A DNA stretch of 43,282 nucleotides, taken from the IMG/VR virus record IMGVR_UViG_3300003690_000021, positions 1 to 43,282 of that record; one strand, written 5' to 3'. Positions 1 through 43,282 of this stretch are shown one piece after another (the first letter of the stretch is position 1; the number at the start of each line of letters is the position of its first letter). The position numbers and the translations under genes were made by a program. The notes under the pieces are model-generated. The model saw only the letters and a program-made list of their open reading frames with translations. It was not told the origin of the DNA and did no database searches. The DNA is from a virus.

Positions 1-91
1 GATGCTCGCGAGAGAGAGTTCGCGCTGAGTAGGGAGGATGAGACACGGCGCCTGAGGAACAGAGGTCAAGCTTGGGCGGCGGCGACGAGGA
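1..91. repeat. Terminal direct repeat, left copy (identical to 43192-43282)
   Basis: Base-by-base comparison: gatgctcgcgagagagagttcgcg...ggcggcgacgagga occurs at both ends of the window. Confidence 0.95.
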
Positions 92-96
92 CGTAG
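1..96 (+). CDS. 3' end of the wrap-around Gly/Met/Pro-rich protein gene that starts at 42757
   Basis: Frame 1 is open from base 1 (DAREREFALSREDETRRLRNRGQAWAAATRT) and stops at TAG 94-96. It is the same frame as the ORF from ATG 42757 once 43192 is equated with base 1. Confidence 0.5.
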   Translation, partial: DAREREFALSREDETRRLRNRGQAWAAATRT

Positions 97-99
97 ATA

Positions 100-996
100 A
101 TGCCTATCCCTGGTGCGTTTGCTAGAGCGATCGGTAGCGTTATGGAGCGTCGTGACACTGATATGACGCGGCGTAACATGGAATTGGCGCGGCGTGACGA
201 ATTTGTTCTAACTAAGAAGTGGCGCGACAATCAAGACAGGCAAGCCGAGATTCGCCACACGGAAAGAATGCGTCTGGCAGAAGAACAGGAAACCAGGCAC
301 CTAGAGGATAGAACTGAAAGGCGGAGGGAACTAGGGATTGATCTAGAAACGGGCGTGTATAACCCTGCTTTAGATCCAAGCCATCTGCGTGAGCGGGCGC
401 GGATGAGCTTGTATGGGGATCAACCGACGCCAGAAGGGATGCATAGAAACCTCGTAACGGGGCAGTTGGTGACAAAACCCCGGCCGCGGGAGGAACCATG
501 GACCATTGAAGCGACGACCGAGGGTATTGTACGCATCAACCGAGACACCGGGGTGGCAGAACTGATCCGCGGCCCAGACGGTAAGCCAGTATTTCCTCCC
601 GTGAGGGGCGATGACGAAATATTGTCGAAATATCTACGTCTAGGCGGCCCAGATGGCCCTGGGACACCGCCACCTGGGACACCGCCACCTGGGACACCGC
701 CACCTGGGGACACCGAAGACGATGAGGACACCTCAGGCGAGGACTTCGATGTGGGTGCCCTACTTGGCAGGATGAACCAAGCGTTGCGTGATAACACGAT
801 AACCATCGATGATCACACCCGCCTCAAAACTCGACACCAAGAGTTATACCCTTGGTACTGGGAAGACTCGAACGTCCCCCCTCCTGACGAGGAGCTTGAG
901 ACTCCCCCACCCTCAACGTGGAGGGACACGATCGGTGCGAACTTGAGGGGCGGACCCTCAGGCGTTACCCGAACGATTGGCAGAAGGCAGTGGTAA
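100..996 (+). CDS. Hypothetical, presumed internal virion protein with PGTPP repeats
   Basis: ATG 100 lies 4 nt after the previous stop. The 298-aa ORF has a highly charged N-terminal half, PGTPPPGTPPPGTPPPG and an acidic tract. It sits in the block upstream of the 1817-aa gene. Confidence 0.5.
   Translation: MPIPGAFARAIGSVMERRDTDMTRRNMELARRDEFVLTKKWRDNQDRQAEIRHTERMRLAEEQETRHLEDRTERRRELGIDLETGVYNPALDPSHLRERARMSLYGDQPTPEGMHRNLVTGQLVTKPRPREEPWTIEATTEGIVRINRDTGVAELIRGPDGKPVFPPVRGDDEILSKYLRLGGPDGPGTPPPGTPPPGTPPPGDTEDDEDTSGEDFDVGALLGRMNQALRDNTITIDDHTRLKTRHQELYPWYWEDSNVPPPDEELETPPPSTWRDTIGANLRGGPSGVTRTIGRRQW
661..705 (+). repeat. Three exact 15-bp tandem repeats (gggacaccgccacct), coding for PGTPP x3
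   Basis: Read directly at 661-675, 676-690 and 691-705. Confidence 0.9.
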
Positions 997-1040
997 TGTG
1001 GCCCGTCAGATGACTTACTTCGTATAACAGGACCTAACGC

Positions 1041-4000
1041 ATGCCGGTCCACGACACATATGAGAGCCTCCTCGTTGAGATGGAGAACAACAAGGGCGAG
1101 TCGGTATACGATAGCGTCATGCGCGAGATGGATCGCGGCAAGGTCAAAGATAATCTCTACAAACAGGGGGCGTTGGGGGTAGTAGAGGCTTTCGGGCGTG
1201 TAGCTTCGGGGATCACGCAAGATCCCGAGATAAAAGAATACTACAGGAGCTTATCCCAAAGAACCGCCCCTAAGACCCTCGCGGGAACGACATTGCGGGT
1301 TGGTGGCAACGTCTTAGGCGAGGGCCTGCTGTATTATACCGGCGGCAGGTTTATGAAAAGCCTCGCGGGTGGTGTTGCTCAGCGAGTAGCTCCGCAACTA
1401 GCTGGGCGCGCCAGAGGGTTAGGCGCCAAGCTTATGTCGAAGATCCCGGAAAGGTTTCGTGGCGTTGCAGGGGCCGCGGGCGAGGTGGCAGGAGATGTTG
1501 TCGCGTACTCTCCTGTGGATTTGGCGATTACTGCCTCTGGCCCCGAGAGTTCGGTCGCTGGAGCGATAGCGGAACTCACCGATTCCGAGATAGCCGAACG
1601 TATTGCTGCGGATCCCGGCTCGCGATTCCTGGCTGAGATGGCGACCGGCGCGGTAGGTGACACGGCGATCCGCTTGATCGCTCGTGGTGTGCGTTTATTG
1701 CGTAGCGGTGTGGCCGGACTGGCGCCCGATGAGCTGAATCGTCCTGTCAGTGAACTGTTTCGTGGTCGGCGCCAGGTATCTGACCCTCCACTTGATGAGA
1801 TGCTTCAGCTTGAGGCTGGTCCGATCATTACTCCCCCACCTACTCGTGAATTGACTGACGAGGAAGCTTTCGTGTTCGCTGGCCGGCAGGCAGACGAGAC
1901 ACGCTTGAGGCGTAGCGAGACTGAAGCGGAACTTGCTAGGCTTGGACTAGAGCCATCTGCTGTCAAGCAAATTGAGGCTGGTGCGATCATTACTCCCGCA
2001 CCTGCTCGTGAATTGACTGACGAGGAAGCTGTCGAGTTCGCGGGCCGGCAGGCAGAAAAGTCACGCCGGCTGCGTAGCGCGGCTGAGGAGATAATGGTCA
2101 GGCTAGGGTTGGAGCCACCCACCGTTCGCGCATTGCCAGCTCCAGATGTAGCTGGTGGACCGCTAATTCGAGGACCTGGTGAAGTTACCCCAGACGAACT
2201 CCCGACGGTCCGTCCAGGCCAAGGTGCTGCGGAGTTGCGGTACGCGGCAGATCGTGACGTAGTACGGGAGCCGACAGTCGAGCCTCGTGGCGTTCATACG
2301 CTAGATGATCCGGCCGCGCCAGGACGGGATCTGGATGCAGCAAAGCTAAGGGCAGAGGAGGGTCCGCCCGTTGCGGATTCAGATCCGGTGACTATTACCC
2401 CACGTCCTGATGGCGGCGTCACGGTTGTCGGTTTTCATGGTACACGCACATCTGGGGAAGTAGCGACAGCGTTTGGTGGAGTTCATATCGGAACCAGGCG
2501 GGCTGCAATCAAGCGTCTCGCTGACCATGTGGCTGGTCAAGTGGGTGGTCTCCCAGGAGCGGAGAAATTACAGACCATAGAAGTCAAACTATCGAATCCG
2601 CTTGGGTCTGTAGAGAATCCGATGTTTGAGAAAGACATGTTTCAAATAGTGAACGTGCCCAGACGCTTGGCCGAACTAAAAGCTCAAGGTGTAGACGGTG
2701 TCATTTACCAGAACATCGTCGAGGATCGTGGGCAGATATCGGTATTAGCGTTTGATCCCAAGTCTACTAATATCAGGCAGACAACGAACGTATCCGATCA
2801 AGTGAAAAGCTACGAGAAGGAATCGATGGATCTTTGGGCAGCGGTTAGACGGCAAGAGGAGATAGTTGCGGCTGTGGAGACCCCGCTAACCGAGCCGCGC
2901 TTTGGTCGCCGCATGGTCCGTCCAGGCCAAGCAGAGCTACCCGAAGGCGATGTCGTCGTTACGCGTGTGGGAGGCACGGCTGTTGGTGGTGGGCTGAAGG
3001 AGACCATCTTAGACGAACTCCCGACGGTCCGTCCAGGCCAAGGTGCTCGTGTGGGAGGCACGTCTGCTATAGACGCTCCCGGATTGCCGGGTAAAGGTGC
3101 AGCAGAGCTACGACGTCGTGCCACTTATCGCAATCAGTATGAAAAACTTTCCGACAATAAGTTGGTAGATAAGTACCGTAATCTTGTACGGAGCATGGTA
3201 CGGATTGAAGGAGAGGCTGAATATAGAAACATCTCCTTCGCACGCGGCCGACGCACTCAACAACGCGACCGTATCCTTGAGGTTGAGGATATGCTGAGGC
3301 AGCGTGGTGTAAATCCTGAGAATGCGCGTGCTGAGATATATGTAGGGATGAAGCCCTCAGATGTGTCCGAGGCTAATCGTGATCTGCTAGGGTCACTCGA
3401 TGAATTGAGTGATGAAGCTGTCACGCAAGAAGTTAGGCAAACTGTTCGGGCATGGCAGGGCGATCGCGCCAGTACATCGCTGAACGAACGTCTCGCAATG
3501 CTTCACGACAATATTGAACGTCTCGGACGTAATGTGTCCGATGAGGCGTGGGATTACAGTACGAGTAGTGGTTTAACGGGCACTGGTTTACAGGCTCGTG
3601 GCGTCCTAGCTCTCCTGGGTGGTGCAGCAGCCGCTGCGACAGGCGACACGTCCGAGGAGCGGTTGCAGCGCGGGCTGACCGGGTTTGCTGTTGGTGCAGG
3701 TGTGGAGGCCATCAGCATGAGAGCGCTTTCCAAGCGCGCGAAGTTTACAGCGCGAGATGCTGCCGTGCTCGGAGGCAATGAGGCAGCTACGAGAGTGGCG
3801 GCTAGTGTTGGTACTGGTGCCGAGATGAAGTCCGCAGTGACAGGAACTCTCCCAGAGAGGCTGCGTGAATTTGGCAGCTATTTGCGCTACAAGCTAGCTC
3901 GGGTTGAGCAGCCCCTAGAAGTGTTCGGGCGCGAGGTTTCCGGTACCGAGAAGCTACGCGATGAGATGGCCAGTGCTCGTGGCACTGTGGCCACAGCTGG

Positions 4001-6494
4001 CGAACACATGAGCGAGCGGCTGGCGCCGGTACTGAAAGCGACTCAAGCGATACCTAGATCGGTGAATGCTTTAGCAAAAGCCGAACGCGGCCTAGAGTTG
4101 GTCAGGCTAGGCAAGGAAGCCACGCCCCAGCAGATATCTGACTGGACCGAGACGGTGACGCACCTGAATGCCGATCCTGATGCGCGCCAAGGTGTGGATG
4201 CCCTGCGTGCGTACTACCGCGAGTTGCTGGACATGAAGCTAGATGAAGGTGTGCTGTCGCGTGAGCAATACGACGCGATTGTGGCACGTGGAGAGAACTA
4301 TGTGCCATTCGTGCCGGACGATCTAATGGAGTGGACGGGTACTGGGTGGAAGTACGCTCCGGTCAGAAGCACGGGCGTAAGGCGGTCCACAGGCGAGAAG
4401 GTTGCCGAAGCGGCAACAGTCGATCCGCTGGATCAGGCCATACTAGATACCTACGAAACGTTCGCGAGAGTCGGCAAACAGCGAGTCGCGAACGTTATCG
4501 GCGGGATAGTCAATACCAATCCAGAGGCTGCTGCTAAGTTCATAACCGAGGTGACGCCAGCCCGTAAACCAGGTGGCGCTCCGGTGTCGGAGCTTGATGT
4601 GGTCGAGACGATCGTGAACGGTGAGCGTCGGTTCTTTCGTGTCCACGACCGCGATCTCTTTGAATCTTGGACGAATTTCAACAAGTCGACCACCTCAGGC
4701 GTGGTCAGCGTATTGAACAGCGCCAGACGCTTCATGCAGGCGTCGATCACGGGCCACCCGATGTTCGGGGTAGCGAATGGCATTCGCGATTTCCTTATCA
4801 GTTCAATGGCCTACCCGCTGAAAGGCGGATTGAGGGGCTTTGCCGGTGCGACCGCTGCTGGTGCTGGGATAGGAGCCGCCATCGATGAGGACAGAGGGCG
4901 CGGCGCAGTGAGGGGTGGTTTGCTAGGCGCGACCATGATCGGCGCCCCAAATCTTGCTGCCCACATGACGCGTTCGCTATCGGCGCTCAACGATATCATG
5001 GGTCCGAAGGTTGTTGGTGGAGTCGCGGGTGGTATGGGTACCTGGATTGGGCAGGACGACGATAAGACATTACCCGAATTCTTGGCGACAGTCGGGCTTG
5101 GGGTCGCGATCGGGACCGGGGCCGGGGCGGGTGTGGGTAAAATACTACCCGGTAACAAGGAAATATACGCCGAGTTTCTGAGGGGAGGCGGAGGTGGTAT
5201 GGGTTTCTATGCCCATGACAAGCGCTCTGCTAAAACGCTCAGGCGCGCGCTGTTACGTGAGGGTGTGAAGCCTTCCGATTTCATCAACCCGCGCTCGATA
5301 TGGGACGCGGTGCAGTACGTCTCGCGGGCGATTGAGACGGCACCGCGGCTGGCACGCTACAAGGAACTCAGGGCGGCCGGCGAGGAGGTGCCCGAGGCAG
5401 TGTTCCAGGCCCGTGATCTTTCGCTCGATTTCTCAGTCAAGCCGGGCAGTGAGACTCTTGCCACAGCGACACGGGTAGTGCCGTTCCTGAATCCCTGGAT
5501 CCAAGGTATGGACAAGACGGCCCGGTTGATGGCGGATCCGGACGCTGTCGCGGTTGCTGGTGCCACAATCCTCGCGCCATCGGTTTCGCTCTGGATGATG
5601 ATCCAATCGGATCCGGAGGTCGCGCGTGCGTACAACGACCGTCCGTCTTACGAGCGTAACTCTCATTGGCTAATACCGAAGAAATGGTTCACCGGTGACG
5701 ACGGGTTCTGGCGTGTACCAAAGCCGTTCGAGGTAGGGTTCATTTATGCATCGTTGCCTGAGCGCACGCTAGAGTATTTGGGTTCTAAGGACCCCGAAGC
5801 GTTTGCTGGTGCGCTGCGCGATATGTATGGGCAGTTCACACCGGAGGGTTGGCCGGTGGCCGTAGGTCCTATTGTAGAGGCTTCGATCGGCGAGCATGGC
5901 TATGACTTCTGGCGGCGCCGTGAGATCGACCCGCGTTCGTGGGAGAACCTGCCGCCCGAGTTCCAATACGACGAGCGTACCTCGATCGTGGGCTTGAAAG
6001 CCGGCAAGCTTTTAGGCAAAAGCCCAGCCAAGATAGATCACTTGATCAGGGGTATCACGGGTAGTTTGGGTGCCGAGGGGCTAAATCTTACTACCCAGCT
6101 CGCTAAAAGTCTCGGCATCGACACTAGGGTGGAGCCGATGGGCACAGGTCGGATGTTCGCGCGTCGGTTCCACACCAGCCCTGTAGCGACGACCGAGAGC
6201 GAACTCTTATTCCGCAGGCGTTGGGACAAGGCTGACAAATCATACAATGCGCTCGAAGAGTTGGTGACTAGCGGGAAGGAAGCCGAAGCACGTGAGTACG
6301 CACGTGAGCATCGCGACGATCTGGAGACCTATGCCAAAATGCGTGAGACCGAGAAAGCTTTACGCAAGCTTTCTCGTGCTCGCGGTATGATCAGGGAAGC
6401 CCCTCTACCGCGTGATGAGCGCCTAGAGTCTGTACAGAGAATCAACCGGGCAATCAGTGAGATGACGCGCGCCACCATGCGCGCCAACAACTGA
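1041..6494 (+). CDS. Giant (1817 aa) polyvalent virion/ejection protein with an ADP-ribosyltransferase-like segment
   Basis: Single uninterrupted ORF. Residues ~455-578 (nt 2403-2774) read VVGFHGT...VHIGTRRAA...GVDGVIYQNIVEDRGQISVLAFDP, which resembles H-Y-E ART-like domains of phage polyvalent proteins. It has 54-aa tandem repeats, a recurring DELPTVRPGQGA motif and several Gly/Ala-rich hydrophobic segments. It lies just before the lysis cassette, as T7 gp16-type proteins do. Confidence 0.6.
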   Translation: MPVHDTYESLLVEMENNKGESVYDSVMREMDRGKVKDNLYKQGALGVVEAFGRVASGITQDPEIKEYYRSLSQRTAPKTLAGTTLRVGGNVLGEGLLYYTGGRFMKSLAGGVAQRVAPQLAGRARGLGAKLMSKIPERFRGVAGAAGEVAGDVVAYSPVDLAITASGPESSVAGAIAELTDSEIAERIAADPGSRFLAEMATGAVGDTAIRLIARGVRLLRSGVAGLAPDELNRPVSELFRGRRQVSDPPLDEMLQLEAGPIITPPPTRELTDEEAFVFAGRQADETRLRRSETEAELARLGLEPSAVKQIEAGAIITPAPARELTDEEAVEFAGRQAEKSRRLRSAAEEIMVRLGLEPPTVRALPAPDVAGGPLIRGPGEVTPDELPTVRPGQGAAELRYAADRDVVREPTVEPRGVHTLDDPAAPGRDLDAAKLRAEEGPPVADSDPVTITPRPDGGVTVVGFHGTRTSGEVATAFGGVHIGTRRAAIKRLADHVAGQVGGLPGAEKLQTIEVKLSNPLGSVENPMFEKDMFQIVNVPRRLAELKAQGVDGVIYQNIVEDRGQISVLAFDPKSTNIRQTTNVSDQVKSYEKESMDLWAAVRRQEEIVAAVETPLTEPRFGRRMVRPGQAELPEGDVVVTRVGGTAVGGGLKETILDELPTVRPGQGARVGGTSAIDAPGLPGKGAAELRRRATYRNQYEKLSDNKLVDKYRNLVRSMVRIEGEAEYRNISFARGRRTQQRDRILEVEDMLRQRGVNPENARAEIYVGMKPSDVSEANRDLLGSLDELSDEAVTQEVRQTVRAWQGDRASTSLNERLAMLHDNIERLGRNVSDEAWDYSTSSGLTGTGLQARGVLALLGGAAAAATGDTSEERLQRGLTGFAVGAGVEAISMRALSKRAKFTARDAAVLGGNEAATRVAASVGTGAEMKSAVTGTLPERLREFGSYLRYKLARVEQPLEVFGREVSGTEKLRDEMASARGTVATAGEHMSERLAPVLKATQAIPRSVNALAKAERGLELVRLGKEATPQQISDWTETVTHLNADPDARQGVDALRAYYRELLDMKLDEGVLSREQYDAIVARGENYVPFVPDDLMEWTGTGWKYAPVRSTGVRRSTGEKVAEAATVDPLDQAILDTYETFARVGKQRVANVIGGIVNTNPEAAAKFITEVTPARKPGGAPVSELDVVETIVNGERRFFRVHDRDLFESWTNFNKSTTSGVVSVLNSARRFMQASITGHPMFGVANGIRDFLISSMAYPLKGGLRGFAGATAAGAGIGAAIDEDRGRGAVRGGLLGATMIGAPNLAAHMTRSLSALNDIMGPKVVGGVAGGMGTWIGQDDDKTLPEFLATVGLGVAIGTGAGAGVGKILPGNKEIYAEFLRGGGGGMGFYAHDKRSAKTLRRALLREGVKPSDFINPRSIWDAVQYVSRAIETAPRLARYKELRAAGEEVPEAVFQARDLSLDFSVKPGSETLATATRVVPFLNPWIQGMDKTARLMADPDAVAVAGATILAPSVSLWMMIQSDPEVARAYNDRPSYERNSHWLIPKKWFTGDDGFWRVPKPFEVGFIYASLPERTLEYLGSKDPEAFAGALRDMYGQFTPEGWPVAVGPIVEASIGEHGYDFWRRREIDPRSWENLPPEFQYDERTSIVGLKAGKLLGKSPAKIDHLIRGITGSLGAEGLNLTTQLAKSLGIDTRVEPMGTGRMFARRFHTSPVATTESELLFRRRWDKADKSYNALEELVTSGKEAEAREYAREHRDDLETYAKMRETEKALRKLSRARGMIREAPLPRDERLESVQRINRAISEMTRATMRANN
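1803..2126 (+). repeat. Two 162-bp (54-aa) tandem repeats inside the giant gene
   Basis: LQLEAGPIITPPPTRELTDEEAFVFAGRQADE... is followed by KQIEAGAIITPAPARELTDEEAVEFAGRQAEK.... The first ~90 nt of each unit are nearly identical. Confidence 0.85.
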
Positions 6495-6521
6495 CACATA
6501 CTTAGGGAGCATGAACAAGGT

Positions 6522-6836
6522 ATGGAGATCAATGGTCTCAACGCTGTCATTGCTCTTGTGGTCTTGATTCTGGGGCCGGGTGGGGCCGTAGCTGTGGCTA
6601 ATCGGATGCACGGTAAGATATTGTCGGAGAAGTTGTCTACTTTCCACAAGGAATTCAGTGACAAGCTGGATATAGTGCAGCAGGAGATCCACACCGATAT
6701 GGCTGCCGTCCGTGACTGGCTCAAGAATCTGGAGGCACGGACAGTGGAGACCGATGCCCAGCTCCGGGAGATGCGGGCAGTGCTGGAGGACCGGGATCAG
6801 CGTGGCACTGGCGTCCAACGCAGAAGTGACCGGTAA
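6522..6836 (+). CDS. Small membrane-anchored coiled-coil protein at the start of the lysis region
   Basis: N-terminal hydrophobic helix LNAVIALVVLILGPGGAVAVA is followed by a charged helical region. It lies directly upstream of the holin-like and endolysin genes. Confidence 0.5.
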   Translation: MEINGLNAVIALVVLILGPGGAVAVANRMHGKILSEKLSTFHKEFSDKLDIVQQEIHTDMAAVRDWLKNLEARTVETDAQLREMRAVLEDRDQRGTGVQRRSDR

Positions 6837-6865
6837 AGGAATCAGCATGGAGCGTTGCTTCTAGA

Positions 6866-7240
6866 GTGCGTGAGTGTCGTAGCCTTTGGCGCGAGATCGG
6901 CAACCCGCTGTCTCTGCTCTATGAGAAGAGCGGCGATGGTCGAGAGACGCAGTGGTCCGGGTTCCGCGGGATCCTGTACGGGTTCGCCATCTTCTATTGG
7001 CTGAATTGGCCTGACCAGTTGACGATCCCAGCCGTGGCCCTCGCCGCGTGCATTATCTTCGGTCTGCCAGTACGCAATCTCTTTGCGCGTGTGCCGGTTA
7101 GCGAGACGCTGGGAGCGATAGAGGCGTTCTTCGGGAATGTGACAGGCAAGGCGGCCGCATCGGCTAGCGCGGCGCATAGCCGCATGGATACGATGGTCGA
7201 GGATAAGTGGACCGAGCCAGCCGGGTCAGAGGATAAGTAG
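6866..7240 (+). CDS. Putative holin (two hydrophobic helices)
   Basis: GTG start. Hydrophobic segments are ILYGFAIFYWLNW and IPAVALAACIIFGLPV, with a charged C-terminus. The stop lies 2 nt before the endolysin start. Confidence 0.45.
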   Translation: MRECRSLWREIGNPLSLLYEKSGDGRETQWSGFRGILYGFAIFYWLNWPDQLTIPAVALAACIIFGLPVRNLFARVPVSETLGAIEAFFGNVTGKAAASASAAHSRMDTMVEDKWTEPAGSEDK

Positions 7241-7242
7241 CT

Positions 7243-7647
7243 GTGCCGAGCTTCGGTCGGCGCTCGCTCGGCAATCTGAAGAACGTCCATCCCGATATGG
7301 TGCGTTTGTTTACCGAGGTCATCAAGCACCGCGACTGCACCGTGCTCGAAGGCCACAGAAGCCCCAAGCGTCAAGCGCAGCTGTTCGCCGAGGGCAAGAC
7401 ACAAAAACGCGCTGGCGGCAAGCACAACTTGTTTCCTTCGGAGGCCGTAGACGTGATGCCGTGGTTCAACGCCAAGCCGCACATTCGTTGGAATGACACG
7501 CGAGCGACGTACAGCTTCGGTGGTTTCGTGCTCGGTATGGCGCAGAGTATTGGCATCCGCATCCGCTGGGGCGCCGATTGGGACGCGGACCAGGAGTATG
7601 ATGATCACACCCTTGTCGATGCGCCGCACTACGAGATTCTGAAATGA
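7243..7647 (+). CDS. Endolysin, peptidase M15 (VanY / L-alanyl-D-glutamate peptidase-like)
   Basis: Motifs EGHRSPKRQAQLF, GGKHNLFPSEAVDVMP and LVDAPHYEI fit the H..D..H zinc-ligand pattern of M15 peptidases. The gene sits among membrane-protein genes. Confidence 0.75.
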   Translation: MPSFGRRSLGNLKNVHPDMVRLFTEVIKHRDCTVLEGHRSPKRQAQLFAEGKTQKRAGGKHNLFPSEAVDVMPWFNAKPHIRWNDTRATYSFGGFVLGMAQSIGIRIRWGADWDADQEYDDHTLVDAPHYEILK

Positions 7648-7657
7648 GGAACGGACA

Positions 7658-8080
7658 ATGAGTTGGCTCGACAATCTTAGTGGGTTCCAACCTAGTTTCC
7701 TCAACGTGGACCGTCACTGGAAGACGCAGGTAGGCCACGGTGCCATCACCCTAGTGGTCGGGCTCGCTGGCTACCTTGTCGGCCCCTGGTACGGTCGCGC
7801 TCTGGTGACGGTCGCACTCCTCTTCTACCTGTTGCGTGAGTGGAACGCCCACGCTTTCTATCACCAGAACGCACAGGCTGGCAAGATCGGCCCACAGGAG
7901 CTTAGAAAACATCTATGGGACTCGAAAATGGACGTAGCATGGCCGCTGTTCGCCTGGGCCTTTATCTGGATGCTTCCCTTCGCGTTCGATACCTGGCCGT
8001 GGTGGATCGGCGTGAGTATCCTGCTCCTAGCGATCGGGCGGAAGACCGATCCGGGAGGCCAGGCTGGAGGCATGACGTAG
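7658..8080 (+). CDS. Multi-pass membrane protein (second holin/antiholin-like candidate)
   Basis: Three or four hydrophobic helices (ITLVVGLAGYLVGPW, ALVTVALLFYLL, VAWPLFAWAFIWMLPFAF, WWIGVSILLLAIG), immediately after the endolysin. Confidence 0.5.
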   Translation: MSWLDNLSGFQPSFLNVDRHWKTQVGHGAITLVVGLAGYLVGPWYGRALVTVALLFYLLREWNAHAFYHQNAQAGKIGPQELRKHLWDSKMDVAWPLFAWAFIWMLPFAFDTWPWWIGVSILLLAIGRKTDPGGQAGGMT

Positions 8081-8133
8081 AAGACCACCTACGACCGATG
8101 TTTCATGTGAAACTTCATATGCCGTAACGACTG

Positions 8134-8727
8134 ATGAAGCTATCCCTAGTGCTGCTCGTTTCCCTCGCAGTCCTAGCCCTCCTGGGGTTGCGCCTGTCGT
8201 CGGCCGAGAGGCGGGTCGCCGAGGCGGCGACTACGGTGGCCGTGCTGGAGATCGAGCGCGAGCTGCTAGAGCTTCGGGCCAAGGCCAAGTCCGCCGCACT
8301 GGACAGCGTCAGGGCGGCCGCGGCGGTCTCGGAGCGTGTCCTGGCCGCCCAGCGGGCCCAGGCCAGCCAGAGGGCTGCTCAGGCGGCCAGGCAGGTATCT
8401 GAGGCTGGGGGGGAGGTCCGGGTGCTGCTGGACAGCCTGGGGCTGAATACCGAGGTGCTGGACCTGCTGGTCCTGGCCCACGACGAGGAGGTGGACGCGC
8501 TGGAGGAGCAGATCAGCCTCGCCGACTCGACTGCGGCTGTCCTGCGGGGGCAGCTAGAGGCTACTGATACCGCCCTGGCCTCCGAGCGAGCGGTTCGTCT
8601 AGCGGCTCTTGCCGAGAACGAGGCGCTACGGAAGCAGGTGCGTGCCCTCGAAAATGCGCGGTTCCGCAGCAGGGTCTTCTCCGGCGGGATTGTCGTAGCC
8701 GTACTGGTCGGCGCCGTGCTGCTGTAG
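8134..8727 (+). CDS. Coiled-coil envelope protein with hydrophobic N- and C-terminal segments (spanin-like)
   Basis: MKLSLVLLVSLAVLALLGL at the N-terminus, a long Ala/Leu/Glu/Arg heptad-like region, and VFSGGIVVAVLVGAVLL at the C-terminus. No Cys, so no lipobox. It is the last gene of the rightward arm. Confidence 0.4.
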   Translation: MKLSLVLLVSLAVLALLGLRLSSAERRVAEAATTVAVLEIERELLELRAKAKSAALDSVRAAAAVSERVLAAQRAQASQRAAQAARQVSEAGGEVRVLLDSLGLNTEVLDLLVLAHDEEVDALEEQISLADSTAAVLRGQLEATDTALASERAVRLAALAENEALRKQVRALENARFRSRVFSGGIVVAVLVGAVLL

Positions 8728-8729
8728 CC

Positions 8730-9002
8730 TCATACCCCCGGTAGCCTCACCAGGAAGCCCGGCGTCTGGTCGCCGAGCCAGGCCCCGAGCTGGTTGAACT
8801 CGTAGTACTCAAGCGCCCCCTCATAGGTGTCGATGCCCCCATCCATGAGCTGCTGGATCACTAGGTCCTTGTCATACAGCACGACCGGCTCCACGCCGTA
8901 ACGCTCCAGGACGCCGATGGCGCAGTCGTCGAACCCGTCCATCAGTAGCGCGTCCTCAACTCCGAGGTCAAGCAAGCGCTCTGGTAGAGTGCGGGTCACC
9001 AA
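8730..9002 (-). CDS. Hypothetical protein
   Basis: 90-aa ORF (TTG start) that overlaps the upstream gene stop. The sequence looks globular (GFDDCAIGVLERYG...EGALEYYEFNQLGAWLG). Confidence 0.55.
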   Translation of the reverse strand: MVTRTLPERLLDLGVEDALLMDGFDDCAIGVLERYGVEPVVLYDKDLVIQQLMDGGIDTYEGALEYYEFNQLGAWLGDQTPGFLVRLPGV

Positions 9003-9355
9003 ATACCGAGGTCCTTGAGTGATTTGACGATCTCCAGAAAGTCCGCAAGCGGCAGCACCGCCAGCTCATCCGGCTTCCTCTGGCCCGCGCCACTCCGTTT
9101 CACGACCGCAACGGCGTAAAGCCCTTTGGGGTCAGCCACGGCCTGGGCTTCCTTGACGGCCCCGTAGATGTCCGGTCTCGCTCCGCACTTCGCTTGCCAT
9201 GAGATCGGGAGTGTTGGGCAGTCAATGTCGCCACTATTGCCGTCCCTGGCCTCTGATAGCACCCTGACAGCCTTCTGGCCGGTCGCGTCCTCGATCCGGT
9301 GGCAGACCTCCAGCTCGAAACGCCTGCCCTTCTCACGCGAGTGGCGGCCGCTCAT
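8996..9355 (-). CDS. PD-(D/E)XK nuclease, Hjc-like Holliday junction resolvase candidate
   Basis: Start taken at MSGRHSREKGRRFELEV (ATGA overlap with the upstream stop). The pattern KG..FE......G......SGDID....ISWQAKCG resembles the Hjc-type D...(E/Q)xK core. The 5' extension to 9637 is rejected. Confidence 0.5.
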   Translation of the reverse strand: MSGRHSREKGRRFELEVCHRIEDATGQKAVRVLSEARDGNSGDIDCPTLPISWQAKCGARPDIYGAVKEAQAVADPKGLYAVAVVKRSGAGQRKPDELAVLPLADFLEIVKSLKDLGIW

Positions 9356-9570
9356 GCAGAGTCCGACTTTACTCGTCTGAGCATCAAGTTCGCGTCGAGC
9401 TTCCCGCGGACGGCGTTGTCGTATGCCCAGAAACTGAAACCACCCTCCGCGTCCCAGAACGCTTGCACGAATGCCCGTATATCGTTTATCGATTCGGGTC
9501 GGCGAGCCATCTGGTACTCCGTCGGCATGGTATACGCATCCGTTGTATCTTCGGTCTCCCAGCCTCTCAT
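9352..9570 (-). CDS. Hypothetical protein
   Basis: 72-aa ORF with ATGA overlaps at both ends, indicating translational coupling. Confidence 0.5.
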   Translation of the reverse strand: MRGWETEDTTDAYTMPTEYQMARRPESINDIRAFVQAFWDAEGGFSFWAYDNAVRGKLDANLMLRRVKSDSA

Positions 9571-9905
9571 GTATCCACCACCGCATTGTGTCGCTCGCGA
9601 AGTTCCTCAATCTCAGCGAGAGTCCGCGGCCGTCCACACTGCTCGCGAAAATATGAGAATCGCGACATAATCAGGGCTGCCGACGCCATCCGGGCCCACT
9701 TCACTTCGTCCCCCTGAACCGCGCGGCTGATGATCGCCGCACCCGTTTCCTCCGGGAAGGTCCGGCCGTTTCTGGCCTTCGGGTCATGCCAGTGAGCGTA
9801 TCGGACAGCTTGCCGCGCTGCATCTTCAATGGTTCGATGCTCCTCCTTCGTCCAGGACCTCTCTGTGACCTGCCACTGCGCTCTAAGAATCGTCTGGTCG
9901 TCCAT
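9567..9905 (-). CDS. Hypothetical protein
   Basis: Start at MDDQTILRAQW, preceded by GAGGAGG 6 nt upstream. Confidence 0.5.
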   Translation of the reverse strand: MDDQTILRAQWQVTERSWTKEEHRTIEDAARQAVRYAHWHDPKARNGRTFPEETGAAIISRAVQGDEVKWARMASAALIMSRFSYFREQCGRPRTLAEIEELRERHNAVVDT

Positions 9906-10149
9906 GGGCAGCCTCCTCGTAGCTTCCCGGTTCAAAAATAGCCCCGTCACCTACCACGAGGCCACAGCCGAGGCGCAACGCTCGCACCACGGCAGAGTCG
10001 GCAGCTTCGACCTCGACAGCCGCTCTTTCCAACAAGTCCACATTTTGGGTCAGGGCGGCCACCGCAGTCTTGGCCCTGGTGTGTTGGAGAACGGCGACCG
10101 CAACAAGCGACAGCACAAGCATCCAGAATGCGACCGGATTACCTCTCAT
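9883..10149 (-). CDS. Small membrane-anchored protein
   Basis: Start at MRGNPVAFWMLVLSLVAVAVL, preceded by GGGAGGG. One N-terminal hydrophobic helix. Confidence 0.4.
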   Translation of the reverse strand: MRGNPVAFWMLVLSLVAVAVLQHTRAKTAVAALTQNVDLLERAAVEVEAADSAVVRALRLGCGLVVGDGAIFEPGSYEEAAHGRPDDS

Positions 10150-10178
10150 AAGCGCCCTCCCGCCGTTCCGCACGAGAC

Positions 10179-11102
10179 TCACTTGCCTAAGTCTGACCAG
10201 AGGTGTTCAATGTCCGGTTCAGCTTGGCGAATCCGCAATGTAGAATAGCAATACTCGATGGGAACTTCGCCCTCCACGCCGTGACGGTTTTTTGCGACAA
10301 GAATAAAGGAGCGTGCTAACATAGGGTCTACTCGCTGGTATCGTGAGTGATCGAGCAACAGGACGATGTCGGCGTTGCTTGGGATCGTTCCGCCTCCCAT
10401 CATACCATAGATGGTCGGTTTTTGGGTCGTGTCTCGCCCCGTCGCTGTATTGAACTGCGACAGCGCGATGATAACAACGTTCTCGGCATGCGCGAACAGT
10501 CGCAAACTGCTCGCCACTTCAGTGACCTGGTTGTAGATGCTGTCGTCGTCACCCGTTGACACCAACTGCATATAATCGAGGACAAACAGATCGACGCCGT
10601 GCTCATCACGCAGGTAGCGGCAGGCAGCCATAACGTCGGCAATCGAATTGAGCGGTTCCTGGTTCACATAGAACCCAGGAACGCGGTGCCCGATGCGGGC
10701 AGAAGTTTCCTGGAGATCGTAAATCTTCCCCAGCACCCGCTCGAACGCAGCGAGCGAAAAACGCCCGCGCTCAAGCTGCCGGATGGGCGTACCCGTCGCC
10801 ATGGCGTAGAACCGTGCAGCAAGCTGGACGTGAGACATTTCGAGGGATAGGAAGCCGACGCGGGCCCCACCATGAGCCATCGCGTGGAAGGCCATGTACT
10901 CGGCTAACAAACTTTTACCAGCGCTTGTCCCCCCACCGATCGAGACGAACCACCCTGGGGCGAGACCCTTGGCGCCGCCGTCATCGCCGCATATCGAGTT
11001 TAGGCTTTCAAAAGGTGTCGGAATCGCATTCGTGGGAAGCTGCTGCCGCGCAGCCCACGCAATGGCAAAGCTCCCGTCCATCACGTCGACGAAGCTAGTC
11101 AT
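10179..11102 (-). CDS. DnaB-like replicative helicase (RecA-like C-terminal domain only)
   Basis: Walker A GGGTSAGKS, FLSLEMS, Walker B LFVLDYMQL, and ALSQFN. The 307-aa length covers the DnaB C-terminal domain only. Confidence 0.8.
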   Translation of the reverse strand: MTSFVDVMDGSFAIAWAARQQLPTNAIPTPFESLNSICGDDGGAKGLAPGWFVSIGGGTSAGKSLLAEYMAFHAMAHGGARVGFLSLEMSHVQLAARFYAMATGTPIRQLERGRFSLAAFERVLGKIYDLQETSARIGHRVPGFYVNQEPLNSIADVMAACRYLRDEHGVDLFVLDYMQLVSTGDDDSIYNQVTEVASSLRLFAHAENVVIIALSQFNTATGRDTTQKPTIYGMMGGGTIPSNADIVLLLDHSRYQRVDPMLARSFILVAKNRHGVEGEVPIEYCYSTLRIRQAEPDIEHLWSDLGK

Positions 11103-11248
11103 GGATCGATGTCGAGGTGGCAGCTTTCAACATCAAGCTCTAACGCCGAGGTTGCGTCCCTGGCACTGATCAACGCAACGGCCGTGATCACACCAAAAAC
11201 CGTGCCTACGGTGAGCCCCAGGAGAAAGCCGATCTCCATGCTGCTCAT
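11099..11248 (-). CDS. Small (49 aa) membrane protein, below the ORF-track size cut-off
   Basis: Hand translation gives MSSMEIGFLLGLTVGTVFGVITAVALISARDATSALELDVESCHLDIDP. ATGA overlaps on both sides, with the upstream stop and with the helicase start. Confidence 0.45.
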   Translation of the reverse strand: MSSMEIGFLLGLTVGTVFGVITAVALISARDATSALELDVESCHLDIDP

Positions 11249-11643
11249 CGGCTGGTCGCGCTGCGCGCCCACGCCTGTTCGGGGTGCTCAGGGATGGTCT
11301 CAGCAAGTTCGGCTGCTATCGCCTTCAAGTCCACGCCTGTTACACGCTCGACCTCAGCGGCGGATCCGAGGTAGTGGAAAACGTCGTGGCAAGGCGCACA
11401 CAGTGTCACGACGTGTCGCCACCCAGCTTTGTAGCCGATCCCGCCGCTGATCACGTGCGCGTTGTGGTTCGGTCTGCCCTCAACCGCTTGGATTTGGCAG
11501 ACATCGCACGGGCGTTCGCGTATGAGCGTCGCGCGTTGCGGGGATCCGTAAATCCTCATAAACTCGCTGGATGGACGGCGTTTGCTTTTCAAAGCCTTCC
11601 GTGCTAGTGGCGTCACACCCGGTCTTAATCCGGAGCGCTTCAC
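11245..11643 (-). CDS. HNH/NinG-like zinc-binding nuclease candidate
   Basis: CDVCQ...NHNAHV...LCAPCHDVFH gives a CxxC...H-N-H...CxxCH arrangement. Basic N-terminus. Confidence 0.45.
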   Translation of the reverse strand: MKRSGLRPGVTPLARKALKSKRRPSSEFMRIYGSPQRATLIRERPCDVCQIQAVEGRPNHNAHVISGGIGYKAGWRHVVTLCAPCHDVFHYLGSAAEVERVTGVDLKAIAAELAETIPEHPEQAWARSATSR

Positions 11644-11870
11644 GGGGTCACGGACTCACCAGACACCGAAGTTCGTGTCTTCCGCCGCCGAAGCGCGGAT
11701 CCGGCTTCCATCATGGCGATGCCGAGAGCTTCGAGCCGATTGGGATTGACTGCGAAAATTGCGAAGCTGTTCAGGCACTCGTCCTGTAGCTCCACCCAGA
11801 CCCCACTGTCGCCTTCCGCGACCGTGAACTCGGACTCATCTGTTAGATGCACGTGCAAAGTCGACCTCAT
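11640..11870 (-). CDS. Hypothetical protein
   Basis: Start at MRSTLHVHL via an ATGA overlap with the upstream stop. 76 aa. Confidence 0.45.
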   Translation of the reverse strand: MRSTLHVHLTDESEFTVAEGDSGVWVELQDECLNSFAIFAVNPNRLEALGIAMMEAGSALRRRKTRTSVSGESVTP

Positions 11871-12313
11871 GCGGGTTCCTCCAGGCGAGACAGCGCGTTG
11901 ACGTGAGCGATGCTGCTGCGGTCCCACTCCAGTTCGCTTCTGATAGCCCAGTACTCCGACTCGGCCTTCTCCCTTTGCTCTATGGCAGCGGAAGTACCCT
12001 TCACGTGCGTGTGAAACCCCTCAGAGGCACGAGCTAGACGATCGAGTCGAGCCTCAGACAGGTTCTCATCTGAGTGCACCCGCGCGATGTCACCTGCGAT
12101 TTTTGAGAGCATGATCTTCATCTCATGCTCCAGCTGGTACGCCACTCCGATCGCGCGTGCTTTGCGCTCTCCCGCACGCCGCAGCTCCTCCAGCCGCTCC
12201 CACGGGTCGCTGCCGAGGCTCGCGGCCATCAGCTCACGTGCACTACGGTCGCGTGGTGGAAGCGCATTCCGTGACTGTGCGCCATGCCCGCGAAGCTCGT
12301 CAGTGCGGGTCAT
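11867..12313 (-). CDS. Coiled-coil protein of the recombination module (function unknown)
   Basis: 148 aa, helical and charged. The N-terminus MTRTDELRGHGAQSR resembles that of the adjacent SSB-like protein (MSNRTDELRDGGARDR). Confidence 0.5.
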   Translation of the reverse strand: MTRTDELRGHGAQSRNALPPRDRSARELMAASLGSDPWERLEELRRAGERKARAIGVAYQLEHEMKIMLSKIAGDIARVHSDENLSEARLDRLARASEGFHTHVKGTSAAIEQREKAESEYWAIRSELEWDRSSIAHVNALSRLEEPA

Positions 12314-12315
12314 GA

Positions 12316-12783
12316 TTAAAATGGTAATCCATCAGAGCTGGCGCTACTCTTGTCCTCTGCCAGCTCAGGCTCGTTCCGGTCTCCGGCATCCGGCATTTCC
12401 AGCACCGCGAAAAGCCGATATCGGTCGCCTGTTTTCGACTCCTGCCAGCCCTCGAACGCGACGTGGACATGCTTGCCCTCGTCGCCAGGGACGATCGCGC
12501 CGTCGAGCGCCGCGTAATTCAGCCCGATATTAACCTCGGTATCTGGCGTGACCAAGCACGTGACCTTCTCGCCGTTCTCGCCTTTGCCAACCGTGAAAAG
12601 TTCATTTGACACCGCGGTCACCCGCGTAGTGGCGGAGAGGCCAAACTTTCCCTCCCAGATTTTCGTGATCTGACCTTCCACCCAGCTGTAGTGCTCCCCC
12701 CATTTAACAAAGGGAGTACCGGTGCCGCTTGCGGTACGATCGCGCGCTCCGCCGTCTCTCAGCTCATCAGTCCTGTTGCTCAT
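12316..12783 (-). CDS. SSB-like protein with acidic C-terminal tail ending DGLPF
   Basis: Start at MSNRTDEL. The core looks beta-rich. The C-terminus reads EPELAEDKSSASSDGLPF, recalling the DDDIPF-type tails of bacterial SSB and the terminal Phe of T7 gp2.5. It lies next to the exonuclease. Confidence 0.5.
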   Translation of the reverse strand: MSNRTDELRDGGARDRTASGTGTPFVKWGEHYSWVEGQITKIWEGKFGLSATTRVTAVSNELFTVGKGENGEKVTCLVTPDTEVNIGLNYAALDGAIVPGDEGKHVHVAFEGWQESKTGDRYRLFAVLEMPDAGDRNEPELAEDKSSASSDGLPF

Positions 12784-13633
12784 CTTTACCTCCATCGATG
12801 GGTGTGTCGTAAATCGTCTCTCGTGGTGTCTTGCCTGCGAAACTGTCAACGTCTAGCTGAAACATCTTCACGTGCGCCGCGGCTCTGAACGTCGTCCATA
12901 ACCGGTCGCTGTATCGAATCGGGTGGAGCGTCACGCCATCGGATCGCACGTGTACAATTCCCAACCGCTCCGCGCGATGAGGTCCCCACCGGATCTTCTT
13001 GCCAATCCACTTATCAGTTTCCAGACCGATTCGCCGCTTGCGAACGACGGCGAATTCGGCGTGCAGATAGGCGGCCAATTGAACTGCAAATTCTGGGTAT
13101 ACGCTCGCTCCGCTTTTCCAATCGAGCAGCCACGTCTGGCCTTGCTTATCTAGATCCCATAGATCGAGAGTGCCTGCGAAGGCGTGCTTCGGAGAGAAAA
13201 CGGTAAGCTCGGAGGCGAGCACCTTGCTGGAGCGAGCCTTGAGAAATCGTTTCACGTGCGCGGCACACAGAGCATTTTCTTCAGAGAGATCTTTTTGCAG
13301 CGGTCGGTTACGAACCGTCGCTTCTATAGCCTCATGGATCGAGGTCCCTCGGGTAGCCGCCAAATCGCGGGTCGACCACGGCGCGTTCTTGATCAACTTA
13401 ATCGCATCGGTCGCCGGCAGACCTTGCCAGCTCGCACGGTGGCCGACGGCGAACTCGGCCGTGGTTTTCGCAGCCCACATGCCCAGCCAGGGCTTCGGGA
13501 TCCCGCCGCAGAGCGTCGTGACCCGCCGCAGGCGCTGCCCATCGATCTCGTATCCGTAGCGGCTGCGGCTGACCTCGACCTCGGGAGCCGCATCCGCTTC
13601 CTCTTTCATAGCCTCCAGGATTGCGCGGGTCAC
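12767..13633 (-). CDS. PD-(D/E)XK exonuclease (RecB/Cas4/lambda-Exo-like fold)
   Basis: TSIHEAIE, GTLDLWDL...WLLDWKSG (D...D/ExK) and QLAAYLHA (QxxxY). GTG start. Confidence 0.65.
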   Translation of the reverse strand: MTRAILEAMKEEADAAPEVEVSRSRYGYEIDGQRLRRVTTLCGGIPKPWLGMWAAKTTAEFAVGHRASWQGLPATDAIKLIKNAPWSTRDLAATRGTSIHEAIEATVRNRPLQKDLSEENALCAAHVKRFLKARSSKVLASELTVFSPKHAFAGTLDLWDLDKQGQTWLLDWKSGASVYPEFAVQLAAYLHAEFAVVRKRRIGLETDKWIGKKIRWGPHRAERLGIVHVRSDGVTLHPIRYSDRLWTTFRAAAHVKMFQLDVDSFAGKTPRETIYDTPIDGGKDEQQD

Positions 13634-13693
13634 TTTTCTACCTTACCTTTCAGAGTTGGCCTTCTGTGGGGAAGGCAGGTGGTGTGGACGGAG

Positions 13694-13720
13694 CGCCCTT
13701 CGGCCGTTGGCCGGAGGGCG
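13694..13720 (-). terminator. GC-rich hairpin (12-bp stem, 3-nt loop) between two leftward genes
   Basis: cgcccttcggcc-gtt-ggccggagggcg, with one G-U pair. No U-tract follows. Confidence 0.4.
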
Positions 13721-13799
13721 TGACCGTTTCCCCCTGGTTCCCCGCTTCTAATGGCATCCAGCATCTGTGCCAGCGATCCAGTGGTGAAGCGAGGATCCT

Positions 13800-14027
13800 T
13801 CACAGATCTTGCGCGCCATCACGCGCGCCGTACTCCTCACGGTCCAGCGCCTCGCATGTAGATACGAGGATGTCGTGCAGCTGCCGCCGTGACAGATGTT
13901 CGCGCTCGTGCCCCGCACCACACAGAAACGCCAGCAGATACGGGTACGCGATGCCGCGGTCATCACGCTGCATGACTACCTCGGCCGTGGCGCCGGCACC
14001 GCACGAGCAAGTAGTCGAACCTTCCAT
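13800..14027 (-). CDS. Small Cys-containing hypothetical protein
   Basis: 75 aa. ATG 14027 is preceded by GGAGGAAGG within the duplicated 62-bp leader. Confidence 0.5.
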   Translation of the reverse strand: MEGSTTCSCGAGATAEVVMQRDDRGIAYPYLLAFLCGAGHEREHLSRRQLHDILVSTCEALDREEYGARDGAQDL

Positions 14028-14028
14028 T

Positions 14029-14090
14029 GCCTTCCTCCGTGGGATAAGCGTGACGGTGTGAAGGTGACCGCTACGATGAGCTGTGTCAAG
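14029..14090 (-). promoter_or_regulatory. Duplicated 62-bp leader/promoter-like element, copy A
   Basis: Exact copy of 15529-15590. The minus strand reads CTTGACA-cagctcatCGTAGCGGT-caccttcacaccgtcacgcttatcccacGGAGGAAGGC. It has a -35 hexamer and an SD but no clear -10. Confidence 0.45.
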
Positions 14091-14107
14091 CGCGGCACCC
14101 TGTCTGG

Positions 14108-15526
14108 TTAGAGGACGTGATCAGACGCCGCCAGCGTGCGTAGCCGCGCACCGATGCGGCAACACTCGTCATAGAAGGCGCTGGTCAAGTGGTCTCTGAC
14201 CTTGAGATGGGCGCACTCGTGAATGATGAGTCTATCTACTTCAAACTGATCCCGATATTTTAGCCGGCTAACATTGATGCCTATGAACGACCCACCACAA
14301 ATACCTGCCCATGGAAGCCTCAAACTATTCCACAGATCCACGGTGACATGCTTTTGTGTCGTATGTAGCGCGAACTTCTTGATGTATTCTACCAAGCGTC
14401 TCATCTCTGGAGTCCACTGATCTTCATCCAAGGGTGGGATCCCGTCTGGGTCTGTCTTTGCCTTGCCGTCATCGAACATGCTAGATGAGGGCACTAGGGC
14501 GTTGGCAGATCTTATAGTCTCCCATGCAGCCTTGGAGAATTGCCTGCCGTGGATTACCGCATACCCGGCGTCGATAGCTCGCTTATTACTTTCGGGGGCT
14601 TGGGGGTTGAAAGTCACCGCATCCCCTACGCGAGCTTTGATTATTGATCTGATGGCGTCCTCGTCCTCCATCGACTCCAGCGCCGTGCCCAGCCATCCAC
14701 CCTGTGCTTGCTCTTCGCTGATGTCGTCAGCCATGATCTCGGCAATGTGTCGCTCAACGTCGAATCGGAACGCCTGCTTCACTGAGCTTCTGTCGGTGGA
14801 CAGCGGCACCTTCTGCGCCACGTCCACGTGCCAGGGGCATTCCAGTTTATCGATGGGGATGCCCATCTCATAAAGATGAGGCGTCTCGCCTTCCAGCACC
14901 TTGTAGATAGTGATGGCGGTTTTGCGCCTCGTGAGCTTGAAGCCGCCTTCCTCGCCCTTGATCTCTGTCTGGAGCGTCCGCACGTCTTCGGCTATAGCCT
15001 TACGCTGCTTCAAGACTTCGCCGTTGATGGTCGTCGTGATTCCCTTCGGGGGTATCATCGACCGCAATAGCACGAGAGCCTCATCCAGCTCCACTCGCTT
15101 CATCCGCAGCGTAGCGTTAAGGACGGAACCAGTCTCCGTTTGCTTGCGCCCCAGCTTGCGACCGTGCGGCCCGAAGCTGATCGAGCCCGTTGTGCTGCTA
15201 ATGCTGGCCTCGGAAGCAACTGAAAGCAGGAACTTCTCACCGATGTTGAAGCGGCCCCGCTGCTCCGGGTTTCCGATTTTGTACGACTGCTTGTAAAGGG
15301 TGAATGCATCCGCCAGATCGCGGAAGCCATCGGGCGAGTCGTCCTCTACCCGCAGCTGAACTTGCGGCTTGCCGGCGATGGGGGCGAGATCGATTTTGAC
15401 AAAGCTGACGCCCTGCTCGTCCCAAGCATTCTGAACTGGCTCAAGCAGAAGCGGTGCTGTACCCCGTCGTGTCGCTACCGCAGCCAAGCCGGTTTTGTCG
15501 ACGGTGAACCACTGCGTGGATTCCAT
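14108..15526 (-). CDS. GHKL (Bergerat-fold) ATPase fused to a SprT-like HExxH metalloprotease segment
   Basis: Start at MESTQWF (SD in the duplicated leader); the extension to 15589 would run through the promoter-like repeat. N-box LLEPVQNAWDE, VEDDSPDGF and RGRFNIGEKF. C-terminal LIIHECAHL at 14207-14221. Confidence 0.6.
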   Translation of the reverse strand: MESTQWFTVDKTGLAAVATRRGTAPLLLEPVQNAWDEQGVSFVKIDLAPIAGKPQVQLRVEDDSPDGFRDLADAFTLYKQSYKIGNPEQRGRFNIGEKFLLSVASEASISSTTGSISFGPHGRKLGRKQTETGSVLNATLRMKRVELDEALVLLRSMIPPKGITTTINGEVLKQRKAIAEDVRTLQTEIKGEEGGFKLTRRKTAITIYKVLEGETPHLYEMGIPIDKLECPWHVDVAQKVPLSTDRSSVKQAFRFDVERHIAEIMADDISEEQAQGGWLGTALESMEDEDAIRSIIKARVGDAVTFNPQAPESNKRAIDAGYAVIHGRQFSKAAWETIRSANALVPSSSMFDDGKAKTDPDGIPPLDEDQWTPEMRRLVEYIKKFALHTTQKHVTVDLWNSLRLPWAGICGGSFIGINVSRLKYRDQFEVDRLIIHECAHLKVRDHLTSAFYDECCRIGARLRTLAASDHVL

Positions 15527-15528
15527 TT

Positions 15529-15590
15529 GCCTTCCTCCGTGGGATAAGCGTGACGGTGTGAAGGTGACCGCTACGATGAGCTGTGTCAAG
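15529..15590 (-). promoter_or_regulatory. Duplicated 62-bp leader/promoter-like element, copy B
   Basis: Identical to 14029-14090, immediately upstream of ATG 15526. Confidence 0.45.
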
Positions 15591-15610
15591 TCCTCTACTT
15601 TTCAGCATTG

Positions 15611-15823
15611 TCATTTGTCTTCCTCTTCCTCTCGCATCCTCATGGCCTCATCCCGAGCGTCGGAGTAACCGCTCTCAAAAAAAAACTCGGCGCTGCTCAT
15701 GCCGGCATGCTCCTCCTGGAAGCGGGCCTCCTGGGCGCGACCCTGCGCCAGCACGCGCTTGATCGGGTCGGTCGCGCTAGTGATCCTGGTTTCCGCCTCG
15801 ATCTCTTTCGTAATCAGTTTCAT
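15611..15823 (-). CDS. Hypothetical acidic protein
   Basis: 70 aa. GAGGAGGG lies upstream, and there is an ATGA overlap with the previous gene. Confidence 0.5.
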   Translation of the reverse strand: MKLITKEIEAETRITSATDPIKRVLAQGRAQEARFQEEHAGMSSAEFFFESGYSDARDEAMRMREEEEDK

Positions 15824-16128
15824 GGGGCCCTACCCTCCTCAAGATCCTTGAGGTGTCGTGCTGCTTCATCGCGCTGTGAGCTGTGCCACATTTTGAGGAC
15901 CGTCCAGCTCTCGACTGGCCCCGTCCCAACCACCAGCAGAATTTGATCCATCATCGTGGTGACCAGCAGAAAACAGACCGGGCAGATCATGCCATCTCCT
16001 CTTCGTGAGTCCAGAATCCGATAGGTCCTGCTGCGCCTCTTCTGGATGCGGAGCGAGCGTTTCATCGAGAAACTGAGGTCCGCGATGGCCTCGGAGATGG
16101 CCTGATTGTGCGGCTTGCGTGAAACCAT
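15820..16128 (-). CDS. Hypothetical protein with one hydrophobic segment
   Basis: 102 aa. GGAGGAGGGG lies upstream of ATG 16128. Hydrophobic segment ICPVCFLLVTTMMDQILLVV. Confidence 0.5.
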   Translation of the reverse strand: MVSRKPHNQAISEAIADLSFSMKRSLRIQKRRSRTYRILDSRRGDGMICPVCFLLVTTMMDQILLVVGTGPVESWTVLKMWHSSQRDEAARHLKDLEEGRAP

Positions 16129-16133
16129 TTATT

Positions 16134-16592
16134 TTACCCCTCCTCCAGGTGGGCCCACGCTTTGCAGGCGATGTCATAGGGGCCAGCGAACGAGTTCTCA
16201 ATCGGGAGCTTAACCTCACCAACTTCGACACCCTTGTTGTAGACATGGCAGATAACTGAGTCCTCGCTGTCTTCCACGAGAACAACGACTGGGCCTAGTG
16301 TATCGTAGTCTTCATTTATCCAGACTCCAGACTCTCCAGCATCGTTCAGATGAATCCAGACGGTGCCGTCTTGCTCGTTCAGCGTATCCCATATTGCGCT
16401 GTTGTAGTGGTCATAGACGCAAGGATTAACTGATGCGAAGTCAACCGCCGGTCTTGAAGGAAGTTCCCTTTTGCGCTTTGGCAGGTATATCTTGTCGAGC
16501 TTCTCGGCTCTCGTGACCACCTCGTCACTCAGCGTCTCCTCGACAACGTGGAACCAGTCCTCAATAACGTATGCTCGTCGCTTGCTCATCAT
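16134..16592 (-). CDS. Hypothetical acidic early protein that carries one copy of the 54-bp inverted repeat
   Basis: Start at MMSKRRAYV (AGGAG upstream). The longer ORF to 16652 would include the promoter. Confidence 0.55.
   Translation of the reverse strand: MMSKRRAYVIEDWFHVVEETLSDEVVTRAEKLDKIYLPKRKRELPSRPAVDFASVNPCVYDHYNSAIWDTLNEQDGTVWIHLNDAGESGVWINEDYDTLGPVVVLVEDSEDSVICHVYNKGVEVGEVKLPIENSFAGPYDIACKAWAHLEEG
16491..16544. repeat. 54-bp inverted repeat, copy 1 (53/54 identical to the reverse complement of 37235-37288)
   Basis: Reverse complement: gtcgaggagacgctgagtgacgagGtggtcacgagagccgagaagctcgacaag. It is in frame and encodes VEETLSDEVVTRAEKLDK. Confidence 0.9.
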
Positions 16593-16623
16593 GTCTCCTA
16601 CTGTGGGGTGAGTGTCCGATAAC

Positions 16624-16652
16624 AAGCTAACCGTTAAGGTTAGTCGTGTCAA
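16624..16652 (-). promoter_or_regulatory. Sigma70-type promoter with spacer palindrome TAACC-N5-GGTTA
   Basis: The minus strand reads TTGACA-17 nt-TAGCTT, with the palindrome at 16628-16642. The 5' UTR cactcaccccacag(t)aggag is shared with the ArdC promoter. Confidence 0.6.
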
Positions 16653-16690
16653 GGGTTGTGATTTTCACTTGCGAGAAAATCGTTTGCCTT

Positions 16691-16960
16691 TCACCGTCTC
16701 CTGCTGTTGGGTGGCGCCGCGATGCTTAATCGGTGGCGGATAGCAAGCGCCCAGCATCGGGCACACCTCGAGGTGGACGCATCGGGCCATGCTGCAGAGT
16801 CGTCTATCAGCTGCAGCCGCCGGTCGCACAGGGCTTCCCCCGCCTGCCGCTTGATGCGCCCGAGCGTGAGGTATCCCGCAGCCTCCAGGTGCTGCAGGAT
16901 CCGAGATCGCTCGAACTGGACGTATCGAGCGGCGAGACAACTCTGGGGCCGGACTTGCAT
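16691..16960 (-). CDS. Possible small winged-helix-like DNA-binding protein (weak)
   Basis: It is the only ORF in the 16.66-17.0 kb gap with a plausible sequence (ARYVQFERSRILQHLEAAGYLTLGRIKR). The start is uncertain (16960 or 17053) and the C-terminus is Arg-rich. Confidence 0.3.
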   Translation of the reverse strand: MQVRPQSCLAARYVQFERSRILQHLEAAGYLTLGRIKRQAGEALCDRRLQLIDDSAAWPDASTSRCARCWALAIRHRLSIAAPPNSRRR

Positions 16961-17006
16961 TCCTGACACCTCGGCCTGTAGGGTGAGTGCGTGACCGTCC
17001 TCGGCT

Positions 17007-17231
17007 CTACCTTCGGTGGCGGACAGAGTCTTGTTCCTCTTCGCAGTCTTCAATCGTGACGGTCGAGGAGTCGCCTATGTAGGTGCAGCTGTCGTCAATC
17101 CAGTCCGACGCTCGGCCATCGGCCTTATCTACTACTTCCCTGGCCTTCTTGACGGCTTCCTCGTCGGACTCGGCGGTGACGTCGAAGCAAATTGAAGCGT
17201 CTACAGCCATGCGGTAACGCCTGTCAGTCAT
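17007..17231 (-). CDS. Hypothetical acidic protein
   Basis: Start at MTDRRYRMAV, preceded by a (CCA)n tract and then CAGGAGG. The 5' extension to 17393 is rejected. Confidence 0.5.
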   Translation of the reverse strand: MTDRRYRMAVDASICFDVTAESDEEAVKKAREVVDKADGRASDWIDDSCTYIGDSSTVTIEDCEEEQDSVRHRR

Positions 17232-17481
17232 GCTGGTCCTCCTGGGTGGTGGTGGTGGTGGTGTGGCTTCCGTTTCCAATAGCGCGGAACCTATCGGCTG
17301 GGCCGGACCGCAAGCCGCGCACCTTGTCCATCTCGACGCGCACCCGATCCGCTGGAGTGGGAACGATGGTACGGACCGTGCCGTACCTTGCACCCATTGC
17401 CCAGAGATCGGTGCCTGGGTGGATCTCCACCCGGTCGCCTACCGTGTAAGCCGTTCCATCGTATCCGATTGCATTGTCCAT
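17224..17481 (-). CDS. Hypothetical small beta-rich (SH3/KOW-like) protein
   Basis: 85 aa, with YTVGDRVEIHPGTDLWAMGARYGTVRTI. The C-terminal Thr run is encoded by the next gene's (CCA)n leader. Confidence 0.5.
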   Translation of the reverse strand: MDNAIGYDGTAYTVGDRVEIHPGTDLWAMGARYGTVRTIVPTPADRVRVEMDKVRGLRSGPADRFRAIGNGSHTTTTTTQEDQHD

Positions 17482-17540
17482 AGGGTCTCCAGTGGTGGTG
17501 GTGGGCGCCGTCGCCCCCTGCTGGGGTGGTGCAAGGACCG

Positions 17541-17559
17541 GGCAGGAATCGAACCTGCC
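17541..17559 (-). terminator. Intergenic hairpin whose loop and closing pairs mimic a tRNA T-arm
   Basis: The minus strand reads GGCAGG-TTCGATT-CCTGCC. With one bulge the stem extends to about 11 bp. It lies in the 99-bp gap between two genes. Confidence 0.4.
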
Positions 17560-17580
17560 GCGGCCGGTTAAACGGTTAGG

Positions 17581-17784
17581 TTATTCTGGCTCGGCCACTT
17601 CCCAAATCTGCGAAACGGAAATCGCGCGCAGCTCGCAACCGGGTCGCGAGACAGGCTCAAACTCTGTGTCTTTAGTGTATGGCCCTGCCGCGATCATGGA
17701 CCCGTTCGGCCACAGTGTGAGGTGGAGAATCTCTTCGGCGTTGCTCCAAGAGGGGCCGCGCCTGGTTTCCTTTGGGTCTATCAT
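17581..17784 (-). CDS. Hypothetical protein
   Basis: 67 aa, preceded by CCACCACCGAGGAGG. Confidence 0.5.
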   Translation of the reverse strand: MIDPKETRRGPSWSNAEEILHLTLWPNGSMIAAGPYTKDTEFEPVSRPGCELRAISVSQIWEVAEPE

Positions 17785-17811
17785 GCTTCCTCCTCGGTGG
17801 TGGTCATGGGG

Positions 17812-18009
17812 TTATTTCCAGGGGGTGGGCGAAGGGGCGACGGGGCGGATAGTGTAGAGCCCTGAACTCTCGATAGCGTGCAGCATCCAACGGGGGAGCG
17901 TCTTCGTTCCCGCCACTTCGCAGAAGAGGCGCGACACGTCGCAAGCGGGGTAATTCTTCGTTTGCCCGTATACGCTCTTTTGCATGATGTCCATGGGCTT
18001 GGGCTCCAT
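17812..18009 (-). CDS. Hypothetical protein
   Basis: 65 aa, with a promoter and a (CCA)n-GAGGGAG leader directly upstream. Confidence 0.5.
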   Translation of the reverse strand: MEPKPMDIMQKSVYGQTKNYPACDVSRLFCEVAGTKTLPRWMLHAIESSGLYTIRPVAPSPTPWK

Positions 18010-18050
18010 AATGATCTCCCTCGGTGGTGGTGGTGTGGTGTTGGTATTAC

Positions 18051-18079
18051 AGTATAACCGCTACGGTTAGTCGTGTCAA
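18051..18079 (-). promoter_or_regulatory. Sigma70-type promoter with spacer palindrome TAACC-N5-GGTTA
   Basis: The minus strand reads TTGACA-17 nt-TATACT, with the palindrome at 18055-18069. It is part of a 40-bp exact repeat (18041-18080 = 19362-19401). Confidence 0.65.
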
Positions 18080-18097
18080 GGGTGCCGTCAAGTACAG

Positions 18098-18376
18098 TCA
18101 CAACTCCGGCGGTTGCCGGAACCCAGCCGATGTCGCGGACGCTTGTAGTTGCTGATAGAGGCATCGCTTGCAGGTGCTTGAGTGGTCTGCATAACTGCCT
18201 TCCTCTCTGTTGAAGAGAACTTGTGGGGTGAGCGGTACCGTCAGCCCGCATAGCGTTTTCGACGGGCCGAGGCCTCTCAAGTCTGTACTTTTCACCCAGT
18301 GGCCCTTCGTCCACTTGCAAGGCTCCAGCGTCCACGCGACTAGTGTGTGAGTTATGTTGATCTGGTCCTTGGTCAT
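18098..18376 (-). CDS. Hypothetical Cys-containing protein (possible zinc binding)
   Basis: 92 aa with C...C...CKRC. Preceded by a hairpin, (CCA)n and GAGGAGG. Confidence 0.5.
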   Translation of the reverse strand: MTKDQINITHTLVAWTLEPCKWTKGHWVKSTDLRGLGPSKTLCGLTVPLTPQVLFNREEGSYADHSSTCKRCLYQQLQASATSAGFRQPPEL

Positions 18377-18416
18377 CGGTGCCTCCTCGGTGTGGGTGGT
18401 GGTGGTGGAGCAGTGA

Positions 18417-18440
18417 CCGGCCGGGCTCTACCCCGGCCGG
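18417..18440 (-). terminator. GC-rich intergenic hairpin (9-bp stem) downstream of the ArdC-like gene
   Basis: ccggccggg-ctctac-cccggccgg. No U-tract follows. Confidence 0.4.
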
Positions 18441-18454
18441 CCTGCTCGTCAGGA

Positions 18455-19336
18455 TTAGGCTGCAACCTTGGCCTCCTCCTGCGGCCCGTTGATGAGATCG
18501 GCGGCCTTCTGTGCTTGGCTCGACGCGCTGAAAATGAAGTTGTTGTCGCTCTCCAGGGCTCGGATCCAGTTGGCGATATATCCCTCGTGCTGGAGTGCGC
18601 CGGAAATGCGGTGCTCGCCGCAGAGAAACGCGGCCGCCAGCTCCGCTATCAGCTCTTCGCGGGCGTAAATCTTGTCGCCGAAATTCTTGCCCTTCTCGCG
18701 GTTCAGGCGCTTTTTTGCGCCGGTCCAGTGGGCCAGCTCGTGAAAGGTGGTGGAGTAGAAGCTTTCGACGTTGTGGAAACTGCTGAGGGAAGGCACCTGG
18801 ATTCGGTCGTACGAGCGGTCGTAGAAGGCACGGTCGCCGCCGTAGTTGATCTCCGCCCCGGTCGCCGCGATGGTGGCCTCAGCGTGGGCGTGGCGCTCGT
18901 GATCAGGGACCTCAACGACCTCGGGCTCCGGCAGGCCCGTAGTCTGTGCGCGGTTGAAAACGGTGTAGGATTTTAGGAGTGGAAACGCGTCGCACTCTTC
19001 GCCGGCCGCGTCGACCTTAGTGATAAACTTCCAGAATATGACCCGGTGGCCCCATTCTCCCCGCTCGACGTCGTCAGGGCGTGGCAGAACTGATCCGCCC
19101 AAGGCCCTGCATTGTTTGAATGTGACCCACTCACTGGTGGGGTAGCCTTTCTCGGCTTGGATCAAGTTTAGTAGCAGCCTGTTGACGCCACGGTATGCCT
19201 TGCCGGTCGTAATGTTGACCGGTAGCCCGTTGCCTCCAGTCCACGGCTTTACCCACGGCGCCACGCCAGCCTTGAGAGCGGTCAGGATCTTGTCGGTGAT
19301 TGCGCCGCGGAGGTCGGTCTTTTCGTTCTTCGTCAT
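18455..19336 (-). CDS. ardC: ArdC-like protein: N-terminal ssDNA-binding domain plus HExxH metalloprotease domain
   Basis: APWVKPW...GKAYRGVNRLLL...WVTFKQCRALGGSV matches the ArdC N-domain pattern. FYSTTFHELAHWTG...YAREELIAELAAAFLC matches the C-terminal zincin pattern. Confidence 0.85.
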   Translation of the reverse strand: MTKNEKTDLRGAITDKILTALKAGVAPWVKPWTGGNGLPVNITTGKAYRGVNRLLLNLIQAEKGYPTSEWVTFKQCRALGGSVLPRPDDVERGEWGHRVIFWKFITKVDAAGEECDAFPLLKSYTVFNRAQTTGLPEPEVVEVPDHERHAHAEATIAATGAEINYGGDRAFYDRSYDRIQVPSLSSFHNVESFYSTTFHELAHWTGAKKRLNREKGKNFGDKIYAREELIAELAAAFLCGEHRISGALQHEGYIANWIRALESDNNFIFSASSQAQKAADLINGPQEEAKVAA

Positions 19337-19371
19337 GGTGTCACTCCTGTGGGGTGAGTGGTTGGTATTAC

Positions 19372-19400
19372 AGTATAACCGCTACGGTTAGTCGTGTCAA
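19372..19400 (-). promoter_or_regulatory. Sigma70-type promoter with spacer palindrome TAACC-N5-GGTTA
   Basis: The minus strand reads TTGACA-17 nt-TATACT, with the palindrome at 19376-19390. It lies 36 nt upstream of the ArdC ATG. Confidence 0.65.
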
Positions 19401-19417
19401 GAGTTGTGATCTTACCG

Positions 19418-19606
19418 CTAGTCACGCCCGAGGTTGGCATAAATCGCTTGCGCGTTTTCGGACTCTGGGCCACGAGCAAGCGGGGAGGGCTGAAAGTATG
19501 TCGAGATGCGGCATTGCCGAGCGTAAAGGTCAGAGCCTTGTCCGGTGTGGTTATTGACGCAGAACCAGTAGTGTGCGTCTACGATGTCGAAGCGGTCGTA
19601 GTACAT
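19418..19606 (-). CDS. Hypothetical small protein upstream of ArdC
   Basis: 62 aa (MYYDRFDIVDAHYWFCVNNHTGQGSDLYARQ...). Preceded by a hairpin, (CCA)n and GGAG. Confidence 0.55.
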   Translation of the reverse strand: MYYDRFDIVDAHYWFCVNNHTGQGSDLYARQCRISTYFQPSPLARGPESENAQAIYANLGRD

Positions 19607-19644
19607 TAGAAGTAATCTCCGCGGTGGTGGTGGTGGATCATGGA

Positions 19645-19666
19645 CCGACCGGGAGGCCCCGGCCGG
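19645..19666 (-). terminator. GC-rich intergenic hairpin (9-bp stem with one mismatch)
   Basis: ccgaccggg-aggc-cccggccgg. It shares the CCGGCCGGGG arm with the 18417-18440 hairpin. Confidence 0.35.
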
Positions 19667-19683
19667 CCAGCGAATGTCCGAAC

Positions 19684-20043
19684 CTATGTCCGTGCCTCGG
19701 CCACCCCGTCGTGCCCGACCTCAACAAGCAGGGGATACCGTGGGTCAGCGACTGAAATCTCATCCTCGTGAAGAATTTCTTCTACCGGAAGCGCATCGCG
19801 CCCATCCCAATCTGCATTCTGCTCGGGAGTTCCCAGATACTCCTCCCACATGTCTTGACAAACGCTGTCGTGTGCATGGTCTACGAGATCTACGAAAGGC
19901 GTGTCCAGCCACGCTCGGAAGGGCCTAAACTTCCGCGTGAATTCTTCACCGGATTCTCTTTGAAGTGTGACCGTGCCGGTGACAATTGTTGCCTGGGAGG
20001 AAACGCTCCACCGAACCGCTCGCCGCTTCATTTCGTTATCCAT
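19684..20043 (-). CDS. First leftward early gene: strongly acidic hypothetical protein
   Basis: Start at MDNEMKRR, with a perfect AGGAGG 6 nt upstream. ATG 20070 would fall at the predicted transcription start. By hand count there are about 25 Asp/Glu against 12 Lys/Arg. Confidence 0.55.
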   Translation of the reverse strand: MDNEMKRRAVRWSVSSQATIVTGTVTLQRESGEEFTRKFRPFRAWLDTPFVDLVDHAHDSVCQDMWEEYLGTPEQNADWDGRDALPVEEILHEDEISVADPRYPLLVEVGHDGVAEART

Positions 20044-20076
20044 TCCGTGCCTCCTATCTTGAGTTAACATGAAAGC

Positions 20077-20105
20077 ATACTAACCGTCACGGTTAGGCTT
20101 GTCAA
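20077..20105 (-). promoter_or_regulatory. Sigma70-type early promoter with spacer palindrome TAACC-N5-GGTTA, in the divergent control region
   Basis: The minus strand reads TTGACA-17 nt-TAGTAT, with the palindrome at 20081-20095. Confidence 0.65.
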
Positions 20106-20178
20106 GGGTTTCATTTCATGACCCAAAAAACCCTGCGTAACCCTTGCGATTACTGCGCTACTGTGAGAGATTGTACGG

Positions 20179-20361
20179 ATGAAACCACTCGACTACGCTA
20201 CCAAAAGACGGCGGCTCGGCTCTCAAGTCGAGGTCGCCAAGATGCTGAGAGTTCACGTCAACACAGTCTCCCGCCGCGAGTGCGGCACCCTGCCGATTGA
20301 CGGCGAGGCAGAGCATGCCCTCCGTTTCCTCGCCATGGACGAGCCGAAAGACCCCCGCTAA
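20179..20361 (+). CDS. XRE/Cro-like helix-turn-helix regulator
   Basis: RRRLGSQVEVAKMLRVHVNTVSRRECG fits the HTH_3 pattern. 60 aa. It is the first gene of the rightward arm and is divergent from the early promoter. Confidence 0.7.
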   Translation: MKPLDYATKRRRLGSQVEVAKMLRVHVNTVSRRECGTLPIDGEAEHALRFLAMDEPKDPR

Positions 20362-20626
20362 ATTCCTGGCGAGCGGACGGGGTCGTCGGCCAGCGACTCC
20401 ACCGCAGTATGTCAGGAGTGGAGGCCCTTTGCGTCTCCCCCCGTCGCGCTCACTACTCATCACTCGCAAAGGGAGTGACCGTGACCGTTGTCGTGACCTT
20501 CCCCCGTTGTCCAAGCAGAACCCCACCAATAGCCCTAGAATCCCATGAGAGCCACGAGGATAGCGAGCATGGCCTAGACCATGTCCTCAAGTGCCTCGGC
20601 AGCCACAGAGCGTCTGAGGTGCCTTC

Positions 20627-21406
20627 ATGAGCGCACCTGGCCGGTGGCTGAGGCTCGACGTGACAGCTTTCGATTCAGAGTGGCTCGCGGGGCTCGCTCC
20701 GGAGGCTCAACATGCCTGGACCCGGTTACTCCTGCACGTCAAAGCGGTCGGATCGAGAGGGCAGGCAAAGAGGCTAGGCCCGGTCGCGGTGAAGCGCCTG
20801 TGGGGCATAGCAGCGCCAAGCCTCCAGCGGATGGAGGCCGCAGCAGTCGGTGACGGGGCCTTGCTGATCGATGACGGTATGTGGACCGTCACCGGGTGGG
20901 AGCGCTACCAGAAGCCTGATGGTACTAACCCATTGCGCCAGAAGAGCTTCCGAAGCCGCAGCATAACACCCCATAACGGCGTTATGGTACCTGTACCTGC
21001 CGTTATCCGTCACGCGACAGAGACAGAGACAAAGACAAAGACAAAAAAGAAACTACCCCCCCCAACAGATACCCCCCCCGTCGCTCGGGCCTCGCCCTCG
21101 CTGGACGAGGAGTGGGAAAGGGTGCGAAGTTGCTATCCGAGAAGGCAGGGGGACCAACGGTGGCGTGACGCTCGTCGGAGCTGGGGCCTCCGGATCCGAG
21201 AAGGTGTGCCCCCGGCGGAGCTGTTGGCCGGCGTCGAGAGGTACCGAAAGTTCCTGCAGGTGCAGGACAGGATCGGCAGCGAATTCGTTAAACAGGCGGC
21301 AACTTTTTTTGGGAAAAACGAAGCGTGGCGGGAGGAGTGGGCGGTCGGTAATGGCAACAAACCGGCCGGTAAAATTTACCAGCGTCTGAGGTCCAGCTGT
21401 GACTGA
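20627..21406 (+). CDS. Replisome-organiser-like / replication initiation protein candidate
   Basis: The N-terminus WLRLDVTAFDSEWLAGLAPEAQHAWTRLLLHV resembles phage replisome organiser N-domains. The C-terminus WERVRSCYPRRQG...FVKQAATFFGKNEAWREEW resembles the FW..YP+K.G...W tail common in phage replication proteins. A low-complexity TETETKTKTKKK-PPP linker joins them. Confidence 0.4.
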   Translation: MSAPGRWLRLDVTAFDSEWLAGLAPEAQHAWTRLLLHVKAVGSRGQAKRLGPVAVKRLWGIAAPSLQRMEAAAVGDGALLIDDGMWTVTGWERYQKPDGTNPLRQKSFRSRSITPHNGVMVPVPAVIRHATETETKTKTKKKLPPPTDTPPVARASPSLDEEWERVRSCYPRRQGDQRWRDARRSWGLRIREGVPPAELLAGVERYRKFLQVQDRIGSEFVKQAATFFGKNEAWREEWAVGNGNKPAGKIYQRLRSSCD

Positions 21407-21842
21407 AAGAGACAATGGGAAGGCCGAACCTAAGTCCGATAGCCTTGTCGTCCCGAAGCATGGCCGTGGACGCATCAAGCAGGGCGGCACGCACGCACGT
21501 CCCGGTCGCCCTCCGAACGAGCTGCGCGGCTCGATGCGCGAGATCCTGGAGAAGGGGCTACCGCATCTCGAAGAGTTCGTGACCGGCGAGCGCTCCGTCA
21601 CGGTCGAGTGCCCGGAATGCGGCGAGACCGTGGACGTGAAGGAGACCCAGCCCGCCGATCAGCTCAAGGCTATCGACATTGCAGCCAAGTTCGGGCTACC
21701 CAAGCAGCCATACGATCAGGACTTGATCGATGGGCTGTGGGATGCGACCGAGGCGGCACTGCTGGATGATCTCGCTGTTGTCCAGAGGGTCAAGCGGGCG
21801 TGGATGCCGGTACTTGCTCGTAGGCTGATGGCGGGCGGATGA
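21399..21842 (+). CDS. Putative small terminase subunit
   Basis: It lies immediately upstream of the large terminase. Basic N-terminus, CPECG zinc-ribbon-like motif, and LKAIDIAAKFGL. The call rests mainly on position. Confidence 0.4.
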   Translation: MTERDNGKAEPKSDSLVVPKHGRGRIKQGGTHARPGRPPNELRGSMREILEKGLPHLEEFVTGERSVTVECPECGETVDVKETQPADQLKAIDIAAKFGLPKQPYDQDLIDGLWDATEAALLDDLAVVQRVKRAWMPVLARRLMAGG

Positions 21843-21861
21843 CCCTGATCCGAGGACTGCC

Positions 21862-22026
21862 ATGGGGTCCTGGAGGGTGTGCAGCCTGATTGCTGCCGGG
21901 CTGTTCCTGGCCTTGGTCGTGGACGCGAGCCTGGGGCCATGGGCTGAACGTGCGCGCTTCCGTCATTTCCGGAGGCTTGAACGTGCCGGCAGGTCGAGGG
22001 CGGCGCTTTACGGTAGTGGGATGTGA
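21862..22026 (+). CDS. Small (54 aa) membrane protein candidate, below the ORF-track cut-off
   Basis: Hand translation gives MGSWRVCSLIAAGLFLALVVDASLGPWAERARFRHFRRLERAGRSRAALYGSGM. GAGGA lies upstream. The stop TGA overlaps ATG 22026 of the large terminase. Confidence 0.3.
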   Translation: MGSWRVCSLIAAGLFLALVVDASLGPWAERARFRHFRRLERAGRSRAALYGSGM

Positions 22027-23753
22027 TGGCGGGCATAAATGACCTAGCCGTGATCCTGGAGTATGGGCTCGAATTAGGGTCCGGCTTAACGGTGATCCAT
22101 GAAGGCGAGCCAGCGCCCGAGGGGTGGCGCGAGTGGGTCGGCGAGCTATTCCCGAGCTACGTCACCTACCCGATGGGTGAGCAGCACGGCGAGCTTTGGG
22201 ATCACGTCTGGAGCATCGAGCCTGCCTCATCACCGAGGAGCTTTTGCGCGATCTGGGCGCGTGGCGGTGGCAAGACGACGACTGCCGAGATGGCGTGCAC
22301 GGCGTTGGGCGTTAGGGGTGCCAGGAAGTATTGCTGGTACGTCAGCGAGACCCAGGACAAGGCCAACAAAAACATCGAGAACATCGCGGTTCAGCTCGAA
22401 TCGGAGCATGTCCTGCGTTTCTATCCGCGGCACGCGAACAGGAAGGTCTCCAAGTATGGCATGAGCCGTGGATGGCGCAGGAACAGGCTCAGGACCGCCG
22501 GCGGCTTCACGATTGACGCGGTGGGGCTGGACACTGCAGCTCGTGGCTTGAAGGTCGAGGAGGAGCGTCCGGATCTGATTGTGCTCGATGATGTTGACGG
22601 CAAGCACGATACGCTTGCTACGACGGCCAAGAAGATCGCGACGATGACGACTTCGGTACTGCCTGCCGGTTCGTCTAACGCAGCTGTGCTCTTCGTGCAG
22701 AACCTCATCATCAAGGACGGCGTAGCCAGCAGGCTCTCGGATGGTAGGGCGGATTTCCTAGCTGATCGGATCGTGAGCGGACCGCACCCGGCTGTGCGCG
22801 GGCTCAAGTACGAGTGGATCGAGGAGCTTGGCGGAGTCAGGCGCGCCAAGATCACAGGCGGGGTCCCGAGCTGGGCTGGCCAGTCGCTCGAAGTCTGTCA
22901 GCGCATGATCGAGCGCATGGGTTTGATCGCGTTCTTGAAGGAAGCCCAGCACATGGTCAAGGAGCTGGCCGAGGGCACGGTGTTATCCAAGTACGACCCG
23001 AGCGCATGTCAGCGCGAGTGGAACAATGAGGACTTGAGACTGGGGTTCGCTGGGGGCACGTTGATCCCGTTTGCTGGCATCGACTACGGTCTCTGGCGGT
23101 TCGCGTTCCTGCTGCTCGCGATCGATGAAGAGGGGTTCGTGCATGTCATCGATGAGTACTTCAGCCAGCGCGAGACTCTCGGGGCGAGAGCGCAGCACAT
23201 TCACCGCATGCTCGGAACGTATGGGATCCAGGGACTCAAGGTCTACGGTGATCCAGCGAACCCTACCGACTCGCTGGAGCTGAACACCGCGCTGGAGCGG
23301 GGCTGGGTCGAGGACGACGAGCAGGTCATGCCGCGGTGGCGAGCGCACGCGGCTGTCAAGGACAAGGGCTCACGGCTGACGGGTCCGGACCGGATCAACG
23401 CGATGTACGAGAGCCGCACGCTGTTCGTGCGCATGGGCATCGGGGACGGCAAGCGTTGGATGCTCGGCATGAACGCCAACTCGGCGGGTGACGCACAGTC
23501 CGGTAGCCGGTTCCTTTGGGAGCAGGAGAACTGGGCGTTCCCCAACCCATTAGAGGGTCGCTCTCAGGACCAGAACCCTGATGACCATACGGCCGATGGC
23601 GCCGACATGATGGCAGCGTACCGGTACGCGATCATGAGTCACTTGAGTCCGGCTGTGGTCGAGGTACAGGAGCCCGAGAAGATCAAGAACTATGACTACG
23701 CGCTGGAGGAAATGGTGGACAAGGTAGCACGTCAACACGAGATGATGAGGTGA
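22023..23753 (+). CDS. terL: Terminase large subunit
   Basis: Walker A WARGGGKTT, Walker B DLIVLDDVD, and a C-terminal nuclease-like region with acidic residues (IDYG, GDPAN, DDHTADG). The start could be ATG 22026. Confidence 0.85.
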   Translation: MMAGINDLAVILEYGLELGSGLTVIHEGEPAPEGWREWVGELFPSYVTYPMGEQHGELWDHVWSIEPASSPRSFCAIWARGGGKTTTAEMACTALGVRGARKYCWYVSETQDKANKNIENIAVQLESEHVLRFYPRHANRKVSKYGMSRGWRRNRLRTAGGFTIDAVGLDTAARGLKVEEERPDLIVLDDVDGKHDTLATTAKKIATMTTSVLPAGSSNAAVLFVQNLIIKDGVASRLSDGRADFLADRIVSGPHPAVRGLKYEWIEELGGVRRAKITGGVPSWAGQSLEVCQRMIERMGLIAFLKEAQHMVKELAEGTVLSKYDPSACQREWNNEDLRLGFAGGTLIPFAGIDYGLWRFAFLLLAIDEEGFVHVIDEYFSQRETLGARAQHIHRMLGTYGIQGLKVYGDPANPTDSLELNTALERGWVEDDEQVMPRWRAHAAVKDKGSRLTGPDRINAMYESRTLFVRMGIGDGKRWMLGMNANSAGDAQSGSRFLWEQENWAFPNPLEGRSQDQNPDDHTADGADMMAAYRYAIMSHLSPAVVEVQEPEKIKNYDYALEEMVDKVARQHEMMR

Positions 23754-23772
23754 TGGTAGACGAGGTGACATC

Positions 23773-24432
23773 TTGAGTCTCAACTACGGTCGCACGGAAT
23801 GGGAGGCGCTGGCGATTCGTTGGTCAACTGGTCGTGTGAGCGAGGAGGACCAGGCCGATCTAACGAAGCGCATGTCACGTGCCGAGTCGCGGCAGTTCAA
23901 GAAGAAGCTTGAGGCTGTCGAGCAGAAGAAGCTCCACCACGGCGATGCGTTCGTCACTGGCCGACAGCTCGCTCAGTACTTCGGCAAGTACACCGAGCAT
24001 ACTCTGATGCCGCTGGCAGCGAACATGGACGATCTGCGCGGCGAGGTGGTGTCGCTTCGCAAGGTCACCGACTATCTGATGATGCCGTTTTACGAGAGGT
24101 GGTGGGTCAGGCTTAGGATCAGCCTGACCGTGTTCAATCACTGGCTGAACCGCCACGGTATACGATTTGTTCAGCTGAACCAATCGGAGGCGCACGATGG
24201 CGACCCTGGAGTACTTCCTGACGTTGGAGCACTCGGAAGCGAACACAATGGCGCTCGAAGCGACACTGGGGCAGATGGAAAGGGATCTTCCGAACATGGG
24301 TTACAGGGTGATGTCACGGAGCCTAGAGCAGGTATCCTCGTCGGGCAGGAACCGGCTACCGGATTGGTGGACGTGGAGGTACGGGAAAAAATCGAAGCCG
24401 ATGCCGGAAGAATCATACGAGCCATCCGCTGA
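23773..24432 (+). CDS. Hypothetical protein; 3' boundary doubtful
   Basis: TTG start with GAGGTGA upstream. Third-position G/C bias looks coding only up to about 24160-24195. The remaining 236 nt overlap the next gene out of frame. Confidence 0.4.
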   Translation: MSLNYGRTEWEALAIRWSTGRVSEEDQADLTKRMSRAESRQFKKKLEAVEQKKLHHGDAFVTGRQLAQYFGKYTEHTLMPLAANMDDLRGEVVSLRKVTDYLMMPFYERWWVRLRISLTVFNHWLNRHGIRFVQLNQSEAHDGDPGVLPDVGALGSEHNGARSDTGADGKGSSEHGLQGDVTEPRAGILVGQEPATGLVDVEVREKIEADAGRIIRAIR

Positions 24433-24613
24433 GTCCGAGCCTGAGCAGGCTGCGGTCCTCACGACCAAGTTCGCGTCCGTTTCCGCGGCCAAGCACGCCG
24501 ACTGTCTCAACTTGATCATTGACGACTTTGAAAACTGGATGCCCAGTGGCAAGAAGGGCTTCACGAAGGCAGACGTCGACTTTATCGCCGACGAGAAAGC
24601 GAAGGCGAGCTGA
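24197..24613 (+). CDS. Hypothetical protein
   Basis: GGAGG lies 6 nt upstream of ATG 24197. There is a strong third-position G/C bias in this frame. Confidence 0.55.
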   Translation: MATLEYFLTLEHSEANTMALEATLGQMERDLPNMGYRVMSRSLEQVSSSGRNRLPDWWTWRYGKKSKPMPEESYEPSAESEPEQAAVLTTKFASVSAAKHADCLNLIIDDFENWMPSGKKGFTKADVDFIADEKAKAS

Positions 24614-24747
24614 TGCCCTACCGTGTCCTTGGTTTGACGGTCCAGGTCAAGAAGGGTGGGGTCTGGCGGAAGCTCAAGACGCACACGAGCGTCGAGAAGG
24701 CCAAGGAGCACCTGGTAGCGCTCAAGGTCAACGTGGAGGAGAAATGA
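24613..24747 (+). CDS. Small (44 aa) basic protein, below the ORF-track cut-off
   Basis: Hand translation gives MPYRVLGLTVQVKKGGVWRKLKTHTSVEKAKEHLVALKVNVEEK. The TGATG overlap with the upstream stop and the next gene starting 2 nt after its stop indicate coupling. Confidence 0.45.
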   Translation: MPYRVLGLTVQVKKGGVWRKLKTHTSVEKAKEHLVALKVNVEEK

Positions 24748-24748
24748 G

Positions 24749-25096
24749 GTGAGATGGCCGTGGGTCAGTCGTGAGGCATACGAGCTTGTGCTTGCACAGA
24801 ACACGAAGATGCTGGACGAGCTACTCCGAATCCGGAGGAGAGAGGCTGGTATGCCGGAACAGCCTCGCTCAGCACCCCGGCCAGCGGCTCAGGGGCAGGT
24901 AATGATTCCGGACGAGATCGAGGAGATAATCTGTCAGTTTAGCTCCGAGGGTGTCCGGGTCGTGCTCAGGGAACAGTACCGGCTCCGGGTCGCAAACGGG
25001 TCAACGTCTACACAGCTTCAATCGGAGCTAGTGCGTCAGCTCGATGAACCATCGGAGAGGGGGTTGGGAGAGCCAAATGAACACACCGGAAGATAG
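24749..25096 (+). CDS. Hypothetical protein
   Basis: GTG start, 115 aa, in the operon between terminase and portal. Confidence 0.5.
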   Translation: MRWPWVSREAYELVLAQNTKMLDELLRIRRREAGMPEQPRSAPRPAAQGQVMIPDEIEEIICQFSSEGVRVVLREQYRLRVANGSTSTQLQSELVRQLDEPSERGLGEPNEHTGR

Positions 25097-25319
25097 GGCC
25101 GTGGTACAGGCCGCGATGAACGAGCTTGCCACCAGGGCAAACGAAGTTGCGAGTAGGATGCAAGCCCATGGTCTCCCGGCCGACGTCACGATCGTCAGAG
25201 GCACTAGCCCCGGCGGCAACTTCAGCACGAAGATCGAGTTCAAGGTCGGCGTCCACGCGCAGCTTGCGCTCTACGAGGTGCTATGCGACATCCTCGACTC
25301 GCGGGAATGCGGCTCCTGA
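25077..25319 (+). CDS. Hypothetical protein
   Basis: Start taken at MNTPEDRA, with GGGAGAG upstream. 80 aa. Confidence 0.5.
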   Translation: MNTPEDRAVVQAAMNELATRANEVASRMQAHGLPADVTIVRGTSPGGNFSTKIEFKVGVHAQLALYEVLCDILDSRECGS

Positions 25320-25810
25320 TGTCCATCGCTCTTTCTCCTCGTCAACGCGAGATTGTGACCCTGGTGGGGCGTGACGGGTTGGCTTATGCGGCGGTAGCAG
25401 AGGTGCTCGGAATCAGCCTACACACAGTCAGGACCCATGTGGCGAGATTTGTAGACTGCGTAGATGCGGGGAACATAAAGCCCCGAGATGCATTGTGTAC
25501 CTTCTACTGGCAGCATATTCACAAGCCGGGGCCGAGAGAAGACTTGCAACCAGAACCCCCACCTGGCTTTGTGTATGTGATGGCTACCACGGAACCACCT
25601 GAGCGCCTCAAGATTGGCTACTCTATCAATGTGGAACGCCGGTTGCATGACCTCTCCATGTCTTCTCCGGTTGAGTTGTGTTTGCTGGCGTCGTGGCCCG
25701 GATGTATGGATGATGAAGCTAGGATTCACAATGCCGCGAGGGACTATCGCCTTCACGGGGAGTGGTTCACGATGGAAGCTTTTGATGTGGTTCAGGTTGT
25801 CATGTCTTGA
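25283..25810 (+). CDS. LuxR/GerE-type HTH fused to a T5orf172 / MUG113 (GIY-YIG-related) domain
   Basis: LSPRQREIVTLVGRDGLAYAAVAEVLGISLHTVRTHVARF is a GerE-like HTH. GFVYVMATTEPPERLKIGYSINVERRLHDL...HGEWF fits the T5orf172 pattern. The true start is probably ATG 25307 or 25319. Confidence 0.6.
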   Translation: MRHPRLAGMRLLMSIALSPRQREIVTLVGRDGLAYAAVAEVLGISLHTVRTHVARFVDCVDAGNIKPRDALCTFYWQHIHKPGPREDLQPEPPPGFVYVMATTEPPERLKIGYSINVERRLHDLSMSSPVELCLLASWPGCMDDEARIHNAARDYRLHGEWFTMEAFDVVQVVMS

Positions 25811-25866
25811 TATGACAGCGTTTTAGCTGACTTACATTCTGCAGTACTGATGAGCATCATGTTAAC

Positions 25867-28155
25867 GTGCCAAATGTTATCCCGCTCATGCAGGACGGGC
25901 TGGCTGGCGCGCCGTCAATGGCGGGCGACCAGCAAGACCAGCTAGGCCAAGCCGAGAAGAAAAAGCTCGCGATCGATTCGCGGGATTTTCATTGGCGTGG
26001 CCTAAGAGCTCGCCGACTCCGGGATTTGACGTCAGAGAAGTATTTGCTGCACGTCGACGGCGAGGGTCTCTCGCAGTGGCTCGACATCTTCCGTGGCACA
26101 AGGCTCCGCGCGGCCCCTGACCTGATGGGCGTCCCGCGGGCGCAGAATAACCAGATGCGCCCGATCCTCGACAACTTCGTAGCGCACCTCACGACTCAGA
26201 ACTATCAATTCGTCGTCGAGGCCAAGCCAGACCGTAGGAGCCGCGAGAGCGCTGTCGTCGACCAGGCGATCGTCAACGCGGACGTCCGCAGGCAGAACTG
26301 GAATTCGCTCTGGGCCGAGGCGAAGTACATGGCTGCGTGTGCCGGTTTCTGTCCCGTGCATGCGATGTGGCGGGACGAGCAAGGGGATCCCTACGAGGCC
26401 GTGCTTGCTGAGCAGCCGACAGATGAGGGTGCGATCCCGATGCAGGGCCCTATGCCCGGCTCGATCGACAGCTTCGTCGGTAACCCATTCGATACTGTTT
26501 TCAACTCGGGCTCGCGTCGGAACAGTATCCACCGTGCGAGTTACGGTCGGGTGCTACCCGCTGAATTGGTGCGCCAGGCTTTCGGTAGGGACGACATTGA
26601 GGGTAACGACCGCCTGCCCAGTGCCTCGACCTACCAGCGGGTCGTCCAGCGCTGGATCATGGCTGGCGGCTTTACGCACGGCACGGGCGCGCTGAGTCTC
26701 GGCTGGGGCCACGAGGAGATGATTGGCCTGATCTATGACGAGACGCTGCCGGGTGTGGACGCCGAGTGGCCTCAGGGTCGGCTCACGATCAGTGCGCTCA
26801 ATGGTCTCGCCGCCACCCAGCGGCTTGAGGCCGGGGGCGGACTTGGTGAGCCGACGTTCTTGTGGATCGGGCCGTTACCTGCTGGTGTGTTCAGCTTCGT
26901 GAACGTCTATAGCCACCAAAGGTTCGACGACGTGCACGGCAAGCCCTACATGAGCGATATCGATGACGATCAGATCGAGCTGAACCAGCTGGAGAGCCTG
27001 TACAACGAGTTTGTCCGGCGCGCCACTCGTGCGCCCCTGGCCAGCTCGGGCAAGGTCAACGTTGAGACCGCCGGGCCGCTCGGTGACACGCTCCTGGAAG
27101 TCGAGCCGCTGTTGCATGGTGGTAACATCGAGATGCAATTCTTAGAGCAGCCCTACCGTCACATGCCGTTCCTGCAATCGAAGATCGAGCGCGTGATGGA
27201 GGGCATGTACCGGAAGGCTGGATGGCAGGCAGCGAGCCGTGGCGAGATGCGTGGTTCTGGCAAGGCGATCATCGCACTCCAGCAGGCCGACGACTCGATT
27301 TTCGGTCCGATCACGCAGCGCACGCGGGAAGAGCTGGAAGCCTACGCCGATCTCTGTTGGCGCGTCCGCAAGGAATTCATGGACGTACCGATGATCTTGG
27401 ACGTGGTAGGTGACGAACTAGCCCATCTCGCTGAGCCCTACGTCGATCGCACGATGATGAGCGAGAACCCGCCTGTCTTCACGCTGGTATCTGGCTTCGG
27501 CACGAGTACCGAGGCTAAGGCCCAGCAGCTGCTCAACATGTTCGGGATGGTTGACGCGAAGGGCGAACAGCTGATCGGTACCAGGGAGATCAGGAAGCTC
27601 TGGCCCGATAACAGCCTGTTCCCGGTGATGGACGACCCACAGGAAGTTCGTGAGCGTCGCCCGCGCATCGTGAATGAGTTGATCAGACAGCAAGCTGAGC
27701 GTTTCGTGCAGGAACAACAGATGCAATTCCCTGAATGGCAGCCCGCGATGCAGGACCCGATGACGGCGCAGGCTGGTGAATACATCTCGTTCGTGATCGA
27801 CTCAATGGAGCCAGCGCTGCAAGATGACGACCTGGAAGCGAACATCGAGGTCTTGAGTCTGATCACACAGGACCCGACCGAGAGCCCGCTTGTACGCCGT
27901 ACCGCGATGGTCCGCCAGGGTCAGTACTGGGAATGGCTCGCTGCCCGCCAGGCGGCGGTACAGCAACGCGAAATGGCGATGGCGGGGAGCGGGCGTGGAG
28001 GTGGTAGCCCCGGCAGGTCACCCGGCAGGCCACCTGGCAGGAGCGGTGGTGGTACTAGCGCTGCCGAGGCGTTCAATCCTGGCAAGGAAGGCGGCACGTC
28101 GACAGCTGAATCGATGGTACGTGCAGACAAGAAATTCGAGAGGGAGATCGCATGA
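25867..28155 (+). CDS. Portal protein (by size and position)
   Basis: 762 aa. It is the first large gene after the terminase module and lies immediately upstream of the scaffold and capsid genes. Gly/Arg/Pro-rich C-terminal tail. Confidence 0.6.
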   Translation: MPNVIPLMQDGLAGAPSMAGDQQDQLGQAEKKKLAIDSRDFHWRGLRARRLRDLTSEKYLLHVDGEGLSQWLDIFRGTRLRAAPDLMGVPRAQNNQMRPILDNFVAHLTTQNYQFVVEAKPDRRSRESAVVDQAIVNADVRRQNWNSLWAEAKYMAACAGFCPVHAMWRDEQGDPYEAVLAEQPTDEGAIPMQGPMPGSIDSFVGNPFDTVFNSGSRRNSIHRASYGRVLPAELVRQAFGRDDIEGNDRLPSASTYQRVVQRWIMAGGFTHGTGALSLGWGHEEMIGLIYDETLPGVDAEWPQGRLTISALNGLAATQRLEAGGGLGEPTFLWIGPLPAGVFSFVNVYSHQRFDDVHGKPYMSDIDDDQIELNQLESLYNEFVRRATRAPLASSGKVNVETAGPLGDTLLEVEPLLHGGNIEMQFLEQPYRHMPFLQSKIERVMEGMYRKAGWQAASRGEMRGSGKAIIALQQADDSIFGPITQRTREELEAYADLCWRVRKEFMDVPMILDVVGDELAHLAEPYVDRTMMSENPPVFTLVSGFGTSTEAKAQQLLNMFGMVDAKGEQLIGTREIRKLWPDNSLFPVMDDPQEVRERRPRIVNELIRQQAERFVQEQQMQFPEWQPAMQDPMTAQAGEYISFVIDSMEPALQDDDLEANIEVLSLITQDPTESPLVRRTAMVRQGQYWEWLAARQAAVQQREMAMAGSGRGGGSPGRSPGRPPGRSGGGTSAAEAFNPGKEGGTSTAESMVRADKKFEREIA

Positions 28156-29432
28156 GCGACGAGATCACGGTAGCGGCCCCCGAGGCACCTACCGTTGAGC
28201 CTGTAGTAGAGGCTCCAGAAGCACCAGAGGTTACTACCCCGGCGGCTTTAGAAGAGCACCTGGGGGATGATGGTGCCAGTGTACGGACCAAGGCGCGGCG
28301 TAGGGCTCAGCAGCGTGCGACGGCGGCGGAGACATCTCGCCAGCGTGCGATGGAGCAGCCACGCGAGCCAGCGGGGCAACCCGAGGGCGGTCAGTTTGCT
28401 GGTGAGGAAGGGGCGAGTGTTCCTGAGACAGAACCCGCACCCCAGGCCGCGGCGGGAGAGAAACCCGCACCGGCTGAACCTGAGGCAACCGCGGCGGGAG
28501 AGAAACCCGCACCGGAGGCCGTCTCCGACAAAGTGGGCGTGGCGGTCGAACCGACACCTACGCCTGGCGTTGTCAAAATTCCACTGAGTGACAATCACCC
28601 GTTGCGCAGTAGGGGCTTCACCGAATGGGAAACGGCGCCTGAACTCGAAACCGAGACCCGAGGCATGTTGTCTGCGGTGGAGCGCCAGGCCGATTCCCAA
28701 GCCAGGGCAAACGAGATCGCTGAAAGGAATATGGTCTTGGAAGCCAGGCTCAGGGCCCAGCAGGGTGAGATGCCGTACAGACCTACACCCGAGTGGGATC
28801 ATATCATCGATGATCTTACCAAGACGTATTCTCCAGAGGTGGGTGCAGCCGTGCGGCAGGGTCTCGAAGATTCAAATACTCAGCACCTGGCGCAGACAGA
28901 TCAGCAAGCTGCGACGATGGTGGCTGAGGGCAGGATCGCGCAGATGTTCGTCGGGAACGTCAAGTCCGAGGCCGCCTCGCGGCTACCGGTCTGGGCCAAA
29001 CATGGCGAGCTGGTTCCGAACGTTAGCAAGCTGATCGATCAGTACAGCCAGCATGTCGACGCCAGGAACGTCACTCTTAGCCAGGAAGGTCAGTCGATGG
29101 TGGCGCCTAACTCGCAAGAGTTTTTCCAGTGGCTTGCGCCTCTTTACGCGAACGATCCGCGCGTGCAGCAATCATTCAAGGACGAGCAGAACCGCGTCCG
29201 CGAGGAGGACGCGCAGAGGATTAGGGCTGAAGAGCGAAGTAAGCTAGCTCAGTCCGAGAAGGAGAGGTTGACTGCGGCCGCAGTGCGGCATGGTCAGCGT
29301 CCTCCCTCTACCTCTTCGCATTCATCGTCCGGTAACACTGCTGCGCCTAATGATTCCCAGGCAGTGGTAACCGGACCCAACCGGAGAACTGCTATCCGCA
29401 GGAGTATTGCTCAGCGGTATAGTAGCCGATAG
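28152..29432 (+). CDS. Scaffolding protein candidate
   Basis: It lies between the portal and capsid genes with an ATGA overlap to the portal gene. Ala/Glu/Pro-rich N-terminal half with an AAGEKPAPxxPEA repeat, and a helical charged C-terminal half. Confidence 0.5.
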   Translation: MSDEITVAAPEAPTVEPVVEAPEAPEVTTPAALEEHLGDDGASVRTKARRRAQQRATAAETSRQRAMEQPREPAGQPEGGQFAGEEGASVPETEPAPQAAAGEKPAPAEPEATAAGEKPAPEAVSDKVGVAVEPTPTPGVVKIPLSDNHPLRSRGFTEWETAPELETETRGMLSAVERQADSQARANEIAERNMVLEARLRAQQGEMPYRPTPEWDHIIDDLTKTYSPEVGAAVRQGLEDSNTQHLAQTDQQAATMVAEGRIAQMFVGNVKSEAASRLPVWAKHGELVPNVSKLIDQYSQHVDARNVTLSQEGQSMVAPNSQEFFQWLAPLYANDPRVQQSFKDEQNRVREEDAQRIRAEERSKLAQSEKERLTAAAVRHGQRPPSTSSHSSSGNTAAPNDSQAVVTGPNRRTAIRRSIAQRYSSR

Positions 29433-29444
29433 GAGTAGACGAAA

Positions 29445-30758
29445 ATGGCTTTGGGCTCACAACAGAGTAACGTCGACGCCCTAACCGGCATCACGGGCCT
29501 CGTGCACGAGATATTCGTGGGCGATGTATTGCCTGGTGTGCGGTGGGAAAGTCCGACGGCTCAGATGTATATGAACGCGCAGGAGGGTGATTACCGTTAC
29601 GACGGCGAATCGCTCAACGGCGCGACGGATTTACAGCGTCCGATTGGTGCTTTAGGGACGGACGGCATGCTACCGGACAGTGCACACACTGATGCCGCGA
29701 ACTGGCAGACCACGCCAGCTCGTCGGTATGTCAGGCGCGCAGTTGACAACTTCGTAGAGGCGGCAGCTACCCGCGGTCCGGGCAGCTTCGCCGATCTCAG
29801 CACCCGGCTCTTCGATCAGATGTGGGGCGCATTCCGGCTCATGGAGATCCGTCATGCCATTGGTGGCAACGATGGGATCCTGTGTCTCGTGTCATCTAAG
29901 ACGAGCACAACCGTGTGGGTTGCGAAGGACGGGTATAACCATAGCGGCACCAACCCGCTTATGCTGATGGACGAGGGCATGGTGCTCACGCATCACTCTA
30001 CGGACGGTGGCTCAGCTGAAGGGGCCGGCGCGGTCAGCTCAATCGCGTACTCGACCGATACGGTGACGATGGCTGCGGATTGGGAGCAGTCGGCGGCGGT
30101 CGCCTCTGGTGATATCGTTTGTGCGGCGACGACTACAGTCACAACGACCGACTACTTCAAGAGTGAGAATAACCTCGCGAAAAATGGTCAGGCCGACATC
30201 ATCGATCCGGATGCTAACCTGACCACGGTATTCAACATCGCCGAGGGCACGTTCGCCCGGTGGAAGCCGTTCAGGGTGGCGAGTGCGACATATGATCACA
30301 TTGAGGTGGCTGAGTACATGCAGAGGTTGGCTGCGAAGTCGACCTATCCGGTGACACCGGACTCGCATACGGCCGTGATGGCTGGTGGTTCGTTTGCGGA
30401 GCTGGCGCGCACGCTGGTCGGTTTCCAGCAGCAGCAGCAACTCGGTAAGACCTTCGAGGGTGGCTACCAGGCGGTTCGGATTGCCGGGCATGACATCGTC
30501 GTAGACGACTACCAGCTGCACGACGTGATGAGCGTCTATGCCACCGAGGATCTCTACACGGTCAGTCTCGTCGAGGCGGGATATTTCGATGAGGACGGCT
30601 CGATGTACTCGCGCATCAGCGATTTCGATGGCAAGGAGTGGTATGTGCGCGATTACGCGAACAGTTTTACACCTGTACGGAACAGGTGTGGTGCCCTTAC
30701 GGGCATTTCGCACCCGAACGTTACGGTGGACAATTTCGTACCGACTCCTGACTACTAG
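29445..30758 (+). CDS. Major capsid protein candidate
   Basis: 437 aa, following the scaffold gene. Good SD, and a strong hairpin lies directly downstream. Confidence 0.6.
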   Translation: MALGSQQSNVDALTGITGLVHEIFVGDVLPGVRWESPTAQMYMNAQEGDYRYDGESLNGATDLQRPIGALGTDGMLPDSAHTDAANWQTTPARRYVRRAVDNFVEAAATRGPGSFADLSTRLFDQMWGAFRLMEIRHAIGGNDGILCLVSSKTSTTVWVAKDGYNHSGTNPLMLMDEGMVLTHHSTDGGSAEGAGAVSSIAYSTDTVTMAADWEQSAAVASGDIVCAATTTVTTTDYFKSENNLAKNGQADIIDPDANLTTVFNIAEGTFARWKPFRVASATYDHIEVAEYMQRLAAKSTYPVTPDSHTAVMAGGSFAELARTLVGFQQQQQLGKTFEGGYQAVRIAGHDIVVDDYQLHDVMSVYATEDLYTVSLVEAGYFDEDGSMYSRISDFDGKEWYVRDYANSFTPVRNRCGALTGISHPNVTVDNFVPTPDY

Positions 30759-30781
30759 TAGGTCGGGATAGGGTCGCGCTA

Positions 30782-30818
30782 CCCCTACGGCAGGGCCGGT
30801 GGAAGCCTGCCGTAGGGG
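30782..30818 (+). terminator. 13-bp-stem hairpin directly after the capsid gene
   Basis: cccctacggcagg-gccggtggaag-cctgccgtagggg. No T-tract follows. Confidence 0.5.
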
Positions 30819-30904
30819 AGGTGCGAACAACTGAAACAGTAGGTAAAAAGGGGTTGGCGGGCAGATTGCCCGTCCTCTAACGCCTCACGGGGAGGGACCT
30901 ATTC

Positions 30905-31822
30905 ATGGCGACCCAGGAACTAAAGAACAGGCTGCGAAACGCGCTCCGCGAGCCTAAATTCTCGCAGGAATTGGTGAATCTCATTGAGCGCACGACCGGA
31001 TCGATCTTCTATGTGGATTCGGTTGACGGTAGCGCGAGCAACACCGGGAAGGCGTCGGACGAAGCTCTTGTCACACTCGACGCTGCTATCGGTAAGTGCA
31101 CGGCGAGCAAGGGTGACATCATCGTTCTCATGCCCAAACATGCGGAGACAATCTCGGCCGCATCGGCGATCGACTTCGACGTGGTAGGGATCACCGTTAT
31201 CGGGCTCGGTGAGGGCACCGACCGACCGACGATTACGCTCGACAATACGGCCGCGACCATCGTAATCGACGCTGCAAACACGAAGATAAAGAACGTCCAC
31301 TTCATCAACACGGTGGACGCGCTTGTGGTCGCGTTCGATGTAAACGCAGCTCATTTCACCATCGAGAGCTGCATCTTCGATGACGCAACGGCTGCGGAGC
31401 AGACGATCGTGTGGTTCATCTGCGATGCCAATGCTGACTATTTCACTGTGCGTGATTGCACGCACCACGGCAGCGACACCGCGGGTAGCACGGCTTGGAT
31501 CACGCTCAATGGTAACGATCACGTTGTCATCGAGGGCTGCACGAGCCACGGTGATTTCAGTGCTGCCAACATCCGGGTCGTCACGGCGGCTTGCACTGAT
31601 CTTCTCATCACGAAGAACCATCTGGAGAACGCGAACGCGGTCGATGTCTGCATTGAGCTTTACTCGGCTGTTACTGGGTGGGTGAGCTATAACTCCATCC
31701 GTATCGCCACGGACGGGCAGTTGACGGGAATCAACACTCCCGGCAACACGGGTCTGTTCGAGAACTATCAGGTGAACAACAATGGTGAGACTGGTGTGCT
31801 CGTCGGTACAGCGAGCAGCTAG
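30905..31822 (+). CDS. Right-handed beta-helix (pectate-lyase-like) structural protein
   Basis: IFYVDSVDGSASNTGKASDEALVTLDAAIGKCTASKGDIIVL matches the N-terminal cap typical of beta-helix proteins. Repeated V/I-x-x-N/D rungs follow. Confidence 0.55.
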   Translation: MATQELKNRLRNALREPKFSQELVNLIERTTGSIFYVDSVDGSASNTGKASDEALVTLDAAIGKCTASKGDIIVLMPKHAETISAASAIDFDVVGITVIGLGEGTDRPTITLDNTAATIVIDAANTKIKNVHFINTVDALVVAFDVNAAHFTIESCIFDDATAAEQTIVWFICDANADYFTVRDCTHHGSDTAGSTAWITLNGNDHVVIEGCTSHGDFSAANIRVVTAACTDLLITKNHLENANAVDVCIELYSAVTGWVSYNSIRIATDGQLTGINTPGNTGLFENYQVNNNGETGVLVGTASS

Positions 31823-31872
31823 TAAGAACTTAGGGTAACCAACCTCAAGAGGGCGGAAAGCCAAGGGGGAGT

Positions 31873-32562
31873 ATGATGAGTGGAGGGTCACACGGTATTT
31901 ACAGGACCCCAGTGATGGGCGTCGTGGGGATGGACGACCGCAACATCGAAGGTCAGTTCATGGACCTGCACGTCAATCGCCAGGGAGCACTCGTAACCAT
32001 CGACACAGTGTTGCAATGGGCGCTTGAGGGCCGGACTTTCCATGCTCAGCAGGGTAACGCAGCGACGTTGGTCGACCTCGTCGAAGTGGCGTATGATGAG
32101 GATCAACCGCAGTTCGCGCTTCGGGTGCCGACTGGTGTCACGGCGATTCCGCTTTCGATTGCTCTGAATTTCCAGGACCAGGCGGGTACAAACACGCACG
32201 TCATTGTGTCCACTACGACTAACGACATCGGTGCGGGTACGTCGACGTCGCTCACCGAAAGCGCGATGAGGAGTGACGCGCCGCACGCGGCTCAGTGCAT
32301 TGCTCAGAGTTTGTACACGGGCAACGCAACGGCCGCAACGGGATTGATCGAGATCGCCCGAGTGATTGATCCGTTCGTGGCGACAGCGGCCGGGCGTCTG
32401 CCTGGGTTCCGCTGGAGCATTCGCGAAGTGGCCGCCATCCCGATCCTGGTCGGGCCGGCATCGCTCACAGTCCACGCGGTCTCGACTACAGACGGGCCGG
32501 AAGGCTTCGCCGAGTACGTGTGGGCCGAGTTCCCGACGCCTGACCTGGTCAGGAAGGTCTAG
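31873..32562 (+). CDS. Hypothetical structural protein
   Basis: 229 aa, GGGGGAG SD, beta-rich, in the structural operon. Confidence 0.5.
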   Translation: MMSGGSHGIYRTPVMGVVGMDDRNIEGQFMDLHVNRQGALVTIDTVLQWALEGRTFHAQQGNAATLVDLVEVAYDEDQPQFALRVPTGVTAIPLSIALNFQDQAGTNTHVIVSTTTNDIGAGTSTSLTESAMRSDAPHAAQCIAQSLYTGNATAATGLIEIARVIDPFVATAAGRLPGFRWSIREVAAIPILVGPASLTVHAVSTTDGPEGFAEYVWAEFPTPDLVRKV

Positions 32563-32567
32563 GTCAA

Positions 32568-33128
32568 GTGCTGAAGGCTGGTATACGACACAGTGCGCGC
32601 GTCTCTCGGGAAGCTGGGAGGCGCGCGCCTGTGGAGTACCGTGATGCTGTCGAGTTGTGGGCGCGCGAGCGCGGTGGGCACGCGAGTCTCAAGTGGATGT
32701 CCGACCCGATGAACTGCTGGGCCGTTGTGCTCAGCTACAAGGTTGGGGATCCCAGGCAAAGCAGTCCAGAGGATGGCGAGCCTGTGCTCATGCACGACTG
32801 GAAGGACGCAAAGTGGTGGGGCAAGTATCACCCGGAACGTGCGAAGCGGCACCATCGTAGCAACCAGATCATGCCGTGTGCCTACGCTTATGATCTGGAC
32901 GAGCTAGGCGTTAGCGGTATGCTGGAGCGACTCGATCGCGGCAACATCTTGAGTGGTCGCGGTCAGTTCGGTAGCGCCGAAGAGGCTGGCCGCACCCAGG
33001 TTGAGAAGTTCAGGGATGAGAAACACAAGAGACGACGTAGTAAGCGCGACGACGTCGACCATCGCAGTCGACAGATGCGTAGACGACTGCTCAAGATCCC
33101 GTTCCTCCCGGTCGGAATACAGTTCTGA
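32568..33128 (+). CDS. Hypothetical protein with basic C-terminus
   Basis: GTG start, 186 aa, with a KHKRRRSKRDD...RRRLLK tail. Confidence 0.45.
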   Translation: MLKAGIRHSARVSREAGRRAPVEYRDAVELWARERGGHASLKWMSDPMNCWAVVLSYKVGDPRQSSPEDGEPVLMHDWKDAKWWGKYHPERAKRHHRSNQIMPCAYAYDLDELGVSGMLERLDRGNILSGRGQFGSAEEAGRTQVEKFRDEKHKRRRSKRDDVDHRSRQMRRRLLKIPFLPVGIQF

Positions 33129-33148
33129 TTTTAAGGAGAAGAGAACAC

Positions 33149-33685
33149 ATGAGTCCAGGTAGCCAAGTAGACCGTATGCCGACCACGAAGATCCGGTTGC
33201 CGAGTCTGGTACCGCCACGTGGATCGAAGCCGATTGGCATAGACGAATCGAGCGGCAAGGTCATCTACACGATGGAGATGCTCGATGTACAGGCCATGAA
33301 GGCGGCCAAACGTCAGCGTGTCGATAGTAATGGCAGACCGGTTTTCAAGAAGCACCCGACGACAGGTGAGGAGATATATCCGATCCTAGAGATGCCGAAA
33401 CCGATCTTCCGCACGAAGCGGTTCGTGCTGCACGCCACCGCGAGCCAGAAGGTCAAGATGATTGAGGGCTTCGAGGAGACCGTAGCCGAGATCTCGGAGC
33501 GCACGAACCGCAAGAGGGTCGCCAACTTCGCTCACGATCTAGCGAACGAAGCTGTCCGTCGTGGATTCGCTAACGCGAGCGAGATGATGGATGAGTTGTT
33601 CAAGGATTCCGTTCAGAGTACTGAGCTACAGCAAACGGTTTTTGAGGCGGATGAGCCGAAGGATAAGAAAAAGAGTAGGCGATGA
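33149..33685 (+). CDS. Hypothetical structural protein
   Basis: AAGGAG SD, 178 aa. Confidence 0.5.
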   Translation: MSPGSQVDRMPTTKIRLPSLVPPRGSKPIGIDESSGKVIYTMEMLDVQAMKAAKRQRVDSNGRPVFKKHPTTGEEIYPILEMPKPIFRTKRFVLHATASQKVKMIEGFEETVAEISERTNRKRVANFAHDLANEAVRRGFANASEMMDELFKDSVQSTELQQTVFEADEPKDKKKSRR

Positions 33686-34398
33686 GCGTTCTGACCAATC
33701 GCGCACTGTTGCTGGACGAGTTCTTCAGGCTCGTGGATGCTGACATCACTGACGACAGCATGATCGAACACGATCCGACGGCCGGTGATGGGGCGTACAT
33801 ACTTTTGCAGGCCGGGTGCTTTGACGCGCAGCTCTATCTGATCAGCTGCGGGGCCGGCAGCCGATGGGCGAAGACGACGTCGGCGCTCACGTTCACCGGT
33901 GCTGACCCTGACAGATACGTTGCACTACCGTCGGATTTTCTGAGGCTTGAGTCGGATCACGAGCGCTCGGGGCTCAGGACCACGGCTGGTGTCGCCTGGG
34001 GCAGAGAGATCCCGTTCCGGAATAGGTTCGACTTCCACGGGAACCACTTCTACATGCGTGGCAATGAAGCGGCGAGCGGCTCGGAGGGCCAGCTCAGGCT
34101 CTACGTCGTCCGTGGTGCGGCGCCGCTTTCTGGGATGGTTGCCGACTACATCTACAAGCATGCCACACTCGCGGACGCGACAACGATCGACTTCGATTCG
34201 GCTGACCGGCAAATGATCCCGGCGTTTGCTGCGGTGCGCGCGTCCCATCAGTCGTGGTACAGCGGTGACGGGGAAGATAAACAGGCGCTCCGCGAGAACC
34301 TGGCGTTCGTGAAACAACAGGCTTGGCAGCGCTCCAGATTCAGCGCTCAGCCGAAGATGATAAGGCCGCATGCCATGATGGGTGATCGTTGGTACTAG
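33682..34398 (+). CDS. Hypothetical head-tail joining/adaptor candidate
   Basis: ATGA coupling to the upstream gene, 238 aa. The call rests on its position just before the tail fibre gene. Confidence 0.4.
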   Translation: MSVLTNRALLLDEFFRLVDADITDDSMIEHDPTAGDGAYILLQAGCFDAQLYLISCGAGSRWAKTTSALTFTGADPDRYVALPSDFLRLESDHERSGLRTTAGVAWGREIPFRNRFDFHGNHFYMRGNEAASGSEGQLRLYVVRGAAPLSGMVADYIYKHATLADATTIDFDSADRQMIPAFAAVRASHQSWYSGDGEDKQALRENLAFVKQQAWQRSRFSAQPKMIRPHAMMGDRWY

Positions 34399-34477
34399 CT
34401 ATGAAGTTGGTAGGTCACGCCGACTAGTAGGAACATCCTGCGTCGTGGAGTGACCACCTGACGCTAAGGATAGACCG

Positions 34478-36952
34478 ATGGCAGCATTCGGTATCAAAGC
34501 GATCCAGCCGGAAGACAACGAACATATCCTCGGCTTCGCGACAGCGCGGGCGACGGCGGATATGTCATTGCTAGAAATCTGGAACGGGCCGACGTCCTCA
34601 GATCTTGTGCTTACGGTGGACAAGGCCGGCCAGCTGCAAGCCGCTAATGGTACGGTACTGAGACCTTCCTACGCGTTCGAGAACGCAAAGACGGATGGGC
34701 TCTACTACATCGGCACGAATAATCTGGGCTTTGCCGTGAATGCTGTGCTGATGATGGAGACGGCCACTTACGGGCTCGGCATCCAGAACGCCTACGGGCT
34801 AGTAGTGGGGCACACAGGGCAGCTTGTGACGGGCGACCCGAGTTCGCCGGGCACAGCGATAACGGCGGAGGTGCAGGTCGCGGGCACAGCAACTGCCGAT
34901 GCGACGGCGATGATAACCCGCCACAGTGCTGATGCGAACGCGGGCGGCATTACTATTTCCAAGTCGAGGAATGCGGCACTGGGCTCGTACACGGTCGTAC
35001 AGGACAACGACTACCTGGGTCACGTTGCATTCGCTGCTGACGACGGTACAGATACCAACACTACGGTAGCGCGGATCTCTGGCCGGGTAGACGATAGCTC
35101 ACCAGCGGGATCGGACATTGGTGGCGAACTCATCCTTGAGACGGGCTCGGGCGGAGGGGCGAACAATCTGGCCGCTGCGCTAACGCTTAGTGCGGCCAAA
35201 CTTGCGACGTTCACGGGCATTGTATCGACGACGGACGCCACGGAAGCGACCAATACTACCACGGCATCGCTCAAGACAGCGGGTGGTATTGCGTGGGTGA
35301 AGGACGCCTACGTCGGCGATGATATGTTTTTCACGTCCGGCGCGGTGCTGGACTTCAACAGTGCCGACATGACGGTCACCCACTCGTCCAACACTCTAAC
35401 CGTGGCCGGTGGGACGTGGGCGACCGCCGCGTTGACTGCCTCAACCGGTGTGTTCAGCGGCATCCTGAAGACGGATGATGCGACCCAGGCGACTTCGACG
35501 ACAGACGGCAGTCTCCAGACGGATGGGGGCCTGAGCGTCGTCAAGAATGCTGTCATCACAACGATGACGTTAGCTACCGGGTCGATCACCGATTCCAGCG
35601 GCGCGATCAGCTTCGGCAACGAGAACCTGACCACGACCGGTACACTGGCGTCGGGCGCGCTGACCGTGACCGGTGCCGTGCTCGTGAACACAAACGACGG
35701 CGGCGCGCTAGGAGCGAGTGGCACTGGCTGGTCTGATCTGTTTCTCGCGTCTGGTGCTGTTGTGGACTTCAATGCCGGCGATGTTACGCTGACGCACAGC
35801 TCGAACACGCTAACGGTTGGTGGTGGCACGCTCGCGACTGGAGCGTTGACTTCGTCGACTGGCGTGTTCTCAGGGATCCTGAAGACGGACGACGCTACTG
35901 ACGCGAGCAGTGGCACTGACGGGTCACTTCAGACCGATGGTGGGCTCTCTGTCGTCAAGGCGGCGTGGATAGGCACTACCGTTACCGCTGACGCTTACCT
36001 GGCCTCTGCGAACGATTCTGGGGCGCTCGGTGCATCTGGAACGGGGTTCGCGGATTTGTTCTTAGCTAGTGATGCGGTCATCAACTTCAATGCTGGCGAT
36101 GTGACGATCACACATTCGGCGAACGTTCTGACTATTGGTGGGGGTGACACAAGTCTAGCGAATGGGTTCGGTCTGGTCATTGGTCACACAGCTTTAGTCG
36201 CTGTAGCTAATAGTGCCCCCGAAGTGGAGATTCTTGGTACGGGGGAAGCTGATTCCTGCTTGGTGGTGGGTAGATGGACTGATGGAGGTGACGCGGGATC
36301 AATCCGTTTCTATAAGTCGCGTGGGGGTAGCATCGGGGCACTAGCAACGGTCAACTCAGGTGACCAGCTGGGCGAAATTCATGCTTTCGGGGACGACGGT
36401 TCTGACCCTAATACCAAATCCAGCGCGATTATATTTGACACTGAGGGCACGGTAGGTGCGGGCCAGGTACCGGGCATCATCAAGTTGCAGGTGGCTGCTG
36501 CGGGGACGCTAGCTGACGCACTGACGGTTGCATCGAATAAAGCCGTATCATTCTCGTGTCCCAACACTGTTTCGGGGACGGGGTTGATGCTCACATCGAA
36601 CGATACTTCGGTACAAGAGGTCATGCGCGACAGCTCGTCGGCTCGCTTCAAGGAAGACATTGAGGACGCTAGGATTGATGTTAACGCGGTTCTCGAAATT
36701 AATGCCAAGGCATATAACAGAAAGGGTGCGCGCGGCCGTAATTTGGGCTTTATCGTCGAGGATTTCCACGACGCGGGATTCGGCGACATCATTGCATACG
36801 ACAAGGTAGGCCCTGCTGGTTTCCTAGAATTCGGGCGTGGCGTGACGGCACTGCATCACGCTGTCCTGCAATCGCATAACGACCGCATCGAGACGAACGA
36901 GGAGAAGATCGTTCGGTTAGAGGCCGAGGTCGCTGAACTGAGGGCTGTCTGA
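34478..36952 (+). CDS. Tail fibre/spike with C-terminal intramolecular chaperone (peptidase S74) domain
   Basis: The C-terminal 109 aa (36623-36949) read DSSSARFKEDIEDARID...LGFIVEDF...coiled coil, matching the S74 auto-cleaving chaperone pattern (S-x-x-R-x-K-x-x-I). The Gly/Thr/Ala-rich shaft contains three repeated modules. Confidence 0.8.
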   Translation: MAAFGIKAIQPEDNEHILGFATARATADMSLLEIWNGPTSSDLVLTVDKAGQLQAANGTVLRPSYAFENAKTDGLYYIGTNNLGFAVNAVLMMETATYGLGIQNAYGLVVGHTGQLVTGDPSSPGTAITAEVQVAGTATADATAMITRHSADANAGGITISKSRNAALGSYTVVQDNDYLGHVAFAADDGTDTNTTVARISGRVDDSSPAGSDIGGELILETGSGGGANNLAAALTLSAAKLATFTGIVSTTDATEATNTTTASLKTAGGIAWVKDAYVGDDMFFTSGAVLDFNSADMTVTHSSNTLTVAGGTWATAALTASTGVFSGILKTDDATQATSTTDGSLQTDGGLSVVKNAVITTMTLATGSITDSSGAISFGNENLTTTGTLASGALTVTGAVLVNTNDGGALGASGTGWSDLFLASGAVVDFNAGDVTLTHSSNTLTVGGGTLATGALTSSTGVFSGILKTDDATDASSGTDGSLQTDGGLSVVKAAWIGTTVTADAYLASANDSGALGASGTGFADLFLASDAVINFNAGDVTITHSANVLTIGGGDTSLANGFGLVIGHTALVAVANSAPEVEILGTGEADSCLVVGRWTDGGDAGSIRFYKSRGGSIGALATVNSGDQLGEIHAFGDDGSDPNTKSSAIIFDTEGTVGAGQVPGIIKLQVAAAGTLADALTVASNKAVSFSCPNTVSGTGLMLTSNDTSVQEVMRDSSSARFKEDIEDARIDVNAVLEINAKAYNRKGARGRNLGFIVEDFHDAGFGDIIAYDKVGPAGFLEFGRGVTALHHAVLQSHNDRIETNEEKIVRLEAEVAELRAV
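35213..36145 (+). repeat. Three diverged ~100-aa modules in the fibre shaft
   Basis: TG(V)FSGILKTDDAT.A...TDGSLQTDGGLSVVK and AV.DFNAGDVT.THSSNTLTVGGG each recur three times. The modules are diverged at the nucleotide level. Confidence 0.8.
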
Positions 36953-37039
36953 TGCCAATACGTCGTCCATCGGAGGCCAGTAACCAGAGGCGCACATTGG
37001 CCCAGATGTGCGATTACATCCACCGCCTCGCCTAGTAAT

Positions 37040-37504
37040 GTGGGCAGGCAAGAACGTCGCTTCCGCCGCAGGCAGAAGCTAAGGATGCCAAAACAGATGC
37101 GTGACATCACGATAACGAAGTTGGAGTTCGACGAGTTCCTATTTCCTTTCGTGACGAATTCTCAAGCCGAGAACGACAAGGAGCGCACGACGGCGACGGA
37201 CGTGCTCAAGTTACTGTCCGACGAAGAGTACACTGTCGAGGAGACGCTGAGTGACGAGTTGGTCACGAGAGCCGAGAAGCTCGACAAGCACCTGTGGCCT
37301 GGTCGTAAGCTCGCGACCGACGAGCATACATTCACGTTTGAGGAAGATGAGTATCGACTCGTCAGGAAGCGCCTCACCGACGCGGTGAAGGGCGTGAACA
37401 TTATCGCACTGGCGCATTTCTCGCCCCTGCTCGACAAGTTCAAGCAGGCCGAGAAGTACTCAGCGGGCGCGCCCGAGATCGTAGATAAGGAGGGCGTGGC
37501 GTAG
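37040..37504 (+). CDS. Hypothetical protein that carries the second copy of the 54-bp inverted repeat
   Basis: 154-aa ORF with an uncertain start (GTG 37040, ATG 37085 or ATG 37097). Confidence 0.45.
   Translation: MGRQERRFRRRQKLRMPKQMRDITITKLEFDEFLFPFVTNSQAENDKERTTATDVLKLLSDEEYTVEETLSDELVTRAEKLDKHLWPGRKLATDEHTFTFEEDEYRLVRKRLTDAVKGVNIIALAHFSPLLDKFKQAEKYSAGAPEIVDKEGVA
37235..37288. repeat. 54-bp inverted repeat, copy 2
   Basis: gtcgaggagacgctgagtgacgagTtggtcacgagagccgagaagctcgacaag. It is in frame and encodes VEETLSDELVTRAEKLDK. Confidence 0.9.
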
Positions 37505-37505
37505 C

Positions 37506-39167
37506 ATGGGACGACTCGCTGTCGAGCAGCAGCTCACGTTTGCGCGTGGCATGAACGACACTGCTGCGCCTACCGAGTATCGTGCAGATGAATGTGAGGA
37601 GATCACGAATGGGCGGGTGAGCTTTGACGGGCAGACGATACGCCGTCGCGGCGGCTCCGTGCAATTGCACTCGACAGCGCTAAATTCGGCAGCCGAATGT
37701 TTCGGGGCGATCGAGTACCACACGGCGGCTGGCGCCCAGCAACTGGTCGTCTTCATGGATGCGAAGATGTACACGTCGACCGACGAGGGCGTGAGTTGGG
37801 TCGAGCGTGCGAGTGGTCTCACCCAAGACCATTGGAGCCTGGTCATCATGCGTGAGGGTGCCGCGAACGTGCTCTGCGCGGCGAACGGTGGTACGAACAG
37901 CTATCAGTGGGACGGCTCTACCTGGGCGGCAATCAGTAATATCCCGGATAACGTGAAGTATCTAGCGGTCTTCGGGGATCGGCTCTGGGCAACGGGCCAC
38001 AGCGGCATCACGGTAGTTGCCAGTAAGGTCGGCGATATCGAGGTCTACGCGGCGCCGGACGGGATCTCGATACGCGCCCAGACCCACGACGGCGACACAG
38101 AGATGACAGGGCTCTACGCGATGGGCAGTGTGATGATGGCGTTCAAAGCGAACAGTACGGGCTACATTGAGGGTTTCGGCTTCAACACGCTCGAAGTCGA
38201 GACGGGCCCGCGCGGGTTGTCGCGCTCGGTTGGCTGTGTCGCGCATCGTACAATCCAGGCGGTCGGCAACCAAGGCATCATGTGGCTGAGCAAACGCGGG
38301 CTGGAGTATTACGAACTCGGTGGTCCGGTCACGCTCGTCAGTCGTCCGATTCAGAATTTCATGGATTCGGTAAATTTCAGCACAATCGACGGCGCCCGCG
38401 GCATCCCAGTCGCGATTTGGTGGCCGCAGCGGCACGAGTATTGGTGTGCGCTGCCGATCGGTACGGCGAAAAACGACAACGTCGTCGTCTACCGGCCACC
38501 GCACCTGGATCAGCCCCCGGCTCTGGTGATCCATGAGCACGCGGCGACGGACGACAACACGCTTTATGTGGATTCTAACGGCTATTTGGAGATGAGTACG
38601 AGTTCCGACCGCGATGAGGGTGATGTAGCGAACGGCTACCTGATCATCGCGCCGATCAGCGGCCAGTTTATGAAAGAGGACACGAGCGGGTATCTAGCGT
38701 TCGCGTCCGCTACACATGACCACGCGGCGCTGTTTATGGCGGACCTTGATAGTGAGGCGTTGACGACGACACCGCTCAGTGCTGGCTACGACGGCTTCGT
38801 GCGTCAACTAGAAAAAGGTGACACGGACAATGCGACAGCGGCCGGCGTGGCTGGCTCGGTGATTTCGTTCAAGATCCTGACGCGTCCGTTCCTGTTCGGT
38901 GATCCGGTGATGCGTAAGCGCGCTCGCCATGGCCGGGTGCTTAGCAAACAGACGGAAGCCGTGACGGTGACACTCAAGGCGGTTGTCGATGGCGTGGTAC
39001 AGAAAGCTCACACGTTGACCTATGCGGCAGCCACAAAGCCAGTGGCCGAGAAGGCGCGTCTGGGTGGCAGGGGCACCACGCAGCAACTAGAGATTACCTC
39101 GAACGACGACGTACTGATCTCCGTGGCGGAGATGAGCGCTGAGTTGCTGGGAGATGCGGGAAGATGA
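37506..39167 (+). CDS. Tail nozzle / tubular-protein-B-like structural protein (beta-propeller-like)
   Basis: The N-terminus FARGMNDTAAPTEYRADECEEITNGRVSFDGQTIRRRGG resembles the GG.SQQP...R......NG.....G..KRP opening of T7 gp12-type proteins. The rest is beta-rich and repetitive. Confidence 0.4.
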   Translation: MGRLAVEQQLTFARGMNDTAAPTEYRADECEEITNGRVSFDGQTIRRRGGSVQLHSTALNSAAECFGAIEYHTAAGAQQLVVFMDAKMYTSTDEGVSWVERASGLTQDHWSLVIMREGAANVLCAANGGTNSYQWDGSTWAAISNIPDNVKYLAVFGDRLWATGHSGITVVASKVGDIEVYAAPDGISIRAQTHDGDTEMTGLYAMGSVMMAFKANSTGYIEGFGFNTLEVETGPRGLSRSVGCVAHRTIQAVGNQGIMWLSKRGLEYYELGGPVTLVSRPIQNFMDSVNFSTIDGARGIPVAIWWPQRHEYWCALPIGTAKNDNVVVYRPPHLDQPPALVIHEHAATDDNTLYVDSNGYLEMSTSSDRDEGDVANGYLIIAPISGQFMKEDTSGYLAFASATHDHAALFMADLDSEALTTTPLSAGYDGFVRQLEKGDTDNATAAGVAGSVISFKILTRPFLFGDPVMRKRARHGRVLSKQTEAVTVTLKAVVDGVVQKAHTLTYAAATKPVAEKARLGGRGTTQQLEITSNDDVLISVAEMSAELLGDAGR

Positions 39168-39177
39168 GGTATGCGTA

Positions 39178-39660
39178 ATGGAAACGCCGGTACGACCTGG
39201 GCTACTCCGTCCGTCGAGAGTGATTTCTGTCGTGCCTGGACTTGGGAGCTTTTACATCTCAAGCGCGGCGCAGACGACTATCAGCACCGCTGGCACAGCA
39301 GTGAAAATGTCAGGTACGACTACAGCGATCAGCACAAGGCAGTTCGCTCACGCGAGCAACAGGCTGACTTACGAGGGACAACGCACGAGTCGCTTCATCA
39401 TTATGGCGGTGGTCAGCCTCGACGTGGCGAGTGCGGACGACATCATCAGCGTTCAGTTGTTCAAGAACGGATCGCTGATCACCGGATCAGAACAACGAAG
39501 CGACAACACGTCAGCGAAGCCGACGAACATTATGGTGATGATCGATACGACTCTTGCGGTAGGTGACTACGTGGAAATCTGGATCGAGAATGAAGATACG
39601 ACGGCGAATATTGACGTGACCCAGGCTTACATGACGATCCTTGGGATAATGGGGGAGTAA
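39178..39660 (+). CDS. Small beta-sandwich-like structural protein
   Basis: Start at METPVRP, with GAGG 7 nt upstream. Alternating beta pattern, ending ...GDYVEIWIENEDTTANIDV. Confidence 0.5.
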   Translation: METPVRPGLLRPSRVISVVPGLGSFYISSAAQTTISTAGTAVKMSGTTTAISTRQFAHASNRLTYEGQRTSRFIIMAVVSLDVASADDIISVQLFKNGSLITGSEQRSDNTSAKPTNIMVMIDTTLAVGDYVEIWIENEDTTANIDVTQAYMTILGIMGE

Positions 39661-39663
39661 GGT

Positions 39664-42060
39664 ATGCCAATTAATACGGACCTGCCCACGATCAAACCGC
39701 CATCGGCGCTTGATTTGGCGGGTGGCGTGACCAGCCCATCGCCGACGCGCGATCTAGTGGATGACGTGACTATACCGCCGCCGGCGCTTGATACAGCACC
39801 TGATCCGAGTGCTGTGACCGGCTTGCCTGAGCCAGATCTTACACCGTTTGGTGAGAAACAGGTCAGCCGTTGGGACATCCCGATGGTGCGGCAGGCCACC
39901 GATATTATCGGCAAGGACATCGAACGCGCTGGCAGAGAAGCGGAGGTCAGGCTTGGGGAGCACCACGCCCAACGTGGTACAGTTGGCAGTTCGATTGAGA
40001 GCTGGAGCATGCAGGAGATGCTTGGCAACCTGGAGACAGAACGCCAACGCCGACTGTTCGATTTGAACCGCGAAATGGCGAGCACGTTCGCGGCTGACCG
40101 TGCGACGGGCGCACAGATTGGACTGCAACAGGCTCAGTTCGGCGAAGCGCAGCGTCAGTTTGATGTGTCGACCGGTCTCGACGAGCGCGCACTGCAGCTA
40201 CAAGGTCTTGGCATGGACCGAGAAGAGGCATACAAATATGCGAGCCTTGAGCAGCAAGCTGGCCAGTTCGGCGAGCAGCTCGGCCAGCGCGAGTCGGAGT
40301 TCGGGCGCGAGTTCGGGCTCAGTGGCGAATCATTGCAGCTTGAGGTTAACCGGTTGCAGCAGCAGGCTAAGACCGAGGGCCGCAGTCTCGACGTTACGGA
40401 AGCGATCTCTGAGGCTGAGATCGGTCTACGGGCCCAGCAACTGCAGCAGCAGGCTAAGACCGAGGGCCGCTCGCTCGAGCTTGAGGAGGCCCGACAAACT
40501 GCTCAGCAAGAACAATTCGACTCCTCACTCAACTGGCAGCGTGAGCAGTTCGCTCAAACGAGCGGGTTGAGCCGGGAGCAGCTCGCTCTCCAGCGTGACG
40601 AGTTCACAGCCGAGTACGGGGACCGTCAATCTGAACGCTTGCACCAGATGGGCATACAGACGAGCACCCAACAGTTTGCGGGTGCCCAGGCGACTCTCGA
40701 CCGCGAGCAACTGAACATCGACCGCGTGTTCCAGAACGCGCTCCAAACATCGAGCGAGGAACATCAGCTGTTGGTGCAGCAAGCCGATCAGGCGTTTACC
40801 GACTCAGAGGCTAAACTAGACCGTGCTCAGCAGACTGCGCTCCAAGAGGGTACGATCGAGGCGAATCAGGCGTTCCGGGACGTTGAGCGAGAATATGAAA
40901 TCAACCAGGCTAGACTAGAACGTGCTCAACAGACTGCGCTCCAGTCTGCTGACCAAGCGCAGCAAGAGGAGTACCAGAAGGTGGCGCTGAAGCATGGTAC
41001 CGCGCAGGCCAACTTGGATCGGACGCAACAAAAGTTCCTGCAAGAGAACTCCCAGGAGTGGACGACTGAGCAGGCTGCACTGGACCGTAGCCAGAACGAG
41101 CTAGACCGGGTTCAACAGACTGCGCTCCAGACTACCGACCAATCCTTCCAGACGCAGTACCAGACGGACGCAAACAATTTCGCGGTAGCAAAGGCTGCAC
41201 TAGACCGTGCTCAGCAGACTGTGCTTCAGGAGGATATGCTCGCGTCGAACAAGGCGATGCGGGACGTTGAGCGAGAATTTGAAATCAACCAGGCTAAACT
41301 AGAACGTGCTCAACAGACTGCGCTCCAGGAGGGTACGATCGATGCGAACAAGGCGCTCCAAGACGTTGAGCGGGAATTTGAAATCAGCCAGGCTAAACTA
41401 GACCGTGTTCAACAGACTGCGCTCCAGACGGGTACGATCGATGCGAACAAGGCGCTCCAAGACGCACAGACGGAACACAGCGCCGCAGAGGCAAAGTTTG
41501 ATCGTACTCAACAGACGCTAATGCAAACGTCGGCCCAAGAGCAGCAGACTGCGCTCCAGACGAGTGTACAGAAACACGATAAGGCAGAGTCCGCGCTTGA
41601 CCGAACGCAGCAGAAGGCGATGCGGGACGTTGAGCGAGAATTTGAAATCAACCAGGCTAGACTAGACCGTCTTCTGGAGAGCCGCGCGATCGATTATCAG
41701 AAACTTGGAATAAACGTTGAGCAATCTTGGCGGGATGCCGATCGCGACCTCAAGAAACAGCTGGATGAACGTTCGCTTGCTATGGCAGAGACAGACTTGA
41801 AGCAGGAAGACAAATATCGTGAGGCGGTGATACACCTTGATACGGAGAACCTCAAGTACCAACGCGATGCTCAGGAGCAGCAAGCCGAACTGAGCAGGTG
41901 GGATATCTTCCTGAGGGCGCTGACTATGGGGGCGTATGACGAGTGGCCTGGTGATGAGGATCCGAACCTCCCGACTTTCACCCCACTCGGGAAGATCACC
42001 CCGTTCGACTGGCCAGAGCCAGAGATAGAGGCAGAGCCAGAGTCAGGGGGCGTCGTATGA
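39664..42060 (+). CDS. Long Gln/Ala/Glu-rich coiled-coil internal virion protein candidate
   Basis: 798 aa. It contains about a dozen LDR(A/T/V)QQT(A/V)LQ units and DVEREFEINQA(K/R)L repeats. Confidence 0.55.
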   Translation: MPINTDLPTIKPPSALDLAGGVTSPSPTRDLVDDVTIPPPALDTAPDPSAVTGLPEPDLTPFGEKQVSRWDIPMVRQATDIIGKDIERAGREAEVRLGEHHAQRGTVGSSIESWSMQEMLGNLETERQRRLFDLNREMASTFAADRATGAQIGLQQAQFGEAQRQFDVSTGLDERALQLQGLGMDREEAYKYASLEQQAGQFGEQLGQRESEFGREFGLSGESLQLEVNRLQQQAKTEGRSLDVTEAISEAEIGLRAQQLQQQAKTEGRSLELEEARQTAQQEQFDSSLNWQREQFAQTSGLSREQLALQRDEFTAEYGDRQSERLHQMGIQTSTQQFAGAQATLDREQLNIDRVFQNALQTSSEEHQLLVQQADQAFTDSEAKLDRAQQTALQEGTIEANQAFRDVEREYEINQARLERAQQTALQSADQAQQEEYQKVALKHGTAQANLDRTQQKFLQENSQEWTTEQAALDRSQNELDRVQQTALQTTDQSFQTQYQTDANNFAVAKAALDRAQQTVLQEDMLASNKAMRDVEREFEINQAKLERAQQTALQEGTIDANKALQDVEREFEISQAKLDRVQQTALQTGTIDANKALQDAQTEHSAAEAKFDRTQQTLMQTSAQEQQTALQTSVQKHDKAESALDRTQQKAMRDVEREFEINQARLDRLLESRAIDYQKLGINVEQSWRDADRDLKKQLDERSLAMAETDLKQEDKYREAVIHLDTENLKYQRDAQEQQAELSRWDIFLRALTMGAYDEWPGDEDPNLPTFTPLGKITPFDWPEPEIEAEPESGGVV
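40813..41670 (+). repeat. Array of coding repeats, including four ~66-nt copies that look more than 90 percent identical by eye
   Basis: gacgttgagcgagaat(a/t)tgaaatcaaccaggcta(g/a)actaga(a/c)cgtgctcaacagactgcgctccag occurs near 40879, 41266, 41362 and 41626. Confidence 0.8.
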
Positions 42061-42752
42061 GTCCACTAAGAAACCCGTGGGGCGATCCTGGTGCTACACC
42101 AGAGTTATCGCCTGATCGGACACGGACCGCCAAGCCGCGAAACCCGTGGGGCGATCCTGGTGCTACACCAGAGCTATCGCCTGATCGGACACGGACCGCC
42201 AAGCCGCGACAAACGGATTGGGAAAGAAACATTGAGCTGAATGAAAGAGCTAGGCGGATGCAAGCGTTTTATGAGCCGGCATGGTACGGTCAGCCCTCGT
42301 CGTATGACATGATGTACCCGTACCAACGCGATCGGTCAGTGTCGGATTCAGGGGTCTCTTCCTCTGGTATGCTGCCCCCTCCAACAATAGGCGGTTTCGC
42401 GACTCCGGGGCCGACTCCCTACACGCTGGAGGAAGCGAAAGCCGCATCGGAGCAATTATCTCGATCCGCCCTCGGCAGTAGGGGTGCTGAGGAGTATCTG
42501 GGAACTCCCGAGCAGATGGTAGCGACGTCTGGGCGTGTAGCCGATATGTGGCGTCAGGAGCAAGCATACGGAGGCCCCCCGATCGGGATGGCCAATCTCG
42601 ATAAGTACGGTCAAGGGCAACTGGAGAACTACGGGATGGGGGAACTGCGTCACTACGGTCAGGGCGATCAAGATCAAGTAAGTAACTATGGGGTGGGTAG
42701 GAGGGCCGGGTATCGGCCTATGATGAGGGACGAATTCCTACGTCGGAGGTAG
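42057..42752 (+). CDS. Hypothetical virion protein with a perfect 23-aa tandem duplication
   Basis: ATGA overlap with the upstream gene. RNPWGDPGATPELSPDRTRTAKP occurs twice. Confidence 0.5.
   Translation: MSPLRNPWGDPGATPELSPDRTRTAKPRNPWGDPGATPELSPDRTRTAKPRQTDWERNIELNERARRMQAFYEPAWYGQPSSYDMMYPYQRDRSVSDSGVSSSGMLPPPTIGGFATPGPTPYTLEEAKAASEQLSRSALGSRGAEEYLGTPEQMVATSGRVADMWRQEQAYGGPPIGMANLDKYGQGQLENYGMGELRHYGQGDQDQVSNYGVGRRAGYRPMMRDEFLRRR
42070..42207 (+). repeat. Two 69-bp tandem repeats (68/69 identical)
   Basis: Unit 1 is 42070-42138 and unit 2 is 42139-42207, with a single T/C difference. Confidence 0.9.
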
Positions 42753-42756
42753 AGTA

Positions 42757-43282
42757 ATGCCACAGGGAATCGGATACGGAGGCAGAAGGCCCAGGATGCC
42801 TATGCCTGGGATGCCTGGAATGCCTGGACAGGGTGCTGGGATGCCTGGAATGCAGTACGGACGGGGTGCTGGGATGCCTGGAATGCCTGGACAGGGTGCT
42901 GGGATGCCTGGAATGGGTGGTGGTTATAGGGCTATGGAGCTTGGCAACATGTTTAATCAGTTAGGTGGTGGACCAGATCCTAATCAGGGCATCGGTGTTC
43001 CTCTTCCTGGTTGGGCACAGCAGGGCGGTCGTCGCCCGTGGGATGATATGGCGATGCCGGATATCGGCGGTGCTGGAGGTTATCCGGGCCCGATGATACA
43101 GCAGCGACCCATCGGTGCTCTTGATTGGGCTCAGATGGGCGCAGGGGCTGCGACAGACATCGCGAATTGGTGGGAGAGCAAGCAGGAGCGGGATGCTCGC
43201 GAGAGAGAGTTCGCGCTGAGTAGGGAGGATGAGACACGGCGCCTGAGGAACAGAGGTCAAGCTTGGGCGGCGGCGACGAGGA
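42757..43282 (+). CDS. Gly/Met/Pro-rich repeat protein; continues through the junction to stop at 94-96
   Basis: ATG 42757 lies 5 nt after the previous stop. The protein has GMPGMPGQGAGMPGM repeats (42795-42915). The ORF is still open at the window end. Confidence 0.5.
   Translation, partial: MPQGIGYGGRRPRMPMPGMPGMPGQGAGMPGMQYGRGAGMPGMPGQGAGMPGMGGGYRAMELGNMFNQLGGGPDPNQGIGVPLPGWAQQGGRRPWDDMAMPDIGGAGGYPGPMIQQRPIGALDWAQMGAGAATDIANWWESKQERDAREREFALSREDETRRLRNRGQAWAAATR
43192..43282. repeat. Terminal direct repeat, right copy (identical to 1-91)
   Basis: Direct comparison of the two window ends. Confidence 0.95.

Follow-up and report, generated by a model that had tools for sequence, protein, structure and literature searches.

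A giant late phage gene encoding a probable polyvalent protein with a divergent ART-fold domain and a conserved LPD38-containing C-terminal module

The window, by which we mean the whole 43,282-nt stretch of IMG/VR virus record IMGVR_UViG_3300003690_000021 analysed here, is a phage genome, since it encodes a terminase, a portal protein, a major head protein, a tail fibre, an endolysin and replication genes. The ORF list contains a single 1817-aa ORF on the + strand that takes up 5454 of the 43,282 nt (12.6% of the window), as an earlier reading made from the letters alone (the sequence-only reading) had stated, with an AGGA Shine-Dalgarno sequence 8 nt ahead of its ATG (position 1041). The gene closes the series of large structural genes, preceded by other large, repeat-rich, helical proteins and located upstream of the endolysin gene. 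This position after the structural genes and before lysis had also been described correctly, and Bacillus phage Page is arranged likewise. The features of the gene and its surroundings are as follows.

1041..6494, + strand: whole gene, stop codon included; probable phage polyvalent protein of 1817 aa (ORF list and translation)
1041..1802, + strand: N-terminal region, aa 1-254, without detectable homologues
1803..2126, + strand: two tandem 54-aa repeats, aa 255-308 and 309-362 (direct comparison)
2192..2228, + strand: exact 37-nt direct repeat, copy 1, encoding DELPTVRPGQGA; 100% identical to 3011-3047 and upstream of the ART cassette
2403..2795, + strand: ART-fold domain of the ART-PolyVal clade, aa 455-585 (homologues, AF2 model, Foldseek, hhalign)
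2900..2936, + strand: degenerate third repeat copy, 62% identical, sharing VRPGQ (repeat family D2)
3011..3047, + strand: exact 37-nt direct repeat, copy 2, downstream of the ART cassette
3048..3911, + strand: middle region, aa 670-957; a charged, probably helical part with a single Gly/Ala-rich stretch (aa 847-871)
3912..6491, + strand: conserved C-terminal module, aa 958-1817 (BLASTP, tblastn, PHROG, alignment A2)
4824..5153, + strand: lineage-specific Gly/Ala-rich insertion, aa 1262-1371, holding GFAGATAAGAGIGAAI and FLATVGLGVAIGTGAGAGVG (alignment A2)
5547..5603, + strand: conserved hydrophobic helix, aa 1503-1521, VAVAGATILAPSVSLWMMI, candidate membrane segment (Kyte-Doolittle 1.84)
5628..6110, + strand: LPD38 domain (Pfam PF18857), aa 1530-1690 (E=1.1e-33, 117 bits)
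7243-7647: endolysin gene, downstream of the 1817-aa gene

A 100% identical protein (P0001) is encoded on a 6.4-kb JGI metagenome contig, where the downstream genes are the same as in the window. A word-indexed homology search with the whole protein retrieved six hits only, NCBIfam gave no match, and a search of PDB sequences returned nothing significant (one chance-level match, E=0.033). At the DNA level, 25 kb of the window had no megablast match in phage records, and neither the portal protein nor the 798-aa neighbour had a tblastn match among 50,697 phage records (0 matches); the phage is not demonstrably T7-like. A search aimed at the presence or absence of the ART cassette in sister phages found no close relatives, with or without the cassette, in IMG/VR or in a metagenome scan. 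No long-tail genes were detected in the window, and one product weakly matches the SU10 podophage adaptor, so that the tail may be short. The gene is the largest ORF and lies in the late region, and its product has internal repeats and Gly/Ala-rich hydrophobic stretches, which are points in favour of a tape measure protein of a long-tailed phage. However, the window yielded no family of tape-measure, tail-tube, sheath or chaperone proteins, lysis genes rather than baseplate or tip genes directly follow the gene, and the protein contains a globular ART domain and LPD38. In addition, several cultured phages that carry the C-terminal module (the Page-like Bacillus phages, HTVC010P and VvAW1) are ones that we take to be short-tailed. 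The tape-measure reading is thus extremely improbable, and we rejected it on the absence of long-tail genes.

The N-terminal region (aa 1-254) has no match in Pfam, PHROG or NCBIfam, its sole match by local phmmer was P0001, and a word-indexed homology search with aa 1-454 gave 0 hits. The two 54-aa repeats, already seen in the sequence-only reading, are identical at 34 of 54 aa and at 125 of 162 nt in the 54-codon register, with a 146-nt core that is 82% identical; Tandem Repeats Finder, run on the gene, did not report these 162-nt repeats, and direct comparison showed them. They have no homologues outside the 1817-aa protein. The motif DELPTVRPGQGA, said to be used three times, is exact at two sites (aa 385-396 and 658-669), while the third (aa 626-630) keeps VRPGQ only. 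No homologues were found for the middle region (aa 670-957), and altogether about 820 residues (aa 1-454 and 586-957) received no function assignable by these searches.

Enclosed in this half of the protein is the segment that the sequence-only reading had likened to the ART domains of polyvalent proteins, and the motifs it quoted are present between aa 462 and 573 (VVGFHGT at 462-468, VHIGTRRAA at 481-489, GVDGVIYQN at 550-558 and VLAFDP at 568-573). A word-indexed search with the ART alignment gave three hits only; the family came from an exhaustive search of 1.84 billion representative proteins, which recovered 83 homologues at E<=1e-3, many of them within proteins of 1400-4500 aa. The AF2 model of the domain, built on alignment A1, reached a pLDDT of 94.2 (single-sequence AlphaFold2 of aa 441-600 gave a pLDDT of 37 and was discarded for the alignment-based model). 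Among the PDB matches listed by Foldseek, the first was a phage-virion chain from the pre-ejectosome of cyanophage A4 and the remaining ones were ART-fold proteins (RES toxins, exotoxin A, tankyrases, PARP2/3, NatT and ParT), all with weak E-values (0.0085-0.14) and a TM-score of about 0.5. Against viral predicted structures there were 22 matches at E<1e-3, including proteins labelled 'ART-PolyVal-like' and 'PolyVal ADP-ribosyltransferase' and an N4-like virion RNA polymerase. The AlphaFold model and the Foldseek matches agree with the likeness, as do the homologues and hhalign. In the hhalign comparison, the family aligned with canonical ART-PolyVal copies, a set seeded from aa 969-1107 of P0011 (Pfam match 52.5 bits), with a probability of 98.9% (E=1.8e-16, 123 columns; the second, 98.4%, E=4.4e-15).

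The Pfam model for ART-PolyVal (PF18760, gathering score 31.2 bits) does not detect the domain in the query, either in the whole protein (E<=1) or in the isolated segment (E<=10). It matches 14 of 50 aligned family members at E<=10, and two of ten individually scanned members pass its cut-off (69.8 and 44.4 bits). RES, another ART-fold family, is weakly matched by five members (best E=0.0016). The ART profile has no match among PDB sequences, and the canonical ART-PolyVal profile has sub-threshold ART-fold hits only, the best being RNA 2'-phosphotransferases (E=0.14). Judged by homologues and model, aa 455-585 form an ART fold with kinship to the ART domains that polyvalent proteins of phages and conjugative elements carry, and the profile comparisons place it in a divergent ART-PolyVal subfamily, whose copy in the query escapes the Pfam model.

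Alignment with the canonical copies puts the catalytic columns at His466 (nt 2436), His482 (nt 2484) and Asp552 (nt 2694), the predicted active-site residues. His466, in the FHGT motif of strand 1, is near-invariant across the family, and its counterpart in the canonical copies is an invariant His. His482 (GGVHIGT, strand 2) occupies the usual Tyr column, which holds Y, H, F or W in canonical copies; a His there is near-invariant in the subfamily and is also found in family members that pass the Pfam cut-off. Asp552, in GVDGVIY, aligns with the invariant Asp of the canonical GxDG motif at the start of a predicted strand, which would be 'strand 5' on one reading of Iyer et al. The ART-PolyVal clade is of the H-Y-D type (Iyer et al. 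2017, PMC5512222), and the domain is best described as a putative His-His-Asp variant of it, not as the H-Y-E type with a His/Tyr556/Glu561 triad previously suggested. Tyr556 and Glu561 belong instead to a set of residues conserved in the subfamily only (Tyr556, Asn558, Glu561, Asp562, Gly564 and Ser567); neither of the two varies within the subfamily, and they may well be pocket-lining. The window protein has all the residues that are invariant or near-invariant across the family (H12, H28, D98, Y102, N104, E107, D108, G110 and S113 in domain numbering), an argument that its active site works. We know of no biochemically characterised member of the ART-PolyVal clade, so we infer NAD+ use by this domain from its fold and conserved residues.

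The same residues bear on whether the domain is a protein ADP-ribosyltransferase at all. It could instead hydrolyse NAD+ like RES, modify nucleic-acid ends, or have a non-catalytic structural or binding role. The replacement of the clade's strand-2 Tyr by His482 points that way, as do the new invariant constellation Y-x-N-x-x-E-D-x-G-x-x-S, the weak matches of five members to Pfam RES, the RES toxins among the best solved-structure matches and the RNA 2'-phosphotransferases heading the non-significant PDB hits of the canonical profile; the RNA 2'-phosphotransferase Tpt1/KptA also has a His in strand 2. However, the RES and Tpt1 similarities are all below significance, a His is also found in the Tyr column of some canonical copies and of members passing the Pfam cut-off, and the strong conservation of polar residues speaks against a purely structural role. 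We consider this alternative unlikely and retain the ADP-ribosyltransferase reading.

On either side of the ART cassette lies one copy of the exact 37-nt direct repeat. The two copies are in frame and 819 nt (273 codons) apart, with unrelated flanks, and two matches were reached in 0 of 100 shuffles. No bracketing repeats are present in the homologous genes of Pag-Yong1, Page, X14 and the P0002 contig. If the copies recombined with each other, the ART effector would be removed precisely, and recombination with another phage could swap it. The joint proposal that the cassette is recombination-ready (exchangeable or losable), or else that the His-His-Asp/YxNxxED subfamily catalyses another chemistry (for example, NAD+ cleavage blunting NAD+-dependent defences, or Tpt1-like modification of nucleic-acid ends), is in our estimate quite improbable. 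If true, the first of these would provide a concrete mechanism for the shuffling of polyvalent-protein cargo and for population-level heterogeneity of injected effectors, and the exact bracketing repeat is a testable hint of how effector cassettes may move.

The C-terminal module (aa 958-1817) is the part of the protein with clear relatives. BLASTP aligned it with P0002 at 28% identity over 910 aligned columns (query aa 958-1794, E=2e-76), tblastn found it in 51 phage records, including Page gp20, X14 gp01, Pag-Yong1 and VvAW1, and PHROG 9854 matches it at E=7e-48. The LPD38 match, far above the curated Pfam cut-off of 27 bits, bears out the link to polyvalent-type proteins that had been suspected; the records themselves label the Vibrio phage VvAW1 protein 'DarB-like antirestriction' and that of Planktothrix phage Pag-Yong1 'large polyvalent protein'. 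In all scanned proteins bearing the module, LPD38 is near the C-terminus and the N-terminal parts differ. Structure comparison, also proposed earlier for this region, was less rewarding than for the ART segment: the C-terminal profile retrieved coiled-coil noise only from the PDB, with no relative among solved structures.

The sequence-only reading had counted at least six Gly/Ala-rich hydrophobic stretches that could insert into membranes. A composition scan gave four to five uncharged Gly/Ala-rich stretches (847-871, 1262-1282, 1288-1307 and 1347-1371), and transmembrane-like hydrophobicity (Kyte-Doolittle >1.4 over 19 aa) is restricted to two segments, 1347-1369 and 1503-1521. The stretches that had been quoted, GFAGATAAGAGIGAAI and FLATVGLGVAIGTGAGAGVG, lie in an insertion of about 100 aa that is absent from seven of the eight homologues aligned in A2 (P0002 has part of it); because the insertion is not conserved, they do not support channel formation. 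Membrane interaction is kept possible by the helix at 1503-1521. It is the only conserved one among the hydrophobic segments; hydrophobicity peaks in Page gp20, X14 gp01 and P0005 are at an equal distance from the C-terminus (314-337 residues), and these counterparts align with it in A2.

These segments are central to the idea of a channel-forming ejection protein like T7 gp16, in which the protein would form a trans-envelope conduit for the DNA, with its Gly/Ala-rich segments in the inner membrane and the ART domain as a passenger. The gene lies after large, repeat-rich, helical structural proteins and before the lysis genes, no tail-tube, sheath or tape-measure family was detected and the SU10 adaptor match, if weak, is to a podophage. 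The hydrophobic helix is kept in homologues, the Gly/Ala-rich stretches resemble glycine zippers, gp47 is, in the proposal of the phi24B authors, all or part of a conduit across the periplasm, and the top PDB match of the ART model is the A4 pre-ejectosome chain (E=8.5e-3). Against this, in sequence the protein resembles neither T7 gp14, gp15 and gp16 nor, in Pfam or PHROG, any family of ejection proteins, no transglycosylase or peptidase domain was found, the quoted Gly/Ala stretches are in the insertion missing from most homologues, only two segments reach transmembrane-like hydrophobicity, and the C-terminal profile has no relative among solved structures. Membership in the T7 gp16 family was rejected (no similarity in Pfam, PHROGs or NCBIfam and no PDB sequence match), so the earlier likening to the gp16-type protein of T7-like phages is not supported. 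We regard a gp16-like conduit as doubtful and channel formation by the 1817-aa protein as speculative.

We favour with good confidence the reading that the gene encodes a phage polyvalent protein, that is, a giant late protein, probably packed in the capsid and leaving with the DNA at infection. Its size (1817 aa), late/structural position and LPD domain (LPD38) are those of the class. Polyvalent proteins combine 2 to 15 unrelated effector or enzymatic domains per polypeptide (Iyer et al. 2017); here two domains are recognisable (ART-fold and LPD38), one of them a predicted enzyme. The protein would be a new member and not a new kind, the class having been described since 2017, and the finding does not overturn current understanding. 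In the polyvalent reading, the C-terminal ~860 residues (helical regions, hydrophobic helix, LPD38 and coiled-coil tail) would be a constant 'chassis', most likely mediating incorporation into the virion core and exit via portal and tail, with possible contacts to the host envelope. The variable N-terminal half would be the cargo, with the ART-fold domain (aa 455-585) as its sole recognisable item; no peptidase domain able to release it was found with Pfam. Gene position and the virion proteomics of phi24B gp47, a distant relative, point to packaging and ejection. Like T4 Alt, the ART domain is predicted to modify a host macromolecule with NAD+ in the first moments of infection, both its target and its NAD+-dependent activity being putative.

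A 'hypothetical' gene occupying 12.6% of an otherwise unrecognisable phage genome thereby gains a defensible annotation. The comparison also shows a modular logic in which a constant LPD38 C-terminal chassis, found in podophages of very different hosts, appears with swappable cargo. The 83 representative members, mostly parts of giant phage proteins, make up a coherent ART-PolyVal subfamily, marked by His-His-Asp and YxNxxEDxGxxS, that the Pfam model largely misses, and the small, well-modelled domain (pLDDT 94) would be a convenient starting point for the biochemistry of the clade.

Among known systems, the best solved-structure match of the ART model is chain 9k3a_B of cyanopodophage A4 (E=8.5e-3, TM-score 0.55 on the query), which belongs to a capsid-internal ejection complex (PMC12002296). 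A4 gp28 has a transglycosylase, an M23 peptidase and an unassigned alpha+beta domain (PMC12002296). The match is weak, and no sequence-level relationship was found. The functional model for the domain is T4 Alt, a head-packed ART injected with the DNA to modify host proteins (PMC5512222), although Alt belongs to the R-S-E clade and is a stand-alone protein of a contractile-tailed phage. Closer is ART-PolyVal itself (Pfam PF18760), whose prototype is in the virion RNA polymerase of Roseovarius Plymouth podovirus 1 (Iyer et al. 2017, PMC5512222). The fold, homologous sequence (hhalign 98-99%), strand-1 His, GxDG Asp and occurrence in giant phage proteins are shared, whereas the window subfamily has a His for the strand-2 Tyr, the added YxNxxEDxGxxS and no C-terminal 'QIKSA' tail.

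With regard to the whole protein, gp47 (2811 aa) of the E. coli Stx phage phi24B is likewise a giant LPD38 polyvalent protein of a short-tailed phage, found by virion proteomics and proposed to be an ejection protein, with LPD5, LPD1, LPD38 and MuF-C peptidase domains (bioRxiv 10.64898/2026.04.10.717836). It differs from the window protein in LPD5, LPD1 and the MuF-C metallopeptidase, and no ART domain is reported for it. The relationship is distant, since gp47 was not among the tblastn hits of the C-terminal module, and the link is only via LPD38 as reported by its authors. Shewanella phage X14 gp01 (2740 aa) has the C-terminal module in common with the window protein and carries a methyltransferase domain. 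Bacillus phage Page gp20 (YP_008770527.1, 1679 aa) is similar in size and in its C-terminal module (~25% identity over ~720 aa), shares LPD38 and the conserved hydrophobic helix, as do the Page-like podophages, and likewise ends the structural genes, with the holin and endolysin genes immediately after it; in contrast, no ART domain was detected in gp20, its N-terminal half is unrelated and the host is Gram-positive.

The most similar architecture is that of the 'large polyvalent protein' of Planktothrix phage Pag-Yong1 (UMO75972.1, 2772 aa), with an identical gene in the MinM2 and Pra-JY27 records. It is ~950 aa longer than the window protein, in a phage genome of 65 kb, and probably carries more effector domains, since one record annotates RelA/SpoT; neither the 54-aa repeats nor the bracketing 37-nt repeat nor the Gly/Ala-rich insertion is present in it. 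A channel-forming ejection protein bearing an effector had been called an unusual combination, but the polyvalent class is defined by just such a design, the fusion of effector domains into giant phage proteins packaged in the head (PMC5512222). As in the window, a single Pag-Yong1 polypeptide unites an ART domain of this subtype, which tblastn aligns at 31% identity across 89% of the domain, with the C-terminal module (also at 31% identity; LPD38 E=5e-35). This ART subtype and LPD38 occur together again in the metagenomic protein P0014.

The gene set recovered by PHROG and Pfam scans of the window looks like that of a complete, circularly permuted phage genome. The identified genes were as follows:

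22023-23753, large terminase
25867-28155, portal
29445-30758, major head protein
33682-34398, adaptor of podophage SU10 (weak match)
34478-36952, tail fibre with an S74 chaperone domain
7243-7647, endolysin
minus strand, DnaB-like helicase and exonuclease

The structural block ends with the giant gene as its last large gene, followed by two small ORFs and then the endolysin gene. The same scans found no members of the tail-tube, sheath, tape-measure, or chaperone families in the window, and a short tail is plausible for this phage. By sequence, the phage stands far apart from the cultured phages: megablast of 25 kb of the window found no match among phage records, and tblastn against 50,697 phage records found none for the portal or for the 798-aa neighbor of the giant gene. 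Hence, the T7-like affiliation suggested previously is not established.

Replication genes occupy the minus strand at ca. 9 to 20 kb, and the GC skew changes sign at ca. 8 kb and ca. 16 kb. The 798-aa ORF (39664-42060, plus strand), which lies in the structural block upstream of the giant gene, is Gln/Glu-rich, probably coiled-coil, and contains approximately three tandem 99-nt (33-aa) repeats (41192-41516, 80-87% identity); it may be an internal core/ejection protein or a length-determining protein. The 231-aa ORF (42057-42752, plus strand) begins with a 69-nt unit present twice (42070-42209, 98% identity) that encodes RNPWGDPGATPELSPDRTRTAKP twice which, together with the repeats of the neighboring genes, suggests frequent recent in-frame duplication in this block. 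The 553-aa ORF (37506-39167, plus strand) gave weak matches to a PHROG 'amidase' (E=1e-6) and to an NCBIfam glycosylhydrolase (24.6 bits, where the cut-off is 175) and may code for a nozzle or a tail-associated enzyme.

The giant gene is a single uninterrupted ORF (1041-6494, plus strand, 1817 aa) that occupies 12.6% of the 43,282-nt window and is preceded by an AGGA ribosome-binding site 8 nt 5' of the ATG at 1041. A protein with 100% identity, its start called at an internal Met, is encoded on a 6.4-kb JGI metagenome contig whose downstream genes are those of the window. All the motifs quoted from this protein in the sequence-only reading were found where it had placed them, and so were its two 54-aa tandem repeats (aa 255-308 and 309-362), which share 34 of 54 residues and 125 of 162 nt in the 54-codon register (77% identity for the whole 162-nt units, 82% for a 146-nt core). 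The motif DELPTVRPGQGA, described as used three times, has two exact copies, while the third site retains only VRPGQ.

The only significant Pfam family in the giant protein was LPD38 (PF18857; aa 1530-1690, E=1.1e-33), and PHROG 9854, of unknown function, spans aa 1366-1813. Homologs of the full protein were all limited to aa ~958-1817, the best alignment having 28% identity over 910 aligned columns (E=2e-76). By tblastn against phage genomes, this C-terminal module was detected in 51 phage records, including Page-like Bacillus megaterium podophages, many Vibrio podophages, Shewanella X14, Pelagibacter phages, Thalassomonas BA3, and the Escherichia coli phages PTXU04 and Pondi, as well as Vibrio VvAW1, where it is annotated as 'DarB-like antirestriction', and Planktothrix Pag-Yong1, where it is annotated as 'large polyvalent protein'. 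The homolog of Bacillus phage Page (gp20, 1679 aa) is followed directly by the genes for holin and endolysin, an arrangement also seen in the window, and the homolog of X14 (2740 aa) carries a methyltransferase domain. In the homologs scanned, LPD38 was always near the C-terminus and the N-terminal parts were unrelated. This arrangement is the one described for phage polyvalent proteins, where LPD38 has been reported as phage-specific (PMC5512222). A search of the module profile against solved structures found no relative. A distant LPD38-bearing relative, phi24B gp47, has been detected in virions by proteomics, and its authors propose a capsid-packaged ejection protein (bioRxiv 10.64898/2026.04.10.717836). 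Packaging and ejection are likely for the giant protein.

A channel-forming role of the giant protein was proposed in the sequence-only reading, on the basis of at least six Gly/Ala-rich hydrophobic stretches. A simple composition rule recovered four to five of these, not six, and transmembrane-like hydrophobicity was found only at aa 1347-1369 and 1503-1521. The alignment of nine C-terminal modules showed that aa ~1262-1371, where both stretches quoted as examples are located, are an insertion absent in seven of the eight homologs and partial in the other (the database protein P0002), so this evidence does not hold across the family. A hydrophobic helix at aa 1503-1521, just before LPD38 and ~315-335 residues from the C-terminus, is conserved, with a matching peak in Page gp20, X14 gp01, and the database protein P0005. 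Since this helix is conserved, membrane contact by the giant protein is possible; a channel-forming role is speculative.

The ART-like segment (aa 455-585) gave no Pfam match, even at E<=10. An exhaustive phmmer search (query aa 441-600) against 1.84 billion representative proteins retrieved 83 homologs at E<=1e-3, including 38 with E<=1e-10. Proteins of 1400-4500 aa contain many of them and some stand alone (130-240 aa), the distribution of a genuine mobile domain. In individual Pfam scans, 14 of the 50 members of the subfamily alignment matched ART-PolyVal (PF18760); among ten scanned in detail, two gave full-length alignments scoring 69.8 and 44.4 bits, above the curated cut-off of 31.2. 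Five members weakly matched RES, another ART-fold family. We compared the subfamily with a canonical ART-PolyVal set drawn from multi-copy giant proteins, its seed being a 52.5-bit Pfam match located beside a copy of our subtype in the giant protein P0011. The profile-profile matches covered the whole domain, with probabilities of 98.9% (E=1.8e-16) and 98.4% (E=4.4e-15).

AlphaFold2, with the subfamily alignment as input, produced a confident model of the domain (pLDDT 94.2, pTM 0.87). Its Foldseek matches in the PDB were weak (E 0.0085-0.14, TM-score ~0.5), and among those listed all after the top one have the ART fold (RES toxins, exotoxin A, tankyrases, PARP2/3, NatT, and ParT). The top match was the cyanophage A4 pre-ejectosome chain 9k3a_B. 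An alpha+beta domain of the A4 ejection protein gp28 was left unassigned in the original description (PMC12002296) and might be an ART fold; no link between our domain and the pre-ejectosome chain was found at the sequence level. Among predicted viral structures there were 22 matches at E<1e-3. Several carry the annotation ART-PolyVal or PolyVal ADP-ribosyltransferase; another is an N4-like virion RNA polymerase, the prototype context of ART-PolyVal according to Iyer et al. (PMC5512222). The profile-profile and structural matches thus bear out the ART-like segment noticed originally.

Invariant or near-invariant positions of the subfamily alignment are H12, G13, G26, H28, G30, A34, A35, R38, D98, Y102, N104, E107, D108, G110, and S113. 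The key residues correspond to H466, H482, D552, Y556, N558, E561, D562, G564, and S567, all present in the window protein. Iyer et al. defined the clade by a His in strand 1, a Tyr in strand 2, and an Asp in strand 5 (PMC5512222). In a joint alignment of subfamily members and canonical copies, His466 falls in the column of the invariant His of 'YHGT', His482 (GGVHIGT) occupies the Tyr column (GxYFT), where some canonical copies have His, Phe, or Trp, and Asp552 (GVDGVIY), located where a predicted strand begins, shares the column of the invariant GxDG Asp. As these residues fill the triad columns, the domain is a predicted His-His-Asp variant. The Tyr556 and Glu561 put forward as part of a His-Tyr-Glu triad are placed by homology outside these columns, in a subfamily-specific motif, Y-x-N-x-x-E-D-x-G-x-x-S, that covers the loop and strand after Asp552. 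Strict residue conservation argues for a catalytic domain, and enzymatic activity is plausible for it and for the whole clade. The predicted chemistry could be protein ADP-ribosylation, by analogy with T4 Alt; alternatively, it could be NAD+ hydrolysis or nucleic-acid-end modification.

The two exact copies of DELPTVRPGQGA (aa 385-396 and 658-669) are identical at the DNA level across 37 nt (2192-2228 and 3011-3047). Their spacing of 819 nt (273 codons) keeps them in frame, the ART domain is located between them, and their flanking sequences are unrelated. Two matches were obtained in 0 of 100 shuffles. A third copy (2900-2936) is 62% identical, and a further 19-nt repeat (95% identity) is found at 2964-2982 and 3048-3066. 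Unlike the diverged 162-nt tandem repeats, this duplication is either recent or maintained without divergence. A cassette insertion could have left it as a scar, recombination between the copies could allow the cassette to be lost or exchanged precisely and in frame, or both copies could serve as processing sites. Neither IMG/VR nor a metagenome scan yielded a sister phage for comparing cassette presence or absence, and no bracketing repeats were found in the homologous genes of Pag-Yong1, Page, X14, and the P0002 contig. The polyvalent gene of Pag-Yong1 contains four copies of a 30-nt motif (772-801, 2278-2307, 4804-4833, and 8136-8165; 70-87% identity), which may serve as a linker repeated between domains.

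Just two of these results exceed routine annotation, and by little: the bracketing repeat and the His-His-Asp subfamily. The combination of domains, considered unusual in the sequence-only reading, recurs elsewhere: the Pag-Yong1 polyvalent protein and P0014, a metagenomic protein with ART at aa 115-252 and LPD38 at aa 1479-1622, both combine this ART subtype with the LPD38 module. The subtype also appears in giant proteins without the module, such as the database protein P0007, with HTH and RadC domains, and nine IMG/VR loci carry it in open frames of 1045-2834 codons. These combinations represent the shuffling of cargo domains that is the defining trait of polyvalent proteins. From its domain content, the giant protein, which combines an ART-PolyVal-clade domain with a C-terminal LPD38 module, belongs to the known class of phage polyvalent proteins as a new, rather divergent member.

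Follow-up and report, generated by a model that had tools for sequence, protein, structure and literature searches.

ArdC proteins are carried on mobile elements, are expressed first on entry and consist of an ArdcN ssDNA-binding domain and an MPTase-PolyVal zincin. GHKL domains act in phage–host conflict in Tiamat TmtA and in phage rIIA, and we know of no zincin in either. To our knowledge, fusion to a GHKL ATPase has likewise not been described for the minigluzincin or SprT/WLM families. At the DNA level, the closest described systems are the promoter-early stem-loops (PeSLs), mobile regulatory cassettes of T4-type phages that comprise a promoter, often with a stem-loop between the -35 and -10 elements, and carry a Shine–Dalgarno (SD) sequence plus start codon at their 3′ end; a variable ORF lies between two such cassettes and leaves or enters the genome as a mini-circle (Arbiol et al. 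2010, PMC2839356; Comeau et al. 2014, PMC4122927).

We analyzed the 43-kb genome of a phage unrelated to T4-like phages (59% GC; the window, that is, the whole stretch of DNA studied, is 43,282 nt long). Six cassettes punctuate its leftward early operon, and two of them, R64a and R64b, enclose a gene for a predicted GHKL-zincin fusion protein (Table 1). Our preferred reading, which we give an even chance, is that a mobile gene was captured between duplicated native cassettes in a PeSL-like manner and that its product is an ATP-gated early protease, probably acting against a host protein.

Table 1. Coordinates of the cassettes, genes and protein domains discussed in the text
Feature	Position	Strand	Details and basis
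DnaB-like helicase	10179-11102		Further downstream in the recombination/replication block
PD-(D/E)XK exonuclease	12767..13633	(-)	Pfam PDDEXK_1, phrog_298
Possible 57-aa ORF	13630-13803		GTGA overlaps with the 75-aa stop and with the exonuclease start
75-aa ORFan, 4 Cys	13800..14027	(-)	First gene behind R64b; ORF call, GC1/2/3
R64b, second identical promoter-leader cassette (predicted), 5′ of the 75-aa ORF	14027..14090	(-)	Exact repeat
GHKL-zincin gene, 472 aa + stop	14108..15526	(-)	ATG 7 nt past the SD; ORF, full-length family, AF2 pLDDT 91.5
Minimal zincin metallopeptidase domain (predicted), residues 366-472	14111..14431	(-)	C-terminal model pLDDT 92.5; Foldseek; conservation
Alpha-helical linker domain, residues 251-365	14432..14776	(-)	AF2 secondary structure
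Beta-rich middle (transducer-like) domain, residues 141-250	14777..15106	(-)	Foldseek to Hsp90, conservation, secondary structure
Bergerat-fold ATP-binding domain (predicted), residues 1-140	15107..15526	(-)	Foldseek Hsp90/TRAP1; Pfam/NCBIfam matches of homologues; conservation
R64a, promoter-leader cassette (predicted) 5′ of the GHKL-zincin gene	15527..15590	(-)	Exact repeat and alignment with four sister early promoters
Sister cassette P16652	16587..16653	(-)	TTGACA, 17-nt spacer with hairpin CTAACCTTAACGGTTAG, TAGCTT, leader, SD, ATG
Sister cassette P18079	18014..18080	(-)	TTGACA, 17-nt spacer with hairpin TAACCG-TAG-CGGTTA, TATACT; 11/12 consensus
Sister cassette P19400	19335..19401	(-)	11/12 consensus; 5′ of, and predicted driver of, the ArdC-like anti-restriction gene (18455-19336)
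Sister cassette P20105	20040..20106	(-)	TTGACA, 17-nt spacer, TAGTAT; first promoter of the leftward early operon

R64a and R64b match at 64 of 64 positions, with their starts 1500 nt apart, and R64b begins 17 nt past the GHKL-zincin stop codon. A sequence-only reading of this DNA had reported the repeat as 62 bp; it is confirmed and slightly longer, and a BLAST alignment covers 70 nt if a single 1-nt gap is allowed. The repeated segment runs from 1 nt before the -35 hexamer to ATGGAA, the BLAST extension taking in the start codon and a GAA codon. With up to three mismatches allowed, a 27-nt core occurs exactly twice, against 0.00 occurrences expected from 100 shuffles. Both copies, and the whole 2.5-kb region, were 100% identical across independent assemblies of this phage (JGI, ENA and Logan), which rules out an assembly artefact as the source of the duplication. 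From its 5′ end, R64a consists of C-TTGACA, a 17-nt spacer ending in CGTAGCGGT, CACCTT as the -10 hexamer, a C-rich leader of ∼30 nt and the SD GGAGGAAGG, 6–7 nt ahead of the ATG. TTGACA, the early-promoter spacer motif and the SD, all noted from the sequence-only reading, are therefore present, as are both ORFs at the coordinates that it gave.

The leader is not unique: R64a and R64b form a diverged pair among six related early cassettes of ∼65 nt, all of them on the minus strand. Common to the six-cassette alignment are CTTGACA(C), a 17-nt spacer with CG(T/G)(A/G)(G/A)CGGT and an aligned -10, followed in the 3′ part by a CCAC-rich leader, SD and start codon. Three sister cassettes score 10–11 out of 12 against the sigma-70 consensus. 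In R64 the -35 matches the consensus and the spacer is likewise 17 nt long, but the -10 is degraded (CACCTT compared with TATACT), with a score of 8/12, under the scan threshold. The earlier statement that no acceptable -10 exists thus holds for the scan, but CACCTT aligns with the -10 hexamers of the sisters and retains A at position 2 (A-11) and T at position 6 (T-7). All four sisters, but neither R64 copy, form a spacer hairpin of 6–7 bp (-5.3 to -8.6 kcal/mol): the left arm is degenerate in R64, where only CGGTCA, the right half of the inverted repeat TAACCG-N3-CGGTTA, is left. We infer that R64 is an early expression cassette native to this phage, with predicted sigma-70-type -35 and -10 elements, an unstructured leader and a canonical SD, and that both copies would act as promoters.

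Several features of these cassettes recall PeSLs, including the length (∼65–100 nt in the comparison), the repetition, the sigma-70-like hexamers, the 3′ SD and start codon, the position directly upstream of ORFans or plastic genes, the variable ORF between two cassettes and, in four of the six, a spacer hairpin. R64b is followed by an ORFan, and R64a by a mosaic gene that loses its homology to relatives at the CDS borders. Unlike PeSLs, the cassettes have no AT-rich upstream tract, no T-run follows their hairpins, and these are short (-5 to -9 kcal/mol). R64 itself is not a full PeSL-type element because the hairpin of its sisters is missing, and recombination or mini-circles would here be deduced from sequence.

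The same departures from the sister cassettes, namely a degraded -10 behind a consensus -35 with 17-nt spacing and the lone CGGTCA half of the inverted repeat, could instead place R64 in a promoter class of its own, one that depends on an activator (a middle promoter) or escapes a repressor of the early promoters. The copies would then be held identical by selection for switching on the GHKL-zincin gene and the ORFan/recombination block together, after the four consensus promoters. R64 does stand where small early ORFs and ArdC give way to recombination and replication genes, and its identity spans the whole 5′ UTR, beyond the ∼41 nt over which the other near-identical pair, P19400/P18079, matches. 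We nevertheless regard such dedicated co-regulation as unlikely. No activator or repressor was found, the only weak HTH being a 60-aa ORF (E 0.02), and the two copies diverge immediately upstream of the -35, where there is no conserved extra motif. Identity that continues through the start codon and the GAA codon suggests copying rather than selection on a binding site. Furthermore, a promoter/terminator scan found no terminator between the GHKL-zincin and 75-aa units, so the downstream genes would be co-transcribed anyway.

A structured RNA leader common to both mRNAs (a riboswitch, thermosensor, sRNA target or RNase site), as considered in the sequence-only reading, would explain why the two have an identical 5′ UTR, but the folding data make it highly improbable. 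The minimum free energy of leader plus start was -23.5 kcal/mol, compared with a mean of -25.0 for shuffled sequences (z = +0.48), and 132 of the 200 shuffles folded at least equally well. There was no Rfam match at E ≤ 1 across 13500-20300, and only ∼30 nt of UTR follow the -10. The element is also missing from all relatives and from viral and metagenome collections, and covariation thus lends it no support.

The best fit is a recent duplication, the alternative that the sequence-only reading had offered. In its purely neutral form, slippage or an illegitimate event would have copied the intergenic region and left a functionless second copy. The complete lack of substitutions over 64 nt, where cassette pairs other than R64 are 62–92% identical, agrees with this, and the 19 contigs of the phage (co-linear and 99.99% identical) offer no population variation by which constraint could be judged; none of them carries a single-cassette variant or a cassette-bounded indel. 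Still, we hold a neutral origin to be quite unlikely, since the borders of the repeat are functional borders (1 nt before the -35 to the start codon), the copies are not in tandem but bracket a foreign CDS with homology stopping at the gene ends, and without R64b the downstream genes would rely on read-through alone.

Comparison with related loci bears on the two genes separately. The 75-aa protein has a coding-like composition (GC1/2/3 = 0.72/0.50/0.68), and it has no homologue outside this phage, from which its only database matches, identical in sequence, also come. Four cysteines in 75 residues hardly make it Cys-rich, as it had been called. Both this ORF and the R64 leader occur in none of 86 related loci, the leader being absent from viral and metagenome collections as well. 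The proposal of a functionally linked pair thus fails on the sequence-only reading's own terms, the two genes never being linked in relatives, and a co-occurrence survey revealed no conserved partner of any kind, any given neighbor being present in at most 8 of 169 loci. Behind the ORFan, the exonuclease is the first recognizable gene of the recombination/replication block, which is putatively transcribed from or through R64b.

The GHKL-zincin gene, by contrast with the 75-aa ORFan, belongs to a large family without annotation: at least 1219 clusters at 50% identity (E ≤ 1e-30), nearly all of 470–510 aa and constant in architecture. There are 233 matches on IMG/VR viral contigs, and members are also common on the chromosomes of bacterial MAGs from many phyla. 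Plasmid homologues have orphan methyltransferases, dUTPase and phage-like genes as neighbors, and one of them adjoins SIR2-HerA. DNA similarity to the closest relatives (72–85% amino-acid identity) is confined to 14128-15528, with unrelated flanks. Upstream regions of relatives differ from R64, two of the loci (L084 and L085) having a common polyG-TTGAC block of their own. The closest viral structural relative in BFVD is an unnamed protein, A0A1B1ITP9 (E 2e-34). The best reading of these data is a stand-alone mobile accessory gene that sits on unrelated phage and plasmid backbones and was acquired horizontally here.

Under the capture model that we prefer, this gene would have entered by recombination at or adjoining an R64 cassette, through homologous exchange or insertion of a mini-circle between cassettes as for T4-type PeSLs; by analogy with these, the route is a plausible one. 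R64a would have been left to transcribe and translate the newcomer, and R64b to drive the resident genes behind it, from the 75-aa ORFan and the exonuclease into the replication block. That the copies are perfectly identical would reflect the recency of the event, or gene conversion, together with functional constraint, and not a special shared regulatory RNA.

We then considered the encoded protein, for which modeling and structure searches recovered the two folds that the sequence-only reading had proposed, one in each half. For the N-terminal half, its assignment as a GHKL/Bergerat ATPase was borne out. Foldseek with the AF2 model returned 110 PDB matches at E ≤ 1e-3, headed by TRAP1, Hsp90 and GRP94 (E 1e-14 to 1e-11), and aligned the model full-length to Hsp90 N-terminal plus middle fragments, e.g. 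4ivg and 5hph. The window protein matches no family model at E ≤ 0.1 and lies under the Pfam, PHROG, PADLOC and NCBIfam thresholds. Among 35 full-length homologues, however, 17 match HATPase_c_3, nine HATPase_c, six SACS and 24 the NCBIfam sacsin N-terminal model (NF047352).

Conservation was assessed in 269 members that are 33–84% identical to the query. Motif I, ExxxNxxD, is present as E29-PVQ-N33-AW-D36 (within LLEPVQNAWDE, residues 27–37), with E conserved in 99.6% and N and D in 100% of members. In motif II (VEDDSPDGF, 60–68), D62 and G67 are both invariant, with the spacing DDSPDGF instead of the classical DxGxG. Motif III (RGRFNIGEKF, 90–99) reads G91-R-F-N-I-G96, where the outer glycines are 99.6–100% conserved and the middle glycine of the classical GxxGxG is replaced by N94 (93%). 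Motif IV retains T112 (95%) and G114 (98.5%), and R201, E220, G222, Q238-K239 and R246 are near-invariant in the middle domain. The combination of a Bergerat fold and middle domain with ExxxNxxD, an adenine-binding Asp and a glycine-rich lid is that of Hsp90 and sacsin, from which the protein differs in its motif II (DDSPDGF) and motif III (GRFN(I/L)GEK). Where Hsp90 has a C-terminal dimerization domain, a helical linker and a zincin follow here; Foldseek found no recognizable relative of the linker and no PDB match specific to it. The N-terminal half is thus probably an Hsp90/sacsin-type GHKL ATPase with a middle domain and would be expected to hydrolyze ATP.

In the model, the C-terminal domain has one helix and a three-stranded sheet besides the active-site helix, which carries H436-E437-x2-H440 and is followed by D445-H446 (in the numbering of the C-terminal model, strands 151–174 and the HExxH-bearing helix 183–195). 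The HECAH codons lie at 14207-14221, as previously noted, and H436, E437, H440 and H446 are 100% conserved in the 269 members. H446 is the predicted third ligand of a zinc site of the form HExxHx5H. Every Foldseek match to this domain with a probability of at least 0.9 is a zincin, the best E-value being marginal (0.01). The minigluzincins selecase and jannalysin came out on top (E 0.01–0.08), and Wss1, BlaR1 and IrrE were also matched; a PDB profile search yielded only weak matches to myroilysin (E 0.22) and proabylysin (E 0.46). Minigluzincins (selecase, jannalysin, proabylysin) and Wss1 share with this domain a size of ∼100 residues, the three-stranded sheet, the HExxH helix and a His as third ligand, which here lies 6 residues past the second His. 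They are the best structural matches by probability (0.95–1.0), but with Foldseek E-values of only 0.01–0.24. The zincin part of the earlier ‘SprT-like zincin’ therefore stands, on the fold and the invariant HExxH and third His, but its SprT-like part does not. None of the 35 family members matches any peptidase Pfam model at E ≤ 0.01, including SprT-like, WLM and minigluzincin, and Wss1 (5xbv) ranks only 11th (E 0.24, probability 0.95), so that we rejected SprT/WLM membership. The models point to a zincin, and the domain would be predicted to act as a protease.

Taken across both halves, E29, N33, D36, D62, G67, G91, H436, E437, H440 and H446 are 99.6–100% conserved. We know of no characterization of the combined GHKL ATPase and zincin architecture, and a literature search found none. 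As in ArdC, a binding or targeting module is fused to a small zinc metalloprotease, but the N-terminal module is an ATPase and not an ssDNA-binding domain. Homology to ArdC was considered and rejected: when the family profile was compared with the ArdC of this phage, hhalign gave a probability of 0.3%, and none of the 35 members matches the ArdcN or MPTase-PolyVal Pfam models.

What the protein might do can be approached from its fold and from the early region in which it is encoded, between the ArdC-like gene, which lies 3 kb upstream behind a sister cassette, and the recombination genes. The clamp- or chaperone-like ATPase of Hsp90/sacsin type would deliver or license a substrate for cleavage by the zincin. 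Like ArdC, the protein would be produced early in infection, and its most likely role would be to disable a host protein, for example an immune factor or a DNA-bound protein; it is possibly an early counter-defence protease. The gene context points to no substrate or partner. A more far-reaching version sees the family as a new class of ATP-gated proteases in phages, plasmids and prophage-like regions of many bacterial phyla, deployed at entry against a host immune or DNA-bound protein. Such proteases would be energy-dependent analogues of ArdC or Wss1/Spartan, with an Hsp90/sacsin-like clamp selecting the substrate and native cassettes serving as trading docks. This version we put forward as speculative and more probably wrong than right.

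Proteins of the rIIA type are among the BFVD structural matches. The protein could also be the product of a defence or exclusion gene carried by mobile elements, with a sacsin-like ATPase sensor (cf. Tiamat TmtA) and a protease effector that aborts infection by a competitor. Weak PADLOC matches to TmtA in 16 of 35 members (best E 5.8e-08), the plasmid homologue next to SIR2-HerA, the frequency of the family in bacterial MAG chromosomes and the moron-like character of a stand-alone gene with its own promoter all speak for this, and spread on mobile elements is equally compatible with a defence role. Yet the gene lies in a lytic early operon and not in a lysogeny or moron position, the family has its many matches on viral contigs, and defence-island neighbors were seen in only one of three annotated plasmid contexts. 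The window protein has no TmtA match, and the similarity of its homologues is what a shared GHKL domain would give; TmtA membership was rejected on these grounds. A defence function therefore seems doubtful to us.

The repeat itself extends a known principle and is an ordinary phage feature; it is the protein family that merits experimental tests. PeSL-style promoter/SD cassettes that bracket a traded gene would not be confined to T4-like phages, and they may offer a handle on how small phages gain accessory genes ready for expression. The family is large and uniform and combines two well-understood catalytic modules, both of whose predicted active sites are strictly conserved, and the predicted catalytic residues are at hand as targets for mutation. 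Encoded in early or entry-phase regions of phages and plasmids, beside anti-restriction genes, its members are candidate counter-defence, host-takeover or defence genes.

The foreign coding sequence of the GHKL-zincin gene, whose product joins a GHKL ATPase to a zincin protease, lies exactly between two identical native promoter/SD cassettes, and the cassette boundaries are functional boundaries. The cassettes form an exact 64-nt repeat, R64, one copy (R64a) preceding the GHKL-zincin gene and the other (R64b) a 75-aa ORF. The two starts are exactly 1500 nt apart. BLAST lengthens the match to 70 nt with a single 1-nt gap, so that each copy begins 1 nt ahead of TTGACA and takes in the start codon and a GAA codon. 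The exact repeat described in the sequence-only reading is thus real, but longer than the 62 bp given there. A 27-nt core of R64, with three mismatches allowed, occurred twice against 0.00 expected occurrences. Because independent assemblies of this phage from JGI, ENA and Logan are 100% identical over positions 13500–16000, R64 is real and an assembly artefact is ruled out; the repeat is an internal break point of several Logan contigs. A DNA search with the 2.5-kb region found no match among GenBank phages. The 19 contigs of this phage are all co-linear with 99.99% identity, none of them lacks the GHKL-zincin gene or carries only one cassette, and the differences in their gene calls are caller artefacts. 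Samples that contain the phage include SRR2080392, SRR35802772 and JGI 3300056586 and 3300034654.

Coordinates of the repeat, the genes around it and other features of the phage genome
Feature	Position (nt)	Strand	Remarks
1817-aa ORF	1041-6494	+	LPD38 polyvalent-protein domain; phrog_9854
Possible 57-aa ORF	13630-13803	-	GTGA overlaps with both 75-aa ORF and exonuclease gene
75-aa ORF	13800-14027	-	ORF call
R64b / R64a	14027-14090 = 15527-15590	-	exact 64-nt direct repeat (repeat search of window)
GHKL-zincin gene	14108-15526	-	472-aa ORF
ArdC-type anti-restriction gene	18455-19336	-	ArdcN + MPTase-PolyVal zincin, E 1e-44 and 1e-29; phrog_7245
Marginal HTH	20179-20361	+	60-aa ORF

The genome holds other repeats. 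An exact 91-nt terminal direct repeat (1-91 = 43192-43282) was found; as an assembly, the window is either circularly closed or a complete genome, and sister contigs of the same phage measure 43201, 43254 and 43473 bp. The 1817-aa ORF contains internal repeats (1810-1955 versus 1972-2117, 82%; an exact 37-mer at 2192-2228 and 3011-3047). Extensive periodic coding repetition was seen at 39664-42915 (+), comprising a 99-nt period over 40805-41670 within a 798-aa ORF (39664-42060, +), a 69-nt unit present twice at 42070-42207 and a 47-nt unit present twice at 42806-42915; three 15-nt units lie at 658-708. These periodic repeats are probably of tail-fibre or coiled-coil type.

The repeat search recovered four further R64-like elements in the minus-strand early region, at ∼20105, 19400, 18079 and 16652, three of which reach a sigma-70 promoter score of 10–11 out of 12 with 17-nt spacers. 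Alignment of all six cassettes revealed a common plan ∼65 nt long: a 5′ part with C-TTGACA-C and a 17-nt spacer carrying CG(T/G)(A/G)(G/A)CGGT, and a 3′ part with a short C/A-rich leader (CACC..CCAC), an SD and the start codon. The −10 hexamers are TATACT, TAGTAT and TAGCTT, with CACCTT in R64. R64 had been read as having no acceptable −10; its weakness is borne out, yet the aligned hexamer is present and retains A at position 2 and T at position 6. By the six-cassette alignment, R64 belongs with the phage's own early promoter-leader cassettes as a diverged sub-type.

In the spacer, all four sister cassettes fold a hairpin of 6–7 bp (TAACCG-N3-CGGTTA), whereas R64 has the right arm of the inverted repeat only and does not form it. 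This inverted repeat, conserved in the four consensus cassettes across 16587-20106 (-), may act as the operator of a dimeric regulator or, on read-through RNA, as an attenuator hairpin; a search for such a regulator yielded one marginal HTH as its sole find. A structured RNA leader, also proposed from the sequence, was rejected: the transcribed leader of ∼30 nt has a minimum free energy of −23.5 kcal/mol, where shuffled sequences average −25.0 kcal/mol (z = +0.48), and no Rfam family matched over 13500-20300 at E ≤ 1.

No terminator was found between the GHKL-zincin gene and R64b, behind which the 75-aa ORF, the possible 57-aa ORF and a PD-(D/E)XK exonuclease gene are chained by their overlaps, with a DnaB-like helicase further downstream. 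Public gene callers did not call the 57-aa ORF and leave a 166-nt gap in its place. An ArdC-type anti-restriction gene lies directly behind the near-consensus cassette at 19400; since it and the GHKL-zincin gene are both present, the early operon encodes two unrelated fusion proteins, each with a zincin domain. The GHKL-zincin protein is not homologous to ArdC, and kinship of its zincin with that of the phage's own ArdC was rejected on a negative homology test.

The window protein has no direct match in Pfam, PHROG, PADLOC or NCBIfam, nor in the PDB by single-sequence search, and its predicted fold rests on homologues and structure. A word-seeded search gave 285 homologous clusters at 90% identity, and an exhaustive profile search of 1.84 billion representatives returned 2377 matches at E ≤ 1e-3, of which 1219 reached E ≤ 1e-30. 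Of the 150 best matches listed, nearly all are 470–510 aa long and align end to end. Among 35 diverse members, Pfam HATPase_c_3 was matched by 17, HATPase_c by 9 and SACS by 6, and the NCBIfam sacsin N-terminal ATP-binding model by 24. An AlphaFold2 model built with the family alignment (pLDDT 91.5, pTM 0.80) retrieved predominantly TRAP1, Hsp90 and GRP94 from the PDB by Foldseek (E 1e-14 to 1e-11); the matches span the N-terminal and middle domains and place the ATPase within the GHKL superfamily, nearest the Hsp90/sacsin branch. The best match in BFVD was a 399-aa viral protein without a name (E 2e-34), with rIIA and topoisomerase GHKLs far behind. Residues 251–365 form a helical linker with no recognisable relative.

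The C-terminal 228 residues, modelled separately, reached a pLDDT of 92.5. For the last ∼100 residues, Foldseek ranked the minimal zincins selecase and jannalysin first (E 0.01–0.08, prob 0.96–1.0), followed by Wss1 (prob 0.95) and then the BlaR1 protease domain and IrrE/PprI, and a profile-to-PDB search gave marginal matches to myroilysin and proabylysin at the same place. The protease is thus a zincin of minimal type; the SprT-like character suggested by the sequence-only reading amounts to a loose structural resemblance, as no SprT or WLM model matched any of the 35 members, and membership of SprT/WLM is unsupported.

In an alignment of 269 sequences with 33–84% identity to the query, the ATPase residues N33, D36, D62, G67 and G91 are invariant (100%) and E29 is 99.6% conserved, with G96, E97 and K98 at ≥99%, T112 at 95% and Q238 at 99%; the zinc-site residues H436, E437, H440 and H446 (HExxHx5H) are likewise 100% conserved. 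Such conservation points to strict purifying selection on both catalytic centres. Motif II (DDSPDGF) and motif III (GRFNIG) depart from the textbook DxGxG and GxxGxG. The protein motifs and HECAH coordinates (14207-14221) read from the sequence are correct, and the claim of a GHKL ATPase joined to a zincin is confirmed by homologue models, Foldseek and conserved residues, both folds having been recovered. Folds and active-site conservation are established, and the gene lies within the early operon.

With the protein as query, tblastn gave hits in a single 485-kb phage, which is uncultured, and in six plasmids, none of them annotated. The family occurs in 233 IMG/VR contigs, in MAGs of Planctomycetota, Verrucomicrobiota, Acidobacteriota, Chloroflexota, Pseudomonadota, Actinomycetota and others, and on three large plasmids, one of which has it among orphan methyltransferases, a dUTPase and phage-like genes. 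The closest homologues (L081–L086, 72–85% amino-acid identity) have different backbones and neighbours, and nucleotide similarity of relatives to the window is confined to the coding sequence (14128-15528). When flanking ORFs were clustered, first for 89 and later for 169 loci, no cluster occurred in more than eight loci, the commonest being serine recombinase, SNF2 helicase, DUF932 and pol III beta clamp. Changing backbones, similarity limited to the coding sequence and the lack of a conserved neighbour mark GHKL-zincin as an accessory gene of mobile elements, one that stands alone and moves horizontally. A linked pair with the small neighbour did not hold up in the survey of relatives: the R64 leader and the 75-aa ORF are both absent from 86 loci, so the pairing is specific to this phage. 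The 24-nt leader core had no exact match in viral or metagenome contig collections, and the 75-aa protein no homologue except itself.

Several relatives carry features of their own. Immediately upstream of their GHKL-zincin genes, two different backbones, L084 (2760-2850) and L085 (9100-9175), share a promoter-like block, polyG-TTGAC(A/G)GGGGTGTTA; in that lineage the gene seems, from these sequences, to travel with its own promoter-like block, which in the window has been replaced by the resident R64. In L083, where the GHKL-zincin is 75% identical, a 63-nt direct repeat (7309-7371 and 8189-8251, 79% identity) that takes in the SD and first seven codons (MKVCEE) flanks the next gene, PAPS_reduct; here too a junction is duplicated around an inserted gene, a signature seen independently beside the same family. 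L005 (3486-4865) and L068 (7759-9204) encode, 0.3–1.1 kb from GHKL-zincin, a second, divergent protein whose N-terminus is GHKL-like (QNAxD-type or NAIDR) and whose C-terminus carries HEVAH or EECAH. Neither protein has a Pfam match, and their motifs suggest paralogous GHKL-zincin families that sometimes co-occur (4–6 loci). L086 and L093, both from JGI sample 3300056580, carry an 85%-identical gene on a different backbone; because the same metagenome holds this phage, donor and recipient lineages co-occur.

In T4-type phages, an ORFan between two promoter cassettes is excised or inserted via a mini-circle (PMC2839356, PMC4122927). The R64 pair with the GHKL-zincin gene has the same topology and logic as a module flanked by PeSLs, the promoter-early stem-loop cassettes of those phages; unlike PeSL, R64 has no stem-loop, and this phage is not T4-like. 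The GHKL-zincin gene may have been captured by recombination at the cassette, in which case the identity of the copies would reflect a recent event or gene conversion. Host RNA polymerase would start transcription at both copies, though less strongly than at the consensus cassettes. The GHKL-zincin gene would be expressed from the upstream copy, and transcription of the ORFan and the recombination/replication block would re-initiate at the downstream one.

In Hsp90, MutL and MORC, the GHKL lid and clamp close when ATP binds. By analogy, ATP may close the lid and clamp of the GHKL-zincin protein and so present a substrate to the tethered zincin or license it for cleavage. Early timing and the ArdC gene alongside suggest that the target is a host protein, perhaps an immune factor or one bound to DNA. 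The gene could conceivably serve in defence or exclusion instead, a reading prompted by weak similarity to TmtA; the protein is not a TmtA. A literature search on Tiamat returned no mechanistic detail, and one for a sacsin/metallopeptidase phage protein gave a single irrelevant mention. We consider it unlikely that the family is a new ATP-gated protease for counter-defence that phages trade at promoter cassettes. The repeat carries a known principle into a new phage lineage and is neat but ordinary; the protein, as yet uncharacterised, fuses two known catalytic modules and belongs to a large, uniform family on mobile elements.

Follow-up and report, generated by a model that had tools for sequence, protein, structure and literature searches.

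A palindromic operator-like site in four putative early promoters of an uncultured phage, and a small XRE-type protein as its candidate binder

Four promoters on one strand of an uncultured 43-kb phage share a palindrome between their -35 and -10 elements, raising the question of what binds there and how early transcription might be affected. The window, meaning the whole stretch of 43,282 nucleotides analysed, also encodes a 60-aa XRE-type helix-turn-helix (HTH) protein, and the original prediction linked the two in an early shut-off circuit. That interpretation is partly supported by our analysis: with a probability of about 0.6, a dimer of the phage's own HTH protein binds the spacer operators and blocks RNA polymerase at the putative early promoters.

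Four promoters and the palindrome in their spacers

All four promoters are on the minus strand. P1 (20077-20105; TTGACA-N17-TAGTAT) lies upstream of a 119-aa gene (19684-20043) and carries cCTAACCgtgacGGTTAG at 20081-20095. P2 (19372-19400; TTGACA-N17-TATACT), with TAACCgtagcGGTTA at 19376-19390, precedes an ArdC-like anti-restriction gene (18455-19336). P3 (18051-18079; TTGACA-N17-TATACT), with its operator at 18055-18069, would drive two small genes (17812-18009 and 17581-17784) together with the ones that follow, and P4 (16624-16652; TTGACA-N17-TAGCTT), with TAACCttaacGGTTA at 16628-16642, is upstream of the gene at 16134-16592. The original prediction had placed all four promoters and their palindromes correctly, and no other exact match to TTGACA-N17-TAnnnT was found in the window. 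The exact repeat it reported around P2 and P3 is present, with a length of 41 bp (18040-18080 = 19361-19401) rather than 40; as the repeat holds both promoters, P2 and P3 represent one evolutionary event, not two.

Each promoter combines TTGACA and TAnnnT with a 17-bp spacer, within the 17 +/- 1 bp of the sigma-70 type, upstream of a gene, and a Shine-Dalgarno sequence and ATG follow 31-41 nt downstream. Consensus scores are 9-11 out of 12, the 9 belonging to P4 with its TAGCTT -10 element, and a consensus promoter scanner picks up three of the four. This computed architecture supports the view that P1-P4 look like real sigma-70-type promoters. They would likely be used by the host RNA polymerase to transcribe the leftward operon over its first ~4.5 kb, where the ArdC-like gene lies together with roughly a dozen small genes without known function.

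Exact copies of TAACC-N5-GGTTA number four in the window, all in the promoter spacers and none elsewhere, where 0.024 would be expected by chance from composition; 100 shuffles of the window gave 0 copies. The half-sites alone are not enriched: the 27 copies of TAACC compare with an expected 29, and the 21 of GGTTA with an expected 36. Among palindromes of the form 5-N(0-11)-5 in the window, only this one reaches at least four copies. The full site, CTAACCG-N3-CGGTTAG, is palindromic over 17 bp with half-site centres 10 bp apart, or one helical turn, and the bases flanking the half-sites are C...G at P1 and P4 and C...T at P2 and P3. Since the right half-site shares two bases with the -10 element (GGT/TAnnnT), two of the ten palindrome positions are also promoter positions. 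Across the three independent promoters (P1, P2/P3 and P4) all ten half-site positions are invariant, compared with 5 of the 13 other positions between -35 and -10, and the constrained positions form a palindrome; the remainder of the -10 element varies (TAGTAT, TATACT, TAGCTT) while the half-sites stay constant. Both exclusivity and conservation, as computed, support a conserved operator-like site that would owe its pattern neither to chance nor merely to shared descent.

In addition to the P2/P3 duplicate, P1-P4 align as one family with two degenerate minus-strand cassettes that are an exact 64-nt repeat, one at 15527-15590 before a 472-aa gene (14108-15526) and one at 14027-14090 before the gene at 13800-14027. 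The former reads TTGACA-cagc-TCATC-gtagc-GGTCA-CCTT, with both half-sites and the -10 element decayed. The spacer sequence might then be a relic of promoter-cassette duplication, or reflect a sequence preference of RNA polymerase itself, with nothing bound to it. This is very unlikely, since the invariant positions make up a perfect palindrome amid variable neighbours and a -10 element that itself mostly varies, and since eight promoters, in two phages without other detectable protein homology, have kept the half-sites despite changes in the -35 element, in the linker and in a spacer of either 17 or 18 bp. Spacers of sigma-70 promoters are normally free of sequence constraint.

The palindrome could also act in RNA, as a hairpin in read-through transcripts that serves processing, stability or termination. 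A terminator scan returned weak stem-loops at the palindromes of P1 and P4, and since no terminators were found between these two promoters, transcription from upstream would run through P2-P4. However, P1 has no minus-strand gene or recognised promoter upstream from which its palindrome would be transcribed, each stem is short (6-7 bp) and lacks a U-tract, and there were no Rfam matches. Moreover, the fixed register with the -35 and -10 elements in 12 promoters of three phages points to a function at the DNA level, leaving an RNA role scarcely plausible.

A small XRE-type protein as candidate repressor

The candidate repressor, encoded on the plus strand at 20179-20361, is divergent from P1. 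Its AlphaFold (AF2) model (pLDDT 93.5) is a compact all-helical HTH domain with helices at residues 3-13, 16-23, 27-35 and 42-54. In Foldseek its best matches are ImmR, HigA2, P22 c2, controller C-proteins and Aca proteins (TM 0.7-0.8); the top hits, which also include 434 Cro, span TM 0.65-0.80 and rmsd 1.2-2.5, with E-values that are weak (>=0.29) because the domain is tiny. The protein itself misses the PF01381 HTH_3 cut-off (15.2 bits against 23, E 0.023), but among its 60 distant homologs 40 of the 47 aligned match this family at E<=0.01 (best E 9.8e-10), so membership in HTH_3 holds at the family level only. It also falls short of the PF14549 P22_Cro cut-off (11.7 bits against 30.2), a model matched weakly by 6 of the 47 homologs. 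Of the original description as a divergently encoded XRE/Cro-like protein, then, the reading frame, orientation and XRE fold stand, and the term Cro-like applies to its likely role only. The phage genome yielded no second DNA-binding protein of the regulator type; its one further HTH is a Sigma70_r4 segment joined to a nuclease-like domain, T5orf172 (25283-25810). With the same family present in other phages that have this operator design, the 60-aa protein is, as first proposed, the obvious candidate for binding the palindrome.

A repressor blocking RNA polymerase is the best explanation because the operator is conserved, the protein family co-occurs with it and the four-helix XRE model is confident. 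An HTH dimer would most likely occupy the CTAACCG-N3-CGGTTAG operators, whose half-site spacing of one helical turn fits such binding, and RNA polymerase would be kept off because the dimer would cover the -35 and -10 elements as well as the stretch separating them. Early transcription would then fall as the HTH protein accumulates, although the circuit might instead provide steady feedback.

This scheme resembles the lambdoid Cro proteins (lambda, 434 and P22; OR/OL), small dimeric HTH proteins heading a rightward operon beside a divergent control region. Cro binds palindromic operators over the -35 and -10 elements of early promoters and lowers early transcription, and the 60-aa protein is predicted to do the same. 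In the phage the HTH gene is followed rightward by a DnaD-like replication initiator, an order recalling cro-(cII)-O-P. However, the phage lacks a CI partner, a tripartite OR/OL and a lysogeny module, and instead has four dispersed promoters with one spacer operator each. In contrast to lambda Cro, its protein has an all-helical XRE fold and is encoded by a gene for which a sigma-70 consensus scan recognised no promoter.

Repetition of a short conserved site at many early promoters under one phage protein also recalls two lysogeny repressors of temperate phages, the phiC31 c repressor, which has conserved inverted repeats, and gp71 of mycobacteriophage L5, which has operators and stoperators. 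Given this likeness to known prophage repressors that act at multiple sites on every early promoter, the HTH protein may bind the operators as a CI-like immunity repressor of a carrier state, a plasmid-prophage or some other form of lysogeny, and not as a lytic switch-off. ImmR and P22 c2 are among its best structural matches, and many of the phage's open reading frames have no known function. However, Pfam and PHROG scans and the precomputed annotation revealed no integrase, recombinase, partition, excisionase or CI-type gene, in agreement with the earlier reading of a phage without lysogeny genes. In every sample the phage assembles as a free 43.2-kb circle, a bacterial genome scan gave no relative of the early region, and a 60-aa single-domain protein is closer to Cro, Aca and the C-proteins than to two-domain CI; an immunity role is accordingly rather unlikely. 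The sites were also compared with mycobacteriophage stoperators, which are asymmetric, 13-14 bp long, orientation-dependent, present in many copies per genome and mostly outside promoters; the phage sites are palindromic, with only four exact copies, all in promoter spacers.

Returning to lytic repression by the phage's own protein, Aca repressors are small HTH proteins that act on inverted repeats in the strong early phage promoter of anti-defence genes (PMC6765145, PMC9410906, PMC8633003). Similarly, P2 precedes the ArdC-like anti-restriction gene, and Aca1, Aca2 and Aca10 are among the structural matches of the 60-aa protein (TM about 0.76). However, an Aca gene normally follows an acr gene within one operon, whereas the HTH gene is divergent from the early genes, with four candidate target promoters, and its product has no sequence-level membership in any Aca family. 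No acr gene is identified in the phage, where the small early genes are without known function. A small HTH repressor of the phage's own, acting on palindromes in early promoters, is a familiar way for phages to turn early genes down, and the proposed P1-P4/HTH circuit would be an instance of this known type.

The same design in other phages

At least 10 metagenome contigs contain the same phage, 99.97-99.99% identical in sequence; at this identity, close relatives give no footprinting power. Three other viral contigs have no other detectable protein in common with the window (E<=1e-3, ORFs >=60 aa), and two of them show the promoter-plus-palindrome design on three or four promoters each. In IMGVR_UViG_3300044799_000342 (loci L033, L276 and L358), four same-strand promoters read cTTGACA-N4/5-CTAACC-N5-GGTTAG-ACT, one with CAACC. 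Its relative IMGVR_UViG_3300032046_000026 (L277 and L278) has kept the half-sites at the orthologous promoters while bases of the -35 element and linker have changed. At the corresponding promoter position the third relative (L279 and L360) carries the variant T(N)GCC-N5-GGCTA, and its HTH ortholog carries an N-to-Q change in the recognition helix. The HTH genes' own promoters are mixed, with TGGCC...GGCAT in L276 and L278 and TGGCC...GGTTA in L279, and the apparent covariation of operator and HTH protein in L279 is not clean.

All three contigs encode a small XRE-type HTH protein of the same family as the window's. In the first two it is a 77-aa protein with the core SQ...NTMSRWE (SQ...NTVSRRE in the window), scoring 33-36 bits against the family profile of the window protein, a level reached by only one independent ORF in 1.72 Mb of other loci; identity between window and contig proteins is only 44% over 32 residues. 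Among 80 loci (1.36 Mb) with a common 266-aa protein, L278 alone has more than one palindrome, and it also has the top HTH score. This computed co-occurrence supports binding of the palindrome by an HTH dimer; the binding itself, repression, its timing and autoregulation are inferred. Two family members with near-identical recognition helices, P0144 (VNTLSRRE) and P0128 (PNTISRRE), have no TAACC-N5-GGTTA nearby, so the presence of this operator cannot be read from the recognition-helix motif alone. Promoter, operator and HTH gene might perhaps form a regulatory cassette that is portable and passes from phage to phage in the absence of other relatedness.

Relation to higBA operons and near-match sites

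The arrangement of TTGACA, 4 nt and TAACC-N5-GGTTA, with the last TA starting the -10 element, is also the conserved operator of a large higBA toxin-antitoxin family. Of 120 metagenome hits, 70 were of the higBA type, with an antitoxin matching TIGR02607 at E about 1e-33 (113-117 bits). As our literature search found no paper describing this higBA operator, we infer its function as well. The 70 loci provide a precedent in which XRE antitoxins of the HigA family follow promoters that share the core half-site, its spacing and its placement, the design being identical and the putative binder again an XRE HTH protein. The phage protein was rejected as a HigA: it has no TIGR02607 match, reaches 2.5 bits with a profile built from 57 HigA sequences and is missing the N- and C-terminal parts of HigA.

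Given that the half-site core, N5 and promoter position are conserved in so large a family, the palindrome may be a real operator bound by some other protein, either a host regulator of the XRE type (a HigA-like antitoxin, for instance) or a phage protein that has escaped recognition. Phage early promoters would then be under host control, or there would be cross-talk with a host toxin-antitoxin operon. The palindrome-in-promoter pattern is 2.4-5.7 times commoner in viral contigs than two control palindromes, and the lack of a recognisable promoter for the window's HTH gene would also fit. However, the higBA operators are YGTAACC-N5-GGTTACR, with the G/C flanks invariant in 70 of 70 loci, whereas the phage sites are CTAACC...GGTTAG/T, and each of the three phages with phage-type or variant operators has an HTH of its own that belongs to the window protein's family. 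No HigB/RelE-type toxin matches were found among genes flanking the HTH gene or downstream of P1-P4, and the phage lacks higBA. A different binder is therefore unlikely. That the operator and HTH protein are an evolutionary offshoot of the higBA autoregulatory module, similar enough for cross-talk, is more doubtful still. Under this scenario, host HigA would dampen the phage early promoters as a transcriptional defence, or the phage HTH protein would bind the host higBA operator and disturb a toxin-antitoxin abortive-infection response.

With up to one mismatch allowed, the window has six palindrome sites against 0.39 expected, and the two extra sites are both intergenic. The site TAACCcttgcGATTA at 20138-20152, 27 nt upstream of the HTH start codon, is a possible autoregulatory site, through which the protein may control its own synthesis; an analogy is offered by L276, L278 and L279, where variant sites lie in the HTH genes' own promoters. 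The three GGTTA half-sites predicted within 17566-17583 were confirmed at 17566, 17574 and 17579. They lie in the intergenic gap after the gene at 17581-17784, include a one-mismatch palindrome (17569-17583), and could possibly serve as a weak site or roadblock.

Operator-like palindromes in four putative early promoters

Four exact copies of TAACC-N5-GGTTA, at 20081-20095, 19376-19390, 18055-18069 and 16628-16642, are present in the window, and no others; 0.024 are expected from base composition, and 100 shuffles produced none. All four have a common offset within the window's only four exact matches to TTGACA-N17-TAnnnT, the minus-strand promoters P1 (20077-20105), P2 (19372-19400), P3 (18051-18079) and P4 (16624-16652), each followed 31-41 nt downstream by a Shine-Dalgarno sequence and ATG. 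The coordinates of the original prediction were correct throughout, and the genome scan that it proposed found zero exact palindromes away from a promoter. The half-sites by themselves are not over-represented in the window, and among 5+5 palindromes with spacings of 0-11, TAACC-N5-GGTTA alone reaches four copies. Allowing up to one mismatch yields six sites versus 0.39 expected. Both one-mismatch sites are intergenic: one, at 20138-20152, lies 27 nt upstream of the start codon of a divergent 60-aa XRE-type helix-turn-helix (HTH) protein (20179-20361, plus strand) and may serve in autoregulation of that gene, and the other lies within a GGTTA triplet at 17566-17583, which the original prediction had also reported.

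As P2 and P3 are an exact 41-bp duplicate, the independent promoters number three. Outside the -35 element and half-sites, the cassette alignment shows these three to vary at 8 of 13 positions, including three of the four remaining -10 positions, and they are identical at 10 of 10 half-site positions. The last two bases of the right half-site also belong to the -10 element, and the palindrome is often extended to CTAACCG-N3-CGGTTAG.

A dimer of the phage HTH protein acting on CTAACCG-N3-CGGTTAG as the repressor of P1-P4 is the best-supported reading. Sitting on the spacer and on the upstream margin of the -10 element, the dimer would exclude RNA polymerase from four near-consensus promoters and lower early transcription, either as a timed shut-off or as steady feedback. 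Three features lead us to infer repression rather than activation: a spacer of the optimal 17 bp, consensus hexamers, and overlap of the site with the -10 element. The predicted effect resembles that of Cro, Aca and controller C-proteins, and the feature belongs to a known kind of circuit. What the original prediction observed is confirmed, and its interpretation, early shut-off by an HTH dimer on the spacer palindromes, is partly supported and is strengthened by the independent phages described below.

The intergenic gap adjoining the GGTTA triplet also holds a stem-loop resembling a tRNA T-arm, GGCAGGTTCGATTCCTGCC, near 17535-17560 (minus strand); neither ARAGORN nor Rfam assigns a tRNA or RNA family there.

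The candidate repressor and its gene

Alone, the 60-aa HTH protein falls under Pfam thresholds. A word-based homolog search returned only the protein itself, so an exhaustive HMMER search was needed, which recovered 60 distant homologs of 58-90 aa. HTH_3 is matched by 40 of the 47 aligned homologs, and AlphaFold with the homolog alignment gave a confident four-helix XRE domain (pLDDT 93.5); in structural comparison it comes closest to ImmR, HigA2, P22 c2, restriction-modification controller proteins, Aca proteins and 434 Cro. The search for a sigma-70-like promoter of the HTH gene gave weak candidates only and none that is convincing; TTGCGA-N17-GAGATT was set aside as weak, and its mRNA would be leaderless.

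More than ten contigs with an identical HTH protein are the same phage, and being 99.97-99.99% identical to the window they are uninformative for footprinting; close relatives were accordingly dropped as a source. Terminase relatives at 57-80% identity (L045-L049), along with 80 loci in bacterial genomes and MAGs, have the structural module in common with the window but lack its early region. Over 1.31 Mb, these sequences contain one chance palindrome, within a coding region. The matches span many phyla and so point to no one host phylum. An IMG/VR scan with the HTH alignment returned just three contigs, already known.

Recurrence of the design in phages and higBA operons

Pattern scans were the informative step. 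The promoter combined with TAACC/GGTTA had 34 matches in IMG/VR, versus 6 and 14 for control palindromes in the same promoter frame. In one of the 34, L033 on IMGVR_UViG_3300044799_000342, the promoter equals P1 at 25 of 26 bases. The 25/26-nt agreement of P1 with the promoter at L276 of that contig was rejected as evidence of transfer, as about six positions remain free after palindrome extension; the match is non-significant across 32 comparisons.

When extended (L276, L358), this contig has four same-strand promoters of the form cTTGACA-N4/5-CTAACC-N5-GGTTAG-ACT. The orthologous promoters of IMGVR_UViG_3300032046_000026 (L277, L278), which is 68-90% identical to it in nucleotide sequence, keep the half-sites and differ in the -35 element, linker and spacer length. 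Window ORFs of at least 60 aa have no protein match (E<=1e-3) in either contig. Both contigs encode a 77-aa HTH protein scoring 33-36 bits with the family profile built around the window protein; it is 44% identical to the window HTH over 32 residues, and the DNA-reading segments are very similar (SQ...NTMSRWE versus SQ...NTVSRRE in the window). An HTH score that high has one independent occurrence in 1.72 Mb of other loci, and among 80 loci with a common 266-aa protein the top HTH score is found solely in the one with several palindromes.

A fourth phage, IMGVR_UViG_3300031565_011186 (L279, L360), encodes an HTH ortholog with an N-to-Q change in the recognition helix, and in its promoters the same position is occupied by T(N)GCC-N5-GGCTA. 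The covariation between helix residue and half-site is suggestive but not clean: the HTH genes' own promoters have mixed half-sites. Two other family members with near-identical recognition helices (P0128 and P0144) have no such palindrome nearby, and the contexts of four HTH homologs in all (these two, P0122 and P0123) show different neighbours and no TAACC-N5-GGTTA palindrome.

Smaller units were also seen. L003 (IMGVR_UViG_3300014349_000331), at about 2180-2420, has an ATAACC-N5-GGTTAT promoter with extra half-sites on either side, and a gene for a 59-aa Cro-like HTH protein follows this promoter immediately; it is a further small, putatively autoregulated unit on the TAACC half-site. Three metagenome loci (L175, L181 and L234) have phage-type flanks in a cTTGACA-N3-CTAACC-ctacg-GGTTAG-AGT/ATT promoter adjoining a gene for a small XRE-type HTH protein that reaches 17-21 bits on the family profile; the conserved stretch of about 100 nt that comes next lacks an ORF and may be a small RNA.

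A metagenome scan with promoter and palindrome returned at least 120 loci (L136-L255). Among the matches listed, 70 are higBA toxin-antitoxin operons (for example L141, L155 and L162), in which cTTGACA-nnY-GTAACC-N5-GGTTAC-RnT lies directly upstream of HigB-like and TIGR02607 HigA genes. The phage operator design thus appears to double as the one conserved for autoregulation across a very large family of XRE antitoxins, and this shared design supports reading the palindrome as an XRE-dimer site. The two operators are not the same, as the flanking G/C is invariant in higBA and the phage flanks differ; nor is the phage HTH protein a HigA. A literature search found no paper describing a GTAACC/GGTTAC higBA operator, and none on lytic-phage Cro-like shut-off with TAACC-N5-GGTTA.

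The main points of interest are this close likeness to the higBA promoter and the recurrence of the cassette in phages without other detectable protein homology. They suggest that an XRE dimer on TAACC-N5-GGTTA fused to the -10 element may be a recurrent, possibly exchangeable, solution. If confirmed, the four consensus promoters, together with a single 17-bp operator and a 60-aa candidate repressor, would make up a complete, very compact circuit for early-gene control in a lineage of uncultured phages with almost no annotated genes. Being short, modular and apparently orthogonal, the parts could find use as synthetic repressible promoters. The circuit also flags the genes behind P1-P4, one ArdC-like and about a dozen of unknown function, as candidates for host takeover or anti-defence.

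Genome context and other early-region elements

Bases 1-91 of the window recur at 43192-43282, so the window is a complete circular phage assembly, with a GC content of about 58-60%. Deposited phages include no close relative of it: megablast of the 16000-21000 stretch against INPHARED returned nothing, and terminase tblastn gave distant Mu-like matches only. No tRNA (ARAGORN) or Rfam match was found in the window, nor any integrase, recombinase or CI-type gene.

The minus strand carries the leftward genes, between about 20043 and 8730, among them small genes without a known function, an ArdC-like anti-restriction/metallopeptidase gene (18455-19336) and, farther along, a PD-(D/E)XK nuclease, an HNH-like protein, a DnaB-type helicase and a resolvase-like protein. 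The rightward run extends from 20179 to the window end and on to about 8727; the HTH gene is followed by a 265-nt gap, a DnaD-like replication initiator, and terminase, portal, capsid and tail genes with an 1817-aa LPD38 polyvalent protein. The small ORFs called in the gap differ between gene callers, and the gap holds the genome's only cluster of three GTGACC within 60 nt (20475-20498), a candidate iteron or origin. Within the structural block, a 175-aa protein (25283-25810) combines a Sigma70_r4-type HTH with a T5orf172/MUG113 (GIY-YIG-like) domain and is probably homing-endonuclease-like; relatives keep just the short HTH part there.

Several repeats were also noted. Through a 55-nt inverted repeat (16491-16545 and 37234-37288, 98% identity), the products of an early minus-strand gene (16134-16592) and of a late-region gene on the plus strand (37040-37504) have a segment of about 18 residues in common; a weaker match neighbours the repeat (16566-16585 and 37313-37332, 85% over 20 nt). 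Tandem 99-nt coding repeats at 40805-41670, within a 798-aa gene (39664-42060), and, farther on, a GMPGMPGQGAGMPGM-type segment repeated at 42806-42915 belong to repetitive proteins of tail or tape-measure-like type.

The promoter cassette occurs twice more, as an exact 64-nt repeat (14027-14090 and 15527-15590) in which TTGACA is kept and both half-sites and the -10 element are lost (TCATC...GGTCA, CACCTT). Each copy includes the ribosome-binding site and start codon of a different gene, and the replication and recombination genes come after these degenerate cassettes. This order would fit an immediate-early block that bears operators and, behind it, a block outside this control; the repeat itself may act as a weak promoter without regulation or be the trace of a recombination event.

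A (CCA)n / CACCACCACCACC tract lies directly 5' of the Shine-Dalgarno sequence in six early minus-strand genes and reads CCACCACCACC on the minus strand (plus-strand coordinates 17237-17258, 17486-17504, 17788-17809, 18015-18036, 18381-18402 and 19615-19636). The genome has 23 copies of GGTGGTGG versus 1.65 expected, 15 of them inside 17245-19629. Candidate roles for the tract are those of translational enhancer, anti-structure spacer and RNA-binding-protein site. Just ahead of the next gene's CCA tract, 3' of the first gene after P1 and after P2, lie GC-rich hairpins lacking a U-tract (GGCCGGCCGGGG...CCCGGCCGG; 18410-18450 and 19640-19675, minus strand), with a fold z of -2.8 for the region around the first of the two; possible roles for these hairpins are attenuation, mRNA stabilisation and termination without a U-tract.
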